A stretch of 55,094 nucleotides of DNA. Source: Thermoflexia bacterium. GTDB lineage: Bacteria > Chloroflexota > Anaerolineae > B4-G1 > SLSP01. Positions 1 to 55,094 of the stretch are shown piece by piece. The first letter of the stretch is position 1, and each line of letters begins with the position of its first letter. Under the pieces are notes generated by a model. It saw only the letters and a list, made by a program, of their open reading frames with translations, did not search any database and was not told the origin of the DNA. A program made the translations under genes and the position numbers. The stretch lies in NCBI GenBank assembly GCA_011192175.1, contig DUEJ01000012.1, positions 1-55,094 of the forward strand. Reading direction: 5' to 3'.

Positions 1-1
1 G

Positions 2-289
2 AATGAGGGACAGTCATGGGCGCATTTTTTATTTATTCTGTGGGCAGTTCCCAGAGCGGGCTCGAGGAAGACCCGTTTGGGGTTAGTAGCCAGCCGGAAG
101 GTAGGGAATGCGGTTGCGCGTAATCGCGCCCGACGTCTGTTGCGGGAAGCGGCCCGCCAGCTATACGGACATGTACCCCCCGGTTGGGACATCATCCTCT
201 TGGCCCGCCGCCCTATCTTGCAAGTAAAAGAGCCGTGCGTGGAAACCGCTTTGGCGAGGATGCTTCAGCGGGTCGAGCTCTGGTCATAA
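2..289 (+). CDS. rnpA: Ribonuclease P protein component (5' partial, runs off window start)
   Basis: The frame is open from nt 2. [20 protein letters not shown] matches the RnpA RNR motif. It is followed by yidD and yidC, as in the conserved cluster. Confidence 0.85.
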
Positions 290-308
290 TCCGGTAGATT
301 GGTATTTT

Positions 309-518
309 ATGCAAAAGCTGGTGTTGGGACTAATCCGTTTCTATCAACGTGCAATTTCTCCGCTCTTTCCACCAACCTGTCGTTTTACTCCCACTTGTTC
401 TGCTTATAGTTTTGAAGCTATTTCCCGCTATGGTTTGTGGAAAGGCGGTAAGTTGGCCTTCAAGCGGATTTCTCGTTGTCACCCCTTTAATCCTGGGGGG
501 TATGATCCAGTTCCTTGA
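309..518 (+). CDS. yidD: Membrane protein insertion efficiency factor YidD
   Basis: 69 aa with the [10 protein letters not shown] and [13 protein letters not shown] motifs typical of YidD. It starts 19 nt after the rnpA stop. Confidence 0.9.
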
Positions 519-531
519 ATTAGGAGGAAAG

Positions 532-1674
532 ATGAAGTTTTGGCAAAATATCTCAACCAGGTCTCGGTCGCAACTGGCCTTAGGCTGCCTGTTGTTGATG
601 CTCTTAGTTACCTTTACCGGTTGCAGTGGCGCAGCGCGGGCCGAGAGTTGGCCGGGTTTGTTGGTGCAAGCGGATATCCTTTACGTGGCAAATATCGATC
701 AGGTGCAGGCTTTCGATGTCCAGAGCGGAGAAACTCTCTGGACATTCCCGGCTGAACCGGATGCCAAAAGCGGATTCTACTCCACTCCGGTGTTGGATGA
801 GAAGCGAGAGTTATTGTTGGTCGCCGGTCTCAATGATCAGACTGTCCACGCTCTTCGCTTGGGAGATTCCCATGACCAGACGCCCGGGTTGGCCTGGGAG
901 TTTTCTGGCGCTGGAGGACAGTATGTAGGAGAAGGCGTTATTGCTGGCGATCTTTTTCTGATCGGTAACGGCGATGGCAAACTCTACGCTCTCAATCTGG
1001 CAGATGGCTCTCTGGCCTGGACCTTTGCTACTCAAGATCGCATTTGGGCGACTCCGTTGGTAGTCGACGAGCTGGTGTATGTGGCTTCATTGGATCATCA
1101 TTGCTATGCTTTATCATTAGAGAGCGGTGCGGAACAATGGCGACTAGGAACCACCGGCGCGATCGCTGTTTCTCCGGTGCTGGCCGGGGGCCATATCTGG
1201 TTGGGAAATTTTGGTGATCAGATCTATCAAGTCGATCCCCAATCAGGCGCGGTGGTCTGGACATTTGAGGGTGGCGCGAGCTGGTTCTGGGCTACGCCTT
1301 TGGTCTCTGAATCGACTATCTATTTTGCGGATGTGGGCGGAGAGGTCTTTGCGTTTGATATCGCTTCTCAGGAGCTTCTCTGGCGCACGTCCATTGATGC
1401 GATCTTCCGTGGCCGAGGGGTCTTCAACGTTGATGGCACTCAGCTGCTCTTGCCGGCCCATGAGCGCGGGTTGATCTACGCATTAGACGCCGAGACGGGA
1501 GATAGACTGCCCTGGGGCGAGGTGCTGGAAAATCCAGGACGCTTACCTGGCAATCTGGTCACGGATGGCGAGCGAGTTTACGCGGCGCCGATCATGATCT
1601 CTACACGGGTGCAGGCTTTCGCAGTATCCAATGGTAGAGAGCTCTGGCAATATCCGGTGGCGGAAGAAAAATAG
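532..1674 (+). CDS. PQQ-like beta-propeller repeat lipoprotein (BamB/YfgL-like fold)
   Basis: ATG at 532 is preceded by AGGAGG (522-527). The signal peptide has the lipobox LVTFTG-C. Blade motifs recur (KLYALNLADGSLAW, CYALSLESGAEQW, IYQVDPQSGAVVW, VFAFDIASQELLW, IYALDAETGD). The longer 349 start overlaps yidD and is rejected. Confidence 0.75.
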   Translation: MKFWQNISTRSRSQLALGCLLLMLLVTFTGCSGAARAESWPGLLVQADILYVANIDQVQAFDVQSGETLWTFPAEPDAKSGFYSTPVLDEKRELLLVAGLNDQTVHALRLGDSHDQTPGLAWEFSGAGGQYVGEGVIAGDLFLIGNGDGKLYALNLADGSLAWTFATQDRIWATPLVVDELVYVASLDHHCYALSLESGAEQWRLGTTGAIAVSPVLAGGHIWLGNFGDQIYQVDPQSGAVVWTFEGGASWFWATPLVSESTIYFADVGGEVFAFDIASQELLWRTSIDAIFRGRGVFNVDGTQLLLPAHERGLIYALDAETGDRLPWGEVLENPGRLPGNLVTDGERVYAAPIMISTRVQAFAVSNGRELWQYPVAEEK

Positions 1675-1781
1675 TCTCTCTAAGGGAGAGCCGGGGGCCG
1701 GAATGGCATAAATTTTAACTAGATGCTGATAATTCGTAGTGTGCGATAAGGGCAGCTTTCAGTTCAACTTTAGGAGATGTT

Positions 1782-2522
1782 ATGTGGGATGCGATTGTAG
1801 TTGATCCAATCACAAATTTGTTACTCTTGTTCTATAGTTTGTTGAATGGGCAGACTCTTTTAGCTGTGGCATTGCTTACCGTGCTTATCCGTTTAGCGAT
1901 GATTCCTTTGACGATAAAGCAGCAAAAGAGTATGCAGCAACAGCGTAAACTTCAGCCGAAGCTGAAGATAATTCAGGAAAAATATAAGAACGATCAAGAG
2001 CGTTTAGGGCAAGAGCAGATGAAGCTCTATCGGGAAGCGGGAGTTAATCCAGCTAGCGGCTGTTTGCCGTTGTTGATTCAACTACCCTTAATGCTAGGTC
2101 TTTACCGCGCTATTATTCGCGCGCTGGCTGCAACCCCGCTGGGATTATTGGAGCTAGCTCCTCATATTTACAGGGTGGATTGGCTCCCGAACTTGAGTGC
2201 TTTACTTCCTTTGCAAAGTCAGTTTTGGTGGCTGGATTTAGCCCTGCCCGACCCTTATTATATTTTGCCGGTTCTGGTAGTGATAACGAGTTGGATTCAA
2301 CAGAAGCTTATCTCGGCCATGACGCCTACTACCGCTTCTTCCAAAGATGATCAGGCGCAGGCCATGACGCAATCCATGCAAGTTACGATGCCGCTCTTCA
2401 TGGGTTTTGTCTCCATGAGCTACGCCTCTGGACTTTCCGTATATCTGGTCATTTCTAACCTGGTAGGTATTTTCCAGTATTATCTGATCGGGCAGTCCGA
2501 CGATGATGATGTAGCTGAGTAA
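1782..2522 (+). CDS. yidC: YidC/Oxa1-family membrane protein insertase (short form)
   Basis: 246 aa and multi-TM. It carries KLQPKLKIIQEKYKNDQERLGQEQMKLYREAGVNPASGCLPLLIQLP, the hallmark YidC region. RBS AGGAG lies upstream. Confidence 0.85.
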   Translation: MWDAIVVDPITNLLLLFYSLLNGQTLLAVALLTVLIRLAMIPLTIKQQKSMQQQRKLQPKLKIIQEKYKNDQERLGQEQMKLYREAGVNPASGCLPLLIQLPLMLGLYRAIIRALAATPLGLLELAPHIYRVDWLPNLSALLPLQSQFWWLDLALPDPYYILPVLVVITSWIQQKLISAMTPTTASSKDDQAQAMTQSMQVTMPLFMGFVSMSYASGLSVYLVISNLVGIFQYYLIGQSDDDDVAE

Positions 2523-2620
2523 GTGGTTAGGGGTGGCAGTTTTGAGATGTAAACGGGAACAGATATAGAGAGCCGACGAAGATGAAAATGAACGCAATGG
2601 TAAGCTAGGAGGCTACGCAG

Positions 2621-3514
2621 ATGAAATCCAAAGGGTGGGTGGAGATTGAGGCTCCCACTGTTGATGAGTCGCTTATTCTAGGATTGACACAGTTGGGCAT
2701 TGCCCGCGACGAGGCCGATATCACAGTGTTGGACGAGGGAAGTACGGGATTCCTAGGTATAGGTGCGCGAGAAGCTCGAGTGCGAGTGGAGCGTAAAGTT
2801 GCTTCCGCGCCAGCTGAGGAGCTCGTTAATGAGGAACCGATTATTGTTCAGAAAGAAGCCGTGCCGTTGGAACAGCCGCCGGTTGCAAAGAAACCTGATG
2901 TGCGAAAGAAGGTGGAGGAATATCAGGAAAAACCAGCGGAAAGCACTGCCGCTCTCTTGCCGGCTAAGTCCTTAAAGGCGCCTTCCCCGAGAGCGCAGGA
3001 ATCCCAAGTAGAGGTACAGGAACCCCAGCCAGAAATGGAAGTAACGGAAGAGCAGGCGGGCATCAATGTGACGGTATTGGAGATAGCTGAAAATCTCTTC
3101 GGAGCGTTGGAGATAGAGCTGGAAGTGATTTGGCGCGTGGGGGATGGTAAGGATCGACCAGAATTATGGCTTTCTCTACAAGGGGAAGATGCTGCTCTGT
3201 TGGCAGAGCCAGAGGTTTTGAATGCGGCGCAATTTTTGACGCGCATCCTGGTGCGCAGCAAAAATGACGGCAATTTTAATCTGATTTTGGACGCTGGCGG
3301 TCACCGCTGGCATCACACCCATAAGTTGCAACAGCTGGCCCTACAGACGGCAGAAAAAGCTACCCGCTTGGATCGCCCGGTACGCTTGCAGCCTATGACT
3401 TCGCGCGAGCGGCGTTACGTTCACATGGTATTGCGCCATGATTCCCGGGTACGCACGCAGAGCTACGGTTCCGGGAAGGGCCGGGCCGTGACTGTTTTTC
3501 CGACGAAAGAGTAG
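2621..3514 (+). CDS. jag: Jag/KhpB-like RNA-binding protein (Jag_N, KH-like, R3H)
   Basis: The N-terminal Jag-like segment is followed by a low-complexity E/P/K linker and a C-terminal R3H-type segment (RERRYVHMVLRHDSRVRTQSYGSGKGRAVTVFP). It has the canonical position after yidC. Confidence 0.75.
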   Translation: MKSKGWVEIEAPTVDESLILGLTQLGIARDEADITVLDEGSTGFLGIGAREARVRVERKVASAPAEELVNEEPIIVQKEAVPLEQPPVAKKPDVRKKVEEYQEKPAESTAALLPAKSLKAPSPRAQESQVEVQEPQPEMEVTEEQAGINVTVLEIAENLFGALEIELEVIWRVGDGKDRPELWLSLQGEDAALLAEPEVLNAAQFLTRILVRSKNDGNFNLILDAGGHRWHHTHKLQQLALQTAEKATRLDRPVRLQPMTSRERRYVHMVLRHDSRVRTQSYGSGKGRAVTVFPTKE

Positions 3515-3532
3515 CGCGGGCCGTAGCTCATT

Positions 3533-4357
3533 GTGAAGCTGGATATGACGCGCGTTTATGCCTTCGCTAATCAAAAGGGAGGGGTGGGGAAGACTACCAC
3601 GGTGGTGAACCTGGCGGCCGTGATGGCTGACTGGGGGCTACGGGTGTTGGTGGTGGATATTGATCCGCAGAGCAACGCCACCACCAGCCTCGGAGTGCAT
3701 GTACGCACACTGCCGGTTTCCATTTACGAAGTGTTGATTGGCGAGTGTAGTCTGGCAGAGGCGGTGGTACATACTGCATGGGAAGGGTTGGACTTACTCC
3801 CTAGCACGCCAGCTCTGGCCGGCGCGACCGTGGAACTGAATAACCTGACTGACCCTCGTGAGCGAGCGGGACGGTTGCGACAATTGCTAGCTCCGGTGGC
3901 GGGATATGATTATCTCCTGATCGATTCTCCCCCCAGTTTGGGGATATTGACTGTCAATAGCCTTACCGCGGCGCAGAGCGTTATCATCCCTGTCCAGTGT
4001 GAATATCTGGCCCTGGAAGGGCTATCTCAGCTTATGAATACTATCCAGTTGATCCAGCGTGGCTTAAATCCCACGCTGGGAGTGCGGGGCTTGGTGATGA
4101 CGATGTTTGATAAGCGCACCAATCTCTCTCAGGAAGTGGTAGCGGAAGTTCAACGTCATTTCCCGCACCAAGTCTTTAGGATACTCATCCCGCGTAACGT
4201 GCGGGTCAGTGAAGCTCCCAGCTATGGAGAGCCGGTGATCTTCTATTCCGCGCGTTCAAGTGGCGCGTTAGCCTACCGCGTGCTGGCCTGGGAGCTATTG
4301 CAGCATGATGGTCACGTGGTGGATTGGACGCCACCCCGCCAAGTTTTTGAGGATTGA
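3533..4357 (+). CDS. parA: ParA/Soj-family chromosome partitioning ATPase
   Basis: Deviant Walker A NQKGGVGKTTT and the overall Soj pattern (DIDPQSNAT, LLIDSPPSLG). The start is ambiguous between GTG 3533 and ATG 3545. Confidence 0.85.
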   Translation: MKLDMTRVYAFANQKGGVGKTTTVVNLAAVMADWGLRVLVVDIDPQSNATTSLGVHVRTLPVSIYEVLIGECSLAEAVVHTAWEGLDLLPSTPALAGATVELNNLTDPRERAGRLRQLLAPVAGYDYLLIDSPPSLGILTVNSLTAAQSVIIPVQCEYLALEGLSQLMNTIQLIQRGLNPTLGVRGLVMTMFDKRTNLSQEVVAEVQRHFPHQVFRILIPRNVRVSEAPSYGEPVIFYSARSSGALAYRVLAWELLQHDGHVVDWTPPRQVFED

Positions 4358-4440
4358 AAAACTGGATGCCAAGAATCGTCTACGCACTGCGGCTGACGCA
4401 GTTTGCCTGGATTAAGTAAAACCGGCAATTCGTCCACGTA

Positions 4441-4476
4441 AAACAGCCTGGTCATTCATTTGACCAGGCTGTTTTT
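4441..4476 (+). terminator. Rho-independent terminator after parA
   Basis: Hairpin AACAGCCTGGTCA-TTCATT-TGACCAGGCTGTT followed by TTTT. Confidence 0.6.
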
Positions 4477-4772
4477 GAATTAGGGAACTATTAAGGTCTA
4501 GCGTTCACGTAACTGACCAGTAGCCTCTAACCCTCTGGGGAGGATATCACCTGAGAGCGGCACGCACAGTACCCGCGGAACCTCGGTGGCAAAGCCGCCT
4601 CCAGTATTGGAGTACGGTGTAATAACCTCACTTTTTTCTGCGGAATACGCCAACATCTCCTCGTCGGAGAAAAACTGCTCCAAGATATTGAGAGGAAATC
4701 AGAAGTTTTTCTCTGCGCGTCTCGGTGCAACACTCTGTGTCACCAGAGGTCGAGCAGTTAAAATTGGGTTCT

Positions 4773-6185
4773 CTAATTCCCGCTTCCCAAAACCCTCACC
4801 AATTCGACCAGATCATCAAAGACCAGCTCTGGATGGATAGGCGACTGCGCCAGCTCCTCCCGCCGTTGGATGCCGGAGAGCAATAACGCGGTGTGGAGTC
4901 CCTGCCGCAGGCCGCCCAAAATATCGGTGTCCAGCCGGTCCCCAATCATCAAGGTCTCGGCGGGATCCGCGGCCATTCGCGCTAACGCCTGCTGGTAGAG
5001 TATCGGTTCCGGCTTACCCACCACCAGCGGCTTGATATCTGTGGCAGCCTCCAAGAGAGCCAACTGCGAGCCGGCGCCGGGCACTAAGCCCCGCTCGCTG
5101 GGGAAGGTCCGGTCGGGGTTGGTGCCGATGAAGGTAGCACCTCTGCGAATGAGCAAGGTGGCTTTGGCCATATCGTACCAAGTAGTCTTAGGACTCCAGC
5201 CCACGACGACGTAATCCGCCGCGTCGCCGGTGGAGAGCCGGAAACCCTGCGCGCGCAGGGCCGCGGGGACTCCCGCGCCGCCCACGGGATAGACAAGTGC
5301 GCCTGGCGCGGCGTTCTTCGCCAGGTAGCTGGCGGCGGCCAGTGCGGAACTGAGCACGTGTTCTACACTCGTCGCCACTCCCAGGCGAGCTAATTTCTCC
5401 ACGTATTGCTCCGGGGTGCGGCTGGCGTTGTTGGTTACTAGAGTGTAACGTAAGTTGCGTTTTTGGAGCAGCTCGAAGAACTCCAAAAATCCGGGAAGCG
5501 GCTCTTCGCCGCGCCAGAGCACGCCGTCCATATCGCAGATGACGGCGCGAATCGCCCGCAACATCTCTGCCGGGTCACGTTGCGCGGTCTGCGCGCGGAG
5601 AGCAGCGTAGGCTGCCAGCGTGTCCACGTCCGCCAGCAGACGCGGATCGGTCACCGGCAGCGTGACCAGGCGGTCAGCGTGGGCGGCGAAGAGCGCGCGG
5701 CCTCCCACATCCCCGGAGAGTTGCGCCAGCGCGGGGAAGAGGGTGCGCGCGAAGAGTACCGGGCCGCCGCGTCGTCCCTGGTGAGTGGGTACGACGATAT
5801 CCGCGCCGCTCGCGCGCCAACGCGCCACCAACGCTTGCAGAAATTGCGGCGTGAGGCCAGGCTGATCCACCGGGAGAAAGACCGCGGCTTCAATGGAAGC
5901 CGGCAAGGCCGCCAATCCCACACTCAAGCTGCTACTCAGACCCTCTGCCCAACGGTAATTGCGCAAAATCTGGCAGGGACGCCCCTCCAACGCCGGGATG
6001 ACGCGCTCAGCCTCCGCGCCTACCACCACGGTCACGGGCGTCAGCCCCGCGCTCCAGGCCAGGTCAACGCTATGGGCCACCAGCGGGCGACCATCCCACT
6101 CCAATAACTGTTTAGCTTCTCCAAACCGGGTCGAACCGCCGGCGGCCAAGACCACGGTGGCAACTTTAGAACCAATCATCTTCAA
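4773..6185 (-). CDS. Fusion protein: MobA/MocA-like nucleotidyltransferase plus HAD-IIA (NagD-like) phosphatase
   Basis: The N-terminal VLAAGGSTRFGEAKQLLEWDGRPL is a MobA-like NTP-transferase motif. The C-terminal half has the HAD motif I CDMDGVLW, TNNASRT and GDRLDTDI, as in the NagD subfamily. TTG start lies 6 nt after GGAGG. Confidence 0.7.
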   Translation of the reverse strand: MKMIGSKVATVVLAAGGSTRFGEAKQLLEWDGRPLVAHSVDLAWSAGLTPVTVVVGAEAERVIPALEGRPCQILRNYRWAEGLSSSLSVGLAALPASIEAAVFLPVDQPGLTPQFLQALVARWRASGADIVVPTHQGRRGGPVLFARTLFPALAQLSGDVGGRALFAAHADRLVTLPVTDPRLLADVDTLAAYAALRAQTAQRDPAEMLRAIRAVICDMDGVLWRGEEPLPGFLEFFELLQKRNLRYTLVTNNASRTPEQYVEKLARLGVATSVEHVLSSALAAASYLAKNAAPGALVYPVGGAGVPAALRAQGFRLSTGDAADYVVVGWSPKTTWYDMAKATLLIRRGATFIGTNPDRTFPSERGLVPGAGSQLALLEAATDIKPLVVGKPEPILYQQALARMAADPAETLMIGDRLDTDILGGLRQGLHTALLLSGIQRREELAQSPIHPELVFDDLVELVRVLGSGN

Positions 6186-6567
6186 GGAATACCTCCTGGT
6201 TAATAAGAGAGCTCATTGTACCGAGAAAATAGAGGTTCAGCAAGTCTAGCTCTTGTTTGTTTCTGCCTTACCCATGTTGGATTTTGGACAAAAGAATGGT
6301 TTGGGGCTACTAAAAAAACTAAACATTTCACCACGGAGATCTTAAGTTAACCGTTAGAAAATTAACTTTTTGACCGGTAAAGTGAGCTATCCTTCTCCTA
6401 AATTTTAAGCTTCTGCTCCGGGTCTCTCTGGTGAGTTGACTTTTTTAGGAAAGCCAACATTTCCCGCTGGGGATACTATATCCTGGCAGTAACGTTTCGC
6501 GTAATATAAAGCACTCACTTTCAATTTTATTGGTTTGCGGTTAAAATAGCCGGGTGGAGAGAAGATC

Positions 6568-7518
6568 GTGAAAAAAAGCTTAGTGCGTTTAGGGAGTGTC
6601 TTTCTGGTCGGGTTCTTGACGCTGGGAATGGTGCTAGGTAATGTCCGTCTGGCGCAATTAGACCCCTCTCTGGTGCGTATGCGCCCCACGCTCCAGTCGC
6701 TGGCGTCCACAGCGACGTTTTACCCCACGGTAGAGCCGGAAACGCCTCTCCCCGTGGGAAGTGCGACCCGGCCCTGCACGCCCACTCCACGCTCCGCGCT
6801 GATCGAGCAGTGCGCGCCGCCGGATGGGTGGTTGCCCTATGCGGTGCAGCCCGGCGATACGCTCGTCTCTCTGGCGTGGCAGGCACAGATTCCGGAATAC
6901 GCCTTGAGACGAAGTAACTGTCTGGGCGCCAGTCCAATCGTGGTCGGCGAAGTGCTCTATCTGCCGCCTGGTGCGGTATTTACCCCCACGCCCCCCCCGG
7001 CGCGCTGTGGGCCGCCACTCTATTGGCGCGTGGCTTACGTGAGCCAGGGCGATACGTTATATCGGTTGGCTGTCCGTTACGGGACCACCGTCGCGGAAAT
7101 CCGTTGGGCCAATTGCCTCTCGGGGAACAGTATCTACCCCGGTCAGCCGCTCTATCTTCCCGCGCAGATGGTGATCACGCCGACCTGGACCCCTCCGCCG
7201 ACGCCAACGCTCATGCCGCCGACTTTCACTCCCTCCCCCTCCGCAACTGCCATCCCGACGCTCTCCGTCACCAGCACCCCCACGGTCACGCTTATCCCCA
7301 CCTACACAGTGACGCCGACTAATACACCCACGCCGGTAATCAGTGCTACGGCAACCCTCACACCGACCCTTTCCGCCACGCCGACTGCTACCTTGACGCC
7401 CACTCCTACTGAGAGCCAATCACCCACGCCTACGGTGACCTGCGCGCCCACGGCGACACTAACTACTCCCCCGACCGCCACCTTCACGCCCAGTCCCACT
7501 CATACTCCCCAGCCATGA
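6568..7518 (+). CDS. Secreted/membrane-anchored protein with two LysM domains and a Pro/Thr-rich tail
   Basis: N-terminal TM/signal segment. Two LysM-like segments (YAVQPGDTLVSLAW and YVSQGDTLYRLAVRYGTTVAEIRWAN). The C-terminal ~110 aa is almost only T/P/S/A. Confidence 0.75.
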   Translation: MKKSLVRLGSVFLVGFLTLGMVLGNVRLAQLDPSLVRMRPTLQSLASTATFYPTVEPETPLPVGSATRPCTPTPRSALIEQCAPPDGWLPYAVQPGDTLVSLAWQAQIPEYALRRSNCLGASPIVVGEVLYLPPGAVFTPTPPPARCGPPLYWRVAYVSQGDTLYRLAVRYGTTVAEIRWANCLSGNSIYPGQPLYLPAQMVITPTWTPPPTPTLMPPTFTPSPSATAIPTLSVTSTPTVTLIPTYTVTPTNTPTPVISATATLTPTLSATPTATLTPTPTESQSPTPTVTCAPTATLTTPPTATFTPSPTHTPQP

Positions 7519-7638
7519 CTTAGGGAATGACACAATTGGCAGGTTGCGGTGAGCTCGTACCTGCCCTCATCACCAAGATGCAAAGAACGCTAAGCAAAAA
7601 ATAGTTTTGGGTGAAAGTATTTAGCAAAGGATGGGGCC

Positions 7639-8013
7639 ATGACAAAGATATTGCTCATTGAGGATAATCCGTATGATGCACGTCTGGTTAAACAAATTCT
7701 GAAACATCATGATTGTCAGTTTCTCCACGCCCAAGATGCCACTTCTGGTTTGGAGCTAGCTGTAGAACACCGGCCGGATCTGATCTTATTGGATATGGGG
7801 CTACCCGATTTGGATGGGCAGACGGTAATGACTTTGCTGCAACGGAGGACGGAGTTGAAAGCTATGCCCGTGGTGGCCGTGACAGCCTGGCCGCCAGATA
7901 CCGCCCGGGAGATGGCTAAAGCGTATGGTTGCGCTGGTTACATCTCCAAACCCATTAAGGCGCGTCAGTTTTATGCTCAGATTACTGCTTATCTCGCTAG
8001 CGATTCTGAGTAA
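7639..8013 (+). CDS. Single-domain response regulator (CheY-like receiver)
   Basis: 124 aa with ILLIEDNPYD, DLILLDMGLPDLDG and YISKP, which are the receiver-domain signatures. Confidence 0.85.
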   Translation: MTKILLIEDNPYDARLVKQILKHHDCQFLHAQDATSGLELAVEHRPDLILLDMGLPDLDGQTVMTLLQRRTELKAMPVVAVTAWPPDTAREMAKAYGCAGYISKPIKARQFYAQITAYLASDSE

Positions 8014-8024
8014 GGGGAGCGCCG

Positions 8025-8879
8025 ATGACCGCTAAAAAACGTTCCGTAGAATTATTCCCGGCCACGGCATTCCCTATCGAAACTTTGACCGAGACCTATA
8101 ATCGTGCCAGGATTGATTACATCGTGCCCATGCCCATGAACGTGGCGCGTATGAGAGCCTACATCCATAATTACGACGTGGAGTTGGAATCTTCCGTGAT
8201 AGCCACCCTCGGGAGAGAAATAGTCGGGCTGGGGATGCTGGGGGTACGTGACCAACGGGCTTGGATCACGCGGTTGGGCGTAGCGCCCAACAAACGACGT
8301 AATAATGCGGGACAAGGCATGATGGAGTACCTGATTCAGCAGGCTAAGGAACGGGGAGCGCAGCAGGTGACTCTAGAAGTGATCAAGGATAACTGGCCGG
8401 CTTTTTATCTCTTCAAGAAATTAGGGTTTCACGTAACCAGAGAACTGCTGGTGTTACGCCGCCCCCCCATCAAAGCCCAGCTCAAAAGGAAACCATACAC
8501 ACTTACATTCTTAGACGCAGCGACGGTCAGCGCCCTTTTGGAGGGACGGCAGAGCCAACCTTCCTGGTTGGACGAATTGCCCTCACTGCGTAAAGCGGGT
8601 AACTTGGAAGGCTTAAAGATCCGGTTAGTGGATGGTAGCTATGGCTGGGTAGCCTACCAACATGCTCTTTATCAACTAGCGCGGATTGTATTGCAACCAG
8701 AGACCGGCGATAAAATGACAGTGGCCCACGCTCTATTACACGCGCTGCATACGCGACATCTATTACACGACACTAAATTGGAGAATTTGCCAGCGGTTGA
8801 TCCGTACCGGAAAGTTTTTGAAGAGTTTGGCTATCTCGTCTCTTTTACCCGCATCGAGATGCACTTAGATTTGAGCTAG
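8025..8879 (+). CDS. GNAT-family N-acetyltransferase
   Basis: The acetyl-CoA binding pattern RLGVAPNKRRNNAGQGMMEYLIQQAKERGAQQVTLEV...FYLFKKLGF is present. RBS GGGGAG lies upstream. Confidence 0.7.
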   Translation: MTAKKRSVELFPATAFPIETLTETYNRARIDYIVPMPMNVARMRAYIHNYDVELESSVIATLGREIVGLGMLGVRDQRAWITRLGVAPNKRRNNAGQGMMEYLIQQAKERGAQQVTLEVIKDNWPAFYLFKKLGFHVTRELLVLRRPPIKAQLKRKPYTLTFLDAATVSALLEGRQSQPSWLDELPSLRKAGNLEGLKIRLVDGSYGWVAYQHALYQLARIVLQPETGDKMTVAHALLHALHTRHLLHDTKLENLPAVDPYRKVFEEFGYLVSFTRIEMHLDLS

Positions 8880-9262
8880 CGCTCCTGCGAACTATCGTCT
8901 GGCCAGCCCTGCCGTTCACCGCGCGCTCGATGTAAGGCCTCTTCATAACTCTGCCGCACAAAAGGAATCACAAAACCTAGCTCTTCCCGATCCTTAATGC
9001 TGGCCAGTCCCCAACGGCGCAAGATGCGTTCTCCAGCGTGGAAATCATCCACCTGACAACGCCGCTGGAGAATTTCGCGCTCTGTTTTGTAGAGATGTGT
9101 AATTACCACCCCCTCATCTACCAGGAAAGCGAAGAGATAATTCTCCACCTGGTAGCTGGGGCAACCAAACATCGGGCGCGTAGTAACTTTAAGCCATTGG
9201 AGCACCTCGGCTTCAAAAGTTTCACGCAATTTGGCTGATTTTTCCTCCGAATAATACTTCAT
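8876..9262 (-). CDS. Small protein, TfoX-N/YjbR-like fold (tentative)
   Basis: 128 aa. The pattern RPMFGCPSYQVENYLFAFLVDEGVVI resembles the MFG-x-x-y-x-v-x-G-x-mFa motif of TfoX_N-like domains. This is weak recognition only. Confidence 0.35.
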   Translation of the reverse strand: MKYYSEEKSAKLRETFEAEVLQWLKVTTRPMFGCPSYQVENYLFAFLVDEGVVITHLYKTEREILQRRCQVDDFHAGERILRRWGLASIKDREELGFVIPFVRQSYEEALHRARGERQGWPDDSSQER

Positions 9263-9411
9263 ATCCCTCCACCACGCATTAAGCGTATTGTGAAAACTGC
9301 ATGAATATATTTTACGTAAAAAATCGGTATTGGCAATTGCCCTTTTGGGGCGACTGCCACGCTATCCCCGGTAGGCAAACGCCCCCTCTTGAACAATTAC
9401 AATCTAATTTC

Positions 9412-9515
9412 GTATCATCTCAATATTTCGGGGGCTTGTAGCGCGGAATGGTATTCCGCCCGCCGGGTTGACAATCCGGGATACAACCGGCCCTAATTTT
9501 TTGAGATGATACCTA
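9412..9515 (+). repeat. Two-hairpin interspersed element, copy 1 (family D)
   Basis: 9433-9515 is 81/83 identical to the reverse complement of 14654-14736. A 12-bp inverted repeat GTATCATCTCAA (9412-9423) / TTGAGATGATAC (9501-9512) bounds it. Confidence 0.85.
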
Positions 9516-9623
9516 ATTTCTTTCTTAGCGCCTTTGTGGCAAAATTACTCTGTCTCGTGGTGAGTTATCTTTTTTCGCGATGAGCAAGTGTAATTTTCCC
9601 AGAATTTAAAGGGAGGTATGACA

Positions 9624-11126
9624 ATGCATATTGCTTTTTTGAATCCACAGGGGAATTTTGACTCGCGAGATAGTTATTGGACTGAGCACCCTGACTTCGG
9701 CGGGCAGTTAGTCTATGTGAAGCAAGTCGCTCTGGCGCTGGCGGAATTGGGCCAGCAGGTGGATATTTTGACACGCCAGATTATTGCTCCTCATTGGCCG
9801 GAATTTGCCGGCAAATTTGATGCTTACCCGGAAGCGAAGAATGTGCGTATTATCCGTTTGCCAGCCGGCCCAGAGAAGTTTTTGCGCAAGGAGTCGCTCT
9901 GGCCTTATCTGGTGCGGGATTGGGTTCCCCACATCTTGGAATTCTACGGCGAGGAGTTGCCCGACATCTTTACTACCCATTACGGCGATGGGGGACTCTG
10001 CGGCGCGCTCTTGGAAGACGCGACCGGGACGCCGTTTACTTTCACCGGGCACTCGTTGGGGGCGCAGAAGATGGACAAGCTGCACGTCAGCGCCGAGAAT
10101 TTGGCCGAGATGGATGCGCAATTCCACTTTGGGGCGCGCTTGAAGGCAGAACGTCTGAGCATGAACCGTTCGGCGGTGAATTTTACCAGCACCACGCAGG
10201 AACGGCAGGAGCAATACGCCCATCCGGCCTATCGCGGCGCGGTGGAGACGGCGGATGACCGCCGCTTCGCCGTCATCCCGCCCGGCGTGAACCTGACTAC
10301 CTTTGGAGCAGCTGCGCACTCTGCCCATGAGGAGACAGTGCAGGAACACGTACAGGCGATGTTGGCCCGTGATGTGGCGGCCGAGCGACGCGAATTACCG
10401 GCGATCATCGCATCCAGCCGCCTGGATCCCAAGAAGAACCATTTGGCTCTGGTACGGGCCTTCGCACAACATCCCGCCTTGCAGGAGCGAGCGAATCTGG
10501 TAATTTTTACCGGTGCGTTGGATGATCCGTTGCACGTTAACGCCGGGGCCAGCTTGACAGAGATGGAAGTACTGGCCGGCCTCCGCACGGTGGTGGAAGA
10601 ATATGACCTCTGGGGCAAAATCAGCGCCTTCGCGCTGCGCGGTCAACCGGCTCTAGCGGCGGCTTATCGCTACTTGGCGCGGCGAGGCTCCGTCTTCGCG
10701 CTCACCGCGCTCTATGAACCGTTTGGTCTGGCTCCATTGGAGGCTGCCGCCGCCGGGTTGCCTGTCATCGTGACGAAAAATGGCGGTCCCAGTGAGAGTT
10801 TGGTGGACGCGGAGACGGAGTATGGCGTACTGGTCGATCCCACCGACCCGGCGGATATCGCGCGCGGTTTGATGCGGGTCTTGGGCGATGCCGCGAGTTG
10901 GGCCAACTTCGCGGCGCGGGGACGTCAGCGGGTGTTGGATGGCTACACCTGGGAACGCACGGCGTCCGGTTACTTGGCCCGGATGGAAAAGGTGGTGGCC
11001 GCTCCGGCGGCTAACCGCCCGGCAGAGCTGCTGCCGCTTCATCCTTACTTCCGCGTTCCCACGGCCGAGAACGCCATCACGCTGGCCGAACTGGCGCAGT
11101 TGTATTTTGGCGAGTCAGCGGATTAG
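9624..11126 (+). CDS. Sucrose-phosphate synthase-like GT4 glycosyltransferase
   Basis: HIAFLNPQGNFDSRDSYWTEHPDFGGQLVYVKQVALALAELG and FTGHSLGAQK match my recollection of bacterial SPS (the Halothermothrix type). ATG 9624 has better spacing from GGGAGG (9611-9616) than ATG 9618. Confidence 0.7.
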   Translation: MHIAFLNPQGNFDSRDSYWTEHPDFGGQLVYVKQVALALAELGQQVDILTRQIIAPHWPEFAGKFDAYPEAKNVRIIRLPAGPEKFLRKESLWPYLVRDWVPHILEFYGEELPDIFTTHYGDGGLCGALLEDATGTPFTFTGHSLGAQKMDKLHVSAENLAEMDAQFHFGARLKAERLSMNRSAVNFTSTTQERQEQYAHPAYRGAVETADDRRFAVIPPGVNLTTFGAAAHSAHEETVQEHVQAMLARDVAAERRELPAIIASSRLDPKKNHLALVRAFAQHPALQERANLVIFTGALDDPLHVNAGASLTEMEVLAGLRTVVEEYDLWGKISAFALRGQPALAAAYRYLARRGSVFALTALYEPFGLAPLEAAAAGLPVIVTKNGGPSESLVDAETEYGVLVDPTDPADIARGLMRVLGDAASWANFAARGRQRVLDGYTWERTASGYLARMEKVVAAPAANRPAELLPLHPYFRVPTAENAITLAELAQLYFGESAD

Positions 11127-11219
11127 CGGGTCAGCGTCTTGGCGTCTGCGCCTCGCGCGGTCAAAAATCATGTTTTAACTGGGAACAACTACCTGACTAG
11201 TTAACAAAAGGAGAATCTC

Positions 11220-12848
11220 ATGCAAGTGGATTGGTATAAAGATGCAGTTTTCTACGAAGTGTTTGTACGCGCGTTCGCCGATAGCGACGGGGATGGCATC
11301 GGGGATCTGGCCGGCTTGACCTCCAAGTTGGATTATCTGCGCTGGTTAGGTGTTGACGCTATCTGGATGTTGCCCATCTTCCCCTCACCGCTACGCGATG
11401 ATGGGTATGACGTGAGCGACTATTACACTATTCACCCCGATTATGGAACCCTGGCCGATTTCCGCGCGCTGATGGCCGCCGCGCACGAGCGCGATTTGAA
11501 GGTGCTGGTGGAATTGATCCCCAATCACACCTCCGATCAAAATGCCTGGTTCCAGGCTTCTCGTGATCCGCAACACCCGGAACATGAGAAGTACCGTGAT
11601 TGGTACGTCTGGAGCGACACGGATCAGAAATATGAAGAGTCGCGTATTATCTTCTTGGATTATGAGCCTTCTAACTGGACTTACGATGAGGTGCGTGGCG
11701 CCTACTTCTGGCATCGCTTCTTCCATCACCAGCCGGACCTGAACTATGATCATCCGGCGGTGCAGCGTGAGATGTTGCGGATAATGCAATTCTGGGCCGA
11801 CCTGGGAGTGGATGGCTTCCGGGTGGATGCGACTCCCTATCTGATTGAGCGTGAGGGGACCAGCTGTGAGAACTTGCCGGAGACTCACGCTTATCTCAAG
11901 CGGATGCGCAAGTTCTTGGATGCTTACGCGCCGGGCACGTTGTTGCTCTCTGAGGCGAACCAATGGCCGGAAGATGTGCGCCCCTACTTTGGGGAGGGCG
12001 ACGAGTTCCAGATGAACTTCCACTTCCCGTTGATGCCGCGTATTTTCATGGCCCTGGCGCAAGCCGACCGCACTCCCATCGAGCAGATCTTGGCGCGCAC
12101 GCCAGAGCTGCCGGAAGGTTGCCAGTGGGGGTCTTTCCTCCGCTGCCATGACGAGCTGACGTTGGAGATGGTGACGCCGGAGGAGCGGGAGTTCATGTGG
12201 GATTTCTACGCGCCGGAACCGCGGATGCGCCTCAACCTGGGTATTCGCCGCCGCTTGGCCCCGTTATTGGAAAATAACCGGGCGCGTATTGAGGTGGCGA
12301 ACTCTATCTTCCTCACCCTGATTGGTTCACCGGTGCTCTACTATGGCGATGAGATTGGTATGGGGGATAACATCTGGTTGGATGACCGGGATGGCGTCCG
12401 CACGCCGATGCAGTGGGAGGCTAGCGAGAACGCAGGCTTCTCCACTGCCCCCGCAGAGCAGCTCGCCGCTCCCGTGATCGAGGATGAAATCTACGGCTAC
12501 CGAAAAATCAACGTCGCTGCGCAACGGGAGGACCCGGACTCGCTGCTTAACCGAATGCGAGAGTTGCTCCGTATCCGCAAGAAATATCCGGCCTTTGGAC
12601 GGGGCGAGCTGCACCTGCTGGAAGTACATCCGCACACCGGGTTGGCCTATCTGCGCGCCACCGTTGCGGAGACGTTGATCATCTTTAACAACCTGGCACC
12701 TGAACCCCAAACCGTTTCCGTTGATCTGGCAGACTATGCGGGGAAAACGCCAGTGGATATCCTGACTGGGGAAACTTACCCGCCAATAACTGAAGAGCTG
12801 TATGTGGTTGAACTGGCGGGCTACGGCTATTGTTGGCTTAAAATCTAG
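11220..12848 (+). CDS. treS: Trehalose synthase / maltose alpha-D-glucosyltransferase (GH13)
   Basis: WYKDAVFYEVFVRAFADSDGDGIGDLAGL, SPLRDDGYDVSDYY, GVDGFRVDATPYL, LSEANQWPEDV, FLRCHDELTLEMVT and YYGDEIGMGDN make up the classic TreS signature set. Confidence 0.85.
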   Translation: MQVDWYKDAVFYEVFVRAFADSDGDGIGDLAGLTSKLDYLRWLGVDAIWMLPIFPSPLRDDGYDVSDYYTIHPDYGTLADFRALMAAAHERDLKVLVELIPNHTSDQNAWFQASRDPQHPEHEKYRDWYVWSDTDQKYEESRIIFLDYEPSNWTYDEVRGAYFWHRFFHHQPDLNYDHPAVQREMLRIMQFWADLGVDGFRVDATPYLIEREGTSCENLPETHAYLKRMRKFLDAYAPGTLLLSEANQWPEDVRPYFGEGDEFQMNFHFPLMPRIFMALAQADRTPIEQILARTPELPEGCQWGSFLRCHDELTLEMVTPEEREFMWDFYAPEPRMRLNLGIRRRLAPLLENNRARIEVANSIFLTLIGSPVLYYGDEIGMGDNIWLDDRDGVRTPMQWEASENAGFSTAPAEQLAAPVIEDEIYGYRKINVAAQREDPDSLLNRMRELLRIRKKYPAFGRGELHLLEVHPHTGLAYLRATVAETLIIFNNLAPEPQTVSVDLADYAGKTPVDILTGETYPPITEELYVVELAGYGYCWLKI

Positions 12849-12953
12849 CGCTCCGTCAAACTAAAAAAGGGATGTAGCTAAACGCAGCCGCCGCTCACAG
12901 ATTAAAAATGATAAATTAGGATTTATCCGCGAAAATCTGTGTCTTCAGCACCC

Positions 12954-14471
12954 TCAATCTTTTAGCGAAATTTCATAAATTGGCTCTGGTTCGGCTTGTC
13001 CTTTGAATTTCACCGCTGGCAATCTGGTGGCGGGCAGGCGACTGCACACTTGCGCATAGGTGTGCTGGCAGATGATAATTCTTCTGGCCGGGGCCAGCTC
13101 TTGGAGCGCGTGAGCTTTGTTGACCGTTGGGCCGACCACGGTGAAATTAACGAGCTTATCTGTGCCGACGTTGCCGACAATCGCTTCCCCAGTGTAGATG
13201 CCGATCCCAAAATCCAACCGATGTTTCGGGGGGAGTTGTGGGTGTAGCTTACGCATGGCTTTAAGGATATGTACCGCCGTCTTGACAGCTTGGAGCGCAT
13301 AATCGGGCTGGGGCAGCGGCGCATTGAAAAAAGCCATAATCTCATCCCCCATAAATTTATCTAAGGTACCTCCCATCTCCAGAAGTACCTCGGTGGCGGC
13401 GGCGATGTGTTGGTTAAGTATCCGGATCAGGATTTCTGGCGGTGTTTGCGCGCTAAAGGTGGTGAAGCCGCGCAGATCAGCAAACAGCACCGAGATATCT
13501 TGTCGTTGCCCGCCAGGTCGCACCTCGTTAGGTCGCTGCAAAATCCGTTCGACTACCGGCGGCGAGACATAATGTTCGAAGAGGTTACGGATCTCACGTT
13601 TCTCTCGTTGCCGGCGTTCTTCCACCTCGGCCAACAAACGGCTGTTGGCGATGGCGATGGCTGCGTAGTCGGCTAACATATCTAAGAGCCGTTTATTATG
13701 GGAAGTTAACCTCTCGCGATTGCGTTTGTTACTTACCGTTAGTGCGCCTAATACTTTATCTCCAACTTTCAAGGGCACAGCCATCATTAAACTGGTGGCT
13801 TGGGTCATGATATTGGGATGAATTTCATCTTGGGTGTAGGTAGCGCCAGAACGCTGTTTTTGAATGCGGACGGTGGATTTTCCGGTCTGAGGATCACGGA
13901 GCACCAGCGCTCCATCCATGGCATCGGTCAAGTAGAGAGCGGCCGAGACTATGCGTTCCCAGAGCTCTTTTGGCTCACCGAGGAGAGCTACTGACTTACT
14001 GACGTGATAAAGTGTATCGAGCTCGCGCAGCCGCTGATTCAAATGCTCATTGCTTCTCTGTAATTCGAGCATAAGGTTATCACGCTCTCGTTCAAGATGG
14101 ACGTTCTGTAGTACCTGTTCTATGGAATCTAAGAGCCTCTCCACGGTGAAGGGTTTGGGGATGTAATCGCGTACTCCTAAACGGAAAACTTCCACGGCCA
14201 CCGACTCTGAACCGTAGGAAGTAATGAGGATGGTAGGAATGGATACCTGCCGTTTCTTGAGTGCGCGCAGCACTTCAATGCCGTTGAGGTAGGGGAGCTC
14301 ATAATCTAAGAGGAGTAAATCCGGTTGTTTGGTAGTGGCCTTCCTCAACCCTTCCTGGCCATCAATGGCTAGCAATACCCGGTACCCTGCCGGCTCAAGG
14401 ATAGAATTTTTGACAAATTCTCGAATTTCTCGACTATCATCTACGATGAGGATACGAATTTCTTTTCTCAT
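12954..14471 (-). CDS. Response-regulator receiver / GAF / class III adenylate (guanylate) cyclase
   Basis: The N-terminal REC has ILIVDDS and DLLLLDYELPYLNG. A GAF-like segment sits in the middle. The C-terminal cyclase core is ISVLFADLRGFTTFS...GGTLDKFMGDEIMAFF...GIGIYTGEAIVGNVG. Confidence 0.8.
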   Translation of the reverse strand: MRKEIRILIVDDSREIREFVKNSILEPAGYRVLLAIDGQEGLRKATTKQPDLLLLDYELPYLNGIEVLRALKKRQVSIPTILITSYGSESVAVEVFRLGVRDYIPKPFTVERLLDSIEQVLQNVHLERERDNLMLELQRSNEHLNQRLRELDTLYHVSKSVALLGEPKELWERIVSAALYLTDAMDGALVLRDPQTGKSTVRIQKQRSGATYTQDEIHPNIMTQATSLMMAVPLKVGDKVLGALTVSNKRNRERLTSHNKRLLDMLADYAAIAIANSRLLAEVEERRQREKREIRNLFEHYVSPPVVERILQRPNEVRPGGQRQDISVLFADLRGFTTFSAQTPPEILIRILNQHIAAATEVLLEMGGTLDKFMGDEIMAFFNAPLPQPDYALQAVKTAVHILKAMRKLHPQLPPKHRLDFGIGIYTGEAIVGNVGTDKLVNFTVVGPTVNKAHALQELAPARRIIICQHTYAQVCSRLPATRLPAVKFKGQAEPEPIYEISLKD

Positions 14472-14653
14472 ACCTACTCTTTCTTACCTGTTGAAATTTG
14501 CTAGATTATAGCATATCATCTCAATAATCCGGGGTAATTTTTACCACAGAGAGACACGGAGGGCGCCGAATTTTTTATTTTTCTCCAGGTCTCTGTGGGG
14601 AGCATGACAGCTACCACAATGTTTCCCCTCCCATTTATTGAGAAGCTACATTA

Positions 14654-14736
14654 TAGGTATCATCTCAAAAAATTAGGGCCGGTTGTATCCCGGATTGTCA
14701 ATCCGGCGGGCGGAATATCATTCCGCGCTACAAGCC
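14654..14736 (-). repeat. Two-hairpin interspersed element, copy 2 (family D)
   Basis: It is the reverse complement of 9433-9515 with 2 mismatches. Confidence 0.85.
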
Positions 14737-14767
14737 ATTATAGCCTTGTTATGCTGAAAGAACAAAA

Positions 14768-14823
14768 GGAAGCGAGAAAACGAGGAAGCGAGGAGACGAA
14801 GAAGCGAGGAAGCGAGGAAGCGG
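14768..14823 (-). repeat. Octamer-period tandem repeat (family B), 7 units
   Basis: The plus strand reads GGAAGCGA GAAAACGA GGAAGCGA GGAGACGA AGAAGCGA GGAAGCGA GGAAGCGG. The CT-rich strand is the minus strand, matching the flanking genes. Confidence 0.85.
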
Positions 14824-14843
14824 TTGCTTACTGGCTGAACCAC

Positions 14844-15896
14844 TTAACCGCTGATGAATCCTCCCCCCAGTACTACCGCTCCGTGGTAACAGACTACCGA
14901 TTGCCCTGGGGCCGGGGCGCGCTGCGGTTTCGCAAAGGTGACGGTGGCTTGGGTATCTGTTTGCAGCTCGATGGCAGCCGGGACCGGCGGTGACTGATAC
15001 CTGATTTGTACCTCCGCCGTGAACCGTGGCGCTGGCGCTGCTCCTTGCGTGAAGGTGAGGCCGGTGAGCTGGCAGCTAGTCCGTAACAAGCGTTCCGCAG
15101 GTCCCACAATCAGCGCGTTCTCTACCGGATGCAAAGCCAACACGTAGAGGCGTTGGTGGGTCGCGATTCCCAGGCCGCTCCGTTGCCCAATGGTGTAGCG
15201 GGGCAGGCCGTAATGTTCCCCTAATACCTCGCCGGCCTCGTTAAGAATGGGGCCGGGTTGGAAGCTCTCTGGGCGCAGGGTTTGGAGCAGCGGGCGGTAA
15301 TCTGCTCCGCCCAAGAAGCAGAGGTCCTGGCTATCGCGTTGTTCCGCGTCGGGCAAGCCCAGACGCCGGGCAATCTCCCGTACCTGGGATTTGTTTTCCA
15401 GCTCACCTAGTGGACAGCGTAGCCGCGTGAGATGCCGTGGCGTGAGGCGATAGAGCATGTAGCTCTGGTCACGTTGGCGACTGCGCGCGCGTAGTAAACG
15501 CGCTGTGCCGGTGGATGTGTGTTCCACGCGCGCGTAGTGCCCAGTGGCGATCCACTCAGCTTCTGCTTCCGCGGCCGCCGCCAGCAGCGCGTCAAATTTG
15601 AGCGTGGGATTGCAAGTCACACAGGGATTCGGCGTGAGTCCGTGGGCATAATCGTCTGCGAAGCGGGCCACTACCCGCTGATAGAAGCGCTCTCGCAAAT
15701 CCAGCACGCGCAGCGGAATGTGCAGCGCTTCCGCTAGTGCGCGCACGCCATCCAGAACATTCTCGCTCTCAATCTGGGGAGCTTGCCATAATTGCAACGT
15801 CACGCCCCGCACCTCGAAACCGGCCGCTAAGAGCAAGGCCGCCGTTACCGCGCTATCCACGCCGCCGCTTATCCCTACTACAACTCTCTCGGTCAT
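14844..15896 (-). CDS. mnmA: tRNA-specific 2-thiouridylase (tRNA U34 2-thiolation)
   Basis: PP-loop VVVGISGGVDSAV, TPNPCVTCN and DSQDLCF motifs. Its 350 aa is the typical length. Confidence 0.9.
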   Translation of the reverse strand: MTERVVVGISGGVDSAVTAALLLAAGFEVRGVTLQLWQAPQIESENVLDGVRALAEALHIPLRVLDLRERFYQRVVARFADDYAHGLTPNPCVTCNPTLKFDALLAAAAEAEAEWIATGHYARVEHTSTGTARLLRARSRQRDQSYMLYRLTPRHLTRLRCPLGELENKSQVREIARRLGLPDAEQRDSQDLCFLGGADYRPLLQTLRPESFQPGPILNEAGEVLGEHYGLPRYTIGQRSGLGIATHQRLYVLALHPVENALIVGPAERLLRTSCQLTGLTFTQGAAPAPRFTAEVQIRYQSPPVPAAIELQTDTQATVTFAKPQRAPAPGQSVVCYHGAVVLGGGFISG

Positions 15897-16018
15897 CTTG
15901 TTGACATCCTCCCAAATAGTTATAGAATAATCACAATCGCATTTTGTGGTTGGGCAAGTACACTTGCGACCACACTATACTTTATTTATAGTATCATAGA
16001 TCTAAAGGAGATGAAGAT

Positions 16019-16357
16019 ATGGAACAACCAGATATGGCACCAGATATGAATGTTACGGATGATGATAAGCTTTGGGCACTGCTCAGCTGGATTTTTGCTC
16101 CGCTAATTCCCCTTGTCGTCTTGTTGTTGGAAGATAAGAAATCTCGCCCTTTCATCAAATACCACGCGATGAACGCCTTGGTGTTTAGCGTAATTGGATA
16201 CGCGATCTCGACCATCTTGAGCGCGGTGGTGATTGGTTGCTTTATCGGCGTGGCGGTTCTGATTTATCAGATCTACCTGGCCATCCAGGCTTACAAGGGC
16301 GAATGGGTTACTGTACCGGTACTGACCGATTTCATTAAGGGTCAGGGGTGGATATAA
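16019..16357 (+). CDS. Small integral membrane protein (DUF4870-like)
   Basis: 112 aa. DDKLWALLSWIFAPLIPLVVLLLEDKKSRPFIKYHAMNALVF resembles the DUF4870 family pattern. RBS AAGGAG lies upstream. Confidence 0.55.
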   Translation: MEQPDMAPDMNVTDDDKLWALLSWIFAPLIPLVVLLLEDKKSRPFIKYHAMNALVFSVIGYAISTILSAVVIGCFIGVAVLIYQIYLAIQAYKGEWVTVPVLTDFIKGQGWI

Positions 16358-16396
16358 GCTAACTCTGCTAGCAACCTTAAGCAATTGACTTGAAAG

Positions 16397-16428
16397 CAGC
16401 GGCCCCCGGAAGGGGCCGCTGTTTTTTT
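16397..16428 (+). terminator. Rho-independent terminator (convergent gene pair)
   Basis: CAGCGGCCCC-CGGAA-GGGGCCGCTG followed by TTTTTTT. Confidence 0.7.
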
Positions 16429-16491
16429 GTTGGGGGCAGATTTGGATACTCGAAGTAATACCGGAGCTTACGTCATCAATTTGAGAAATTT

Positions 16492-18336
16492 TCACTCCAC
16501 GGTGACGGACTTCGCCAGATTCCGGGGCTGATCCACGTCCGCGCCGCGCCGCACGGCGATGGCGTAGGAGAGCCACTGCAAGGGGATGGTGTTCAAGATG
16601 GGGGCCAAGAAGGGCGTGGTGCCCGGCACTTCCATGACGTAATCGGCTTTCGCCGCGGCCAACTCGTCACCTTGCTCTACCAACGCGATGACGATGCCGC
16701 CCCGCGCTTTCACCTGCTCGATTTGACTGATCATTTTCTCATAGACGCCATCGCGCGTCGCCACCGCGACTACCGGCATCATCCTATCAATGAGGGCGAT
16801 GGGACCGTGTTTCATCTCGCCGGCGGGATAGCCTTCTGCGTGGATGTAGGAGATTTCCTTGAGCTTGAGCGCGCCCTCCAACGCGATGGGGTAGTTCGGG
16901 CCGCGTCCCAGGTAGAGGAAGTGATCGCGGGTGTAGAAGATCTCGGCCAGTCTATGATAGATTTCCACTTCCTCCGCCACTTGTCCGGCTAATTGCGGGA
17001 GACGCGCTAAGGCGGCTATAGCTTCCTCCAACCGTTCCCCCTGGAGCACGCCTCTTTGGGTCCCCAGCTGGAGCGCGAGCAGGTAAAGATCCACCAAACT
17101 GGCGGTGAACGCCTTAGTCGAGGCCACGCCAATCTCTGGCCCCGCGTGCATGAGGATATAACCATCGGAGCTGCGCTGAGCCTGGCTGCCCAGGACGTTC
17201 ACAATCGACCAGAGTTTAGCCCCCTGACGTTTCCCCTCCTCCATCGCGGCCAAGGTATCCACCGTCTCCCCGGATTGCGTGATCGCGAGTACCACATTAT
17301 TCTTCCCAACCAGCGGGCGGCGATAACGGAACTCAGAACCATAATCGACCTCCACGGGTACTTCGGCCAGATTTTCCAACATAAATTTACCGACCAAGCC
17401 GGCATGGTAGGAAGTGCCGCACGCCACGATGGTGATCTTCTCCAGCTCACGCGCCTCGGCAACCGTCAAGGGAAGCGTCTCCAAATGCACGCGGTTGCTG
17501 CTAAAATTCACCCGCCCCCGGATCGTATCGGTGATCGCGCGGGGCTGCTCGGCGATCTCCTTCTGCATAAAGTGGCGGTAGGCGCCCTTCTCCGCCGCGA
17601 CCGGATCCCAGGAGATAGCGTGGATTTCCGGTTCCAGCGGTGCGCCGCTCAGAGTGGAGAGTGCGATTTTATCGCTGCGCACCACGGCCAATTGCCGATT
17701 TTCCAAGAAGATGATCTTCCGCGTATGCTTGAGGATCGCGGGAATGTCCGAGGCGATGAACGTCTCTCTATCCCCCAGACCAATGACGATGCCGCCAGCG
17801 TTGCCCAACCGGGCGACCACTATCCGGTCAGGTTGCCGGGTGCTGATGAAGACGAAGGAGCTGGCGCCCTCAATGCGGAGCAAGGCCGCGCGCACCGAGG
17901 CCGCGAGATCACCGCTCTGAGCTAGTTCCCGCTCCACGAGCTGTGCGACGACCTCGGTATCGGTCTCTGAGGTAAAGGTGACACCCTCGGCTTGCAATTC
18001 GCGCCGCAGGCTAGCGTAGTTTTCGATGATCCCGTTGTGAACGACGGCCACCTCCCCATTCATGCCCAGATGCGGATGCGCGTTCTCCTCCGTCACGCCG
18101 CCGTGGGTGGCCCAGCGCGTATGCCCGATGCCGATATGCCCGGAGAGGGGAGCCAGTTCCAATCTCGCAGCGAGGTACAATAATTTGCCGACCGCGCGCT
18201 CGGTTACAATTTCACCGGCCTCATGCAGTACGGCGATGCCGGCTGAATCATAACCACGATATTCAAGCCGCTGTAACCCCGCCAAAACCAGGGGGGCGGC
18301 TGCTTGCGTTCCAATATAACCAACGATACCACACAT
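16492..18336 (-). CDS. glmS: Glutamine--fructose-6-phosphate aminotransferase
   Basis: It starts MCGIVGYIG (the Ntn Cys after Met). Two SIS domains are present and it ends KSVTVE. Its 614 aa is the typical length. Confidence 0.95.
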   Translation of the reverse strand: MCGIVGYIGTQAAAPLVLAGLQRLEYRGYDSAGIAVLHEAGEIVTERAVGKLLYLAARLELAPLSGHIGIGHTRWATHGGVTEENAHPHLGMNGEVAVVHNGIIENYASLRRELQAEGVTFTSETDTEVVAQLVERELAQSGDLAASVRAALLRIEGASSFVFISTRQPDRIVVARLGNAGGIVIGLGDRETFIASDIPAILKHTRKIIFLENRQLAVVRSDKIALSTLSGAPLEPEIHAISWDPVAAEKGAYRHFMQKEIAEQPRAITDTIRGRVNFSSNRVHLETLPLTVAEARELEKITIVACGTSYHAGLVGKFMLENLAEVPVEVDYGSEFRYRRPLVGKNNVVLAITQSGETVDTLAAMEEGKRQGAKLWSIVNVLGSQAQRSSDGYILMHAGPEIGVASTKAFTASLVDLYLLALQLGTQRGVLQGERLEEAIAALARLPQLAGQVAEEVEIYHRLAEIFYTRDHFLYLGRGPNYPIALEGALKLKEISYIHAEGYPAGEMKHGPIALIDRMMPVVAVATRDGVYEKMISQIEQVKARGGIVIALVEQGDELAAAKADYVMEVPGTTPFLAPILNTIPLQWLSYAIAVRRGADVDQPRNLAKSVTVE

Positions 18337-18432
18337 AATTCCTCCTCTGAAAATAGACAGCTAGTCTTTGGTCTTGTAGTCGGATAGTCATTTTAGAGCT
18401 TTGTGAGGGTAGTTCGGACTCTTTGAGAATGT

Positions 18433-18500
18433 ACGAAAAAGCGAGAAAGCGAAAAAGCGAGAAAGCGAGAAGGCGAAAAGGCGAAAAGGCGAGAAGGAGA
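18433..18500 (-). repeat. Octamer-period tandem repeat (family B), about 8 units, inside the glmS leader
   Basis: The plus strand reads ACGAAAAA GCGAGAAA GCGAAAAA GCGAGAAA GCGAGAAG GCGAAAAG GCGAAAAG GCGAGAAG. This is CU-rich in the glmS mRNA sense. Confidence 0.85.
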
Positions 18501-18544
18501 GTGAACAATAAAGCGGGGGAGCGAGAGGCGAAGGAGTACCATTG

Positions 18545-18735
18545 CGGTTACTCCGCAGCTCTGGGGTCGCCCTGTCCAGGGTTTGGCTCACCAGTTACCC
18601 GGTGATTTTATGCCTTGACTTTATGGGGGGAGAAAATAGGGAAGGGTGTTTCCCTGACGGCATCCGCCGAAAATTCGATAAACCGTCACCTCGTTACCCA
18701 GAGAATTACAAACTGGGTCTGGCGCTCTTTCTCCG
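18545..18735 (-). ncRNA. glmS_ribozyme: glmS ribozyme (GlcN6P-dependent self-cleaving riboswitch)
   Basis: The minus strand reads AAAG-A/GCGCCAGACCCAG...CUGGGUAACGAGGUGACGGUUUAUCGAAUUUUCGGCGGAUGCC...CCAAACCCUGGACAGGGCGACC. This matches the conserved cleavage-site AGCGCC, the ACGAGG and AUCGAA..UUCGGCGGAUGCC core. It lies upstream of and in sense with glmS. Confidence 0.8.
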
Positions 18736-18778
18736 TGCTAGGCAGCTCACTTTACTATCTGCTCTGTTCTTCTAAAAA

Positions 18779-18900
18779 AACCTCCTCTGAAAATAAGTCT
18801 AAAGTCGCAAGTCAAAAGTCTGCTTCAAAACCAAGGCGTTGGCATTAGTGAAGCATTTCCGTTATCGTTGGTGTGCCAAAGATCAGAAGGACTCCTGAGC
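18779..18900. repeat. Interspersed element family E, copy 1 (4 NNAAGTC heptads)
   Basis: CCTCTGAAAATAAGTCTAAAGTCGCAAGTCAAAAGTCTGCTTCAAAACCAAGGCGTT... recurs at 47247-47375. The heptad block is at 18793-18820. Confidence 0.8.
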
Positions 18901-19026
18901 AATTCCTGCCACTCCACTCGAAATGACAAACCGGGGAACACCCGCCGGACTGGACATTAAAAATTCGTTGTTAAATCTCCCTTCTTTAAGTGCCTTGACG
19001 TCTTTGCGGAGCACTGTTTATTCAGA

Positions 19027-19068
19027 AAAAAAGACTCCGCTCCCTTTTTGGAGGGGGCGGAGTCATTA
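19027..19068 (-). terminator. Rho-independent terminator after the sugar-binding protein gene
   Basis: The minus strand reads GACTCCGCCCCCTCC-AAAAA-GGGAGCGGAGTC followed by TTTTTTT. Confidence 0.6.
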
Positions 19069-19089
19069 ATTATTCTCAGCAGAACCGAT

Positions 19090-20562
19090 CTAGGGGGCAG
19101 CTTCTTCCAAGTATTCGTTGCAGACCTCAATAGCCGCGTCCATCTCCTCCTGTACTGCGCCACCGTCCAAGATCACGGTGAGCATCTCCGCAATGGCGGC
19201 GCGACATTCGTCATATCCAGCGACGGGGGATTCAACGCCGGAATCGAGTTTCATGAACTCAAAGGCTTTGGCGTAGGTGGGGTTCTCGTCGATGTAATCC
19301 TGCATCAGCGCAACAGCGGAAGCGCGAGTAGCGAAGTAGCCGGTGCTGGTAGCCCAGCGCGCCTGCTGTTCAGGCTCACTCAGCCACTTGATGAAGACCC
19401 AAACGGCCAACTGCTGCTCAGGAGTGCTGGTCATGATGGATTGGCTCGCACCGTAGATGTTCATCCGCGGAGCACTGCGGTCACTGCCGTACGGTGGGGG
19501 ATTGACACTCCAGGTGAAGTCCGCGCCCTCAGAGACGGCTTGCCCGTAGTAGGGCAGCCCAGAGATGGAGCTGACGGTGAAGAGAGAGCGGCCATTGCCA
19601 AAGTCAGTCTGATCGCCGTATTTCTCGGTAGCCTGAGCGGCGCAACCTTTCTCGACCAACTCCTGCCAGAAGCTCATCGTCGCGATACCGGCATCACTGT
19701 TGAAGACGTATTCTGAGCCATCTTCACTGATAATGTCGCCGCCCCGGCTGAAGACGAAGGTGGCGAAGCGCGAAGCATCCACGGAGTATTCATAGCCCAA
19801 TACGGGGCCTTCGCCGGTCTGCCCGGAGAAGGGATTCTCAATAGCCGCGCAGGCCATTTCCCCAAATTCTTCCCAGGTCTCAGGAGGGCCATCGTAGCCC
19901 AACTCTACCAGCCAATCTTCATTGTAGTACATAACTTCCATTGATTTGTAGGGAGGCCAACCATAACGGCCACCGAACTGCGGGAGATAGTCTGCTGTCA
20001 GCGCTACGGGGAAGAAGTCATCCAGCTCTGCCTGCGTATAACCCCATTTCTCGCTAGCGACGTAAGGATCCAACGCAACCAGCACATCCTGAGTGGCGTA
20101 AGTGGCAGCCTGGTTCTGATAGGCCACGGCCATTTCGGGGAGCTGATTGGCGGGAATGCCGGCGATGATGTTCTGGAAAAGATCACCATACCCACCCTGG
20201 CTCTCACCAACTACGGTGATGCCCCATTCATTGGTGCGGTTGAAGTCATCGATCATGGCCAACATCAGCTCCTCACGGGAGCGGGTGTGCTGGTACCAAT
20301 AGGTCACTTCCTGCCCACTGGGATCGACATCCTCAAGATAACCGTAAATGTCAGTGTCGTAGTCGGGTTCGGGGGCTGGTTCTTCAGTCGGTTCTTCAGT
20401 TGCTTCCTCAGTTGCCTCTACTGTCGCTTCCTCGGTCGCTTCCTCGGTCGCTTCAACAGTAGCTTCCACGGTTGGTTCCGGGGTAGGTTTAGCACAAGCA
20501 GACATCAACGGCAGTAACAGCGCCATCAGTGCCAATAGTGCAAATAGTTTACGAGTATCCAT
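19090..20562 (-). CDS. ABC transporter extracellular solute-binding lipoprotein (carbohydrate type, family 1)
   Basis: Lipobox LPLMSA-C and a low-complexity TVEATEEA linker. The body is typical of sugar SBPs. It is followed by two MalF/MalG-like permease genes. Confidence 0.85.
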   Translation of the reverse strand: MDTRKLFALLALMALLLPLMSACAKPTPEPTVEATVEATEEATEEATVEATEEATEEPTEEPAPEPDYDTDIYGYLEDVDPSGQEVTYWYQHTRSREELMLAMIDDFNRTNEWGITVVGESQGGYGDLFQNIIAGIPANQLPEMAVAYQNQAATYATQDVLVALDPYVASEKWGYTQAELDDFFPVALTADYLPQFGGRYGWPPYKSMEVMYYNEDWLVELGYDGPPETWEEFGEMACAAIENPFSGQTGEGPVLGYEYSVDASRFATFVFSRGGDIISEDGSEYVFNSDAGIATMSFWQELVEKGCAAQATEKYGDQTDFGNGRSLFTVSSISGLPYYGQAVSEGADFTWSVNPPPYGSDRSAPRMNIYGASQSIMTSTPEQQLAVWVFIKWLSEPEQQARWATSTGYFATRASAVALMQDYIDENPTYAKAFEFMKLDSGVESPVAGYDECRAAIAEMLTVILDGGAVQEEMDAAIEVCNEYLEEAAP

Positions 20563-20688
20563 TTGTTTCTCTCTCCTTCGAGCTTAGTTAATTTTCAAAA
20601 ACAGTAAATTACCAATTAGCTTGTCAACTAACCATCAATTATCAATTTTAAGCCAGGACATCACCTCCCTTAATCATAGCTGAAATTA

Positions 20689-22011
20689 TTAACCTTTGAG
20701 ACCAGTGGTAGCAATGCCTTCTGTGAACTGCTTTTGGGTAAAGAAGTAGAGAATCAAGATCGGAATAGTGGTGATGACAGACCCGGCCATAATCAACTGA
20801 GTCTCTGCCGCCGCCTCCGAGATGAAACTAGACAAGCCTACCGTAACCGGCCTCCAGGTTTCTGTACTGGTGACGATGATGGGCCACTGCAACGAGTTCC
20901 AAGCCCAGATGCCATTAAAGATCACTATCGACATCAACGGTGCCTTTGATAACGGCGCCACAATCTGTGTCAAGAAGCGTAGATGCCCACAGCCATCTAT
21001 CAGCGCGGCATCATAGAGTTCATCCGGAATCTGGGCAAAGAATTGCCGCAAAAGAAAGACGCTAAAGGCATTGATCATAAACGGAATCGTCAACGCAGTC
21101 CAGTTATCATACCAGGCATTGGTCATTCCAAAAGTGGTTTGGAATATCTCTTCCAATTTAATGATGATCAGGTAGTTGGGGATAAGCGTCACGGCGCCAG
21201 GGATCATATAGGTAGCCAGATAAAGCGAAAAGATCAGATCTTTACCGGGGAATTTCATGCGCGCAAAAGCGTAGGCAGCTAGGGTGCTCGTCACTACCAC
21301 CCCCACAACGGTGAGCAAGGTAGTGATTGTACTGTTGCGCATGTAACGCGCGAAGTTCGCTTCCCGCCAGGCGAAGATATAGTTATGCAACAACATGTAG
21401 CCTACGTTCCAGGACTCCCTCACTACAAATTTAGCTGGATCGGAGTCCACAACTTGGAAGTGCGGTCCCCAGCGTCCCCGATCGGCTCCCGCGTAGTTTG
21501 GCCCGCCGAGTTCATCCCCATCCAGCCGCGTTACGAACTGATCAATGATCCGGGAACCCACGGTAAGCATGTAAGCGTCATAATTAACTTGCTCATCGTC
21601 GGTAGTATCCGTCGCCAAGATATTTACGTCAAAGGGCACCAAAAAGTCTGCCTCGGCCAATTGCTGCGCCACGTAACGCGAAACTGCTTCCACCGGAATC
21701 GCCCCCTCTAACGGGGGACTGAAGGAGCGGGGGACATTCTGCCACCCTTCCGCCGGCTGCATAGGAATGGTTAGCTCTTGAGTAGCTGGTCGCTCCAGGT
21801 AAGGGCTGGTTGATAATCCCGCCGGCCAGAAAATCTTGGCGCCATGTTCACCATACGTTTTCACGGAGGTCAATAACATCCAGAAAAAGGGCACGACCGC
21901 AATAACCGCACCGATGGTCAGGATCAGATATAAAAGACCTCTGGAAATAGCCTCACGCAGTTGATAACTTTGTAAATTTTCCTCTACAGGAGCTTGCGCC
22001 AAGTTAGCCAT
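20689..22011 (-). CDS. Carbohydrate ABC transporter permease (MalG-like) with a large extracytoplasmic insert
   Basis: The C-terminal half has the EAA-type loop (DAALIDGCGHLRFLTQIVAPLSKAPL). About 170 aa of non-TM sequence follows TM1. Confidence 0.85.
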   Translation of the reverse strand: MANLAQAPVEENLQSYQLREAISRGLLYLILTIGAVIAVVPFFWMLLTSVKTYGEHGAKIFWPAGLSTSPYLERPATQELTIPMQPAEGWQNVPRSFSPPLEGAIPVEAVSRYVAQQLAEADFLVPFDVNILATDTTDDEQVNYDAYMLTVGSRIIDQFVTRLDGDELGGPNYAGADRGRWGPHFQVVDSDPAKFVVRESWNVGYMLLHNYIFAWREANFARYMRNSTITTLLTVVGVVVTSTLAAYAFARMKFPGKDLIFSLYLATYMIPGAVTLIPNYLIIIKLEEIFQTTFGMTNAWYDNWTALTIPFMINAFSVFLLRQFFAQIPDELYDAALIDGCGHLRFLTQIVAPLSKAPLMSIVIFNGIWAWNSLQWPIIVTSTETWRPVTVGLSSFISEAAAETQLIMAGSVITTIPILILYFFTQKQFTEGIATTGLKG

Positions 22012-23212
22012 AGAAAACTCTCCCTTCAGAAATGCGTTTCTGAACCCAAGTTAGACTCATCAGCACGCCAGTTAAGACAAAAGCCAGCGCAGAAGCGTAT
22101 CCAAACCGGTTGCCTGACCAAAAATTCTTCCAGATCAACATACTAGTGGTCATCGTAGTCCCTCTAGGCGCGCCTATTGGGCCGACAACGCTAGTCATCA
22201 CGTAGATATGATTGAAGGCGCGGAAAGTACCTAACACCCCCATCATAACCAAAAAGTACGTAGTGGGTGAGACTAAGGGGATAGTTATGTCGCGTAATAT
22301 CTCCCAACGATTAGCGCCATCAATCGTAGCCGCTTCGTAGAGTGAGTGCGGGATGTTCCCCAAGCCGGCCAGATAGATGACGGCGTTATAACCCACGTAA
22401 GTCCAGATGTTATAGATAATCACGGAGACCAACGCCAAACTGGGGCCGCCAGCCCAATCCGGCAAAGAGAGTCCCACTAAATCACCTAGATAAACACCGA
22501 TAGGAGTCGCTTCAAAGAGCCATTTGGGGACATTCTCGGCGGGCATCCCCAACGTAACCAGGAACAGGTTCAACAAACCCCGGCGCGGTTCGTAAATCGA
22601 TTGCCAGACGGCAGCGGAGGCCACTGTGACCGTCACATAAGGTAAGAAGTAAAGAATCCGCCAGGTCGTCTTGCCGCGGATATTCTGAAAGAGCACCGTA
22701 GCCAGTAGAAAGGAGAGAACAATCTGGAAGGGGACGGTACCCAGCGAGTAATAAGAGGTAATCAAGAGCGCCGTGAAGAGGTCCTCATCGCCATTGACCA
22801 ACATCTGCGGGAAGCCCAGCACAAACCCCAAACCCCCGACGATGAGCAGGAAAGCAAAGAGCGCCTTGAGAAGGGTTATCTTAACCGGCTCCTCGCTTTT
22901 GATTTTGCGCCAAAGCATCCAAGAGCCGGCCAACAATCCTAACCCCCCCAGTGTAAAGATAGCATCTTGAGGAGTGCCTAAGGCCTTGAGATAATTGCCC
23001 AAGCCTATAAAATCCCCTTTGCGAATACGCCACTTATGAAAACTAATGTAGAGCGCGTATCCAATGGGGAAAAGACTGAAGACGAACAAGATAAAGGTGC
23101 CAGGGAGCAGAAAGAGATAAGCTTGCAAAGCCTCACGCAGATGGCGTCCCCCCTGTCCCGAAAACAATGAGTGCTGTACTCCAACATCAACAGGTTGCTT
23201 AGTTGCGGCCAT
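22004..23212 (-). CDS. Carbohydrate ABC transporter permease (MalF-like)
   Basis: Multi-TM with the EAA loop EAATIDGANRWEILRDITIPLVSP. It overlaps the next permease by 8 nt. RBS GGAGG lies upstream. Confidence 0.85.
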   Translation of the reverse strand: MAATKQPVDVGVQHSLFSGQGGRHLREALQAYLFLLPGTFILFVFSLFPIGYALYISFHKWRIRKGDFIGLGNYLKALGTPQDAIFTLGGLGLLAGSWMLWRKIKSEEPVKITLLKALFAFLLIVGGLGFVLGFPQMLVNGDEDLFTALLITSYYSLGTVPFQIVLSFLLATVLFQNIRGKTTWRILYFLPYVTVTVASAAVWQSIYEPRRGLLNLFLVTLGMPAENVPKWLFEATPIGVYLGDLVGLSLPDWAGGPSLALVSVIIYNIWTYVGYNAVIYLAGLGNIPHSLYEAATIDGANRWEILRDITIPLVSPTTYFLVMMGVLGTFRAFNHIYVMTSVVGPIGAPRGTTMTTSMLIWKNFWSGNRFGYASALAFVLTGVLMSLTWVQKRISEGRVFYG

Positions 23213-23610
23213 TTTGACCTCCTAGAAAAGGGTTACATACACGTTCCAGAGCATAAACTATAACTTACTATCATACAATCTTTTTGTCAAATGACGAATG
23301 GCTACTAACTAGATGATTACTGGGCTAACAACCAACTACATTCTTTGTGATTGCGCAAACTGCGGGAAAACATCTACTTTCATACTGCCTCCGTCGGGCA
23401 GCAGATCGCGTATCTAGCAGCTAATGCGCGGGGTTGCGTTGAGCTCGAGCGCGATGTCCGGATAATCCCTTACGAGAGCTCGCCGTGCAGTTGGTCGGCA
23501 GTCTTTCAAAGCGTGATCTGTTTTGGCGAAGAAACACCACCAGAGAAATTACCCGCACTCAGAACGTGGCGGGTAAAGACCACTGCCTGGCATGGCAAGC
23601 AATCTACGCC

Positions 23611-23675
23611 GGGCGACTGAAGTCGCGGCTACCATCGCGAAGTCCCCCTCCGGGGTCTAGTTGTCGCAGCGCGTT
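23611..23675. repeat. Interspersed element family C, copy 1
   Basis: GGCGACTGAAGTCGCGGCTAC..GCGAAGTCC..CGGGGTCTAGT aligns with 50636-50698. Confidence 0.7.
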
Positions 23676-23762
23676 GTTGGCAAATAGCAAGAAGCGGATA
23701 GAATCAATGTAACTGGTGAGATTTTCCCAATACATTATTCAAATTATCAAAGGAGCAATACA

Positions 23763-24200
23763 ATGAATTATCAACAATCTCCCACTTCCTATGATAGCAG
23801 CGATACCATCGCGATGGTTATCGAAATTGTCTTTGGCATCTTTGGGATGTTAGGCATGGGGTGGATTTACGTAGGCAACTATATAATGGGCATCGGTCTC
23901 TTTGTAGGATGGCTGGTCGTGCTCTTTGTGGGCATGTTAATTCCCACCATATTTACCACCTTTACCGCAGGCTTAGGAGGCTTCTCCTACTGTTGCTTGC
24001 CGCCGTTGAGCATTGTGGGAGCTATTATTTCTGGCCTACGCCTGCGCGACTATGTGCGGAACACCAGAGCGCAGGGAAACATAGCGCATCTCATCATCGC
24101 TATTATTGTCGCGCTGTTGCTCTTATGTCTGGCAATTGCTATCCCTCTGTTTGCGCTGGGTGGATTCGCCATAATTAGTGAATCCATGGGAAGTTACTAA
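23763..24200 (+). CDS. Hypothetical integral membrane protein
   Basis: 145 aa with about 4 predicted hydrophobic spans. A good RBS AAAGGAG lies 7 nt upstream of the ATG. No family was recognised. Confidence 0.5.
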   Translation: MNYQQSPTSYDSSDTIAMVIEIVFGIFGMLGMGWIYVGNYIMGIGLFVGWLVVLFVGMLIPTIFTTFTAGLGGFSYCCLPPLSIVGAIISGLRLRDYVRNTRAQGNIAHLIIAIIVALLLLCLAIAIPLFALGGFAIISESMGSY

Positions 24201-24239
24201 TCAATGACCAGCCCTCAGCGGGCTTATGCAAGCCTAGCA

Positions 24240-24308
24240 CGCCAGAAATTTACCGCAAATACGCTGGGGTTTGCAGCTAGGCGGTGCTACCAGAGACCTC
24301 GGAGGTCT
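24240..24308. repeat. Interspersed element family F, copy 1 (overlaps the coaE 3' end)
   Basis: Its reverse complement aligns with 29405-29475 (AGACCTCCGAGGTCTCTGGTAGC...TGCAAACC...ATTTGCGGTAAATTTCT). Confidence 0.75.
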
Positions 24309-24903
24309 GATCTGCGAGCGCAAAGCGCGACCAGGCCTCCTGAACCTGGGCTCTGGTCGCTGCCAAACTTCCGCCAGTCTGAATGACCACATCGGCTTGG
24401 GCCAGCTTCTCCGCTTGCGGGGATTGGGCGGCAATTCTCTGCTCGGCTGCTGCGCGGCTCAATTTACGTATTGACATCAGCCGCTCGCGTTGTATCGTGG
24501 GGGAACAGGTAGTAGCCCAGATGGCGGCGTAGTCGGCCGCCAGGCCGCTCTCCAACAGTTTGATAGCTTCGACCACCACTACCGGGGCTTGGCTGGCGGC
24601 GATTCTCTGGGCTACCAGCGCGATCACTGCCGGGTGAACTAGCGCTTCCAACCGCGCCAGAGCAGCGGGAGCGGCGAAGACGATGGCTCCCAATACACGG
24701 CGATCAATCGCCTCTCCTCCAGGGACTAGAATTCGCTCCCCAAAAGCGTCGACCACCGCACGGTAGGCCGCGCCCTGAGAAGCCAATACCTCGTGTGCCA
24801 CGTGGTCAGCATCAATATGCTGCGCCCCCCATTCAACCAAGATGCGCGCCACCGTGGATTTCCCAGTAGCGATGTTGCCGGTTAAGCCAATGCAAGTAGG
24901 CAC
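24277..24903 (-). CDS. coaE: Dephospho-CoA kinase
   Basis: The P-loop IGLTGNIATGKST lies at the N-terminus. Its 208 aa is the typical size. It starts with GTG directly after the ABC-F stop. Confidence 0.85.
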   Translation of the reverse strand: MPTCIGLTGNIATGKSTVARILVEWGAQHIDADHVAHEVLASQGAAYRAVVDAFGERILVPGGEAIDRRVLGAIVFAAPAALARLEALVHPAVIALVAQRIAASQAPVVVVEAIKLLESGLAADYAAIWATTCSPTIQRERLMSIRKLSRAAAEQRIAAQSPQAEKLAQADVVIQTGGSLAATRAQVQEAWSRFALADQTSEVSGSTA

Positions 24904-24906
24904 TAA

Positions 24907-26817
24907 TTATACCGGGGAGTTATCTGCCACTGCGACCCACTGCTCTAGCTGCTCATCTATTTGGGACTTGATGGTTTGATATTCCGCTCCCAACTTGGTT
25001 ACACGCTCAATATCCTGCTGCCGACCGGCGCGTTCCAGAGCCACGTTGAGAGTTTGCAAACGTCCTTCCAGCCGGTGGATACCCTCTTCCAATTTTGCCA
25101 GCCGTTTCTCTTCTCTGGCGAGGGCCCGCTCGCGCTCGCGTTCCGCTTGCCGCTTACTTTCCCAGGCGCGCCGTTCGCGCTCCTTCGCGTTCCGGTCTGA
25201 AGTGGAGTTCCCCTCACGTTGCGTACTATGCCAGGTGGCATAACTAGCGTACCCTTTGAATTGGTGGAGCCGCCCCTCATCCAAAGCCCAAATATGGGTA
25301 GCAATTTCACGGATCAGGTAACGGTCATGGCTAACCATGAGGATGGTGCCGTTGAAATCAGCTAGGATCTCTTGTAACAATTCCTGAGAAGTGAGGTCCA
25401 GATGATTAGTCGGCTCGTCCAAGAGGAGGAAATTGGCTTTTTGGCGGGAGAGTATCGCGAGCGCGACGCGCGCGCGTTCCCCACCAGAGAGCACGCTGAT
25501 CTTCTTGAAAACTGTTTCCGCGCGAAAGTCATACTGGGCCAGGAAAGAGCGCGTCTCGTGAATTGAGACCATCCCCGCCGCCAAGAAAGTCTCCAAAACA
25601 GATTTATCCGGGTCAAAATGGGCTTGTACTTGAGCAAAGTAGCCCATCTGCACGGCGGAGCCCCGGCGTATCTGCCCGTACAGCGGCTCAATATCGCGGA
25701 GAATGGTCCGGATAAGCGTGGTTTTTCCAGAACCGTTGGGGCCGACTAACGCCACTCGTTCCCCGCGATGGATCTCGGCCTCGTCCAACGCGACCAGGTG
25801 CGTTTCGCCATCTTCGTAACCGGCTCTGAGATTGTAGAGGCCCAGCACCAGATCCCCACTACGGATGTTGGTCTGGAGATTTATATGCAGGCGTTGCCGT
25901 TCTTGGGGACGGTCCAACTGTTCCAGCCGTTCTAACCGTTTAAGGCGACCTTTGGCTTGCGCGCTGCGCTGCCCGGCCATGTAGCGGCTGATGTAATCTT
26001 CTGTTTTGGCGATATGCTCTTGCTGTTTCTGGTAGGTGGCTCGCCGCCGCATGCGGCGTTCAGCACGTAACTGCGTGTAGGTGGTGTAGTTGCCGGGATA
26101 TCCTTCCAGTTTGCCAAACTCTAGCTCCCAGACGTGATCCACAATCGCATCCAAAAAAGCGCGGTCGTGGGCCACCACGATGATCCCGCCTTTCCAGGAT
26201 TGCAACTGCTCTTCCAGCCACTCGATGCCGGCAATATCCAGATGATTGGTCGGCTCGTCCAGCAAGAGTAAATCCGGCTCTTCCAACAACAAGCGGGCTA
26301 AGAGGGCGCGGGTCTTCTCGCCGCCGCTGAGATAGGCCACCGGGGTCTGGAACTCCGAGGTGTGGAACCCCAAGCCGCCCAGCACTTGCCCGATACGCGC
26401 CTCGTAGGTAAAGCCGCCGCCATCCTCGAAGCGGTGTAGCAATTCGCCGTAGCGTTCCATGGCCGCAGCGCGCTCTGCTGGCGAGCCGGAGGCCAGCTCT
26501 ATCTCTAGCTCTCGTAGTTCCGCTGCTTGTTGTTGCAAATTGGCGAAAACAGCCTGCATCGCGTCCCAAAGCGTACCGGCACTCTCAAAATCGGGGAGTT
26601 GGGGTAAATAGCCTAAGCGGAGCTGCCGGGATAGATGAATACCGCCAGCATCAGATTCCAGCTCACCGGCGATGATCTTCAGGAGCGTGCTCTTGCCGCA
26701 GCCATTGGGGCCCACTAAGCCGATGTGTTCGCCAACATGCACTTTCCCGGAGACCTGCGAGAAGACCTTATCCATTCCGTAGTATTTACTTAAGCTAGCA
26801 ATAGAGAGTAGGGCCAT
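24907..26817 (-). CDS. ABC-F family ATPase (two ABC domains, no TM domain)
   Basis: Two Walker A motifs (GPNGCGKST, GPNGSGKTT) and two signature motifs (LSGGEKTR, LSGGERAR). A charged coiled-coil C-terminal tail is typical of ABC-F/Uup-like proteins. Confidence 0.9.
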   Translation of the reverse strand: MALLSIASLSKYYGMDKVFSQVSGKVHVGEHIGLVGPNGCGKSTLLKIIAGELESDAGGIHLSRQLRLGYLPQLPDFESAGTLWDAMQAVFANLQQQAAELRELEIELASGSPAERAAAMERYGELLHRFEDGGGFTYEARIGQVLGGLGFHTSEFQTPVAYLSGGEKTRALLARLLLEEPDLLLLDEPTNHLDIAGIEWLEEQLQSWKGGIIVVAHDRAFLDAIVDHVWELEFGKLEGYPGNYTTYTQLRAERRMRRRATYQKQQEHIAKTEDYISRYMAGQRSAQAKGRLKRLERLEQLDRPQERQRLHINLQTNIRSGDLVLGLYNLRAGYEDGETHLVALDEAEIHRGERVALVGPNGSGKTTLIRTILRDIEPLYGQIRRGSAVQMGYFAQVQAHFDPDKSVLETFLAAGMVSIHETRSFLAQYDFRAETVFKKISVLSGGERARVALAILSRQKANFLLLDEPTNHLDLTSQELLQEILADFNGTILMVSHDRYLIREIATHIWALDEGRLHQFKGYASYATWHSTQREGNSTSDRNAKERERRAWESKRQAERERERALAREEKRLAKLEEGIHRLEGRLQTLNVALERAGRQQDIERVTKLGAEYQTIKSQIDEQLEQWVAVADNSPV

Positions 26818-26994
26818 AGCAACTCAATCATGGGACACAGATAAACACGGATGGACGCTGATAAAAATGCTTTTCCAGGGAAAAGTTAAAAAATCCGCGT
26901 TTTTCTGCGCCAATCTGCGTCTAAAACTAAAAACGTCAGGCAACTAGACCTAATTATACCAAACATTAGCCGCTGTGAATGACACATCCAAAGC

Positions 26995-27024
26995 AAAAAG
27001 CACCCGCTCAGGGGTGCTTTTTTT
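26995..27024 (-). terminator. Bidirectional hairpin terminator downstream of the tRNA-Ala pair
   Basis: AGCACCC-GCTCA-GGGGTGCT is flanked by A-run and T-run. Confidence 0.6.
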
Positions 27025-27100
27025 TGGTGGAGCTGAAGGGATTCGAACCCTTGGCCTCCTCAATGCCATTGAGGCGCGCTCCCAACTGCGCCACAGCCCC
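27025..27100 (-). tRNA. tRNA-Ala (anticodon GGC), CCA encoded
   Basis: The minus strand reads GGGGCTGTGGCGCAGTTGGGAGCGCGCCTCAATGGCATTGAGGAGGCCAAGGGTTCGAATCCCTTCAGCTCCACCA. It folds as a cloverleaf with the G3:U70 Ala identity pair and anticodon loop AT-GGC-AT. Confidence 0.9.
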
Positions 27101-27142
27101 ACGAACTATTCATTTTTTAACGCAAGATTTACCACCCTACTA

Positions 27143-27215
27143 TGGAGCTGAGGGGACTCGAACCCCTGGCCTCTACAGTGCGATTGTAGCGCTCTCCCAG
27201 CTGAGCCACAGCCCC
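27143..27215 (-). tRNA. tRNA-Ala (anticodon CGC), CCA not encoded
   Basis: The minus strand reads GGGGCTGTGGCTCAGCTGGGAGAGCGCTACAATCGCACTGTAGAGGCCAGGGGTTCGAGTCCCCTCAGCTCCA. It has G3:U70 and anticodon loop AT-CGC-AC. Confidence 0.9.
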
Positions 27216-27231
27216 TCCTCCAACAGACAGA

Positions 27232-27259
27232 ATTATACCATAACGACTTTTACTGGCAA
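27232..27259 (-). promoter_or_regulatory. Sigma-70-type promoter for the tRNA-Ala pair
   Basis: The minus strand reads TTGCCA-16 nt-TATAAT. The -10 element ends about 16 nt before the tRNA 5' end. Confidence 0.5.
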
Positions 27260-27332
27260 GTTTGGTTTGGCTTAGTCTAGTAGTCCGATAGTCAGTGATC
27301 AGCGTCACTCTGAGCTGGATAACTATCCCGAC

Positions 27333-28139
27333 TCAGACTTCTTCTCCGAAGCGGCCCCGGAAGCGCAGGAAGAACCAATAGCCGCAGATCAGCACCAGCA
27401 ATGAGGTCACGGCAGTGCGAGCGAGAAAATCTAGCGCAGTGGGCGTGCCGCGATAGATGAGGTCTTGGTAGGTGTTGATGATGGAGGCCATCGGGTTGAA
27501 CCAGAAGAGAAGCCGTCGAGGGTTAAAGGCGAATCCCAGGAGATGAGCTTGGTCTGGGAATTGACTCATGGGATAGAAGATAGGGGTGAGGAAGAACCAA
27601 GCCAGAATGCCCACGTCCATCAACATGTGAGTGTCCCGGTAGAAGACTTCTAGCGTACAGAGAACTAAGACAATGCCGAGAGAGAAAATGGTCTGGATGA
27701 GGATAGGCACCGGCAGCAGCAAAACCCAGCTGTTGAGGTGGGCGCCGGAGATTATCGCCAGGATGAAGAGTACGGGCAGGGAGATGAGATAGTTTACCAG
27801 GTTAGAAAGGACGGTAGCTATGGGCAGCACCTCGCGGGGGAAATAGACCTTCTTGATCAGATGTCCGTTGCCGACAATGCTTTGAATACCGCCCATCACC
27901 GCGCCGGAAAAGTAGTTCCACGGTAAGACCGCACTGAGGACCAGGATATGGTAATTAGGGATGGCGGCATTCTGCATCACGTTGAAGACGAAAGAGAAAA
28001 CCAACATCATCAGCAGAGGATTAAGCCACGACCAGACAATACCTAAAAGCGAGCTTCTATAGCGCACCTTGAGGTCTCGGATGACCAGATTATAGATTAG
28101 TTCACGTGCGCCCCAGAGTTCTTGCAATGCTTTAATCAT
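27333..28139 (-). CDS. ABC-2 type exporter permease (Wzm/TagG-like)
   Basis: 268 aa with 6 TM. The N-terminal RELIYNLVIRDLKVRYRSSLLGIVWSWLNPLL is the ABC-2 polysaccharide/teichoic-acid exporter signature. Confidence 0.8.
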   Translation of the reverse strand: MIKALQELWGARELIYNLVIRDLKVRYRSSLLGIVWSWLNPLLMMLVFSFVFNVMQNAAIPNYHILVLSAVLPWNYFSGAVMGGIQSIVGNGHLIKKVYFPREVLPIATVLSNLVNYLISLPVLFILAIISGAHLNSWVLLLPVPILIQTIFSLGIVLVLCTLEVFYRDTHMLMDVGILAWFFLTPIFYPMSQFPDQAHLLGFAFNPRRLLFWFNPMASIINTYQDLIYRGTPTALDFLARTAVTSLLVLICGYWFFLRFRGRFGEEV

Positions 28140-28268
28140 CTTTTTTCCTCAACTTTGGTTCCACTGAAAAAGTTAGTTCCAGCCACAAGTAAAAATCTGA
28201 TGGCTGCCAGACGTAGATTCCCGCAGGTAGTCACTGATTTATCATTTCTAATCTGCATTTATGATTTC

Positions 28269-28361
28269 ACTGAAAAAAGATAGCTCCCCGCAAAGACGCT
28301 AAGAAAAAATTAAGTTCTAAAATCTTCGCGCCTTCGTGGTGAAACACTTGGTTTTTTCAGT
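28269..28361. repeat. MITE-like interspersed element family A, copy A1
   Basis: ACTGAAAAAAGATAGCTCCCCGCAAAGACGCTAAG...AATCTTCGCGCCTTCGTGGTGAAACACTTGGTTTTTTCAGT. The terminal inverted repeats are ACTGAAAAAA and TTTTTTCAGT. Confidence 0.8.
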
Positions 28362-28365
28362 AGGC

Positions 28366-29340
28366 TCATTTATCTGCGTACTTCTTTCCAGTAAGATCCA
28401 CTTTTTCTAATTCGATTTTACGTAAACGATAGAGGATCTTTTCCAAGATTTTGCGGTTGAAGCCAATCAGATCAGCTAACAATCCAATTAAGCAGGTCTG
28501 AAGACCCATGATCAACAACACGGCCATCAAGATAAGCGACTGGACGTGTCCCATGCCCCCGGTGGTGAAATAGTAGTAGAGGAAGCGCGCCCCGATGCCC
28601 AAGCCGGCTACTGAGAATGCTCCGCCTAGCAGGAGAAATATCCGCAAGGGGCGGTACATCGTGTAAGCGCGGAGAATGGTGGAACCGGAGCTGGTTATGA
28701 AGTGGGGGATATTTCTCATCAGTCGGGAAGGCCGGGTTTGCGGGTTAACGCGGATAGGGACGTAGCTCACGGCCAGCTGGCGCGCCCCGGCTTGGATGAG
28801 CGTCTCTAGCGTGTAGGAGTAATTGCTCAGCACCAGCGTCTGCAAGGCGGCGTCACGGCTCAGGGCGCGGAAGCCGCTGGTCGCGTCGGAAATAGAGACG
28901 CCGGCAGCCAAGCTGACGACCCAACTACCCAGCCGTTGGAGGGTCCGCTTGAGCGGGGAGAAATAGGGATGCGTACTCATGCCGCGATCCCCGATCACAA
29001 TATCGGCGGTACCGGCCAGGAGCGGCGCCACCAGGCGCGGGATGTCCGCGCCCTGGTATTGATTGTCGGCGTCGGTGTTGACGATGATATCGGCGCCGGC
29101 CAGCAACGCGGCTTGCAAGCCATCGATGAACGCACTAGCCAGTCCCTGGTTGCGCGTATGGCGGACGATATGTTGCACGCCCAGTTCTTGCGCGATGGCG
29201 ATTGTCTTATCGGTACTGCCGTCATCAATGATGAGGTATTCGATCACGTCCACGCCGGGAATTTCACGTGGCAACTCGGCCACCGTCTCCGGCAGCGTCT
29301 CTTCCTCATTGTAACAGGGCAGCTGGATAATTAGTTTCAC
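28366..29340 (-). CDS. Family 2 glycosyltransferase with C-terminal TM segments (polyprenol-phosphate GT-like)
   Basis: It starts [15 protein letters not shown], then has [10 protein letters not shown] and NTDADNQY (the DXD region). Two C-terminal hydrophobic helices are present. Confidence 0.85.
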
Positions 29341-29347
29341 GCGGGTG

Positions 29348-29375
29348 ATTATAGCATTTCGAGGGCAGAAGACAA
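29348..29375 (-). promoter_or_regulatory. Candidate promoter giving a leaderless or near-leaderless GT2 mRNA
   Basis: The minus strand reads TTGTCT-16 nt-TATAAT-CACCCGC-GTG (the start codon). No SD sequence is present. Confidence 0.45.
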
Positions 29376-29404
29376 TGAATACCCATCGGCGTGGTGATGT
29401 TATT

Positions 29405-29503
29405 AGACCTCCGAGGTCTCTGGTAGCTTGCCTAACTGCAAACCAACGTCTTATTTGCGGTAAATTTCTTTCGGGCTAAGGTCGTAGCAGACCTCGGAGG
29501 TCT
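29405..29503. repeat. Interspersed element family F, copy 2 (15-bp inverted termini)
   Basis: AGACCTCCGAGGTCT (29405-29419) and AGACCTCGGAGGTCT (29489-29503) are reverse complements. The interior matches 24240-24293. Confidence 0.8.
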
Positions 29504-29517
29504 ATCCCCAAAATTTT

Positions 29518-29545
29518 TTGACCCTACTCCGAGCAATGTTATAAT
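29518..29545 (+). promoter_or_regulatory. Sigma-70-type promoter for por/nifJ
   Basis: TTGACC-16 nt-(TGT)TATAAT with an extended -10 element. It lies 71 nt upstream of the ATG. Confidence 0.55.
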
Positions 29546-29616
29546 CAGCGGTCAGAAATGTTTTTCTCAAATTAGAAAGTGTATTTTTATCCACCTATTT
29601 AGGAGGTTTTTATATC

Positions 29617-32600
29617 ATGACTAAAAGAAAAATGGTCACGATAGATGGCAATACCGCGGTGGCGTATGTCGCCCACAAGCTCAACGAGGTAATTGCTATC
29701 TACCCTATTACGCCCGCCAGCCCGGTGGGACAGTTGGCCGACAAATACTCGGCGGACGGGGAGACCAACATCTGGGGAACCATCCCTCAGGTTATTGAGA
29801 TGCAGGCTGAGGGTGGCGCGGCGGGTACCGTCCACGGCGCGTTGCAAACCGGCGCGTTGACGACGACCTTCACCGCGTCACAGGGGTTGCTCTTGATGGT
29901 GCCCAATCTTTACAAAATCGCCGGTGAACTGACTCCGGCGGTGCTCCACATTGCCGCCCGCAGTCTGGCCGCTCCCGCGCTCTCCATCTTCGCCGATCAC
30001 GGGGATGTGATGGCCACGCGCGCTACCGGTTTCGCGTTGCTCTCCAGCGCCTCCGTCCAAGAGACGATGGACTTCGCGCTGATCTCTCAGGCGGCCACGT
30101 TGAAAGCGCGGGTGCCCTTCCTTCACTTCTACGACGGTTTCCGCACCAGCCACGAGATCAACAAGGTTGAGCAACTGACCAAAGATGATATGCGCGCGAT
30201 GATTGACGATGAGTTGGTGCTGGCGCACCGCGCCCGCGGACTGAATCCGGATAGACCGGTGATCCGCGGTACCTCGCAAGGACCGGATGTGTACTTCCAG
30301 GGACGCGAGGTCACCAATCCCTACTACGACAAGACGCCTGCGATTGTCCAAGAATATATGGAGCGCTTCGCCGCGCTCACTGGCCGCGAGTACCAGCTCT
30401 TCGATTACGTCGGTGCTCCCGATGCCGAGCGCGTGATGGTGATAATGGGTTCTGGCGCCGAGGTGGCGCACGAGACCACCGAGTACTTGGCTGCTCAGGG
30501 TGAGAAAGTGGGCTTGATCAAGATTCGGCTCTACCGCCCCTTCAGCACGGCGGATTTCCTCAAGGCGATGCCGGAAACAGCCCAGATCGTAGCTGCATTG
30601 GACCGCACCAAGGAGCCAGGCAGCGTGGGCGAACCGCTCTTCCAGGATTGCGCGACAGTGCTGGCCGAGGCGGGCCGCCAGGTCAAGGTTATCGGTGGAC
30701 GTTACGGGCTTTCTAGCAAAGAGTTCACCCCGGCGATGGTCAAGGGTGTCTTCGATGAGATGACGAAAGCTGCTCCTAAGCCGCGCTTCACCGTGGGCAT
30801 TGAGGATGACGTCACTCATCTGAGCCTGGAATATGATAAATCCTTTAACATCGAGGCAGATGACGTGGTACGCGCGCTCTTCTACGGGTTGGGTTCCGAT
30901 GGTACCGTGGGTGCGAATAAGAACTCCATCAAGATCATCGGCGGCGGCACCGACAACTACGCGCAAGGTTATTTCCAATACGATGCTAAGAAATCTGGCT
31001 CAGTTACCGTTTCCCACTTACGCTTCGGCCCCCGCCCCATCCGCCAGACTTGTTTGGTAAACTTCGCCAACTTCGTAGGCTGCCACCAATTTAATTTTCT
31101 AGAAAAATTTGAGGTGTTAGGGGGAGCCGAAAAAGGCGCGATTTTCTTGCTCAACGCTCATTACTCCGCCGCTGAAGTCTGGGAGAAGTTACCCCGCAAG
31201 GTGCAGGCGGAGATTGTCAAGAAAGAGCTCCGGTTCTACGTGATTGATGCTTATAAAGTTTCCAAAGAGTTGGGGCTGGGCGTGCGCATTAACACTATCA
31301 TGCAGACCTGTTTCTTCGCGCTCTCCGGCGTGTTGCCCAGAGATGAAGCCATTGCGCACATCAAGCAAGCGATCAAGAAGAGTTACGGTAGCAAGGGTGA
31401 GAAAGTGGTGCAGATGAACTACGCCGCTGTTGATCACGCGCTGGAAAATCTGGCCCAGGTGAAATATCCCGCCGCAGTTACCAGTAAGATCGAGCTGCCG
31501 CCCGTGGTGCCGGTAGAGGCGCCAGAGTTTGTCCAAGAGGTGACAGCGGAGATGATCGCGCGCCGGGGCAACGAGATTCCCGTCTCCAAGATGCCGGTCG
31601 ATGGCACTTTCCCCGTGGGCACCACGCAATGGGAAAAGCGCAATGTCGCGCAGGAAATCCCCCTTTGGAATGCGGCCAGTTGTATCCAGTGTGGTAAATG
31701 TGTGATGGCTTGCCCGCACGCCGCGATCCGCATGAAGGTCTACGACGGAGAATTGTTGGCTGAAGCACCTGAAGGCTTCCGTTCCGTTGACGCGAAAGGC
31801 CGATCATTCAAGGGAGAGCAGTTCACCGTCCAGGTGGCTCCCGAAGATTGCCAGGGTTGTGCTCTCTGTGTGGAGGTTTGCCCGATGAAGGATAAAGAGC
31901 AACCGGCGCTTCGCATGGTTCCGCAGCCACCGCTCCGCGAGAGCGAGCGCGAGTCCTATAATTTTTTCAAGGAGTTGCCGTACTACGACCGCACCAAGTT
32001 GAACCTCAAACTGGTCAAGGATTCCCAGTTGCTGCAACCGCTCTTCGAGTTCTCCGGCGCTTGCGCCGGCTGTGGTGAGGCGCCTTACATCAAGCTGCTC
32101 ACGCAGCTCTTCGGCGACCGCGCCGTGATTGCCAACGCCACCGGTTGTACCTCCATTTACGGCGGTTACATGCCGAGCACGCCCTACACCACCAACGCCC
32201 AGGGACAAGGCCCGGCCTGGAACAACAGTCTCTTCGAGGATAACGCGGAGTTCGGGATGGGTTTCCGCATGACGCTTAGTAAGCAAGAAGAGTATGCCCG
32301 CGAGTTGCTCGGAGAGTTGCGCGCGGAGTTAGGCGCAGAGCTGACTGACGCGCTGCTCAAGGCCCAGATGGTCACGGAGAGTGATTACGCGGCGCAACGC
32401 GCCCGCGTGGCGCTGCTCAAAGAACGGCTGGCGGAGTTGGATTTACCTGCCGCGAAGCAGTTACTGAGTGTCAGTGATGCTCTGGTCCGCCGCTCCGTCT
32501 GGATTGTCGGCGGCGATGGTTGGTCCTACGATATCGGGTACGGCGGCCTGGATCACGTCTTGGCGCAGGGGCGCGATCTCAACGTCCTCGTCTTGGACAC

Positions 32601-33156
32601 CCAGGTCTACTCCAACACCGGCGGGCAGATGTCCAAGGCGACGCCGCGTGGCGCGGTAGCGCAATTCGCCGCGGCTGGTCGTCCATTACCCAAGAAGGAT
32701 TTGGGGATGATTGCCATGACTTACGGCAACATCTACGTCGCGCAGGTAGCGATGGGCGCCAATGATCGACAGACGCTCCAAGCATTCCGCGAGGCCGAAT
32801 CCTACGAGGGCGCGAGTCTCATTATCGCTTACAGCCACTGTATTTCCCACGGTCTGGATATGAAGAAGGGCTTTGACCAGCAGGATAAAGCGGTGAAGTC
32901 CGGCGCTTGGCCGCTCTACCGTTACGACCCGCGGCGCACCGTTAAGGGACTCAACCCGCTGCAACTCGATTATAAAGAGCCTGTGTTGCCCATCGAGGAG
33001 TACATGTACAACGAGGTACGCTTCCGCACGCTGACAGAGTCCCTGCCCGAACGGGCGGCGGAACTCTTGAAGCTGGCGCAGAAAGACGCCGCTGCTCGTT
33101 GGCAGCAGTACAAGCAGTTGGCCGCCATGGATTATAGCTGGGCGAAAGAAGAGTAG
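29617..33156 (+). CDS. nifJ: Pyruvate:ferredoxin (flavodoxin) oxidoreductase, single-polypeptide type
   Basis: 1179 aa. It has two 4Fe-4S ferredoxin motifs (CIQCGKCVMACP, CQGCALCVEVCP), the TPP-binding region GGDGWSYDIGYGGLDH and the N-terminal TIDGNTAVAYVAH. Confidence 0.95.
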   Translation: MTKRKMVTIDGNTAVAYVAHKLNEVIAIYPITPASPVGQLADKYSADGETNIWGTIPQVIEMQAEGGAAGTVHGALQTGALTTTFTASQGLLLMVPNLYKIAGELTPAVLHIAARSLAAPALSIFADHGDVMATRATGFALLSSASVQETMDFALISQAATLKARVPFLHFYDGFRTSHEINKVEQLTKDDMRAMIDDELVLAHRARGLNPDRPVIRGTSQGPDVYFQGREVTNPYYDKTPAIVQEYMERFAALTGREYQLFDYVGAPDAERVMVIMGSGAEVAHETTEYLAAQGEKVGLIKIRLYRPFSTADFLKAMPETAQIVAALDRTKEPGSVGEPLFQDCATVLAEAGRQVKVIGGRYGLSSKEFTPAMVKGVFDEMTKAAPKPRFTVGIEDDVTHLSLEYDKSFNIEADDVVRALFYGLGSDGTVGANKNSIKIIGGGTDNYAQGYFQYDAKKSGSVTVSHLRFGPRPIRQTCLVNFANFVGCHQFNFLEKFEVLGGAEKGAIFLLNAHYSAAEVWEKLPRKVQAEIVKKELRFYVIDAYKVSKELGLGVRINTIMQTCFFALSGVLPRDEAIAHIKQAIKKSYGSKGEKVVQMNYAAVDHALENLAQVKYPAAVTSKIELPPVVPVEAPEFVQEVTAEMIARRGNEIPVSKMPVDGTFPVGTTQWEKRNVAQEIPLWNAASCIQCGKCVMACPHAAIRMKVYDGELLAEAPEGFRSVDAKGRSFKGEQFTVQVAPEDCQGCALCVEVCPMKDKEQPALRMVPQPPLRESERESYNFFKELPYYDRTKLNLKLVKDSQLLQPLFEFSGACAGCGEAPYIKLLTQLFGDRAVIANATGCTSIYGGYMPSTPYTTNAQGQGPAWNNSLFEDNAEFGMGFRMTLSKQEEYARELLGELRAELGAELTDALLKAQMVTESDYAAQRARVALLKERLAELDLPAAKQLLSVSDALVRRSVWIVGGDGWSYDIGYGGLDHVLAQGRDLNVLVLDTQVYSNTGGQMSKATPRGAVAQFAAAGRPLPKKDLGMIAMTYGNIYVAQVAMGANDRQTLQAFREAESYEGASLIIAYSHCISHGLDMKKGFDQQDKAVKSGAWPLYRYDPRRTVKGLNPLQLDYKEPVLPIEEYMYNEVRFRTLTESLPERAAELLKLAQKDAAARWQQYKQLAAMDYSWAKEE

Positions 33157-33183
33157 GCGTCGCTGAGCTGCGTTAAATATGTT

Positions 33184-33217
33184 GCCCGCCGGGTTGAAAA
33201 ACTCGGCGGGCTTTTTA
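33184..33217 (+). terminator. Rho-independent terminator after nifJ
   Basis: GCCCGCCG-GGTTGAAAAACT-CGGCGGGC followed by TTTTT. Confidence 0.65.
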
Positions 33218-33350
33218 TTACTCCCCGCAACCAACGCCCGTGGCCAAAGACCAGGGGCTAGCCGGCACTCACCCGGCGACTAAAGTTAGTAGACACTTCA
33301 GTGCTGCAAAGCACAGCGATAAATCGCCTACTACAAGCCACAGTAAGTGA

Positions 33351-33493
33351 GACTCACCCTTGCCCATTCGCTTTCTCGCCTCCTCGCTTACTTGCTAATT
33401 TATTTTCCACTGGTCTGATATACTGCAGACTCACCCTTGCCCATTCGCTTTCTCGCCTCCTCGCTTACTCGCTTTCTCGCTTTCTCACTCGCC
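33351..33493 (+). repeat. Family B octamer repeats within a 42-nt direct duplication
   Basis: GACTCACCCTTGCCCATTCGCTTTCTCGCCTCCTCGCTTACT occurs at 33351-33392 and again at 33428-33469. The second copy continues as CGCT TTCTCGCT TTCTCACT CGCC. Confidence 0.85.
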
Positions 33494-33541
33494 TGACGAC
33501 TGAGATCGTAGTTACGGTAATGATTTGCACATTTGCCCCGT

Positions 33542-33569
33542 TTGTCAGTCCACTCAGTTGTGCTATTAT
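33542..33569 (+). promoter_or_regulatory. Candidate promoter for the ECF transporter operon
   Basis: TTGTCA-16 nt-TATTAT, which leaves a leader of about 35 nt containing AGGAGG. Confidence 0.45.
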
Positions 33570-33604
33570 GATTTCGCTAACCGCTAATCCATAGGAGGTT
33601 TCTT

Positions 33605-34120
33605 ATGTCCAAACCTGTTGATATCCGCCGGATTACTCTTACATCTCTAATGTCCGCCTTGATCTTTGTCTTGACGCGCACGCAGTTGAGCGTTACGCCC
33701 ACGGGCGGCTATATCCACCTGGGCGACGCGGGGATCATCTTCGCCTCGCTGGCTTTTGGCCCCGGGGTGGGGCTGGTCGCCGGCGGCTTGGGAACGGCGC
33801 TGGCCGATATTACCAGCGGTTATGCGCAATGGGCTATCTTCTCACTGTTGGTGCATGGAGCGCAAGGTGGGGCGGTGGGGCAGCTCTTCGATGAGCAACG
33901 CAGGCTACTCTCCACCATCCTGGTCAGCGCCATTTCTATCGCGATCGTGGTGGGCGGATATTTCGTCGCCGGCACGATCTTAGAGGGCAGCGCCATCGCT
34001 CTTGGTTCGTTATTGCCCAATACCTTGCAGGCTCTGGGTGGTTCACTGCTGGGCATTCCGCTCTATTTTGCGGTGCAGCGCGCTTACCCCCCGCTGCGAC
34101 GTTATCATCAAGTTAGATAG
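33605..34120 (+). CDS. ECF transporter substrate-specific (S) component, substrate unknown
   Basis: 171 aa with about 5-6 TM. Its position immediately upstream of ecfA-ecfA'-ecfT genes supports the call. RBS AGGAGG lies upstream. Confidence 0.65.
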   Translation: MSKPVDIRRITLTSLMSALIFVLTRTQLSVTPTGGYIHLGDAGIIFASLAFGPGVGLVAGGLGTALADITSGYAQWAIFSLLVHGAQGGAVGQLFDEQRRLLSTILVSAISIAIVVGGYFVAGTILEGSAIALGSLLPNTLQALGGSLLGIPLYFAVQRAYPPLRRYHQVR

Positions 34121-34182
34121 GTTGTGGGGGTTAGACCAGACGGAGGAGGGAACCCCCTCCTCCGTTTTTCTTTGTGAGGTAT

Positions 34183-35667
34183 ATGGATAAAAAAACGATC
34201 AGCGTTGAACAGTTGACCTTTGCTTATCCGCCGTTGGTTGTTGGAGGAACGCCGGAGCCGCTTTTCCACGGGCTCGAGCTGACCGTCGCTGCCGGCCAGT
34301 CGTTGGCAGTGGTGGGACGGAGCGGCAGCGGCAAGAGCACGCTCACGCACATCTTAGCCGGCTTGGCGCCGCGTTATACCGGCGGCGAGCTGACCGGCGA
34401 AGTGCGGATTGGGGGGCGTGATCTGGCGGCGGAGCCGCCTGCTCCCACTGCAGTAGGGGTGCTCTTCCAGGACGCGGCGACCCAGCTCTTCACCTCGGCG
34501 GTGGAAGATGAGGTGGCCTGGGGCTTGGAGGCATTGGGGACGGCTCCCACAGAGATCGGCCCGGTGGTGATGGACGCGCTGCGCAAATTTGGGCTGTTGG
34601 AAGTGAGCAAACGTCCCCCCTGGGCGCTCTCCGGCGGCCAACAGAAGCGGTTGGCGTTGGCTTCGCTCTGGGCTTTGCGCCCTCGGGTTTGGCTGTTGGA
34701 TGAACCATTAGGGGGCTTAGATCCAGCTGGGCGCGTGGAGGTATTGGCCGCGCTGACGCAGTTACGCCAGGAGGGCGTTACGCAACTCTTCACCACGGCG
34801 CGGGTGACGCGCGGCAGCTGGGAGGATAGCGCCGCGCTCCTGACCGGGGGCGCGTTGACGGCGCCGGCCACGTGGGACTCCCTCCACGCGCAGCACGCGC
34901 GGTTGGTTGCGGCCGGACTACTTTGTCCGGCCGCTAGTTGGGCGCGCCTGGAGCGGAGCGCGCGCGCGCCTGGCTCCAGGCTGGCGCTCGAGGCGCGCCA
35001 TTTGCGCTACGCCTACCCTGATGGCCCGGCGGTGCTGCACGGCCTTGATCTGCGCATCCCCCAGGGGCAGTTTGTCGCCGTGATTGGCCCAAACGGGGCC
35101 GGAAAGAGCACGCTGATCAGACATTTTAATGGGCTGTTGCGCCCGACTTCCGGTTCTTTGCAGGTTATGGAGAGAAAGAGCCGGGGCCTTTCGGTGGGCG
35201 AACTGGCGCGTCAGGTGGGCTTTCTCTTCCAGCGGCCCGAACAACAGCTCTTCGCCACAACGGTGCGCGAGGAACTAGCCTACGGCGTCCGGCAACTGCG
35301 GCTGTCCAACGTTGAGAAGCGGGTGGAGCGCAGTCTGGCGCGTTTTGGGTTGAGCGAAATCGCCGGCCGCCCCCCGGCGATCCTGAGCTACGGGAGCCAA
35401 CGCGCGGTCACGTTAGCCGCGCTCGCTGCGTTGGAGACTCCTATCCTGGTCTTGGACGAGCCAACGGTGGGGCTGGACGGTCGCGGTTGGGCACAGCTCT
35501 TGGAGTGGGTCGCCGAACGGCGCGCCGCTGGGACGACCATCATCGTGGTCACGCATGAGCTGGCGTTGGCCGCGCGCGCCGATCGCGTCTTGGCGTTGCG
35601 CGCCGGGCGCATCGCGGCGGACGGCCCGCCGGACGCGGTGCTCTCACAGTTCGTCGGGGAGGAGTAA
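34183..35667 (+). CDS. ecfA: ECF transporter ATPase, fused EcfA-EcfA' (two ABC domains)
   Basis: Two Walker A motifs (GRSGSGKST, GPNGAGKST), signature motifs LSGGQQKRL and LSYGSQRAV, and Walker B motifs LLDEP and VLDEP. An alternative GTG start exists at 34174. Confidence 0.85.
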   Translation: MDKKTISVEQLTFAYPPLVVGGTPEPLFHGLELTVAAGQSLAVVGRSGSGKSTLTHILAGLAPRYTGGELTGEVRIGGRDLAAEPPAPTAVGVLFQDAATQLFTSAVEDEVAWGLEALGTAPTEIGPVVMDALRKFGLLEVSKRPPWALSGGQQKRLALASLWALRPRVWLLDEPLGGLDPAGRVEVLAALTQLRQEGVTQLFTTARVTRGSWEDSAALLTGGALTAPATWDSLHAQHARLVAAGLLCPAASWARLERSARAPGSRLALEARHLRYAYPDGPAVLHGLDLRIPQGQFVAVIGPNGAGKSTLIRHFNGLLRPTSGSLQVMERKSRGLSVGELARQVGFLFQRPEQQLFATTVREELAYGVRQLRLSNVEKRVERSLARFGLSEIAGRPPAILSYGSQRAVTLAALAALETPILVLDEPTVGLDGRGWAQLLEWVAERRAAGTTIIVVTHELALAARADRVLALRAGRIAADGPPDAVLSQFVGEE

Positions 35668-35668
35668 G

Positions 35669-36436
35669 ATGGGACTGGTACTTGATCTCTACCGGCCCGG
35701 CCGCTCCTGGTTGCACCGCCTAGATCCCCGCGTCAAGTTGTGGGGAGTAGCTCTGGGACTCATACTCGCCTTTCTCCTCCCTTCGGCTGCGGCGCAGGCG
35801 CTGCTCCTGCTGGCGGTGCTCCTCTTGTTGCGCAGCAACGGCATCAAATGGGACGCGCTGCGCTGGCTCTGGCGGCAGATACGCTTCCTCTTCCTCCTGA
35901 TTTTATGCTTGCAACCCTTCTTCACGTCGGCTGGGGAAACCCTCTTCGCTCTCGGCCCGTTGCGGCTCACCCTAGGCGGCGCAACTCACGCTCTGGGGTT
36001 AGCCTTGCGGGTACTCTCCATGTCGTTCATCACCGGGGGGTTTCTCTTCACCACCGAACAGCGCCAGCTGGTACGCGCCTTTGTCCGCCTGGGTTTTCCC
36101 TACCCCTGGGGCTTGACCCTTAGCCTCACGTTGCGCTTTCTCCCCGCCATCAGTAGTCTTTTTGGGACAGTGCGCGAAGCCCAAGCCGCGCGTGGTTGGG
36201 TGGCCGAGGGGAACATTTTCCGTCGGGCGCGGGAATATCTGCCGGTTCTGATTGCTGTCACCATCGGCGCCCTGCGGATGGGGGATCAACTGACGTTGGC
36301 ATTGGCTGCGCGCGGCTTGGGGACGGCCGCAGAGCGCACGACTTGGCGTGATATCGAAATGCGCCCGGCCGATTGGCGCGCCCTGGTCGGCATGAGCGCG
36401 GCGTTTTTGGTGGTGGCGGCGGTGAATGCAGGATAG
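35669..36436 (+). CDS. ecfT: ECF transporter transmembrane (T) component
   Basis: It starts at the ATG 1 nt after the ecfA stop, preceded by GGGGAGGA. The CbiQ/EcfT pattern includes SWLHRLDPRVKL and the ARG-containing coupling helices (AQAARGW, ALAARGL). Confidence 0.8.
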   Translation: MGLVLDLYRPGRSWLHRLDPRVKLWGVALGLILAFLLPSAAAQALLLLAVLLLLRSNGIKWDALRWLWRQIRFLFLLILCLQPFFTSAGETLFALGPLRLTLGGATHALGLALRVLSMSFITGGFLFTTEQRQLVRAFVRLGFPYPWGLTLSLTLRFLPAISSLFGTVREAQAARGWVAEGNIFRRAREYLPVLIAVTIGALRMGDQLTLALAARGLGTAAERTTWRDIEMRPADWRALVGMSAAFLVVAAVNAG

Positions 36437-36437
36437 A

Positions 36438-36472
36438 GAATGGTGAATGGCAAATCAACAAATCGCAAATGG
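36438..36472. repeat. Solo CAAAT-type repeat block
   Basis: GAATGGTGAATGGCAAATCAACAAATCGCAAATGG has the same motif type as the blocks flanking the four-helix-bundle gene at 52583-52633 and 53081-53131. Confidence 0.6.
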
Positions 36473-36653
36473 TCTCTCCGCCGCCCTTGTCATTCCGAGC
36501 CAGAACAACGCGCCAGGCGCGGCGCTCGCCAGCGAGGAATCTTCCTCCTCCGCTTCAGAACCCCCGTTGATATAGTAGCTTCCCCGCTAGCCGCCCGCCC
36601 GTGGCTAAAGACCATGGGCTAAGTTGGCTAGCCCACTCAAGTGGGCTAGCAGT

Positions 36654-36701
36654 CATCCTCCCTCGCTTTCTCGCCTTCTCGCTTCCTCGCTTTCTCGCCT
36701 T
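36654..36701 (+). repeat. Octamer-period tandem repeat (family B), 5-6 units
   Basis: CTCGCTTT CTCGCCTT CTCGCTTC CTCGCTTT CTCGCCTT, lying 56 nt upstream of the next start codon. Confidence 0.85.
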
Positions 36702-36757
36702 TGTGGTAGAGTTGGAGCGTGTACCCCTGTGAAAATTAGCGGAGAGGAGTAGCAGTC

Positions 36758-38458
36758 ATGCCTCGTATTTTAATAGTTTGGCTCTTATTAAGTTCCTTAT
36801 TGCTGACCGGTTGCGCTGATCTGATGGAGCTCTTTCCCTCAGACGCAGATACGACCTCGGTGGTACAAATCTATGTCGCGCCCACGCCGCAACCTTTCCC
36901 GCCGGAGGTGTCGACGGCTGCCCGCATCCGGGAGCGCGGTAAATTGCTCGTCGGCGTGCGTTACGATCTGGAACCGTTTTCCTACGTGGCCGCAGATGGG
37001 ATGTTGGCCGGATTGGAGGTTGAGCTGGCGCGGGAGTTAGCCCGCCGCTGGCTGGGCGATCCCGGCGCGGTGCAATTCCGCCAAGTGCGCTCGGATACGG
37101 CGCAACAACACTTATTGGACGGGGAAGTGGATTTCGTCCTGGCCGGGATTGTGCATACGCAGGGGGCAGAGAACGAGGCGGATTATAGCCCGCCTTATTT
37201 TATGGACGGCGAGGCCTTGCTCACTTATCCCGATACCGGAGTCCTGGGCCCGGCGCAAGTGGGCGGACACAATGTAGGTGGGTTAGATTGGGCTGCTGGC
37301 TTGGAGCACCTAGCGGCCGCCGCGCCAGAAGCATTTACGGCGACCCCTTACGCGGATTACTTCCAGCTGGTGGAGGCGTTGCGCACCCGGCAAGTGGATG
37401 TGTACGCCGACCGGTTGCTCCGGCTGGAGCGCGCGCGCCGGATGGTAGCCGGAACGCAGATTCTGGGGCAGTACACCTACGAGCCAGTAGCCTTGATGTA
37501 CCGGGAGAACGATCCCTACTTTGCGGAGCTGGTCACGGCGACCTTCCGGGATATGGCGGCGGATGGGACGTGGGAATCGCTCTATGCGCCCTGGCTCTCC
37601 ACAGAGTCACGGCCTACATTTTCCCAGGGGGAGACGCGCCCCACACCCACGCTGGACGGCGCGCCGCGCGAACGGAGTAACATGGATACGGTCACGGGTA
37701 TCCGCAATCGCGGGGTGGTAGAAGCGGGGTACTTCATCGACCGGTGGCCTTATAGCGCCGATCGCAATGACGGCGCGCAGACCGGCTTCGAGGTCTGGTT
37801 ACTGGAGCGCATTGCAGAACGTTGGCTGGGCACGCCACAGGCGGTCACTTTTGTGCCGGTGACGGAAGGTGATGCGCTAGCCAAGTTAGAGAACGGCGAG
37901 CTCGATCTGCTGATCGGCGGTTGGGTGCATACTTCGGAAGCTGAAGCGCAGGTCGGTTTCTCGCATACGTTGTTGGATGATGGCGTCAGTATCCTCTCTC
38001 CGGCGGCTGCGCCGGTGGATTCTCTGGCCGCATTGGCCGGGCAAGCGGTAGGAATTATTCAAGGGACAGCAGGGGAGAATGCATTACCGGCTATCTCCCA
38101 GCAGACCGGCATCGCGCTTAACCCCATCACCTATCCAGATCTGGATACGGCGGTGGCGGCGTTACAAGGTGGCGCGGTAGCTCTCTTGCTAGCTGAGCGG
38201 CGGCTACTCTTGGATCCTTTCTATCGCGTGGGAGGCTTTTATCTTCCTGATGAACGGCTCACCGCGCGACCTATCGCTTACGTGCTGCCGCGCGGCGATT
38301 CGGATTTCCGTGACCTGCTCAACCTGACGCTCGCCTCCATGTACGCTAACGGGAGCTTCGATGAGCTCTATCGCGTCTGGTTTGATGACCCCATCCCCGA
38401 ACCAATCCTCTGGCCGGGAGAGCCGCTCATCCCCCTAACGTTGCGGGCCATGGAGTGA
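36758..38458 (+). CDS. Lipoprotein with two tandem family-3 (amino-acid type) solute-binding domains
   Basis: Lipobox LLLTG-C. Two homologous halves each start with a RIRERGKLLVGVRYD or IRNRGVVEAGY motif and contain the D(L/F)(V/L)LAG/IGG motif typical of SBP_bac_3. Confidence 0.75.
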   Translation: MPRILIVWLLLSSLLLTGCADLMELFPSDADTTSVVQIYVAPTPQPFPPEVSTAARIRERGKLLVGVRYDLEPFSYVAADGMLAGLEVELARELARRWLGDPGAVQFRQVRSDTAQQHLLDGEVDFVLAGIVHTQGAENEADYSPPYFMDGEALLTYPDTGVLGPAQVGGHNVGGLDWAAGLEHLAAAAPEAFTATPYADYFQLVEALRTRQVDVYADRLLRLERARRMVAGTQILGQYTYEPVALMYRENDPYFAELVTATFRDMAADGTWESLYAPWLSTESRPTFSQGETRPTPTLDGAPRERSNMDTVTGIRNRGVVEAGYFIDRWPYSADRNDGAQTGFEVWLLERIAERWLGTPQAVTFVPVTEGDALAKLENGELDLLIGGWVHTSEAEAQVGFSHTLLDDGVSILSPAAAPVDSLAALAGQAVGIIQGTAGENALPAISQQTGIALNPITYPDLDTAVAALQGGAVALLLAERRLLLDPFYRVGGFYLPDERLTARPIAYVLPRGDSDFRDLLNLTLASMYANGSFDELYRVWFDDPIPEPILWPGEPLIPLTLRAME

Positions 38459-38506
38459 GAGCTATAGACCTCGGAAATCTGAAAGAGGAACAGAAAAGGA
38501 GTTTTT

Positions 38507-39784
38507 ATGAAACCAGACAACAACCACAATAGTACGGATGCCATGGCGCTGACGGAGCGGGGGTGGTTCATCCTGTTAGCCGGGTATATGCTCGTGTTGA
38601 TTGGGTGGGGAGTGCTGTACGAACCGGCAACTATTTGGACGGGTTTGTTGCGCATTGCGCAAAATCCGGGGATGCTGGTCAACGATTATCTTGCCATTGG
38701 CGGATTGAGTGCGGCTTTCGTGAATGCCGGATTGGTCGGGCTGACCGGGTTGTTGTTAGCGCGCTTCAATGGCGTGCGCCTCTCCGGGCCGATTATCGCC
38801 GCGGTCTTCACGATGGCGGGCTTCGGTTTTTTTGGGAAGAACTGGTGGAGTATCTGGCCCATCATCTTAGGGGTGGGACTCTTCAGTCGCGTGACCCGCC
38901 ATCCCTTTAAGAGCTACATTTTAGTAGCGCTGTTTGGGACGGCGTTGGCCCCACTGGTCACGCAGGTAACGTATGGGTTTGCCTGGGGCATTATCCCGGG
39001 GACGCTCTTCGGCCTGGGCGTTGGTTTTGTGCTGTTCCCGGTTGCCGTATATATGTTGCGCTTACATCAGGGCTTTAATATCTACAACATGGGCTTGACG
39101 TGTGGCTTCCTAGGGCTATTCGTAACCGCGTTGTTGGCCGGGTTAGGTTTCGAGATTACCCCAACTTTCCATTGGACCGAACAATACAGCGCGTTACTGA
39201 ACGGGTTTCTCCTGATCTACGTAACCTCTTTGCTCGTGGTGGGGCTGGTCTTGACGCGGGGGCCGGGCGAATTACGCGCATTAGTACGTGAGGCTGGCAC
39301 GCTCCCCACCGATTTTGTCGAGTTGTATGGCGCCGGGACGACGTTGATCAATATGGGGTTAGTCGGCTTACTGGGCTGGGGGTACATTTTCCTGGTCGGC
39401 GGGACGTTCAATGGGCCGACGTTGGGCGGTGTCTTTACCATGGTCGGGTTTGCCGCGTTTGGTAAACATATTTTCAACGTTCCGCCGATTATGCTCGGCG
39501 TCTACCTAGGAAGTCGGTTAACAATCTGGGAACCGGAACAGGTTGGCCCCTTGTTGGCGGCCCTCTTTGCCACGACGCTGGCCCCGCTTAGCGGGCGTTT
39601 TGGGCCGGTGCTGGGCGTCTTCGCCGGCATGGTACATTTATTGTTGGTGATGCGCACGGGTGCCTGGCACGCCGGCTTGAATCTGTACAACAATGGCTTT
39701 GCCGGCGGCCTGACGGCGATGTTGTTTATCAGCATCATTAGTTGGTGGTCAAGCTGGCATGAGGAACATTTGGAGCGAGGATAA
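38507..39784 (+). CDS. Polytopic membrane protein with internal duplication (DUF1576-like)
   Basis: 425 aa with 10 or more hydrophobic spans. The duplicated motifs are GPIIAAVFTMAGFGFFGKNWWSIWPIILGV...LFGTALAPL and GPTLGGVFTMVGFAAFGKHIFNVPPIMLGV...LFATTLAPL. The family assignment is from memory only. Confidence 0.5.
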   Translation: MKPDNNHNSTDAMALTERGWFILLAGYMLVLIGWGVLYEPATIWTGLLRIAQNPGMLVNDYLAIGGLSAAFVNAGLVGLTGLLLARFNGVRLSGPIIAAVFTMAGFGFFGKNWWSIWPIILGVGLFSRVTRHPFKSYILVALFGTALAPLVTQVTYGFAWGIIPGTLFGLGVGFVLFPVAVYMLRLHQGFNIYNMGLTCGFLGLFVTALLAGLGFEITPTFHWTEQYSALLNGFLLIYVTSLLVVGLVLTRGPGELRALVREAGTLPTDFVELYGAGTTLINMGLVGLLGWGYIFLVGGTFNGPTLGGVFTMVGFAAFGKHIFNVPPIMLGVYLGSRLTIWEPEQVGPLLAALFATTLAPLSGRFGPVLGVFAGMVHLLLVMRTGAWHAGLNLYNNGFAGGLTAMLFISIISWWSSWHEEHLERG

Positions 39785-39788
39785 AACT

Positions 39789-40136
39789 ATGTTAGATGAG
39801 AAACAGAAAATTGTGCATGTGTTGGATGAATTGCTCAATTATGCGCTAGGTAACCATCCACAAAAGGTAACGATTACGATCGAAGAGTTGGCGGAGCGGG
39901 TGCAGATCACGGTTGAGGAAATCGACGTCCAGTTGAGCGAGCGTGAATGTCAAGAGGCGGAGCGTTTTCTGAACATCCCTCGTCACAATGAGATGCGAGA
40001 GTATTACGGCGGACTGGCCGGTGAGGAGACGTTGTCCCTGCGCAATTTGCGCATTGTGGGCCTGATGGTGGACGGTGGGTGTCTGAAGAGCTGCGAAAGT
40101 GGTACCCAACTTTCAATTTGGTGGAAGCCTGAGTAA
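39789..40136 (+). CDS. Hypothetical 115-aa protein, translationally coupled to the DUF1576-like gene
   Basis: The ATG lies 2 nt after the upstream stop codon (TAA, 39784-39786). The protein is acidic. It shows a faint resemblance to a truncated GHKL ATPase fold (ITIEELAERVQITVEE ... GTQLSIWW). Confidence 0.45.
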   Translation: MLDEKQKIVHVLDELLNYALGNHPQKVTITIEELAERVQITVEEIDVQLSERECQEAERFLNIPRHNEMREYYGGLAGEETLSLRNLRIVGLMVDGGCLKSCESGTQLSIWWKPE

Positions 40137-40174
40137 GCGCGACCGCCGAGTTTACCCGGTGCTTAAAGGTTTAG

Positions 40175-40214
40175 CCAGAGACCTGACGAAATTACATTCC
40201 CGGCAGGTCTCTGG
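40175..40214. terminator. Hairpin between convergent genes
   Basis: CCAGAGACCTG (40175-40185) pairs with CAGGTCTCTGG (40204-40214). There is no clear U-tract. Confidence 0.35.
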
Positions 40215-40232
40215 GCTGGCGGTGACTAGCGG

Positions 40233-41441
40233 TTAGGCGCCAAATTTATTCAAGCGCAGTGCATTAGCCAGTGCAAGCGGCATGATGTCCGCAGCGGGAA
40301 GCCGCGGCCCTAGTCCGCCGGCGATGCAAGCCCGCTCGCCGAAAGTCTCGACCAGATCCGGACGGCACCGCTCCGACCAGATGAGCAACGGTACGGGGTG
40401 CCAGCTATGTGATTTCATCTTCGCTGGCGTGGAGTGATCGCCCGTCACGATGAGCACATCCGGTTGCAAAGCCAAGATGCGCGGCAGTAACCGATCCACT
40501 TTCTCAATGATGGAGACCTTGAGGTCGAAATTCCCATCCTCGCCGGCGCTATCAGTGCGTTTTACGTGGAAGAAGAAGTAATCGTAATCGCTCCAGTTCT
40601 CTTCCAGAACAGCCAGCTCCTCTTCCACCGAATGGCTGGCCGGGGGGACGTCCATGCCGACGAGTTTAGCCACCCCGCGATACATGGGGTACATGGCGAT
40701 ACCGATGGCGCGGAGACCAAAGGCTTCTTCCATTGTCGGCCAAGTTGGGAGCTGGGAGAAACCGCGCAACGTCAGCATGTTGGCGGGACTCTGAGCGGCC
40801 AAGACTTCACCGGCCCGGTGGACGAATTGGCGGACCAAGCCGGCAGTCTTTTCCGCCGCCGGCTCTAAGGCTCTAGCGGGATAAGGCTTTACCCCCACCT
40901 GCTGCGGATCTGTCTCGGCGATTTCGCCAGAAAGTCCTTCCCCGCGCAAGACCAAGAGATAGCGGTACTCCTTGACTGTCTCCACAAAAATCTCCACGCC
41001 GGGAATCTGAATCTTCTCCCGCAACAATTTGGTCAGCTCCTGGCCCTTTTCGGTGGAGATGCGGCCCGCGCGCCGGTCGGTGATCACGCCATTTTCATCC
41101 ACGGTGCAGAAGTTCCCACGGGCGGCCACATCACCGGGTTGCAGGTCAAAGTTGATTCCTCCGGCGGCGAGGACTCCCCGCCCCACCTGATATTTGAGGG
41201 GATCGTACCCGAATACGCCCAGATGGGCGGGGCCACTGCCCGGCGTGATCCCGCGAGCTACCGGCTCGTGCAAGCCGCAAACACTGCGGGCGGCTAGCGC
41301 ATCTAGGTTAGGCGTCTGCGCCTGCTCCAGGGCGGTGAGTCCGCCCGGTGCTAAAGGTAGGCCGCCGATTCCATCCATAATCAACAAAATAATTTTACTA
41401 TCGTTGCGTTTTACCTGCTGTCGAATCAGATTTAGATTCAT
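40233..41441 (-). CDS. apgM: Cofactor-independent phosphoglycerate mutase, ApgM type
   Basis: ILLIMDGIGG, TPNLDALA, GSGPAHLGVFGYDP and VTGDHSTP motifs are present. Its 402 aa is typical of the archaeal-type iPGM. Confidence 0.85.
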   Translation of the reverse strand: MNLNLIRQQVKRNDSKIILLIMDGIGGLPLAPGGLTALEQAQTPNLDALAARSVCGLHEPVARGITPGSGPAHLGVFGYDPLKYQVGRGVLAAGGINFDLQPGDVAARGNFCTVDENGVITDRRAGRISTEKGQELTKLLREKIQIPGVEIFVETVKEYRYLLVLRGEGLSGEIAETDPQQVGVKPYPARALEPAAEKTAGLVRQFVHRAGEVLAAQSPANMLTLRGFSQLPTWPTMEEAFGLRAIGIAMYPMYRGVAKLVGMDVPPASHSVEEELAVLEENWSDYDYFFFHVKRTDSAGEDGNFDLKVSIIEKVDRLLPRILALQPDVLIVTGDHSTPAKMKSHSWHPVPLLIWSERCRPDLVETFGERACIAGGLGPRLPAADIMPLALANALRLNKFGA

Positions 41442-41508
41442 TTTTTCAACTCCTTTAGTTTAAATTCTCGAATCTGCGTGAAATTTATTACGGACCTCTG
41501 AGGAACTC

Positions 41509-41536
41509 AGTATAACCCTACCCGATAAAAATTCAA
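41509..41536 (-). promoter_or_regulatory. Candidate promoter for apgM
   Basis: The minus strand reads TTGAAT-16 nt-TATACT. Confidence 0.4.
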
Positions 41537-41591
41537 AGGTTAGTTTCTTACTCTTACCGGCAGAGCAGGCAGGGTCGGTCACTCTCGGTTA

Positions 41592-41650
41592 GCTCTGAAA
41601 TTTTTGCGCCTTCGCGGTAAAACTCTTGGTTTTTCAGTAGAGCCAAAGTT
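41592..41650. repeat. Family A element, right-half copy A5
   Basis: GCTCTGAAATTTTTGCGCCTTCGCGGTAAAACTCTTGGTTTTTCAGTAGAGCCAAAGTT. Confidence 0.7.
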
Positions 41651-41699
41651 GAAAGTCGAAAATTAAATGTGAGACGTGATGGTCTGCTACGGTGGGCCG

Positions 41700-43601
41700 T
41701 CACGTTTTCTTTTCTGGCTGCTGCTTGCTGACTTCTCCCGCAAAGTACCGCCAGATAACCGAGGCCAGTACGTGAGAAATGCCGTGTACTGCTATCAGCT
41801 GCTCCACGCTCGCCTGCCGGATGGCATCTAAGGAGCCGAAGTGTTTGAGCAGGGACTTGCGCTTGATGGCGCCAATGCCGGGGATAGCCTCTAGCGGCGA
41901 GGCCAGAGCGCGTTTGCTCCGTCGTTGGCGATGATAGGTGATGGCGAAGCGGTGCGCCTCATCGCGGAGACGGCGTAGCAATAAGACCTCCGGGGAGGTG
42001 GAATCAAGCGCCAGCGGGTCCCCGCGCCCCGGCACAAAGATTTCCTCGTGTCTTTTGGCTAACCCGATCACCGGCACTTTTCCGCGTAGTTCAAATTGTG
42101 CCAGAACCTCGACCGCCATGCTCAACTGGCCTTTCCCGCCATCCACCACCAAGAGGTCCGGGAGCTTGGCCCACGCCCGGTTCCCGCGCACGCCGAGCAG
42201 CTCGCCGCCGGCGATGCGCCGCCAACGGTTAAAGCGCCGCGTCAGCACCTCGCGCATACTGGCGAAATCGTCTTGTCCCTGCACGGTCCGGATTTTGAAG
42301 CGCCGGTAATGGCTCTTCCGCGGTACGCCGTGCTCAAAGACTACCATGCTGCCGACTACTTCCACGCCCTGGGTGGTGGAGATGTCGTAACATTCCATCC
42401 GCACCGGCGCCCCCGGCAGATTCAACGCGGCGGCTAAGCCATTTAGCGCGCCCTCATTGCGGTGCCGGTCCGCCTCCCACTGCACTTTGAGCATCCGTAA
42501 CGTCTCCGTAGCATTCTCCGCCGCAAAATCCAAGAGCTGCTGCTCCGGCTCGTCGCGCGGCACGTTTAGATAGACCACGTCCCCGCGCCGCGTGCGCAAC
42601 CACTGCTCCAACACCGCGGCTTGAGCTATCTGCGCCGGGAGCAAAATCTCTGGCGGCACGTTAGCCGCCTTGGTGTAGAACTGCTGCAAGAAGGAGGTCA
42701 TCAGCTCCTCGTCATCCGCGTAGGCCGAGTTCGCCAGCACAAAGTATTCGCGCCCCAACAATTTTCCCTGCCGCACGAAGAAAATCTCCACACAAGCGTT
42801 GTTCTCACCGCGCGCCAGCGCGATCACATCCTGGTTAGTGGCGGCGGTGCTGATGACGCGCTGATGTTCCATTACTTGTTGCAAGGCCTGGTAGCGATCG
42901 CGTAGCTGCCCGGCGCGCTCGAACTGCAATTTATCAGCCGCCGCTGCAATCTGCGCCTGGAGCTCGGATTGCACTTGCTCCGTCTCTCCCTCCATAAAAC
43001 GGCCTAATTGCGCGATCATCTGCGCATATTCCGCCACGTTCACCGCGCCGATGCACGGAGCCAGACAGAGTTTGAGGTCCTGGTAGAGACAAGCGCGTTC
43101 ATCTTTCCCCGTGATAGTGCGGTTGCAGGTGCGGTAGGGAAAGAGTCGCCGCAGCAAATCCATGGTCTCGCGCAAGGCTTTGGAAGAAGTGTAAGGGCCA
43201 AAATAGCGCGCGCCATCACGCTGCATCTGGCGCGTTAGCTGGACGCGGGGGAAATCCTCGTTGAGGATTTTAAGATACGGATAACGTTTATCATCTTTGA
43301 GCCGCACATTGTAACGGGGGCGATATTTTTTGATCAGGTTAGCTTCTAGGATTAACGCTTCAACTTCAGAATTGGTGATAATCCATTCAAGATCTTTAAT
43401 TTCAGCCATCAACCGGCGAGTTTTCGGGTGTTCTTGCGCCGAGGCGTGGAAGTAGGAGCGCACCCGGAGGAGCAGGTTGATCGCCTTGCCCACGTAAATC
43501 ACCTCTGCCTTGAGATTGCGCATCAGATAGACGCCCGGTTTCTCAGGGAGCGCGTCTAGTTTGCGCTCTAATGACGCCGGTAGTTCTTGTTGAGAAGTCA
43601 T
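41700..43601 (-). CDS. uvrC: Excinuclease ABC subunit C
   Basis: GIY-YIG domain (PGVYLMRN...VIYVGKA...YF), a UVR domain, and endonuclease plus C-terminal HhH (IPGIGAIKRKSLLKHFGS). The start is set at the ATG 43601 (MTSQQ), not the upstream 43670. Confidence 0.9.
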   Translation of the reverse strand: MTSQQELPASLERKLDALPEKPGVYLMRNLKAEVIYVGKAINLLLRVRSYFHASAQEHPKTRRLMAEIKDLEWIITNSEVEALILEANLIKKYRPRYNVRLKDDKRYPYLKILNEDFPRVQLTRQMQRDGARYFGPYTSSKALRETMDLLRRLFPYRTCNRTITGKDERACLYQDLKLCLAPCIGAVNVAEYAQMIAQLGRFMEGETEQVQSELQAQIAAAADKLQFERAGQLRDRYQALQQVMEHQRVISTAATNQDVIALARGENNACVEIFFVRQGKLLGREYFVLANSAYADDEELMTSFLQQFYTKAANVPPEILLPAQIAQAAVLEQWLRTRRGDVVYLNVPRDEPEQQLLDFAAENATETLRMLKVQWEADRHRNEGALNGLAAALNLPGAPVRMECYDISTTQGVEVVGSMVVFEHGVPRKSHYRRFKIRTVQGQDDFASMREVLTRRFNRWRRIAGGELLGVRGNRAWAKLPDLLVVDGGKGQLSMAVEVLAQFELRGKVPVIGLAKRHEEIFVPGRGDPLALDSTSPEVLLLRRLRDEAHRFAITYHRQRRSKRALASPLEAIPGIGAIKRKSLLKHFGSLDAIRQASVEQLIAVHGISHVLASVIWRYFAGEVSKQQPEKKT

Positions 43602-43630
43602 GGGTGGTTTCCGAAAAAAGGTTGACTCCG

Positions 43631-43754
43631 CTGCAGAAAGATAGTTCTCCGCTAAGACGCTAAGACGCAAAGGGAAAAAATAACTATCTAAAAATTAGGT
43701 CTAAAATCTCCGCGCTCTCTGTGCCTGCGTGGTGAAATCTTGGTTTTTTTCAGT
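43631..43754. repeat. Family A element, copy A4
   Basis: CTGCAGAAAGATAGTTCTCCGCTAAGACGCTAAGACGCAAAG...CTCCGCGCTCTCTGTGCCTGCGTGGTGAAATCTTGGTTTTTTTCAGTA. Confidence 0.75.
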
Positions 43755-43779
43755 AAAATCGCTATTTCCTATCCTACTA

Positions 43780-43820
43780 CAAACCTCCGAGGTCTTTGAC
43801 CAACAGACCTCGGAGGTTTG
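43780..43820. terminator. Perfect 16-bp hairpin (contains the family F core AGACCTCGGAGGT)
   Basis: CAAACCTCCGAGGTCT-TTGACCAAC-AGACCTCGGAGGTTTG lies between the small membrane protein gene and uvrC. There is no strong U-tract on the minus strand. Confidence 0.45.
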
Positions 43821-43845
43821 AAAAAGTTACGAGCTTGTCTCGAGA

Positions 43846-44169
43846 TTAAATCAGGGTTAGCCAGTAACCGCTATTGAGACTTAGTTCATCCACTATCTTA
43901 TCGCCATTACTCCAAAAAAAGGCACCGCCGGCGCAGCAACAACAGAGGATCAGCAATATAGCTACTACAATCGCAATGATGAGGGTCTTATTGCTTTTGC
44001 CGTCTGAAACAGCCGTATTCGAAGGCATAGCGGAGTAAGTAGAGGCCGCAGAGGTTTCATTCGTGTAAGGCATTGCCTCCGGGGCCGGGGCATAAGTTGG
44101 CTCCGGGGTGGGAATCGGTTCCGGTTCCAGCATCGGGATTGGTTCGGGGTAAATGGGTTCCTGGTTCAT
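43846..44169 (-). CDS. Small single-pass membrane protein with a Pro-rich N-terminus and CCCC motif
   Basis: 107 aa. RBS AAAGGAG lies upstream. The TM segment is LIIAIVVAILLILCCCCAGGAFFW. No family was recognised. Confidence 0.55.
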   Translation of the reverse strand: MNQEPIYPEPIPMLEPEPIPTPEPTYAPAPEAMPYTNETSAASTYSAMPSNTAVSDGKSNKTLIIAIVVAILLILCCCCAGGAFFWSNGDKIVDELSLNSGYWLTLI

Positions 44170-44185
44170 TGTTTTCTCCTTTGCT

Positions 44186-44524
44186 CTATGAATAAAAATA
44201 AGTTGTTGGTGTAAAGGGGTTTTCCTTGTGCTTGTTCAAAATGAAATCAGCCACAGTAGCATGCACGTTTTCCGAGACACTACTCGCCCCAGAAGTGAAC
44301 ATTCCGGCCAGAGATAACAAGAAAGCCGCTCCACCTTGTTTTTTAACCATGTGCTGGCTGGCGATGTATTGTTCAAGAATTTCGTTAATGAGAACTTCCA
44401 CCTGTAGCTGTTGTTTCGTAGCAATAGAATCAATTTCTTGAGCAACCGCCTGATTGATACTGATGGGGAAAGAGCTCTCTATCTGTCCGATGTCTCTAGT
44501 GGTAACCACCAGTGATTTAAGCAT
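44186..44524 (-). CDS. Ribbon-helix-helix-like small protein (antitoxin/regulator-like)
   Basis: 112 aa. RBS GGAGG lies upstream. FPISINQAVAQEIDSIATKQQLQVEVLINEILEQYI fits a strand-helix-helix RHH pattern. It lies 16 nt upstream of the membrane protein gene. Confidence 0.45.
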   Translation of the reverse strand: MLKSLVVTTRDIGQIESSFPISINQAVAQEIDSIATKQQLQVEVLINEILEQYIASQHMVKKQGGAAFLLSLAGMFTSGASSVSENVHATVADFILNKHKENPFTPTTYFYS

Positions 44525-44844
44525 TTTTTCCTCCGTTCAAAAAGAGAGATTGATCCTTGACATCTCCATAGTAGCATACACTTGCTGAAATGCCAAATCA
44601 AACGAGTGTTAAAGATATGCCTTACTTCAATGATTATAACACAGCTAGTGGTGGCTGGCTATGGAAGACGCTAGAACCGGCAGGTCAATCGCATTTAGCC
44701 GCTTCTGGGGACGCTGTCCCTGAAAACACCCCGAAAATAGGCCCTCAGTGGGGCAAAATCTTCAGCCAAGCAGTGTTTCTGACCCTCAAAAGGGAGCTGG
44801 TTTTCCATATGCGATTGCCGCCCTGGGGGAGCTCCCTGTTTTGG

Positions 44845-44872
44845 TTGACAAAAAGGTCTGCTCTGGTACAAT
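44845..44872 (+). promoter_or_regulatory. Near-consensus promoter for tRNA-Glu
   Basis: TTGACA-16 nt-TACAAT, with the -10 element ending 16 nt before the tRNA 5' end. Confidence 0.6.
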
Positions 44873-44888
44873 ATCGCCGTGGTGACAA

Positions 44889-44961
44889 GACCCCATCGTC
44901 TAGTGGCCTAGGACGTCGGCCTCTCAAGCCGAAAACAGGGATTCGACTTCCCTTGGGGTCA
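44889..44961 (+). tRNA. tRNA-Glu (anticodon CUC), CCA not encoded
   Basis: GACCCCATCGTCTAGTGGCCTAGGACGTCGGCCTCTCAAGCCGAAAACAGGGATTCGACTTCCCTTGGGGTCA. It has a perfect 7-bp acceptor stem, anticodon loop CT-CTC-AA and T-arm AGGGA-TTCGACT-TCCCT. Confidence 0.9.
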
Positions 44962-44968
44962 CAAAAAA

Positions 44969-44999
44969 AGCCGAGGCTAAATCAGCCTCGGCTTTTTTA
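44969..44999 (+). terminator. Rho-independent terminator after tRNA-Glu
   Basis: AGCCGAGGCT-AAATC-AGCCTCGGCT followed by TTTTTT. Confidence 0.75.
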
Positions 45000-45027
45000 T
45001 TCTGCATTATCTTTTTTTCCATTGGTT

Positions 45028-45903
45028 ATGATGCCCAATCAAATCTATCAAAAATCCTCCGAATCTATGGACGAGCTGGCAGCCGGCAGCGTCGCGCTGA
45101 CCGTCACCTCTCCTCCTTACTGGAACGCCATTGACTACGATATTCACGCCGCCGATAGTTCTCGCCGTTACCGCACCCGCGCCTACGCGGAAGGCTACGT
45201 GGAGTACGAGGAGTATCTAGCCTGGATAGAGCGCGTTTTCGCGGAAGTGCTCCGCGTCACCAAACCTGGCGGACTCTGCGCCATCGTCATCGGGACGGTG
45301 CTCTTTGAAGGCGCGCTCTATCCAGTGCCCTTCGATATCACCGCACGGCTGACGCGCAGCGGGTGGGAGTTTCACCAGGATATTATCTGGCATAAATGCA
45401 CGGCTGGAGTGAAACGCGCCGGAGTCGCTATCCAACATCCCTATCCCGGCTACTACTATCCCAATATCATGAATGAGTACATCCTCCTTTTTCACAAGCC
45501 CGGTCCCAAAATCTATAAAAAACGCACGCGGGAGGAGAAGGAACCAGCTGCTTACCCGATCAACCGGCTCTTCACCATGGATGTGGCGAACAGCATCTGG
45601 CATATCGCGCCGGTGCCCCCCGCTATTTTGAACCATCCCTGCCCTTATCCAGAAGAGATTCCGCAGCGGTTAATTAGCCTTTATTCTTATCCCGGCGAAC
45701 TGGTGCTCGATCCTTTTGTGGGATCTGGGCAGACCACCAAGGTTGCCAAAGCGTTGGGACGGCAGTTCGCGGGCTACGATATCATCGCGGAATATGTGAC
45801 CTTGGCCCGCGAGCGCTTAGAGGAACCGCTCAATATTCGTCCCCAGCAACTGATCGTCACCTTTGAGAAGATCGCCGTGGACGCGCCGCTCAAAAATAAG
45901 TAA
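45028..45903 (+). CDS. DNA methyltransferase, beta-class (N4-cytosine or N6-adenine)
   Basis: Catalytic motif IV TSPPYWNAIDY lies near the N-terminus. The AdoMet motif I LDPFVGSGQTTKVA lies near the C-terminus, giving the beta-class order. The 44590 ORF start is rejected because it reads through the tRNA and terminator. Confidence 0.85.
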   Translation: MMPNQIYQKSSESMDELAAGSVALTVTSPPYWNAIDYDIHAADSSRRYRTRAYAEGYVEYEEYLAWIERVFAEVLRVTKPGGLCAIVIGTVLFEGALYPVPFDITARLTRSGWEFHQDIIWHKCTAGVKRAGVAIQHPYPGYYYPNIMNEYILLFHKPGPKIYKKRTREEKEPAAYPINRLFTMDVANSIWHIAPVPPAILNHPCPYPEEIPQRLISLYSYPGELVLDPFVGSGQTTKVAKALGRQFAGYDIIAEYVTLARERLEEPLNIRPQQLIVTFEKIAVDAPLKNK

Positions 45904-45926
45904 TTCCTGGGGCCAGTTATTGATTT

Positions 45927-46071
45927 TACTGAAAAAAGATTGTTCGCCGCTAAGGCACCAAGACGCTAAGCAGAAAATTTAGTATTAGGTTAAAAATATT
46001 TATTCATGCTGGTCAAAAGATTAATTTTCAAATCCTTGCGCCTTCGCGGTGAAATTCTTGGTTTTTCAGTA
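45927..46071. repeat. Family A element, full-length copy A2 (145 bp)
   Basis: TACTGAAAAAAGATTGTTCGCCGCTAAGGCACCAAGACGCTAAG...AATCCTTGCGCCTTCGCGGTGAAATTCTTGGTTTTTCAGTA, with inverted termini. Confidence 0.8.
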
Positions 46072-46160
46072 AAGCCGGTTGTTGTCAACATAGCCCGCAT
46101 AAATTTTTTCTCCGTGCCCTCTGTGTCCCTGCGGTGAACCATCTTTTTTCAGGAGAGCCG

Positions 46161-47177
46161 ATGTTAAATCGCCAACGGATTCTGACGCAATATCCCTGGT
46201 TACGTCCCAGCGCTGACGCGGTGGGCGTGGTGATGGGGGACGATTTGGATGCCGCGCTGACCACCGCGCTCTACCTGCACACGCATCCTAACGCGCGCTT
46301 GATTGGCATCTACCGGGGCTACGAGACGGTGCTCTACAGCGCCGCGAGCTGGGAGGAGGTGCTCCACGCCGTTTGGCTCGACCTGGACATCTACCATCCC
46401 GCCTGCCGCTCGCTGGGTCATCATATCCTGCGCCTCTCTCCGCAGGATCAGTTGCCCGGTCTGGCCCATAGCTGCAACCTCAACGAGCTGGCCGGTCGAT
46501 CAGTGCAGCAAAATTTCACCCAGAAGTATCCGCTAGGGACGATACATTTTCTGCTCTGGCTCTACCGGCTGGAGATACCGGAACTCCCCCACGCCGAACT
46601 GCTCATCTGGCTGGCGGATTCTTCCTACATCAACGGGCAAGCGGAGAGCTGGCACAAAAAACGGCCACGCGGTCAGAACCCACCACGGTGGGTTAAAGGC
46701 CCCGGTTTCCGGTGGAACGTGAAACGCTGGCTCTACACTCAAATCCCGCTCCAATCATTGCAAGCGAGCTTCCAGCGCATCGATACCCCGGATTTTGAGG
46801 AACAGATGGAGCGGTTCCAACAAAAAGTCATGGCCCCCGCCGGCTTTCAGCAAGGGAATGGACAGGTCGCTTCTCGGCGGCGCAAACTCTCTGGCTACCA
46901 GTGCCAACCTGCCAAAGACGCAGATATCCGAGCATACATTTACCGGCTCCTGCGCTTTAGCTGCACCCAGACGGGTTGGCAAGTACGTCTCTCGCAACTC
47001 GCCCCGTTTGAAACGCCGCGGCAACTCTCCGGAGAGAGAAAGATCATGCATGTCACAGCCATCCCAGAGCAAGACCTGGCCCGCCTCTTGCGGCAGCGCC
47101 AGGCCTTCTCCTACGTTTTTCAGAGCCGGCGGTATTTGAACTACACTACCGAGATCGCCCCAGCGCCGCCGCGCTAG
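46161..47177 (+). CDS. Hypothetical 338-aa protein next to the methyltransferase
   Basis: ATG 46161 is preceded by AGGAGAG. No family was recognised. Clustered acidic/His residues (GDDLDAAL, WLDLDIYH, LGHHIL) are the only notable motifs. Confidence 0.55.
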   Translation: MLNRQRILTQYPWLRPSADAVGVVMGDDLDAALTTALYLHTHPNARLIGIYRGYETVLYSAASWEEVLHAVWLDLDIYHPACRSLGHHILRLSPQDQLPGLAHSCNLNELAGRSVQQNFTQKYPLGTIHFLLWLYRLEIPELPHAELLIWLADSSYINGQAESWHKKRPRGQNPPRWVKGPGFRWNVKRWLYTQIPLQSLQASFQRIDTPDFEEQMERFQQKVMAPAGFQQGNGQVASRRRKLSGYQCQPAKDADIRAYIYRLLRFSCTQTGWQVRLSQLAPFETPRQLSGERKIMHVTAIPEQDLARLLRQRQAFSYVFQSRRYLNYTTEIAPAPPR

Positions 47178-47246
47178 CCCAGCTCTCTGTTTGCGTAAAC
47201 ATGATGTAAGTCATGGGATATCGTGGGTTCAGTTGCCATAGCTGTT

Positions 47247-47375
47247 TCTCCTCTGAAAATAAGTCTAAAGTCACAAGTCTAAAGTCGCAAGTCTAAAGTC
47301 CGCTTCAAAACCAAGGCGTTAGTGCAGCACTTTCGTGGTTGTGGGGGGGCTAAAGGCAGATGGGGACTCCTGCCC
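47247..47375. repeat. Interspersed element family E, copy 2 (6 NNAAGTC heptads)
   Basis: It aligns with 18779-18900. The heptad block 47259-47300 has 6 units versus 4 in copy 1. Confidence 0.8.
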
Positions 47376-47714
47376 TCACCGCCGAGGCAGGAAGGTATCC
47401 GCCAGCAGCGAGAAGGGCACCGGCATCAGACAACCCCGCCTCAAGCCAGAGATAGCTCGCACGACCAAGAGCTGCCCGAAGTTCCAGGTCAAACCGTAGC
47501 TGGCCGCCCAAAGTCCCCAAAGCCCCGTGCCAGAGATGATAACCTGTTTGCGGGAGAATTTATCGGCCGCATATCTCCAGAAGGGGGAACTCGGTGCTTG
47601 TAACACGTTACGAATCGTGCCGCTCATGCCTAAATCAATCGCGAATTGCAATACGGTAGCCGTAGCTTCAGTCGCCAGGCGCGCCCATAACGCGGAATGA
47701 CCAGCGGTCGCGAC
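47376..47714 (-). pseudogene. Truncated MFS transporter gene fragment (N-terminal ~110 codons only)
   Basis: The open frame has no ATG. It contains the MFS loop 2-3 motif YAADKFSRKQVIISG and the TM4-type motif VVRAISGL...FSLLADTFLPRR. The frame stops exactly at the border of repeat E2. Confidence 0.5.
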
Positions 47715-47756
47715 TTACGCCTTGCAAATTGCCGTTACTTGGAGGAGAATAGAAAG

Positions 47757-48392
47757 ATGAATGCACAACCAAGACCTTCTCTGCAAACTGAACGCGCGCT
47801 CTGGCAGGCGGGGTATCGCCACGTGGCGGGGCTGGACGAGGCGGGACGCGGGGCGTGGGCTGGCCCGGTCTACGCGGCGGCCGTGATCTTTCCGCAATTT
47901 AAGGCGGTGCCGGAGCTGCTGGCGGGAGTACGGGATTCTAAACTACTCTCCGCCCGGCAGCGGGAAGCGCAATTTGAGCGCATCGTAGCTACGGCGTGGG
48001 CCTATGGTGTAGGGTGTGCGACCGCCGAGGAGATAGATCAGCGGGGTATCGTCCCTAGCACCAAACTGGCGATGCGCCGCGCGCTGGCCCACTTGGAGCC
48101 GGCGGCGCAAGCCTTGATTATTGATGTGTTGCAGCTGCCAGCGGTGTTGCTCCCCCAGCGGAGCTTTCCCCGCGCCGACGCGTTGAGTCTGACGGTGGCG
48201 GCAGCCAGCATCTTAGCCAAAGTGAGCCGTGACCGCTGGATGGCGACCGAGGCCGCGACGCGGTTTCCTGGCTATGGGTTCGCCCAACACAAGGGCTATG
48301 GAACCGCGCAGCATCGCACTGCCCTGGATAAACTGGGAGTGACGACGATACATCGGCGCACCTTTCGCCCCATCGCGGCGCGGCTGCTTTAG
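47757..48392 (+). CDS. rnhB: Ribonuclease HII
   Basis: VAGLDEAGRGAWAGPVYAAAV (the DEAGRG catalytic motif), DSKLLS and GYGFAQHKGYGT are present. The start is set at ATG 47757, after GGAGGAG. Confidence 0.9.
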   Translation: MNAQPRPSLQTERALWQAGYRHVAGLDEAGRGAWAGPVYAAAVIFPQFKAVPELLAGVRDSKLLSARQREAQFERIVATAWAYGVGCATAEEIDQRGIVPSTKLAMRRALAHLEPAAQALIIDVLQLPAVLLPQRSFPRADALSLTVAAASILAKVSRDRWMATEAATRFPGYGFAQHKGYGTAQHRTALDKLGVTTIHRRTFRPIAARLL

Positions 48393-48431
48393 CCGCAAGA
48401 TAACTATTACCCAGCCTCTAGTTACACATTC

Positions 48432-48549
48432 ATGGGGGTGCGTTTCAAATGAGTTGCGAGTTGCGAACTGTGTCCGTGTTGCGTAAAGCTTCTCCAAACG
48501 GAACACGCAATCCGCAACGAGAAATTCAACCAAAATGAAACGCACCCAT
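48432..48549. repeat. Long imperfect hairpin / palindromic element
   Basis: The outer arms are ATGGGGGTGCGTTTCA (48432-48447) and TGAAACGCACCCAT (48536-48549). The inner arms are AGTTGCGAGTTGCG and CGCAATCCGCAACG. Confidence 0.6.
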
Positions 48550-48613
48550 TTCATTTTGTCTTAGCAACCATTGAGGAGAAGATATGGAATTCCACCAGGC
48601 GGAGGAGGAGTAG

Positions 48614-50332
48614 ATGAGTCAACTATTTTGGCAAGCAGCGCAAGATTTCCGGGCTGCTCGCCGGGCGGCGGACGTGGAACACGTCCTGGCCCGCCTCTCC
48701 GGCAGATCCAACGAATTACTCTCTTATGAGGAGGTCCGGAAAAAACTACACGCTACAGCTATCCATCCCCAGGGGGTACGTGATATTCCGCTGGATGCGA
48801 TTATTGGCAGCGAGGGACGCTACACTGATTTCACCCGCACCTTTTTGCCGAAGCAGGAGAGTGATATGGAACGCTGGACTAGAGTTAATCTGGCCGTCCA
48901 GCGACCTGCCGGGTTAGGGCCCATTGAGGTCTACCAGATCGGCGAAGCCTATTTTGTGCGTGATGGTAATCACCGCGTCTCTGTGGCGCGGCAGCTGGGC
49001 GCGACGTACATCCAAGCCTATGTGAATGCAGTGGAGACGTCAGTTTCGCTGACTCCCGATACCGGTATGGCCGAGTTGATCCTCAAAGCGGAGTATGCGG
49101 ATTTTCTGAAAAGTACCGGGGTCGCAGAGTGGTTACCTGACGTTAATTTTGAATTGACGATACCGGGTCACTACTGGAAATTAGAAGAGCACATTGACGT
49201 ACATCGTTACTTCATGGGAATGAACGCAGAGCGCGAGATATCGCCGGCAGAGGCCATCAGTCACTGGTATGAGACGGTTTATCTGCCGGTGGTGCGGGTC
49301 ATCCGCGAGCGTGGTTTATTGCGGGATTTCCCGACCCGTACTGAAACCGACCTCTATCTCTGGTTGCTGGAACACCGCGCTGAGTTAACTCAAACGTTAG
49401 GTTGGGAAGTGGCAACGGAGGAAGCGGCCTCGCACCTGACCGCCGAATATAGCCCCCATTCCCGGCGCTTAGCCGCCCGGATAGGCGAGCATATCCGGGC
49501 GGTGTTGACTCCAGATACTTTGTCTGCCGGCCCGCCCGTCGGCAGTTGGCGCGCAGAGCAGGGGCAAGTGGGAAGCGAGCTGGCTCTCTTCCCACGGATA
49601 TTGGTGCCCTTCCAGGACAATCAAGCCGGTTGGCAGGCGGTGGAACAGGCGTTGAGCTGGGCCGCCCGCGAAGCTGGTCAAATTAGGGGGTTGCACATCA
49701 CCGCAGCAGGAGAGCCGGCAGCAGCAGGGCTTAAAGAACAATTTGCGCGTCGCTGTCAGGAAGCCGAGGTATTGGGTCAATTGAGCATCACGTCGGGCGA
49801 CGTGACCCAGCTAATCTATGACCGTTCCCGGTGGGTAGACCTGGTGGTAATTAGTCTCACTCATCCGCCGGAACCGCAACCCCTCGCGCGATGGAACTCG
49901 GGCTTCCGCTCTCTGATTTCCCGCTGTCCACGCCCGGTGCTGGCCGTGCCCGGTCCAGCGCGCCCCCTCCGGAGAGCGCTCTTGGCCTACGACGGCAGTC
50001 CCAAAGCGCGGGAAGCCCTCTTTGTGGCGGCGTATCTGGCCGGTCGCTGGAATATCTCGCTGGCGGTGCTGACCGTTATGGACCCGGGGCCAGAGATGGC
50101 GGAGATATTAGCCGACGCGCAACGCTACCTAGCCGCGCAGGATTGCTGCGCGGCCTATCACAATGCCAGCGGCCCGGTGGCGGAGACGATTCTCCGAACC
50201 GCAGCATCGCTGGATAGCGATCTGCTTATCATGGGAGGGTATAGTCTTACGCCCTGGCTGGAAATCGTCATGGGGAGTACGGTTGATCAAGTCTCACGGG
50301 AGAGTGACCGCCCCCTCCTGCTCTGCCGGTAA
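48614..50332 (+). CDS. Multidomain protein: ParB/Srx-like N-terminal domain, central conserved domain, two universal stress protein (USP) domains
   Basis: The ParB-like nuclease-fold motif is VRDGNHRVSVARQLG. The C-terminus has two USP-like halves (ILVPFQDNQAG... and ALLAYDGSPKAREAL...DLLIMGGY...GSTVDQVSRESDRPLLLC). Confidence 0.65.
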   Translation: MSQLFWQAAQDFRAARRAADVEHVLARLSGRSNELLSYEEVRKKLHATAIHPQGVRDIPLDAIIGSEGRYTDFTRTFLPKQESDMERWTRVNLAVQRPAGLGPIEVYQIGEAYFVRDGNHRVSVARQLGATYIQAYVNAVETSVSLTPDTGMAELILKAEYADFLKSTGVAEWLPDVNFELTIPGHYWKLEEHIDVHRYFMGMNAEREISPAEAISHWYETVYLPVVRVIRERGLLRDFPTRTETDLYLWLLEHRAELTQTLGWEVATEEAASHLTAEYSPHSRRLAARIGEHIRAVLTPDTLSAGPPVGSWRAEQGQVGSELALFPRILVPFQDNQAGWQAVEQALSWAAREAGQIRGLHITAAGEPAAAGLKEQFARRCQEAEVLGQLSITSGDVTQLIYDRSRWVDLVVISLTHPPEPQPLARWNSGFRSLISRCPRPVLAVPGPARPLRRALLAYDGSPKAREALFVAAYLAGRWNISLAVLTVMDPGPEMAEILADAQRYLAAQDCCAAYHNASGPVAETILRTAASLDSDLLIMGGYSLTPWLEIVMGSTVDQVSRESDRPLLLCR

Positions 50333-50439
50333 GAGTAAGGAATTAAACCTTGGTTAGGGTCATCAAGTTTTCGCAAAATTGCAGCAGTTATGTTTAGCGT
50401 GTTCACGTACCCTCACAAAATGAAAAATGGTTAAACCAC

Positions 50440-50580
50440 TAACCGCATTGACTACCGCGTTCATAACGCGCAAAGCCCCAGTGCGTGGTCAATTCTGCGT
50501 TCAATGCTTGCTCCAACGCCACTTTTACGCCTGGCAAGGCCCCGGCTCGCAACTACGCCGCCAGCGACTCATCCAATTCC
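50440..50580 (-). pseudogene. Remnant of an IS256/Mutator-family transposase N-terminal region
   Basis: The minus-strand translation is ELDESLAA*LRAGALPGVKVALEQALNAELTTHWGFARYERGSQ. The ...EAELTxHLGxxxYER pattern is characteristic of Transposase_mut. It is interrupted by an in-frame stop and has no continuation. Confidence 0.45.
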
Positions 50581-50591
50581 GTCTGAAAACT

Positions 50592-50741
50592 GCTAGTGTT
50601 CTGTCAGCCCTGATTTGAGTGGTTGCCAATTAGCCTGGCGACTAAAGTCGCGGCTACGGTGGCGCAGTCCACCTACGGGGACTAGTGAGCAGTCGGCGTA
50701 TGGTAATCAACTGATCATTTTACACTTGACAGAACACTAGC
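50592..50741. mobile_element. 150-bp MITE-like element with perfect 15-bp terminal inverted repeats
   Basis: The termini are GCTAGTGTTCTGTCA (50592-50606) and TGACAGAACACTAGC (50727-50741). The interior carries the family C core (50636-50698). Confidence 0.6.
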
Positions 50742-50808
50742 TCATTTTAGGGTTGGTCTTAACTATGCCCCTTTTTGCGAAATTTGAAAAACACTAACTA
50801 ACTTGTAA

Positions 50809-52569
50809 CTACTCTATTGCCCGCTCTTGGATGGCTTGCTGGGCGTGGGCGATGAACTCCTCCACCGTGATAGCGCCCAGCTGCTTACCGCTGCGCAGCC
50901 GGACGGCGACGGTGCCTTCCTCAGCCTCGCGGTCGCCGACTACCAACATGTAAGGAATTTTATCATTAACTTTGGCCTGGCGGATTTTGGCGCCCATGCG
51001 AGAAGAAGAAGCGTCCGTTTTGGCGCGGACGTGGGCTTGGCGCAGTTGCTCCTCCACCTGGCGCGCATACTCGATATGCCGGTCGGCGATGGGAATGAGG
51101 CGGGCCTGCTCCGGCGCGAGCCAGACGGGGAATGCGCCGCCGTAATGTTCCACCAGAATACCGAAGAACCGCTCCAGCGATCCCAGCAGGGCGCGATGCA
51201 CCATGTAGGGCCGGTGCGCGTGTCCATCCTCGCCGGCGAAGGTCATATCGAAGCGCTCCGGCAAGTTAAAGTCAAACTGGATTGTCGTCAGCTGCCAGTA
51301 ACGGCCCAGGGCGTCCTTGACTTTCAGGTCGATCTTGGGGCCGTAGAACGCGCCGCCGCCCTCATCCAGCTCGTAGGCGATTCCTTCGGCTTGGATAGCT
51401 CGAAGCAACGAGGCCTGCGCCTGTTCCCAGCGGGCCGGCTCGCCGACCGCTTTCTCCGGGCGCGTGGCTAAGTAGGCTTGGATATCTTCAAAGCCGAAGG
51501 CGCGCAACAAGGATAGAGAGAACTTCAGGACGCGCAATATCTCGTCTTCAATTTGATCGGGTGTGCAGAAGATGTGGGCATCATCTTGCGTGAAGCCGCG
51601 CACACGCAGCAGCCCGTGGAGCACGCCGCTTTTTTCGTAGCGGTAGACCGTGCCGAGTTCGGCCCACCGGAGCGGTAGATCGCGGTAGGAGCGCAAACTG
51701 GATTTGTAGATCAGGATATGGAAGGGGCAGTTCATCGGTTTGAGGTAGTAATCCTGGCCGTCCACGTCCATCGGAGCGTACATGCCCTCGCGGTAGAAAT
51801 CCAAGTGCCCGGAGGTCTCCCAGAGCCAGGCTTTGCCGATGTGCGGCGTGTAGACGAAGTCGTAGCCGCCCTCGATGTGCCGGTCACGCCAGAAGTCCTC
51901 GACGGTTTTGCGCATCAGCGCGCCTTTGGGATGCCAGTAGGCCATTCCCGGCCCGGCCTCCTCGTGGAAGGATATCAGATCCATCTGCGTGATTATTTTG
52001 CGGTGATCGCGCTTCTTCACCTCTTTCAGCCAGTGGAGATGTTTCCGCAACTCTTTAGGCGATTCCCAGGCCGTGCCGTAGATGCGCTGGAGCATCGGGC
52101 GTTTCTCATCGCCGCGCCAGTAAGCCCCGGCCACACTCATCAGCTTGACCGCCTGGGGGCTGATCTCCCGCGAGTTTTCCACGTGCGGCCCGCGACAGAG
52201 ATCGACGAAAGCGCCGCTCCGGTAGATGGAAAACGTGGTCTCCGGGTCAGTGACTAAGAGATCGGCGATCAACTCCAATTTGTAGGGTTGAGCGGCGAAG
52301 AGCTCTTGTGCCGCCGCGGCATCGAGTTCCTCGCGGACGAAAGATTGCTTCTCCCTAATCAACTCTCGCATCCGGTCTTCAATCTCGGCCAGGTCATCCT
52401 CGGTGAGGGAACGCGGCAGCTCGAAATCGTAGTAGAAGCCGTTTTCGATGGGCGGGCCGATGGCAACCTTCCCTTCTGGGAACTTCTCCAACACGGCCTC
52501 CGCCATAATGTGGGCCGCCGAGTGACGCACTTTGTACAGGTGACTCTCGTGATACTCTGGTGAATTCAT
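50809..52569 (-). CDS. thrS: Threonine--tRNA ligase (no N-terminal TGS domain)
   Basis: The editing-domain motif RHSAAHIMAEAV appears at residue ~15. Class II core motifs and the anticodon-binding domain are present. The start is set at ATG 52569 after AGGAGGAG, giving 586 aa. Confidence 0.9.
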   Translation of the reverse strand: MNSPEYHESHLYKVRHSAAHIMAEAVLEKFPEGKVAIGPPIENGFYYDFELPRSLTEDDLAEIEDRMRELIREKQSFVREELDAAAAQELFAAQPYKLELIADLLVTDPETTFSIYRSGAFVDLCRGPHVENSREISPQAVKLMSVAGAYWRGDEKRPMLQRIYGTAWESPKELRKHLHWLKEVKKRDHRKIITQMDLISFHEEAGPGMAYWHPKGALMRKTVEDFWRDRHIEGGYDFVYTPHIGKAWLWETSGHLDFYREGMYAPMDVDGQDYYLKPMNCPFHILIYKSSLRSYRDLPLRWAELGTVYRYEKSGVLHGLLRVRGFTQDDAHIFCTPDQIEDEILRVLKFSLSLLRAFGFEDIQAYLATRPEKAVGEPARWEQAQASLLRAIQAEGIAYELDEGGGAFYGPKIDLKVKDALGRYWQLTTIQFDFNLPERFDMTFAGEDGHAHRPYMVHRALLGSLERFFGILVEHYGGAFPVWLAPEQARLIPIADRHIEYARQVEEQLRQAHVRAKTDASSSRMGAKIRQAKVNDKIPYMLVVGDREAEEGTVAVRLRSGKQLGAITVEEFIAHAQQAIQERAIE

Positions 52570-52582
52570 GATCTCCTCCTTA

Positions 52583-52633
52583 CAAATTAACAAAACAACA
52601 AATCGACAAATGGCAAATGGCAAATGGCAAAAA
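52583..52633. repeat. CAAAT-repeat block flanking the four-helix-bundle gene (thrS-proximal side)
   Basis: CAAATTAACAAAACAACAAATCGACAAATGGCAAATGGCAAATGGCAAAAA is complementary in motif to 53081-53131. Confidence 0.8.
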
Positions 52634-53056
52634 TCAGCGATGGTATTTCTTCATACGGTTGGCTTCAGTGATCAGCAAGGGGATGATCTCATTGAGCAAG
52701 CCCCAACGATGTTGTAGAATCTCTGGAGAAAGCAATGTTTTGCTGCGATAGTACCACCCTTTGCTTTCACGGGCTGAACCCAGTGCAATGCGCAGAAAGT
52801 GAGCACGAGCTTTACCAAACCCGCGTCCATAACCTTCTTCGATATTGGCAGAGATGGAACCGGCGCTGCGTATCAACTGCTGGGCAACGGTACGCCCCAA
52901 GGGATGTGGCAGTAGTTTCTCACAATCTCGCCAGCAAATATCGTAGAAGAACAGAGACTTACGATAACCGAAAAATTTCCAGAGATCCTCCGCTGCTATC
53001 TCCGGTGGCATTTCCTGCAACCAATCCTCGTAATTTTTCCAGCCTTCATCTTCCAT
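52634..53056 (-). CDS. Four-helix-bundle protein (23S rRNA intervening-sequence protein family)
   Basis: QLIRSAGSISANIEEGYGRGFGKARAHFLRIALGSARESKGWYY is the signature of the four-helix-bundle / 23S_rRNA_IVP family. The start is set at ATG 53056 after GGGAGGAAG. Confidence 0.8.
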   Translation of the reverse strand: MEDEGWKNYEDWLQEMPPEIAAEDLWKFFGYRKSLFFYDICWRDCEKLLPHPLGRTVAQQLIRSAGSISANIEEGYGRGFGKARAHFLRIALGSARESKGWYYRSKTLLSPEILQHRWGLLNEIIPLLITEANRMKKYHR

Positions 53057-53080
53057 AAATTGCTTCCTCCCTCTCAGCAT

Positions 53081-53131
53081 CTGTTAATCTGTTGATTTGC
53101 TGATTTGCATATTTGCTGATTTGTCCATTTC
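53081..53131. repeat. ATTTG-repeat block flanking the four-helix-bundle gene (leader-proximal side)
   Basis: CTGTTAATCTGTTGATTTGCTGATTTGCATATTTGCTGATTTGTCCATTTC. Confidence 0.8.
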
Positions 53132-53390
53132 ACAAAAAAACGCCCCGCATCCTCTTGGGACGTGGGGCGCACGTGGTTCCACCCAAGTTCCCCGCAAATT
53201 AACGTGGGGCACTCGAAAGGCTTTAACGGACCTATCCGGGTATCTATACTGGTTAACAACGTTCCAGATACCGCTCACGAGGGGTTTTCTCCGGGTTCTG
53301 CTGAAGCAGGCTCTCAATCGGTGGCCCGCTCTCCCTGTCACTTTCCACCGGGCACTCGTCTCGCTCAACGCGTTGGCAAAATCAACTATC
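53131..53390 (-). promoter_or_regulatory. T-box leader (tRNA-sensing riboswitch) with intrinsic terminator
   Basis: The minus strand carries the T-box sequence CUUGGGUGGAACCACGUG (53170-53187). It is followed directly by the terminator GCGCCCCAC...GCGGGGCG plus U7 (53134-53170). Upstream stem-I-like elements are GGUGGAAAG and GGGAGAG, and a candidate specifier is ACC (Thr) in GGGCC-ACC-GA. Confidence 0.7.
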
Positions 53391-53393
53391 AAA

Positions 53394-53422
53394 ATTATAG
53401 TCTTAGTTGACGTGGTTGTCAA
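53394..53422 (-). promoter_or_regulatory. Consensus sigma-70 promoter of the T-box leader
   Basis: The minus strand reads TTGACA-17 nt-TATAAT, an exact consensus. Confidence 0.65.
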
Positions 53423-53497
53423 GAGGTCTCATTGTGATAAAGTATCTACTCAATCCCTAGTTTCACAGAGAGAGAAGAGAGAAAACAAACTTTGGTC

Positions 53498-53606
53498 TAC
53501 TGAAAAACTAAGTATTTAACCACGAAGGCGCAAAGGCGCGAAGATTTGGGAACTTAAATTTTTTCTTAGCGACTTAGCGTCTTTGCGGGGAGCTCCCTTT
53601 GTTCAG
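53498..53606. repeat. Family A element, inverted copy A3
   Basis: TACTGAAAAACTAAGTATTTAACCACGAAGGCGCAAAGGCGCGAAGATTT...CTTAGCGACTTAGCGTCTTTGCGGGGAGCTCCCTTTGTTCAG is the reverse orientation of A1/A2. Confidence 0.75.
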
Positions 53607-53711
53607 GGGAAGCAAACTTAATCTTTCTAAAGCTCATTTTTGCTCGGCACCCTCCGTGTTTCCATGGTGAAATCTTTTAGGTAATCATGCAGTAGGAAGT
53701 GGAGGCGCTCG

Positions 53712-54749
53712 TTGCCGTTTTTGATTGATGGGCATAATGTGATCGGCAAGTTGCCGGATATTGCGCTGGACGATCCGCACGACGAGGTTAAGTTGGTGTT
53801 GAAGTTGCGCGTTTGGGCCAGCCGCAAGCGCCGTAAGGCGACGGTGGTTTTTGACAGCGGGTTGCCAGGTGGCTATTCGCGCGAGCTCTCTGGCGGCGGA
53901 TTAGAGGTGGTTTTCGCGGCTCGAGGTCATACGATTGCTGATCGTATTATCATGGAGCGGTTGCGCTATCTACCCGATGCGGCCAACTGGACGGTGGTCT
54001 CCTCTGATCGCGAGGTGCTGGCTGCCGCGCGGCGGGCCGGCGCGCGGACGTTGACGGCGCAAGAGTTTGTGAAGCAACTGGCGCCTACGCCGCGCATCTC
54101 CTGGCAGCGGCGGGAGGAGGTCTCGGAGGAGGAGGTGGCGGAGTGGTTGGAGCTCTTTAGCCGCGAGAAACCCCATTCAGCGTTGGGCGAGGTGGGAGAG
54201 TGGCCGGAACAGGAGAGAGACGTGTCCCCGGAGACGCCTCACCCTCCAGCGCGGCAAAAACAAAGCTGGGCAGCGCACCCACCGTCTGGCCATACTCAAC
54301 GTCCATTGGGGGAGTTGGCGGGCCTAACGTTACCGGCTGAGGGAGTAGAGACCAAGCTGGTTAAATCCCCAAAGGGAAAACCTGACCAGGCTTCTCCGGC
54401 GGAAGTGGAAGAGTGGTTGGAGATCTTTGGAGATGGCGCGGCGGAAGTACCGCCGGTGGAGTTTCGGCCCAACGCGGAGCGGCAGCAGCGCGAGTTGGCG
54501 ATGGGCAAGGAGAATCCAGAGGCGCTTTCGCCAGCGGAGGTGAACGACTGGCTACAGCTCTTTGAACGGCACACGGTGGACCGGGGCGTCGCGCCACCTG
54601 AGAAGCAAGCAACTGCGCCGGTACAGCGGAGCCAGAAGTTGCAGGCACACAAACGCCAGCAGCAGGGAGATAAGCATAAGGTAGAGGGACTGGACGCGGC
54701 AGAGTTGGAGGAGTGGTACCAGTTGTTCGGCAAGGAGCCGGATTTTTAG
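53712..54749 (+). CDS. YacP-like NYN-domain RNase with a repeat-containing C-terminal extension
   Basis: TTG start lies 6 nt after GGAGG. The N-terminal FLIDGHNVIG...VVFD...VVSSDREV fits the NYN_YacP pattern. The C-terminal 210 aa carries four (S/A)xxE(V/L)(E/A/N)(E/D)W(L/Y)(E/Q)(L/I)F motifs. Confidence 0.7.
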   Translation: MPFLIDGHNVIGKLPDIALDDPHDEVKLVLKLRVWASRKRRKATVVFDSGLPGGYSRELSGGGLEVVFAARGHTIADRIIMERLRYLPDAANWTVVSSDREVLAAARRAGARTLTAQEFVKQLAPTPRISWQRREEVSEEEVAEWLELFSREKPHSALGEVGEWPEQERDVSPETPHPPARQKQSWAAHPPSGHTQRPLGELAGLTLPAEGVETKLVKSPKGKPDQASPAEVEEWLEIFGDGAAEVPPVEFRPNAERQQRELAMGKENPEALSPAEVNDWLQLFERHTVDRGVAPPEKQATAPVQRSQKLQAHKRQQQGDKHKVEGLDAAELEEWYQLFGKEPDF

Positions 54750-54761
54750 CGAGGAGCGGAG

Positions 54762-55094
54762 ATGCAATACTTTTTGGTGCATTATGGTGAGTTAGGGCTG
54801 AAGGGTCTCAACCGGCCAGATTTTGAGAAGCGGTTGACGCACAATATGTGGGTGGCGTTGGACGGGTTGGGGGGACGCAAGGTTAAACGGTTTCACGGCT
54901 ACATGCTGGTCGGCGTGGCCGAGGCCGCGCCCTCGGCGGAGGTGGAGCGGCGGCTGGCGGCAATCTTTGGGATTGCGTATTTTGCGCCGGCGTTGCAGGT
55001 GGCTCCAGAGTTGGCGGCGATTCGAGCAGCCGCGCTCCGTTTGGCGCGGGAGTCGCTCACGGCGGAGACTTCCTTCGCGGTGAAGACGCGACGG
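54762..55094 (+). CDS. thiI: tRNA 4-thiouridine synthase ThiI, N-terminal part (3' end beyond window)
   Basis: MQYFLVHYGELGLKGLNRPDFEKRL matches the ThiI N-terminal ferredoxin-like/THUMP start (ygEi.lKg.NR..Fe). The frame stays open to the window end. Confidence 0.6.
   Translation, partial: MQYFLVHYGELGLKGLNRPDFEKRLTHNMWVALDGLGGRKVKRFHGYMLVGVAEAAPSAEVERRLAAIFGIAYFAPALQVAPELAAIRAAALRLARESLTAETSFAVKTRR

Follow-up and report, generated by a model that had tools for sequence, protein, structure and literature searches.

A four-helix-bundle gene bracketed by inverted tandem arrays between a T-box leader and thrS: a candidate IVS-like cassette of Chloroflexota operons

Introduction

Proteins of the PF05635 family were originally recognised in rRNA intervening sequences (IVSs). 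To our knowledge, this large family has no established function outside diversity-generating retroelements (DGRs), and we know of no explanation for the origin and mobility of the intervening sequences themselves. In the DNA analysed here, a 55,094-nucleotide stretch from a Thermoflexia bacterium (hereafter the window), a gene of this family is found in a different setting: a T-box leader precedes it, thrS follows it, and it is flanked on both sides by short repeats that are complementary to each other. The locus raises the question of how such a gene came to part a riboswitch from its target, and whether the flanking repeats belong to the gene or merely to its surroundings.

Anatomy of the thrS locus

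On the minus strand, the locus consists of a promoter, a T-box leader with its terminator, (GCAAAT+2 nt)n, an SD, the four-helix-bundle (FHB) gene, (ATTTGC+1-2 nt)n, a second SD, and thrS (Table 1). All features described in the initial annotation were recovered on that strand at the same positions, and its reading of the leader as a complete T-box running from promoter to terminator is borne out (the RF00230 gathering score is 93). The leader promoter and the position of the thrS start are also kept in the homologous loci L008 and L088, and orthologous T-boxes are found 5' of thrS in L008, L009, L044, and L088-L093. An ACC (Thr) triplet in GAAAACCCC lies 1 nt or less off the aligned T-box specifier position, and the T-box of L088 carries ACC, then A. 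The terminator inverted repeat has 12-nt arms and a 5-nt loop, and the L088 copy is nearly identical.

Table 1. Coordinates of the features of the thrS locus and of a solo array in the same window.
Feature	Position	Strand	Evidence or remark
Sigma-70-type promoter TTGACA-17-TATAAT, drives leader	53394..53422	-	consensus 12/12
T-box leader RF00230, full length	53153..53377	-	cmscan 98.1 bits, model positions 1-219
T-box intrinsic terminator	53134..53170	-	stem 53169-53141, then U7
Upstream (5') arm, purine-rich tandem array (GCAAAT+2 nt), ~4-5 units	53084..53128	-	TRF period 8, 3.9 copies
SD GGAGG of FHB gene	53066..53070	-	9 nt 5' of ATG, direct reading
FHB gene (23S rRNA IVS protein / Avd-like), 140 aa	52634..53056	-	PF05635, TIGR02436
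Downstream (3') arm, pyrimidine-rich tandem array (ATTTGC+1-2 nt), ~6 units	52582..52631	-	TRF periods 7 and 8
thrS including SD AGGAGG (52580-52575), ATG 52569	50809..52580	-	TIGR00418 721 bits
Solo GCAAAT-type array	36446..36470	+	right after CbiQ-family gene stop, upstream-arm orientation

The FHB gene has a GC content of ~47-50%, versus ~60% for thrS, and the thrS ATG lies 64 nt past its stop codon, as had been described. Tandem arrays with TRF copy numbers of 3.6-3.9 occur on both sides of the ORF. The upstream block, GGACAAAUCAGCAAAUAUGCAAAUCAGCAAAUCAACAG, spans 53126-53089, and the downstream arm, which forms inverted repeats with the upstream one (three listed in a repeat search of 52500-53250), stops 2 nt short of the thrS SD. 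Neither the nature of the arms as tandem 7-8-nt arrays with a lineage-dependent unit nor the presence of ORF-less hairpins at the T-box/thrS site of some relatives had been noted in the initial annotation. No consensus-like promoter for thrS was detected inside the cassette on the minus strand (by a consensus scan, to be read as a weak negative). The cassette itself shows no promoter-like site; transcription from the T-box promoter, with the FHB gene and thrS co-regulated by uncharged tRNA-Thr, is therefore the most likely arrangement. Rfam detects no rRNA anywhere in the window, and the cassette thus does not reside in a 23S or 16S rRNA helix; a tblastn search of the window with the FHB protein reveals no second copy. 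Further 7-8-nt arrays are numerous in the intergenic regions of the window, as are MITE-like repeats, and solo pyrimidine-rich arrays occur 5' of start codons. The solo CAAAT block that had been suggested as a related scar is real (Table 1), and its possible origin as a scar or gene-less arm fits the decay series observed elsewhere (pseudogene copies and ORF-less arms).

The four-helix-bundle protein

The original assignment of the gene to the 23S rRNA IVS protein family, with an SD of its own, is confirmed by scores above the curated cut-offs of both PF05635 (53.3 bits, E=3.7e-14; cut-off 33.8) and TIGR02436 (60.1 bits, E=2.1e-16; cut-off 24). An AF2 model (pLDDT 91.3) consists of four long helices, and Foldseek returns 2RLD/2GSC as the best matches (target-normalised TM-scores of 0.81-0.89), followed by the Avd structure 4DWL (0.77), with 8UBE also among the fold matches. 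The protein has a pI of ~9, and 47 columns are invariant across 27 homologues. Profiles from Pfam, TIGR, PADLOC, and PHROGs identify no nuclease or recombinase motif, the zero matches to PADLOC and PHROGs give neither a defence nor a phage label, and a scan of viral contigs yielded no member of the family. Avd proteins are nucleic-acid binders that act as part of the DGR ribonucleoprotein. The earlier remark that no reverse transcriptase (RT) is present nearby stands, as a Pfam scan of 10 large ORFs within ~20 kb (33.6-54.7 kb) identified none, and neither did the gene calls around the homologous loci looked up. Additionally, no TR/VR-type repeat pair was noticed in the repeat search of 52500-53250.

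Pairing of the arms within the window

Within the window, CAAATNNNCAAAT occurs in 6 copies versus 0.08 expected, and 4 of the 6 lie inside the two blocks. The FHB bracket is the sole genuine inverted array pair with members <=1.5 kb apart in the whole window. The 13 of 14 positions that had been paired by hand are correct if G-U is counted (12 Watson-Crick, 1 G-U, and 1 mismatch). In the comparison with shuffled sequences that had been suggested at the outset, the two-block duplex energy is -28.3 kcal/mol versus -22.9 +/- 3.9 kcal/mol for dinucleotide shuffles (p ~0.10 only), which taken by itself does not support the stem. This shuffle null retains the complementary composition of the blocks, and cross-locus controls were therefore used instead. 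Symmetric local alignment of the window arms gives a score of 38, for which the null has its 95% point at 27 and its 99% point at 39.8. When the whole 581-nt stretch is folded, the arms are paired with a probability of 0.8-0.99 over ~24 nt (52607-52582) and the thrS SD is unpaired. The window arms are comparatively degenerate, and pairing within the window alone is weak evidence, marginally above shuffles; the decisive support for the bracket is comparative.

Comparison with homologous loci

The repeat-gene-repeat module turns up in operons across many Chloroflexota, as a comparison of ~80 homologous loci (mostly from Chloroflexota MAGs) shows, and also in some cyanobacteria. The most similar genes (65-70% identity) sit in different operons (uxa/gnd/pfk), preceded by GCAAAT arrays and followed by ATTTGC arrays. 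A survey of FHB genes in related genomes, as the initial annotation had proposed, finds inverted 7-8-nt arrays at nearly all of the ~80 loci, with the upstream-arm position arrayed in >70. The repeat units vary by lineage and covary between the arms (e.g., GCAAAT/ATTTGC, GCGAAT/ATTCGC, GCAAGT/ACTTGC, GCAGGA/TCCTGC, CATGAAT/ATTCATG, GCTAGT/ACTAGC, and TTGAAGGG/CCCTTCAA, amongst others). The mean arm duplex energy is -68.4 kcal/mol for cognate versus -48.6 kcal/mol for non-cognate arms (p=2.6e-10), and 49 of 82 loci lie beyond the 99% point of a composition-preserving null, versus only 8 in the direct-orientation control. Arm copy number varies among loci, so that the arms cannot be aligned column by column. 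Within 150 nt on either side of FHB genes, arrays of 6-9-nt units make up 29% of the sequence versus 1.35% elsewhere in the loci, a 22-fold enrichment. The complementary flanks are thus not a chance feature of the thrS locus, since they are conserved and covary across loci.

Regardless of the unit, the 5' arm is purine-rich at all 49 clear loci, which include unrelated units and two phyla, and in 13 of 14 ORF-less hairpins, a polarity indicative of some constraint linked to transcriptional direction. The cassettes are co-directional with their neighbours, are separated from them by gaps of 40-110 nt, and occupy >30 distinct operon contexts. Amongst the cyanobacterial plasmid copies, 6-7 of 10 have inverted heptamer arrays around the FHB gene. 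The architecture is general in Chloroflexota and cyanobacteria across dozens of operon contexts and no peculiarity of a riboswitch leader, a point absent from the initial annotation. Searches of a literature set with few subscription journals turned up no account of FHB genes flanked by inverted tandem arrays.

These comparisons bear directly on whether, in a genome rich in short intergenic tandem repeats, CAAAT/ATTTG blocks have come to stand by chance alone on either side of a small, conserved, but otherwise ordinary thrS-operon gene. The abundance of intergenic arrays and MITE-like repeats in the window, the marginal pairing statistics obtained from the window only, and the conservation of the order T-box, FHB gene, thrS in L008, L009, and L044 are all in keeping with such a coincidence. 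However, the covarying bracket recurs at ~80 loci in >30 contexts, arrays are strongly enriched beside FHB genes, the window contains only one genuine inverted array pair, and close relatives lack the gene at the thrS site, which together make the coincidence hardly credible. In its pure form, as an overlap with genome-wide simple repeats, it was rejected on the recurrence, the enrichment, and the sole inverted pair.

Gain, loss, decay, and relocation

The thrS leaders of relatives differ in the presence of the cassette, a comparison that had also been proposed at the outset. T-box, cassette, and thrS occur together in the window, L008, L009, and L044; the T-box directly precedes thrS, with no cassette, in L088, L090, L092, and L093; and ORF-less array hairpins occupy the T-box/thrS site in L089 and L091. 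In L088, thrS is 86% identical and the leader near-identical, and 50 nt are found where the window has ~540 nt, an alignment that supports the cassette as an insertion relative to L088. The filled and empty sites (window versus L088) show no obvious target-site duplication when aligned, and the L088 site may be a deletion remnant. No transposase or recombinase was linked to the cassette in the contexts examined.

Decay is evident in frameshifted FHB copies that retain their arms (L020, L044) and in arms without an ORF (L004, L007), and relocation of the gene together with its arms is evident in pairs of FHB genes that are 88-89% identical, share the same unit, and occur in different contexts (L009/L011, L042/L075, L051/L079). 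Where a MAG contains several FHB copies, these share only 53-72% identity, a divergence on which recent intragenomic transposition was rejected, and they carry different units. The majority of cassettes have the appearance of long-standing residents passed on by vertical descent.

Interpretation of the bracket

The locus is probably best explained as an IVS-like, hitch-hiking cassette whose arms are able to loop out the ORF in the transcript. The module comprises a purine-rich 7-8-nt array, an SD, a PF05635/TIGR02436 gene, and a reverse-complement pyrimidine-rich array, and is seated in operon spacers between a stop codon and the next SD; here the T-box terminator takes the place of the stop codon, and the SD is that of thrS. 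Once transcribed, the arrays could pair as a long, imperfect stem with the ~480-nt ORF segment in its loop and the thrS SD left free. Such a stem may make the insertion tolerable to the host transcript, either because the flanks are brought together, because a double-strand-specific (RNase III-type) site for processing or stabilisation is created, or both. The cassette would thus hitch-hike, occasionally move, and decay to pseudogenes, ORF-less hairpins, and solo arrays. The anatomy, conservation, covariation, polarity, presence or absence, decay, and relocation of the cassette are observed, whereas pairing of the arms in vivo, processing of the transcript, and the role of the protein are inferred; cleavage of the arms by RNase III may be expected by analogy with rRNA intervening sequences. 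The initial interpretation is supported in part. Several considerations weigh against this explanation: the window arms are comparatively degenerate, copies within a MAG give no sign of recent spread, no target-site duplication is evident, ribosomes on the FHB ORF would compete with the 480-nt long-range stem, and the complementarity of the arms may be upheld by a strand-symmetric process at the DNA level.

If the latter were the case, the inverted arrays would act in DNA, as terminal inverted repeats, as cruciform or hairpin substrates, or as homology tracts for recombination or gene conversion; concerted evolution (slippage and intramolecular templating) would keep the arms complementary, and RNA pairing would be a by-product. 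RNA-selected stems are normally far more tolerant of G-U than of A-C, but an unbiased alignment count of arm mismatches gives 144 of the G-U type versus 142 of the A-C type, i.e., strand-symmetric complementarity with no sign of selection specific to pairing in the sense RNA. Together with the marginal comparison of sense versus antisense arm energies (44 versus 27 loci, p=0.04), this null count is the reason that RNA-specific covariation is not claimed here. Action in DNA would also be in line with the movement of gene and arms as one unit, with arrays in neighbouring spacers that share the local arm unit (18% versus 3.6% in the control; odds ratio 6, p=4e-10), with the ATTTGCCC unit that fills two adjacent spacers of L004, and with the highly variable array copy number (L007, L026, L089) expected of slippage. 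A DNA palindrome has no polarity, however, yet the 5' arm is consistently the purine-rich one, and in nearly every case the cassette runs in the same direction as its host operon. The lack of an associated recombinase or transposase, of a visible target-site duplication, and of recent intragenomic copies further counts against a primary role in DNA, which we consider unlikely.

Alternatively, the arrays may be protein-binding platforms that accommodate one protein per 7-8-nt unit, either an FHB oligomer or an S1/Csp-like single-strand binder, and that govern translation or stability for both the FHB gene and the gene downstream. In a stronger form, each FHB paralogue would maintain its own family of array hairpins as a RAYT/REPIN-like caretaker. 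The nucleic-acid binding of Avd relatives in the DGR ribonucleoprotein, the fold matches to 4DWL and 8UBE, and the basic pI make binding plausible, as do the different units carried by FHB copies of one MAG, the dispersed arrays that share units with local FHB arms, and the solo pyrimidine-rich arrays 5' of start codons in the window. Papers on the heptamers of Nostoc and Beggiatoaceae likewise postulate a binding partner and a translational role (10.1101/2022.06.06.494920; PMC4679880). However, 82% of nearby arrays have units that differ from those of the local FHB arms, the FHB protein lacks a recognised nuclease or recombinase motif, and binding alone leaves reverse-complement arms in a fixed polarity unexplained, all of which renders this alternative decidedly improbable.

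Significance

Whichever mechanism applies, the data place the PF05635 family in mRNA spacers as well, within a stereotyped, covarying, and polar repeat bracket that provides the family with a defined and testable genetic unit. For annotation, the cassette is a recurrent insertion that parts riboswitches (here a T-box) and operon genes from their targets, apparently without disabling them. The reported 'CRISPR association' of IVP genes may in part reflect hitch-hiking in cas operons. The bracket also offers a candidate explanation for the heptamer and octamer repeats found between genes in cyanobacteria, Chloroflexota, and other filamentous bacteria; we know of no settled function or binding partner for the cyanobacterial STRR/heptamer repeats since 1990. 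A broader and more tentative possibility is that FHB (TIGR02436) genes and tandem heptamer/octamer arrays constitute one genetic system in at least Chloroflexota and Cyanobacteria, in which each paralogue would travel with its own unit and recognise or maintain it. The many orphan arrays and array hairpins, among them the cyanobacterial STRR/heptamers, would then be arms or scars of the system or depend on it, much as REPINs do on RAYTs. To judge from the constant purine-5'/pyrimidine-3' polarity, such a system would act on transcripts, where it may partition or stabilise operon mRNAs, including those under riboswitch control.

Comparison with known systems

The FHB protein shares its fold and Pfam family with the Avd proteins of diversity-generating retroelements, and is moderately basic as well. 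In contrast to Avd, the cassette lacks an RT among the ORFs scanned, resides in housekeeping operons, and was not found in viral contigs. REP/REPIN sequences and their RAYT genes combine hairpin repeats within operons with a small gene family flanked by its own inverted repeats, and several families can coexist in one genome. The cassette resembles them in its intra-operon hairpins, in a gene flanked by its own inverted repeats, and in coexisting gene/repeat families. RAYT proteins belong to the IS200-like tyrosine transposases and show clear catalytic motifs, whereas FHB proteins have no known catalytic function and their arms are microsatellite-like arrays rather than a fixed palindrome.

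A precedent for a functional processing site between a T-box and thrS is provided by the B. subtilis thrS leader: in work by Condon, Putzer and Grunberg-Manago in 1996, the message was reportedly stabilised by an endonucleolytic cut between the T-box and thrS. Unlike the arrangement proposed for the cassette, the B. subtilis cut lies upstream of the terminator, is made by a single-strand endonuclease, and involves no inserted gene.

Amongst intergenic repeats, the cyanobacterial STRR/heptamer and TAACTGA-type repeats are likewise tandem, intergenic, near start codons, and built from lineage-specific 7-nt units (PMC4679880; 10.1101/2022.06.06.494920). The window arms conform to the STRR-like pattern of head-to-tail 7-8-nt units in intergenic positions near gene boundaries, and cyanobacterial FHB genes are themselves bracketed by STRR-like heptamers. 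The heptamer literature searched describes direct arrays and no FHB link, in contrast to the inverted pairs of fixed polarity around one gene family found here.

A close likeness is to the ORF-bearing 23S rRNA IVSs of Leptospira and Coxiella burnetii, which at ~430-560 nt likewise carry a PF05635-family ORF in the loop of a long stem formed by complementary termini, and which share a patchy distribution among relatives, a GC content below that of the host, and decay. The Coxiella IVS has a length of 428 nt, an S23p ORF in the loop, a 28-bp terminal stem, and cleavage by RNase III (PMC4990558), whereas excision of the cassette is a prediction. The Coxiella authors' results suggest that S23p is not made in that organism; the cassette ORF differs in having a good SD and strong conservation. 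The two also differ in site, with the cassette in an mRNA leader or operon spacer and the 23S rRNA IVSs in rRNA helix 9, 25, or 45, and in their arms, which in the cassette are 7-8-nt tandem arrays that can pair in many registers and in the 23S rRNA IVSs are unique inverted repeats.

The thrS cassette in the window

Every element named in the initial annotation (promoter, T-box, terminator, arrays, four-helix-bundle (FHB) gene, and thrS) is present in the window (table). GC content is ~47-50% in the FHB ORF versus ~60% in thrS. Within the cassette the minus strand has no promoter-like site, which is weak evidence that thrS still relies on the T-box promoter.

Features of the thrS cassette and other repeats in the window
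Feature	Position	Strand	Remarks
Promoter TTGACA-17-TATAAT, perfect	53422-53394	minus	ahead of T-box
T-box leader, full length	53377..53153	minus	98.1 bits; gathering score 93
T-box terminator	stem 53169-53141	minus	stem then seven U; ends leader
5' arm	53128-53084	minus	~five octamers with GCAAAT; TRF period 8; abuts U-tract
FHB SD GGAGG	53070-53066	minus
FHB ORF, 140 aa	53056..52634	minus	exceeds curated cut-offs of PF05635 and TIGR02436
3' arm	52631-52582	minus	~six hepta/octamers with ATTTGC
thrS ATG	52569	minus	TIGR00418, 721 bits; SD begins 2 nt past 3' arm
Region between thrS and uvrC	43671-50808		N6/N4 DNA methylase, tRNA, RNase HII, Usp-domain protein, several repeats
MITE-like ~100-nt repeat, CTACTGAAAAA...CCACGAAGGCGCAA...CTTAGCG with CGCTAAGA octamers	53490-53600, 28240-28365, 41590-41650, 43671-43770, 45904-46095		at least five intergenic copies
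(CUUUCUCG)n array	18434-18501	minus	between glmS ribozyme (18737..18564) and glmS ORF (start 18336)
CUUUCUCG arrays	33445-33486, 36662-36698	sense	upstream of ORFs 33605 and 36758, respectively
CUUUCUCG unit	14767-14822
(AAGTCTA/AAGTCGC)n heptamer element	18775-18860, 47245-47320		conserved flanks CCTCTGAAAATAAGTC ... GCTTCAAAACCAAGGCGTT
~100-nt repeat with GGGATACAACCGGCCCTAATTTTTTGAGATGATA	9420-9520, 14640-14745		inverted, intergenic
Inverted repeat CTAGTGTTCTGTCA...TGACAGAACACTAG	50600-50740		downstream of thrS, around conserved motif GGCGACTAAAGTCGCGGCTAC
GGCGACTAAAGTCGCGGCTAC, further copy	23613-23665
GGTAGTC-like units	~18360-18395, 27275-27300

The sequence CAAATNNNCAAAT occurs 6 times in the window versus 0.08 expected, and the bracket around the FHB gene is the sole genuine inverted array pair within 1.5 kb in the whole 55 kb. 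When the 581-nt stretch is folded whole, 53110-53084 pairs with 52607-52582 (probability 0.8-0.99) and the thrS SD is unpaired. In duplex energy the two blocks (-28.3 kcal/mol) surpass dinucleotide shuffles by just ~1.4 SD (p ~0.10), and the symmetric arm alignment score of 38 lies above the 95% but below the 99% point of a composition-preserving null. The annotated pairing of the blocks is borderline on duplex energy, with the count of CAAATNNNCAAAT, the unique bracket, and the full-length fold in its favor; on chance versus a real bracket, the evidence from the window alone is mixed.

Among the other repeats, one MITE-like copy immediately precedes the T-box promoter. The pyrimidine-rich CUUUCUCG arrays could represent scars of other cassettes or solo arms of the 3' type, and the GGGATACAACCGGCCCTAATTTTTTGAGATGATA repeat looks like another MITE-like family.

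Bracketed FHB genes in other genomes

The search returned more than 1,500 FHB relatives, the closest mainly on Anaerolineae-type contigs, and 47 invariant columns among 27 of them indicate that the protein is under purifying selection. On long contigs the closest homologues lie within operons of sugar metabolism, either ahead of gnd or in the gnd-pfk interval, and each of them has (GCAAAT+n) arrays on its upstream side and (ATTTGC+n) arrays on its downstream side. When one genome per species was scanned, 80 loci emerged, nearly all from Chloroflexota metagenome-assembled genomes (MAGs), and almost all have a 7-8-nt tandem array before the FHB gene and its reverse complement after it. The unit varies by lineage with both arms covarying (GCAAAT/ATTTGC; GCGAAT/ATTCGC; GCAAGT/ACTTGC; GCAAGA or GCAGGA with TCTTGC or TCCTGC; CATGAAT/ATTCATG; GCTAGT/ACTAGC; GGCGAGT/ACTCGCC; TTGAAGGG/CCCTTCAA; GTTACAG/CTGTAAC). 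Cognate arms form stronger duplexes than non-cognate arms (mean -68.4 versus -48.6 kcal/mol; Wilcoxon p=2.6e-10), and the inverted orientation exceeds the 99% null at 49/82 loci, the direct-orientation control at only 8. Coverage by arrays of 6-9-nt units is 29% in the 150 nt on each side of FHB genes and 1.35% over the remainder of the loci.

On cyanobacterial plasmids (Nostoc, Geminocystis, Calothrix, Stanieria, Picosynechococcus, and Anabaena), inverted heptamers bracket 6-7 of 10 genes annotated "four helix bundle / S23 ribosomal protein", with units including GGGAACA/TGTTCCC, AAGGGAA/TTCCCTT, GGGTGTA/TACACCC, GGCAGAA/TTCTGCC, and GGTGACA/TGTCACC. Five of these plasmid loci (L094, L096, L097, L100, and L103) have classical cyanobacterial-type heptamer arrays inverted around the FHB gene, and their polarity matches that in Chloroflexota (5' arm purine-rich, 3' arm pyrimidine-rich).

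The thrS site in relatives

The GCAAAT-type cassette precedes thrS at four loci: the window, the closest relative L008 (FHB 91% identical), L009 (thrS 77%, FHB 66% identical), and L044, where the FHB gene is frameshifted. The cassette is absent from L088 (thrS 86% identical), which shares the divergent YacP-family neighbor with the window; near-identity of the two leaders extends to the U-tract of the terminator and resumes ~15 nt ahead of the SD, with ~50 nt between these parts versus ~540 nt in the window. The T-box stands immediately before thrS in L090, L092, and L093 (thrS 79%, 74%, and 69% identical), while L089 (82%) has an ORF-less hairpin of ~500 nt at 1975-2480 (~37 GGTAGTCY units, a loop of ~65 nt, and ~18 facing GACTACNN units) and L091 (76%) a small ORF-less GAGAAAT/ATTTCTC hairpin. 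The cassette is therefore an insertion/deletion polymorphism rather than a constant component of this operon, in agreement with the initial reading of it as an insertion, and array hairpins have occupied the site repeatedly. In L088 uvrC directly follows thrS, and the ~7 kb separating them in the window point to another, larger event of insertion or rearrangement beside thrS.

Contexts, inheritance, and decay

The upstream array usually starts at or just past the stop of the gene before it and the downstream array ends just ahead of the SD of the next, with mostly co-directional neighbors and gaps of 40-110 nt. More than 30 distinct contexts were observed, a few of them recurrent: the Lar_N/gnd/pfk operon (~14 loci), the position between genes read from sequence only as cas6-like and cas1 (seven Chloroflexota loci: L040, L042, L046, L051, L057, L063, and L073), that upstream of a gene read as gmd (four loci), and thrS. 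Annotated cas neighbors occur on plasmids of Picosynechococcus (L101) and Anabaena 90 (L103), in the orders cas10-FHB-cmr3 and cas6-FHB-cas4. In the CRISPR survey of Altae-Tran et al. (PMC10910872), "23S rRNA IVP" is among the abbreviations spelled out for a figure of CRISPR-linked proteins, a link that FHB genes within CRISPR-Cas operons may explain without a CRISPR function.

FHB clades mostly track context (68-78% identity within contexts, 53-64% between), and copies sharing one MAG are just 53-72% identical with different units; most cassettes are therefore old residents. Three pairs of FHB genes that are 88-89% identical share an arm unit in unrelated contexts (L009/L011, L042/L075, and L051/L079), so that gene and arms are able to move as a unit. 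Decayed forms include frameshifted genes with intact arms (L020 1160-1690; L044), arms around only ~110-120 nt without an ORF (L004 2240-2485; L007 2250-2460), and 14 gene-less adjacent inverted arrays. Arrays more than 200 nt from an FHB gene carry the local arm unit in 18% of cases; when arms from other loci are used for comparison, the share is 3.6% (odds ratio 6, p=4e-10). In L008 (2560-2980) an unrelated ~260-nt insert has on both sides a copy of the 5' arm, the SD, and the first ~75 nt of the FHB gene, which shows that the cassette is itself a target of further insertions.

The FHB protein

In the AlphaFold2 model (27-sequence alignment; pLDDT 91.3), four long helices come after short ones at the N-terminus. 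The top Foldseek matches in the PDB are 2RLD and 2GSC, each entry with five chains, followed by Avd of the Bordetella phage diversity-generating retroelement (DGR; 4DWL and 8UBE). By analogy with Avd, it is reasonable to suppose that this moderately basic subfamily (pI ~9) binds nucleic acid. In agreement with the initial annotation, none of the 10 large ORFs scanned over ~20 kb encodes a reverse transcriptase. FHB had no match in PADLOC or PHROG, and no family members were found in viral contigs. The 23S_rRNA_IVP family was called functionally uncharacterized as late as 2024 (PMC11270868).

Role of the arms

Functional RNA stems as a rule show a strong G-U excess. When symmetric scoring was used to align each 5' arm with its own 3' arm in reverse complement, G-U-compatible and A-C transitions were balanced (144 and 142; by locus 21 versus 29), which counts against selection on RNA pairing and favors a purely DNA-level role of the arms. 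However, purines predominate in the 5' arm (mean 0.67) at 49/49 clear-arm loci of both phyla with unrelated units (binomial p=3.6e-15, for phylogenetically non-independent loci), as they do on the operon strand in 13/14 ORF-less hairpins, and since a DNA palindrome would lack such polarity, this favors a transcript-level or transcription-coupled constraint. The sense versus antisense energy comparison is marginal (44 versus 27 loci, p=0.04). The strand-sensitive tests conflict; we read arm orientation and placement as constrained at the transcript level, while arm-to-arm identity may be largely renewed by DNA-level concerted evolution (slippage and inter-arm templating). A purely DNA-level role is unlikely, and protein-binding arrays or a RAYT/REPIN-like caretaker relation are less probable still. 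Coincidence, beside brackets that covary across loci, is very improbable.

That the cassettes form a class and that one was inserted here we hold with high confidence. The overall mechanism, a hitch-hiking element resembling an intervening sequence (IVS) and inserted past the T-box terminator, ahead of the thrS RBS, is rather probable. Uncharged tRNA-Thr would cause read-through into a transcript of arm, FHB, arm, and thrS, with FHB translated from its own SD. The emerging 3' arm would zip onto the 5' arm, in several possible registers, looping out the FHB ORF and leaving the thrS SD exposed at the stem foot, as the 581-nt fold suggests. We give formation of this stem in vivo an even chance. 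Comparison with rRNA IVSs that carry ORFs makes the stem plausible as a target of a double-strand-specific RNase or as a stabilizing structure, either of which would render the insertion tolerable; processing by RNase III itself is a tentative suggestion.

Comparison with known systems

Cyanobacterial and Beggiatoa heptamer repeats have been described as unexplained intergenic direct repeats (PMC4679880), for which an unidentified binding partner was postulated (10.1101/2022.06.06.494920). No description of FHB genes in covarying, polar, inverted tandem-array brackets within mRNA spacers was found in the full-text literature searched, which covers a minority of subscription journals, so a prior description is possible. 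ORF-bearing IVSs in rRNA, such as that of Coxiella (428 nt, with a 28-bp stem and RNase III; PMC4990558), and Avd in DGRs are already known; apparently new is an element of IVS type that sits in mRNA and has tandem arrays as its arms.
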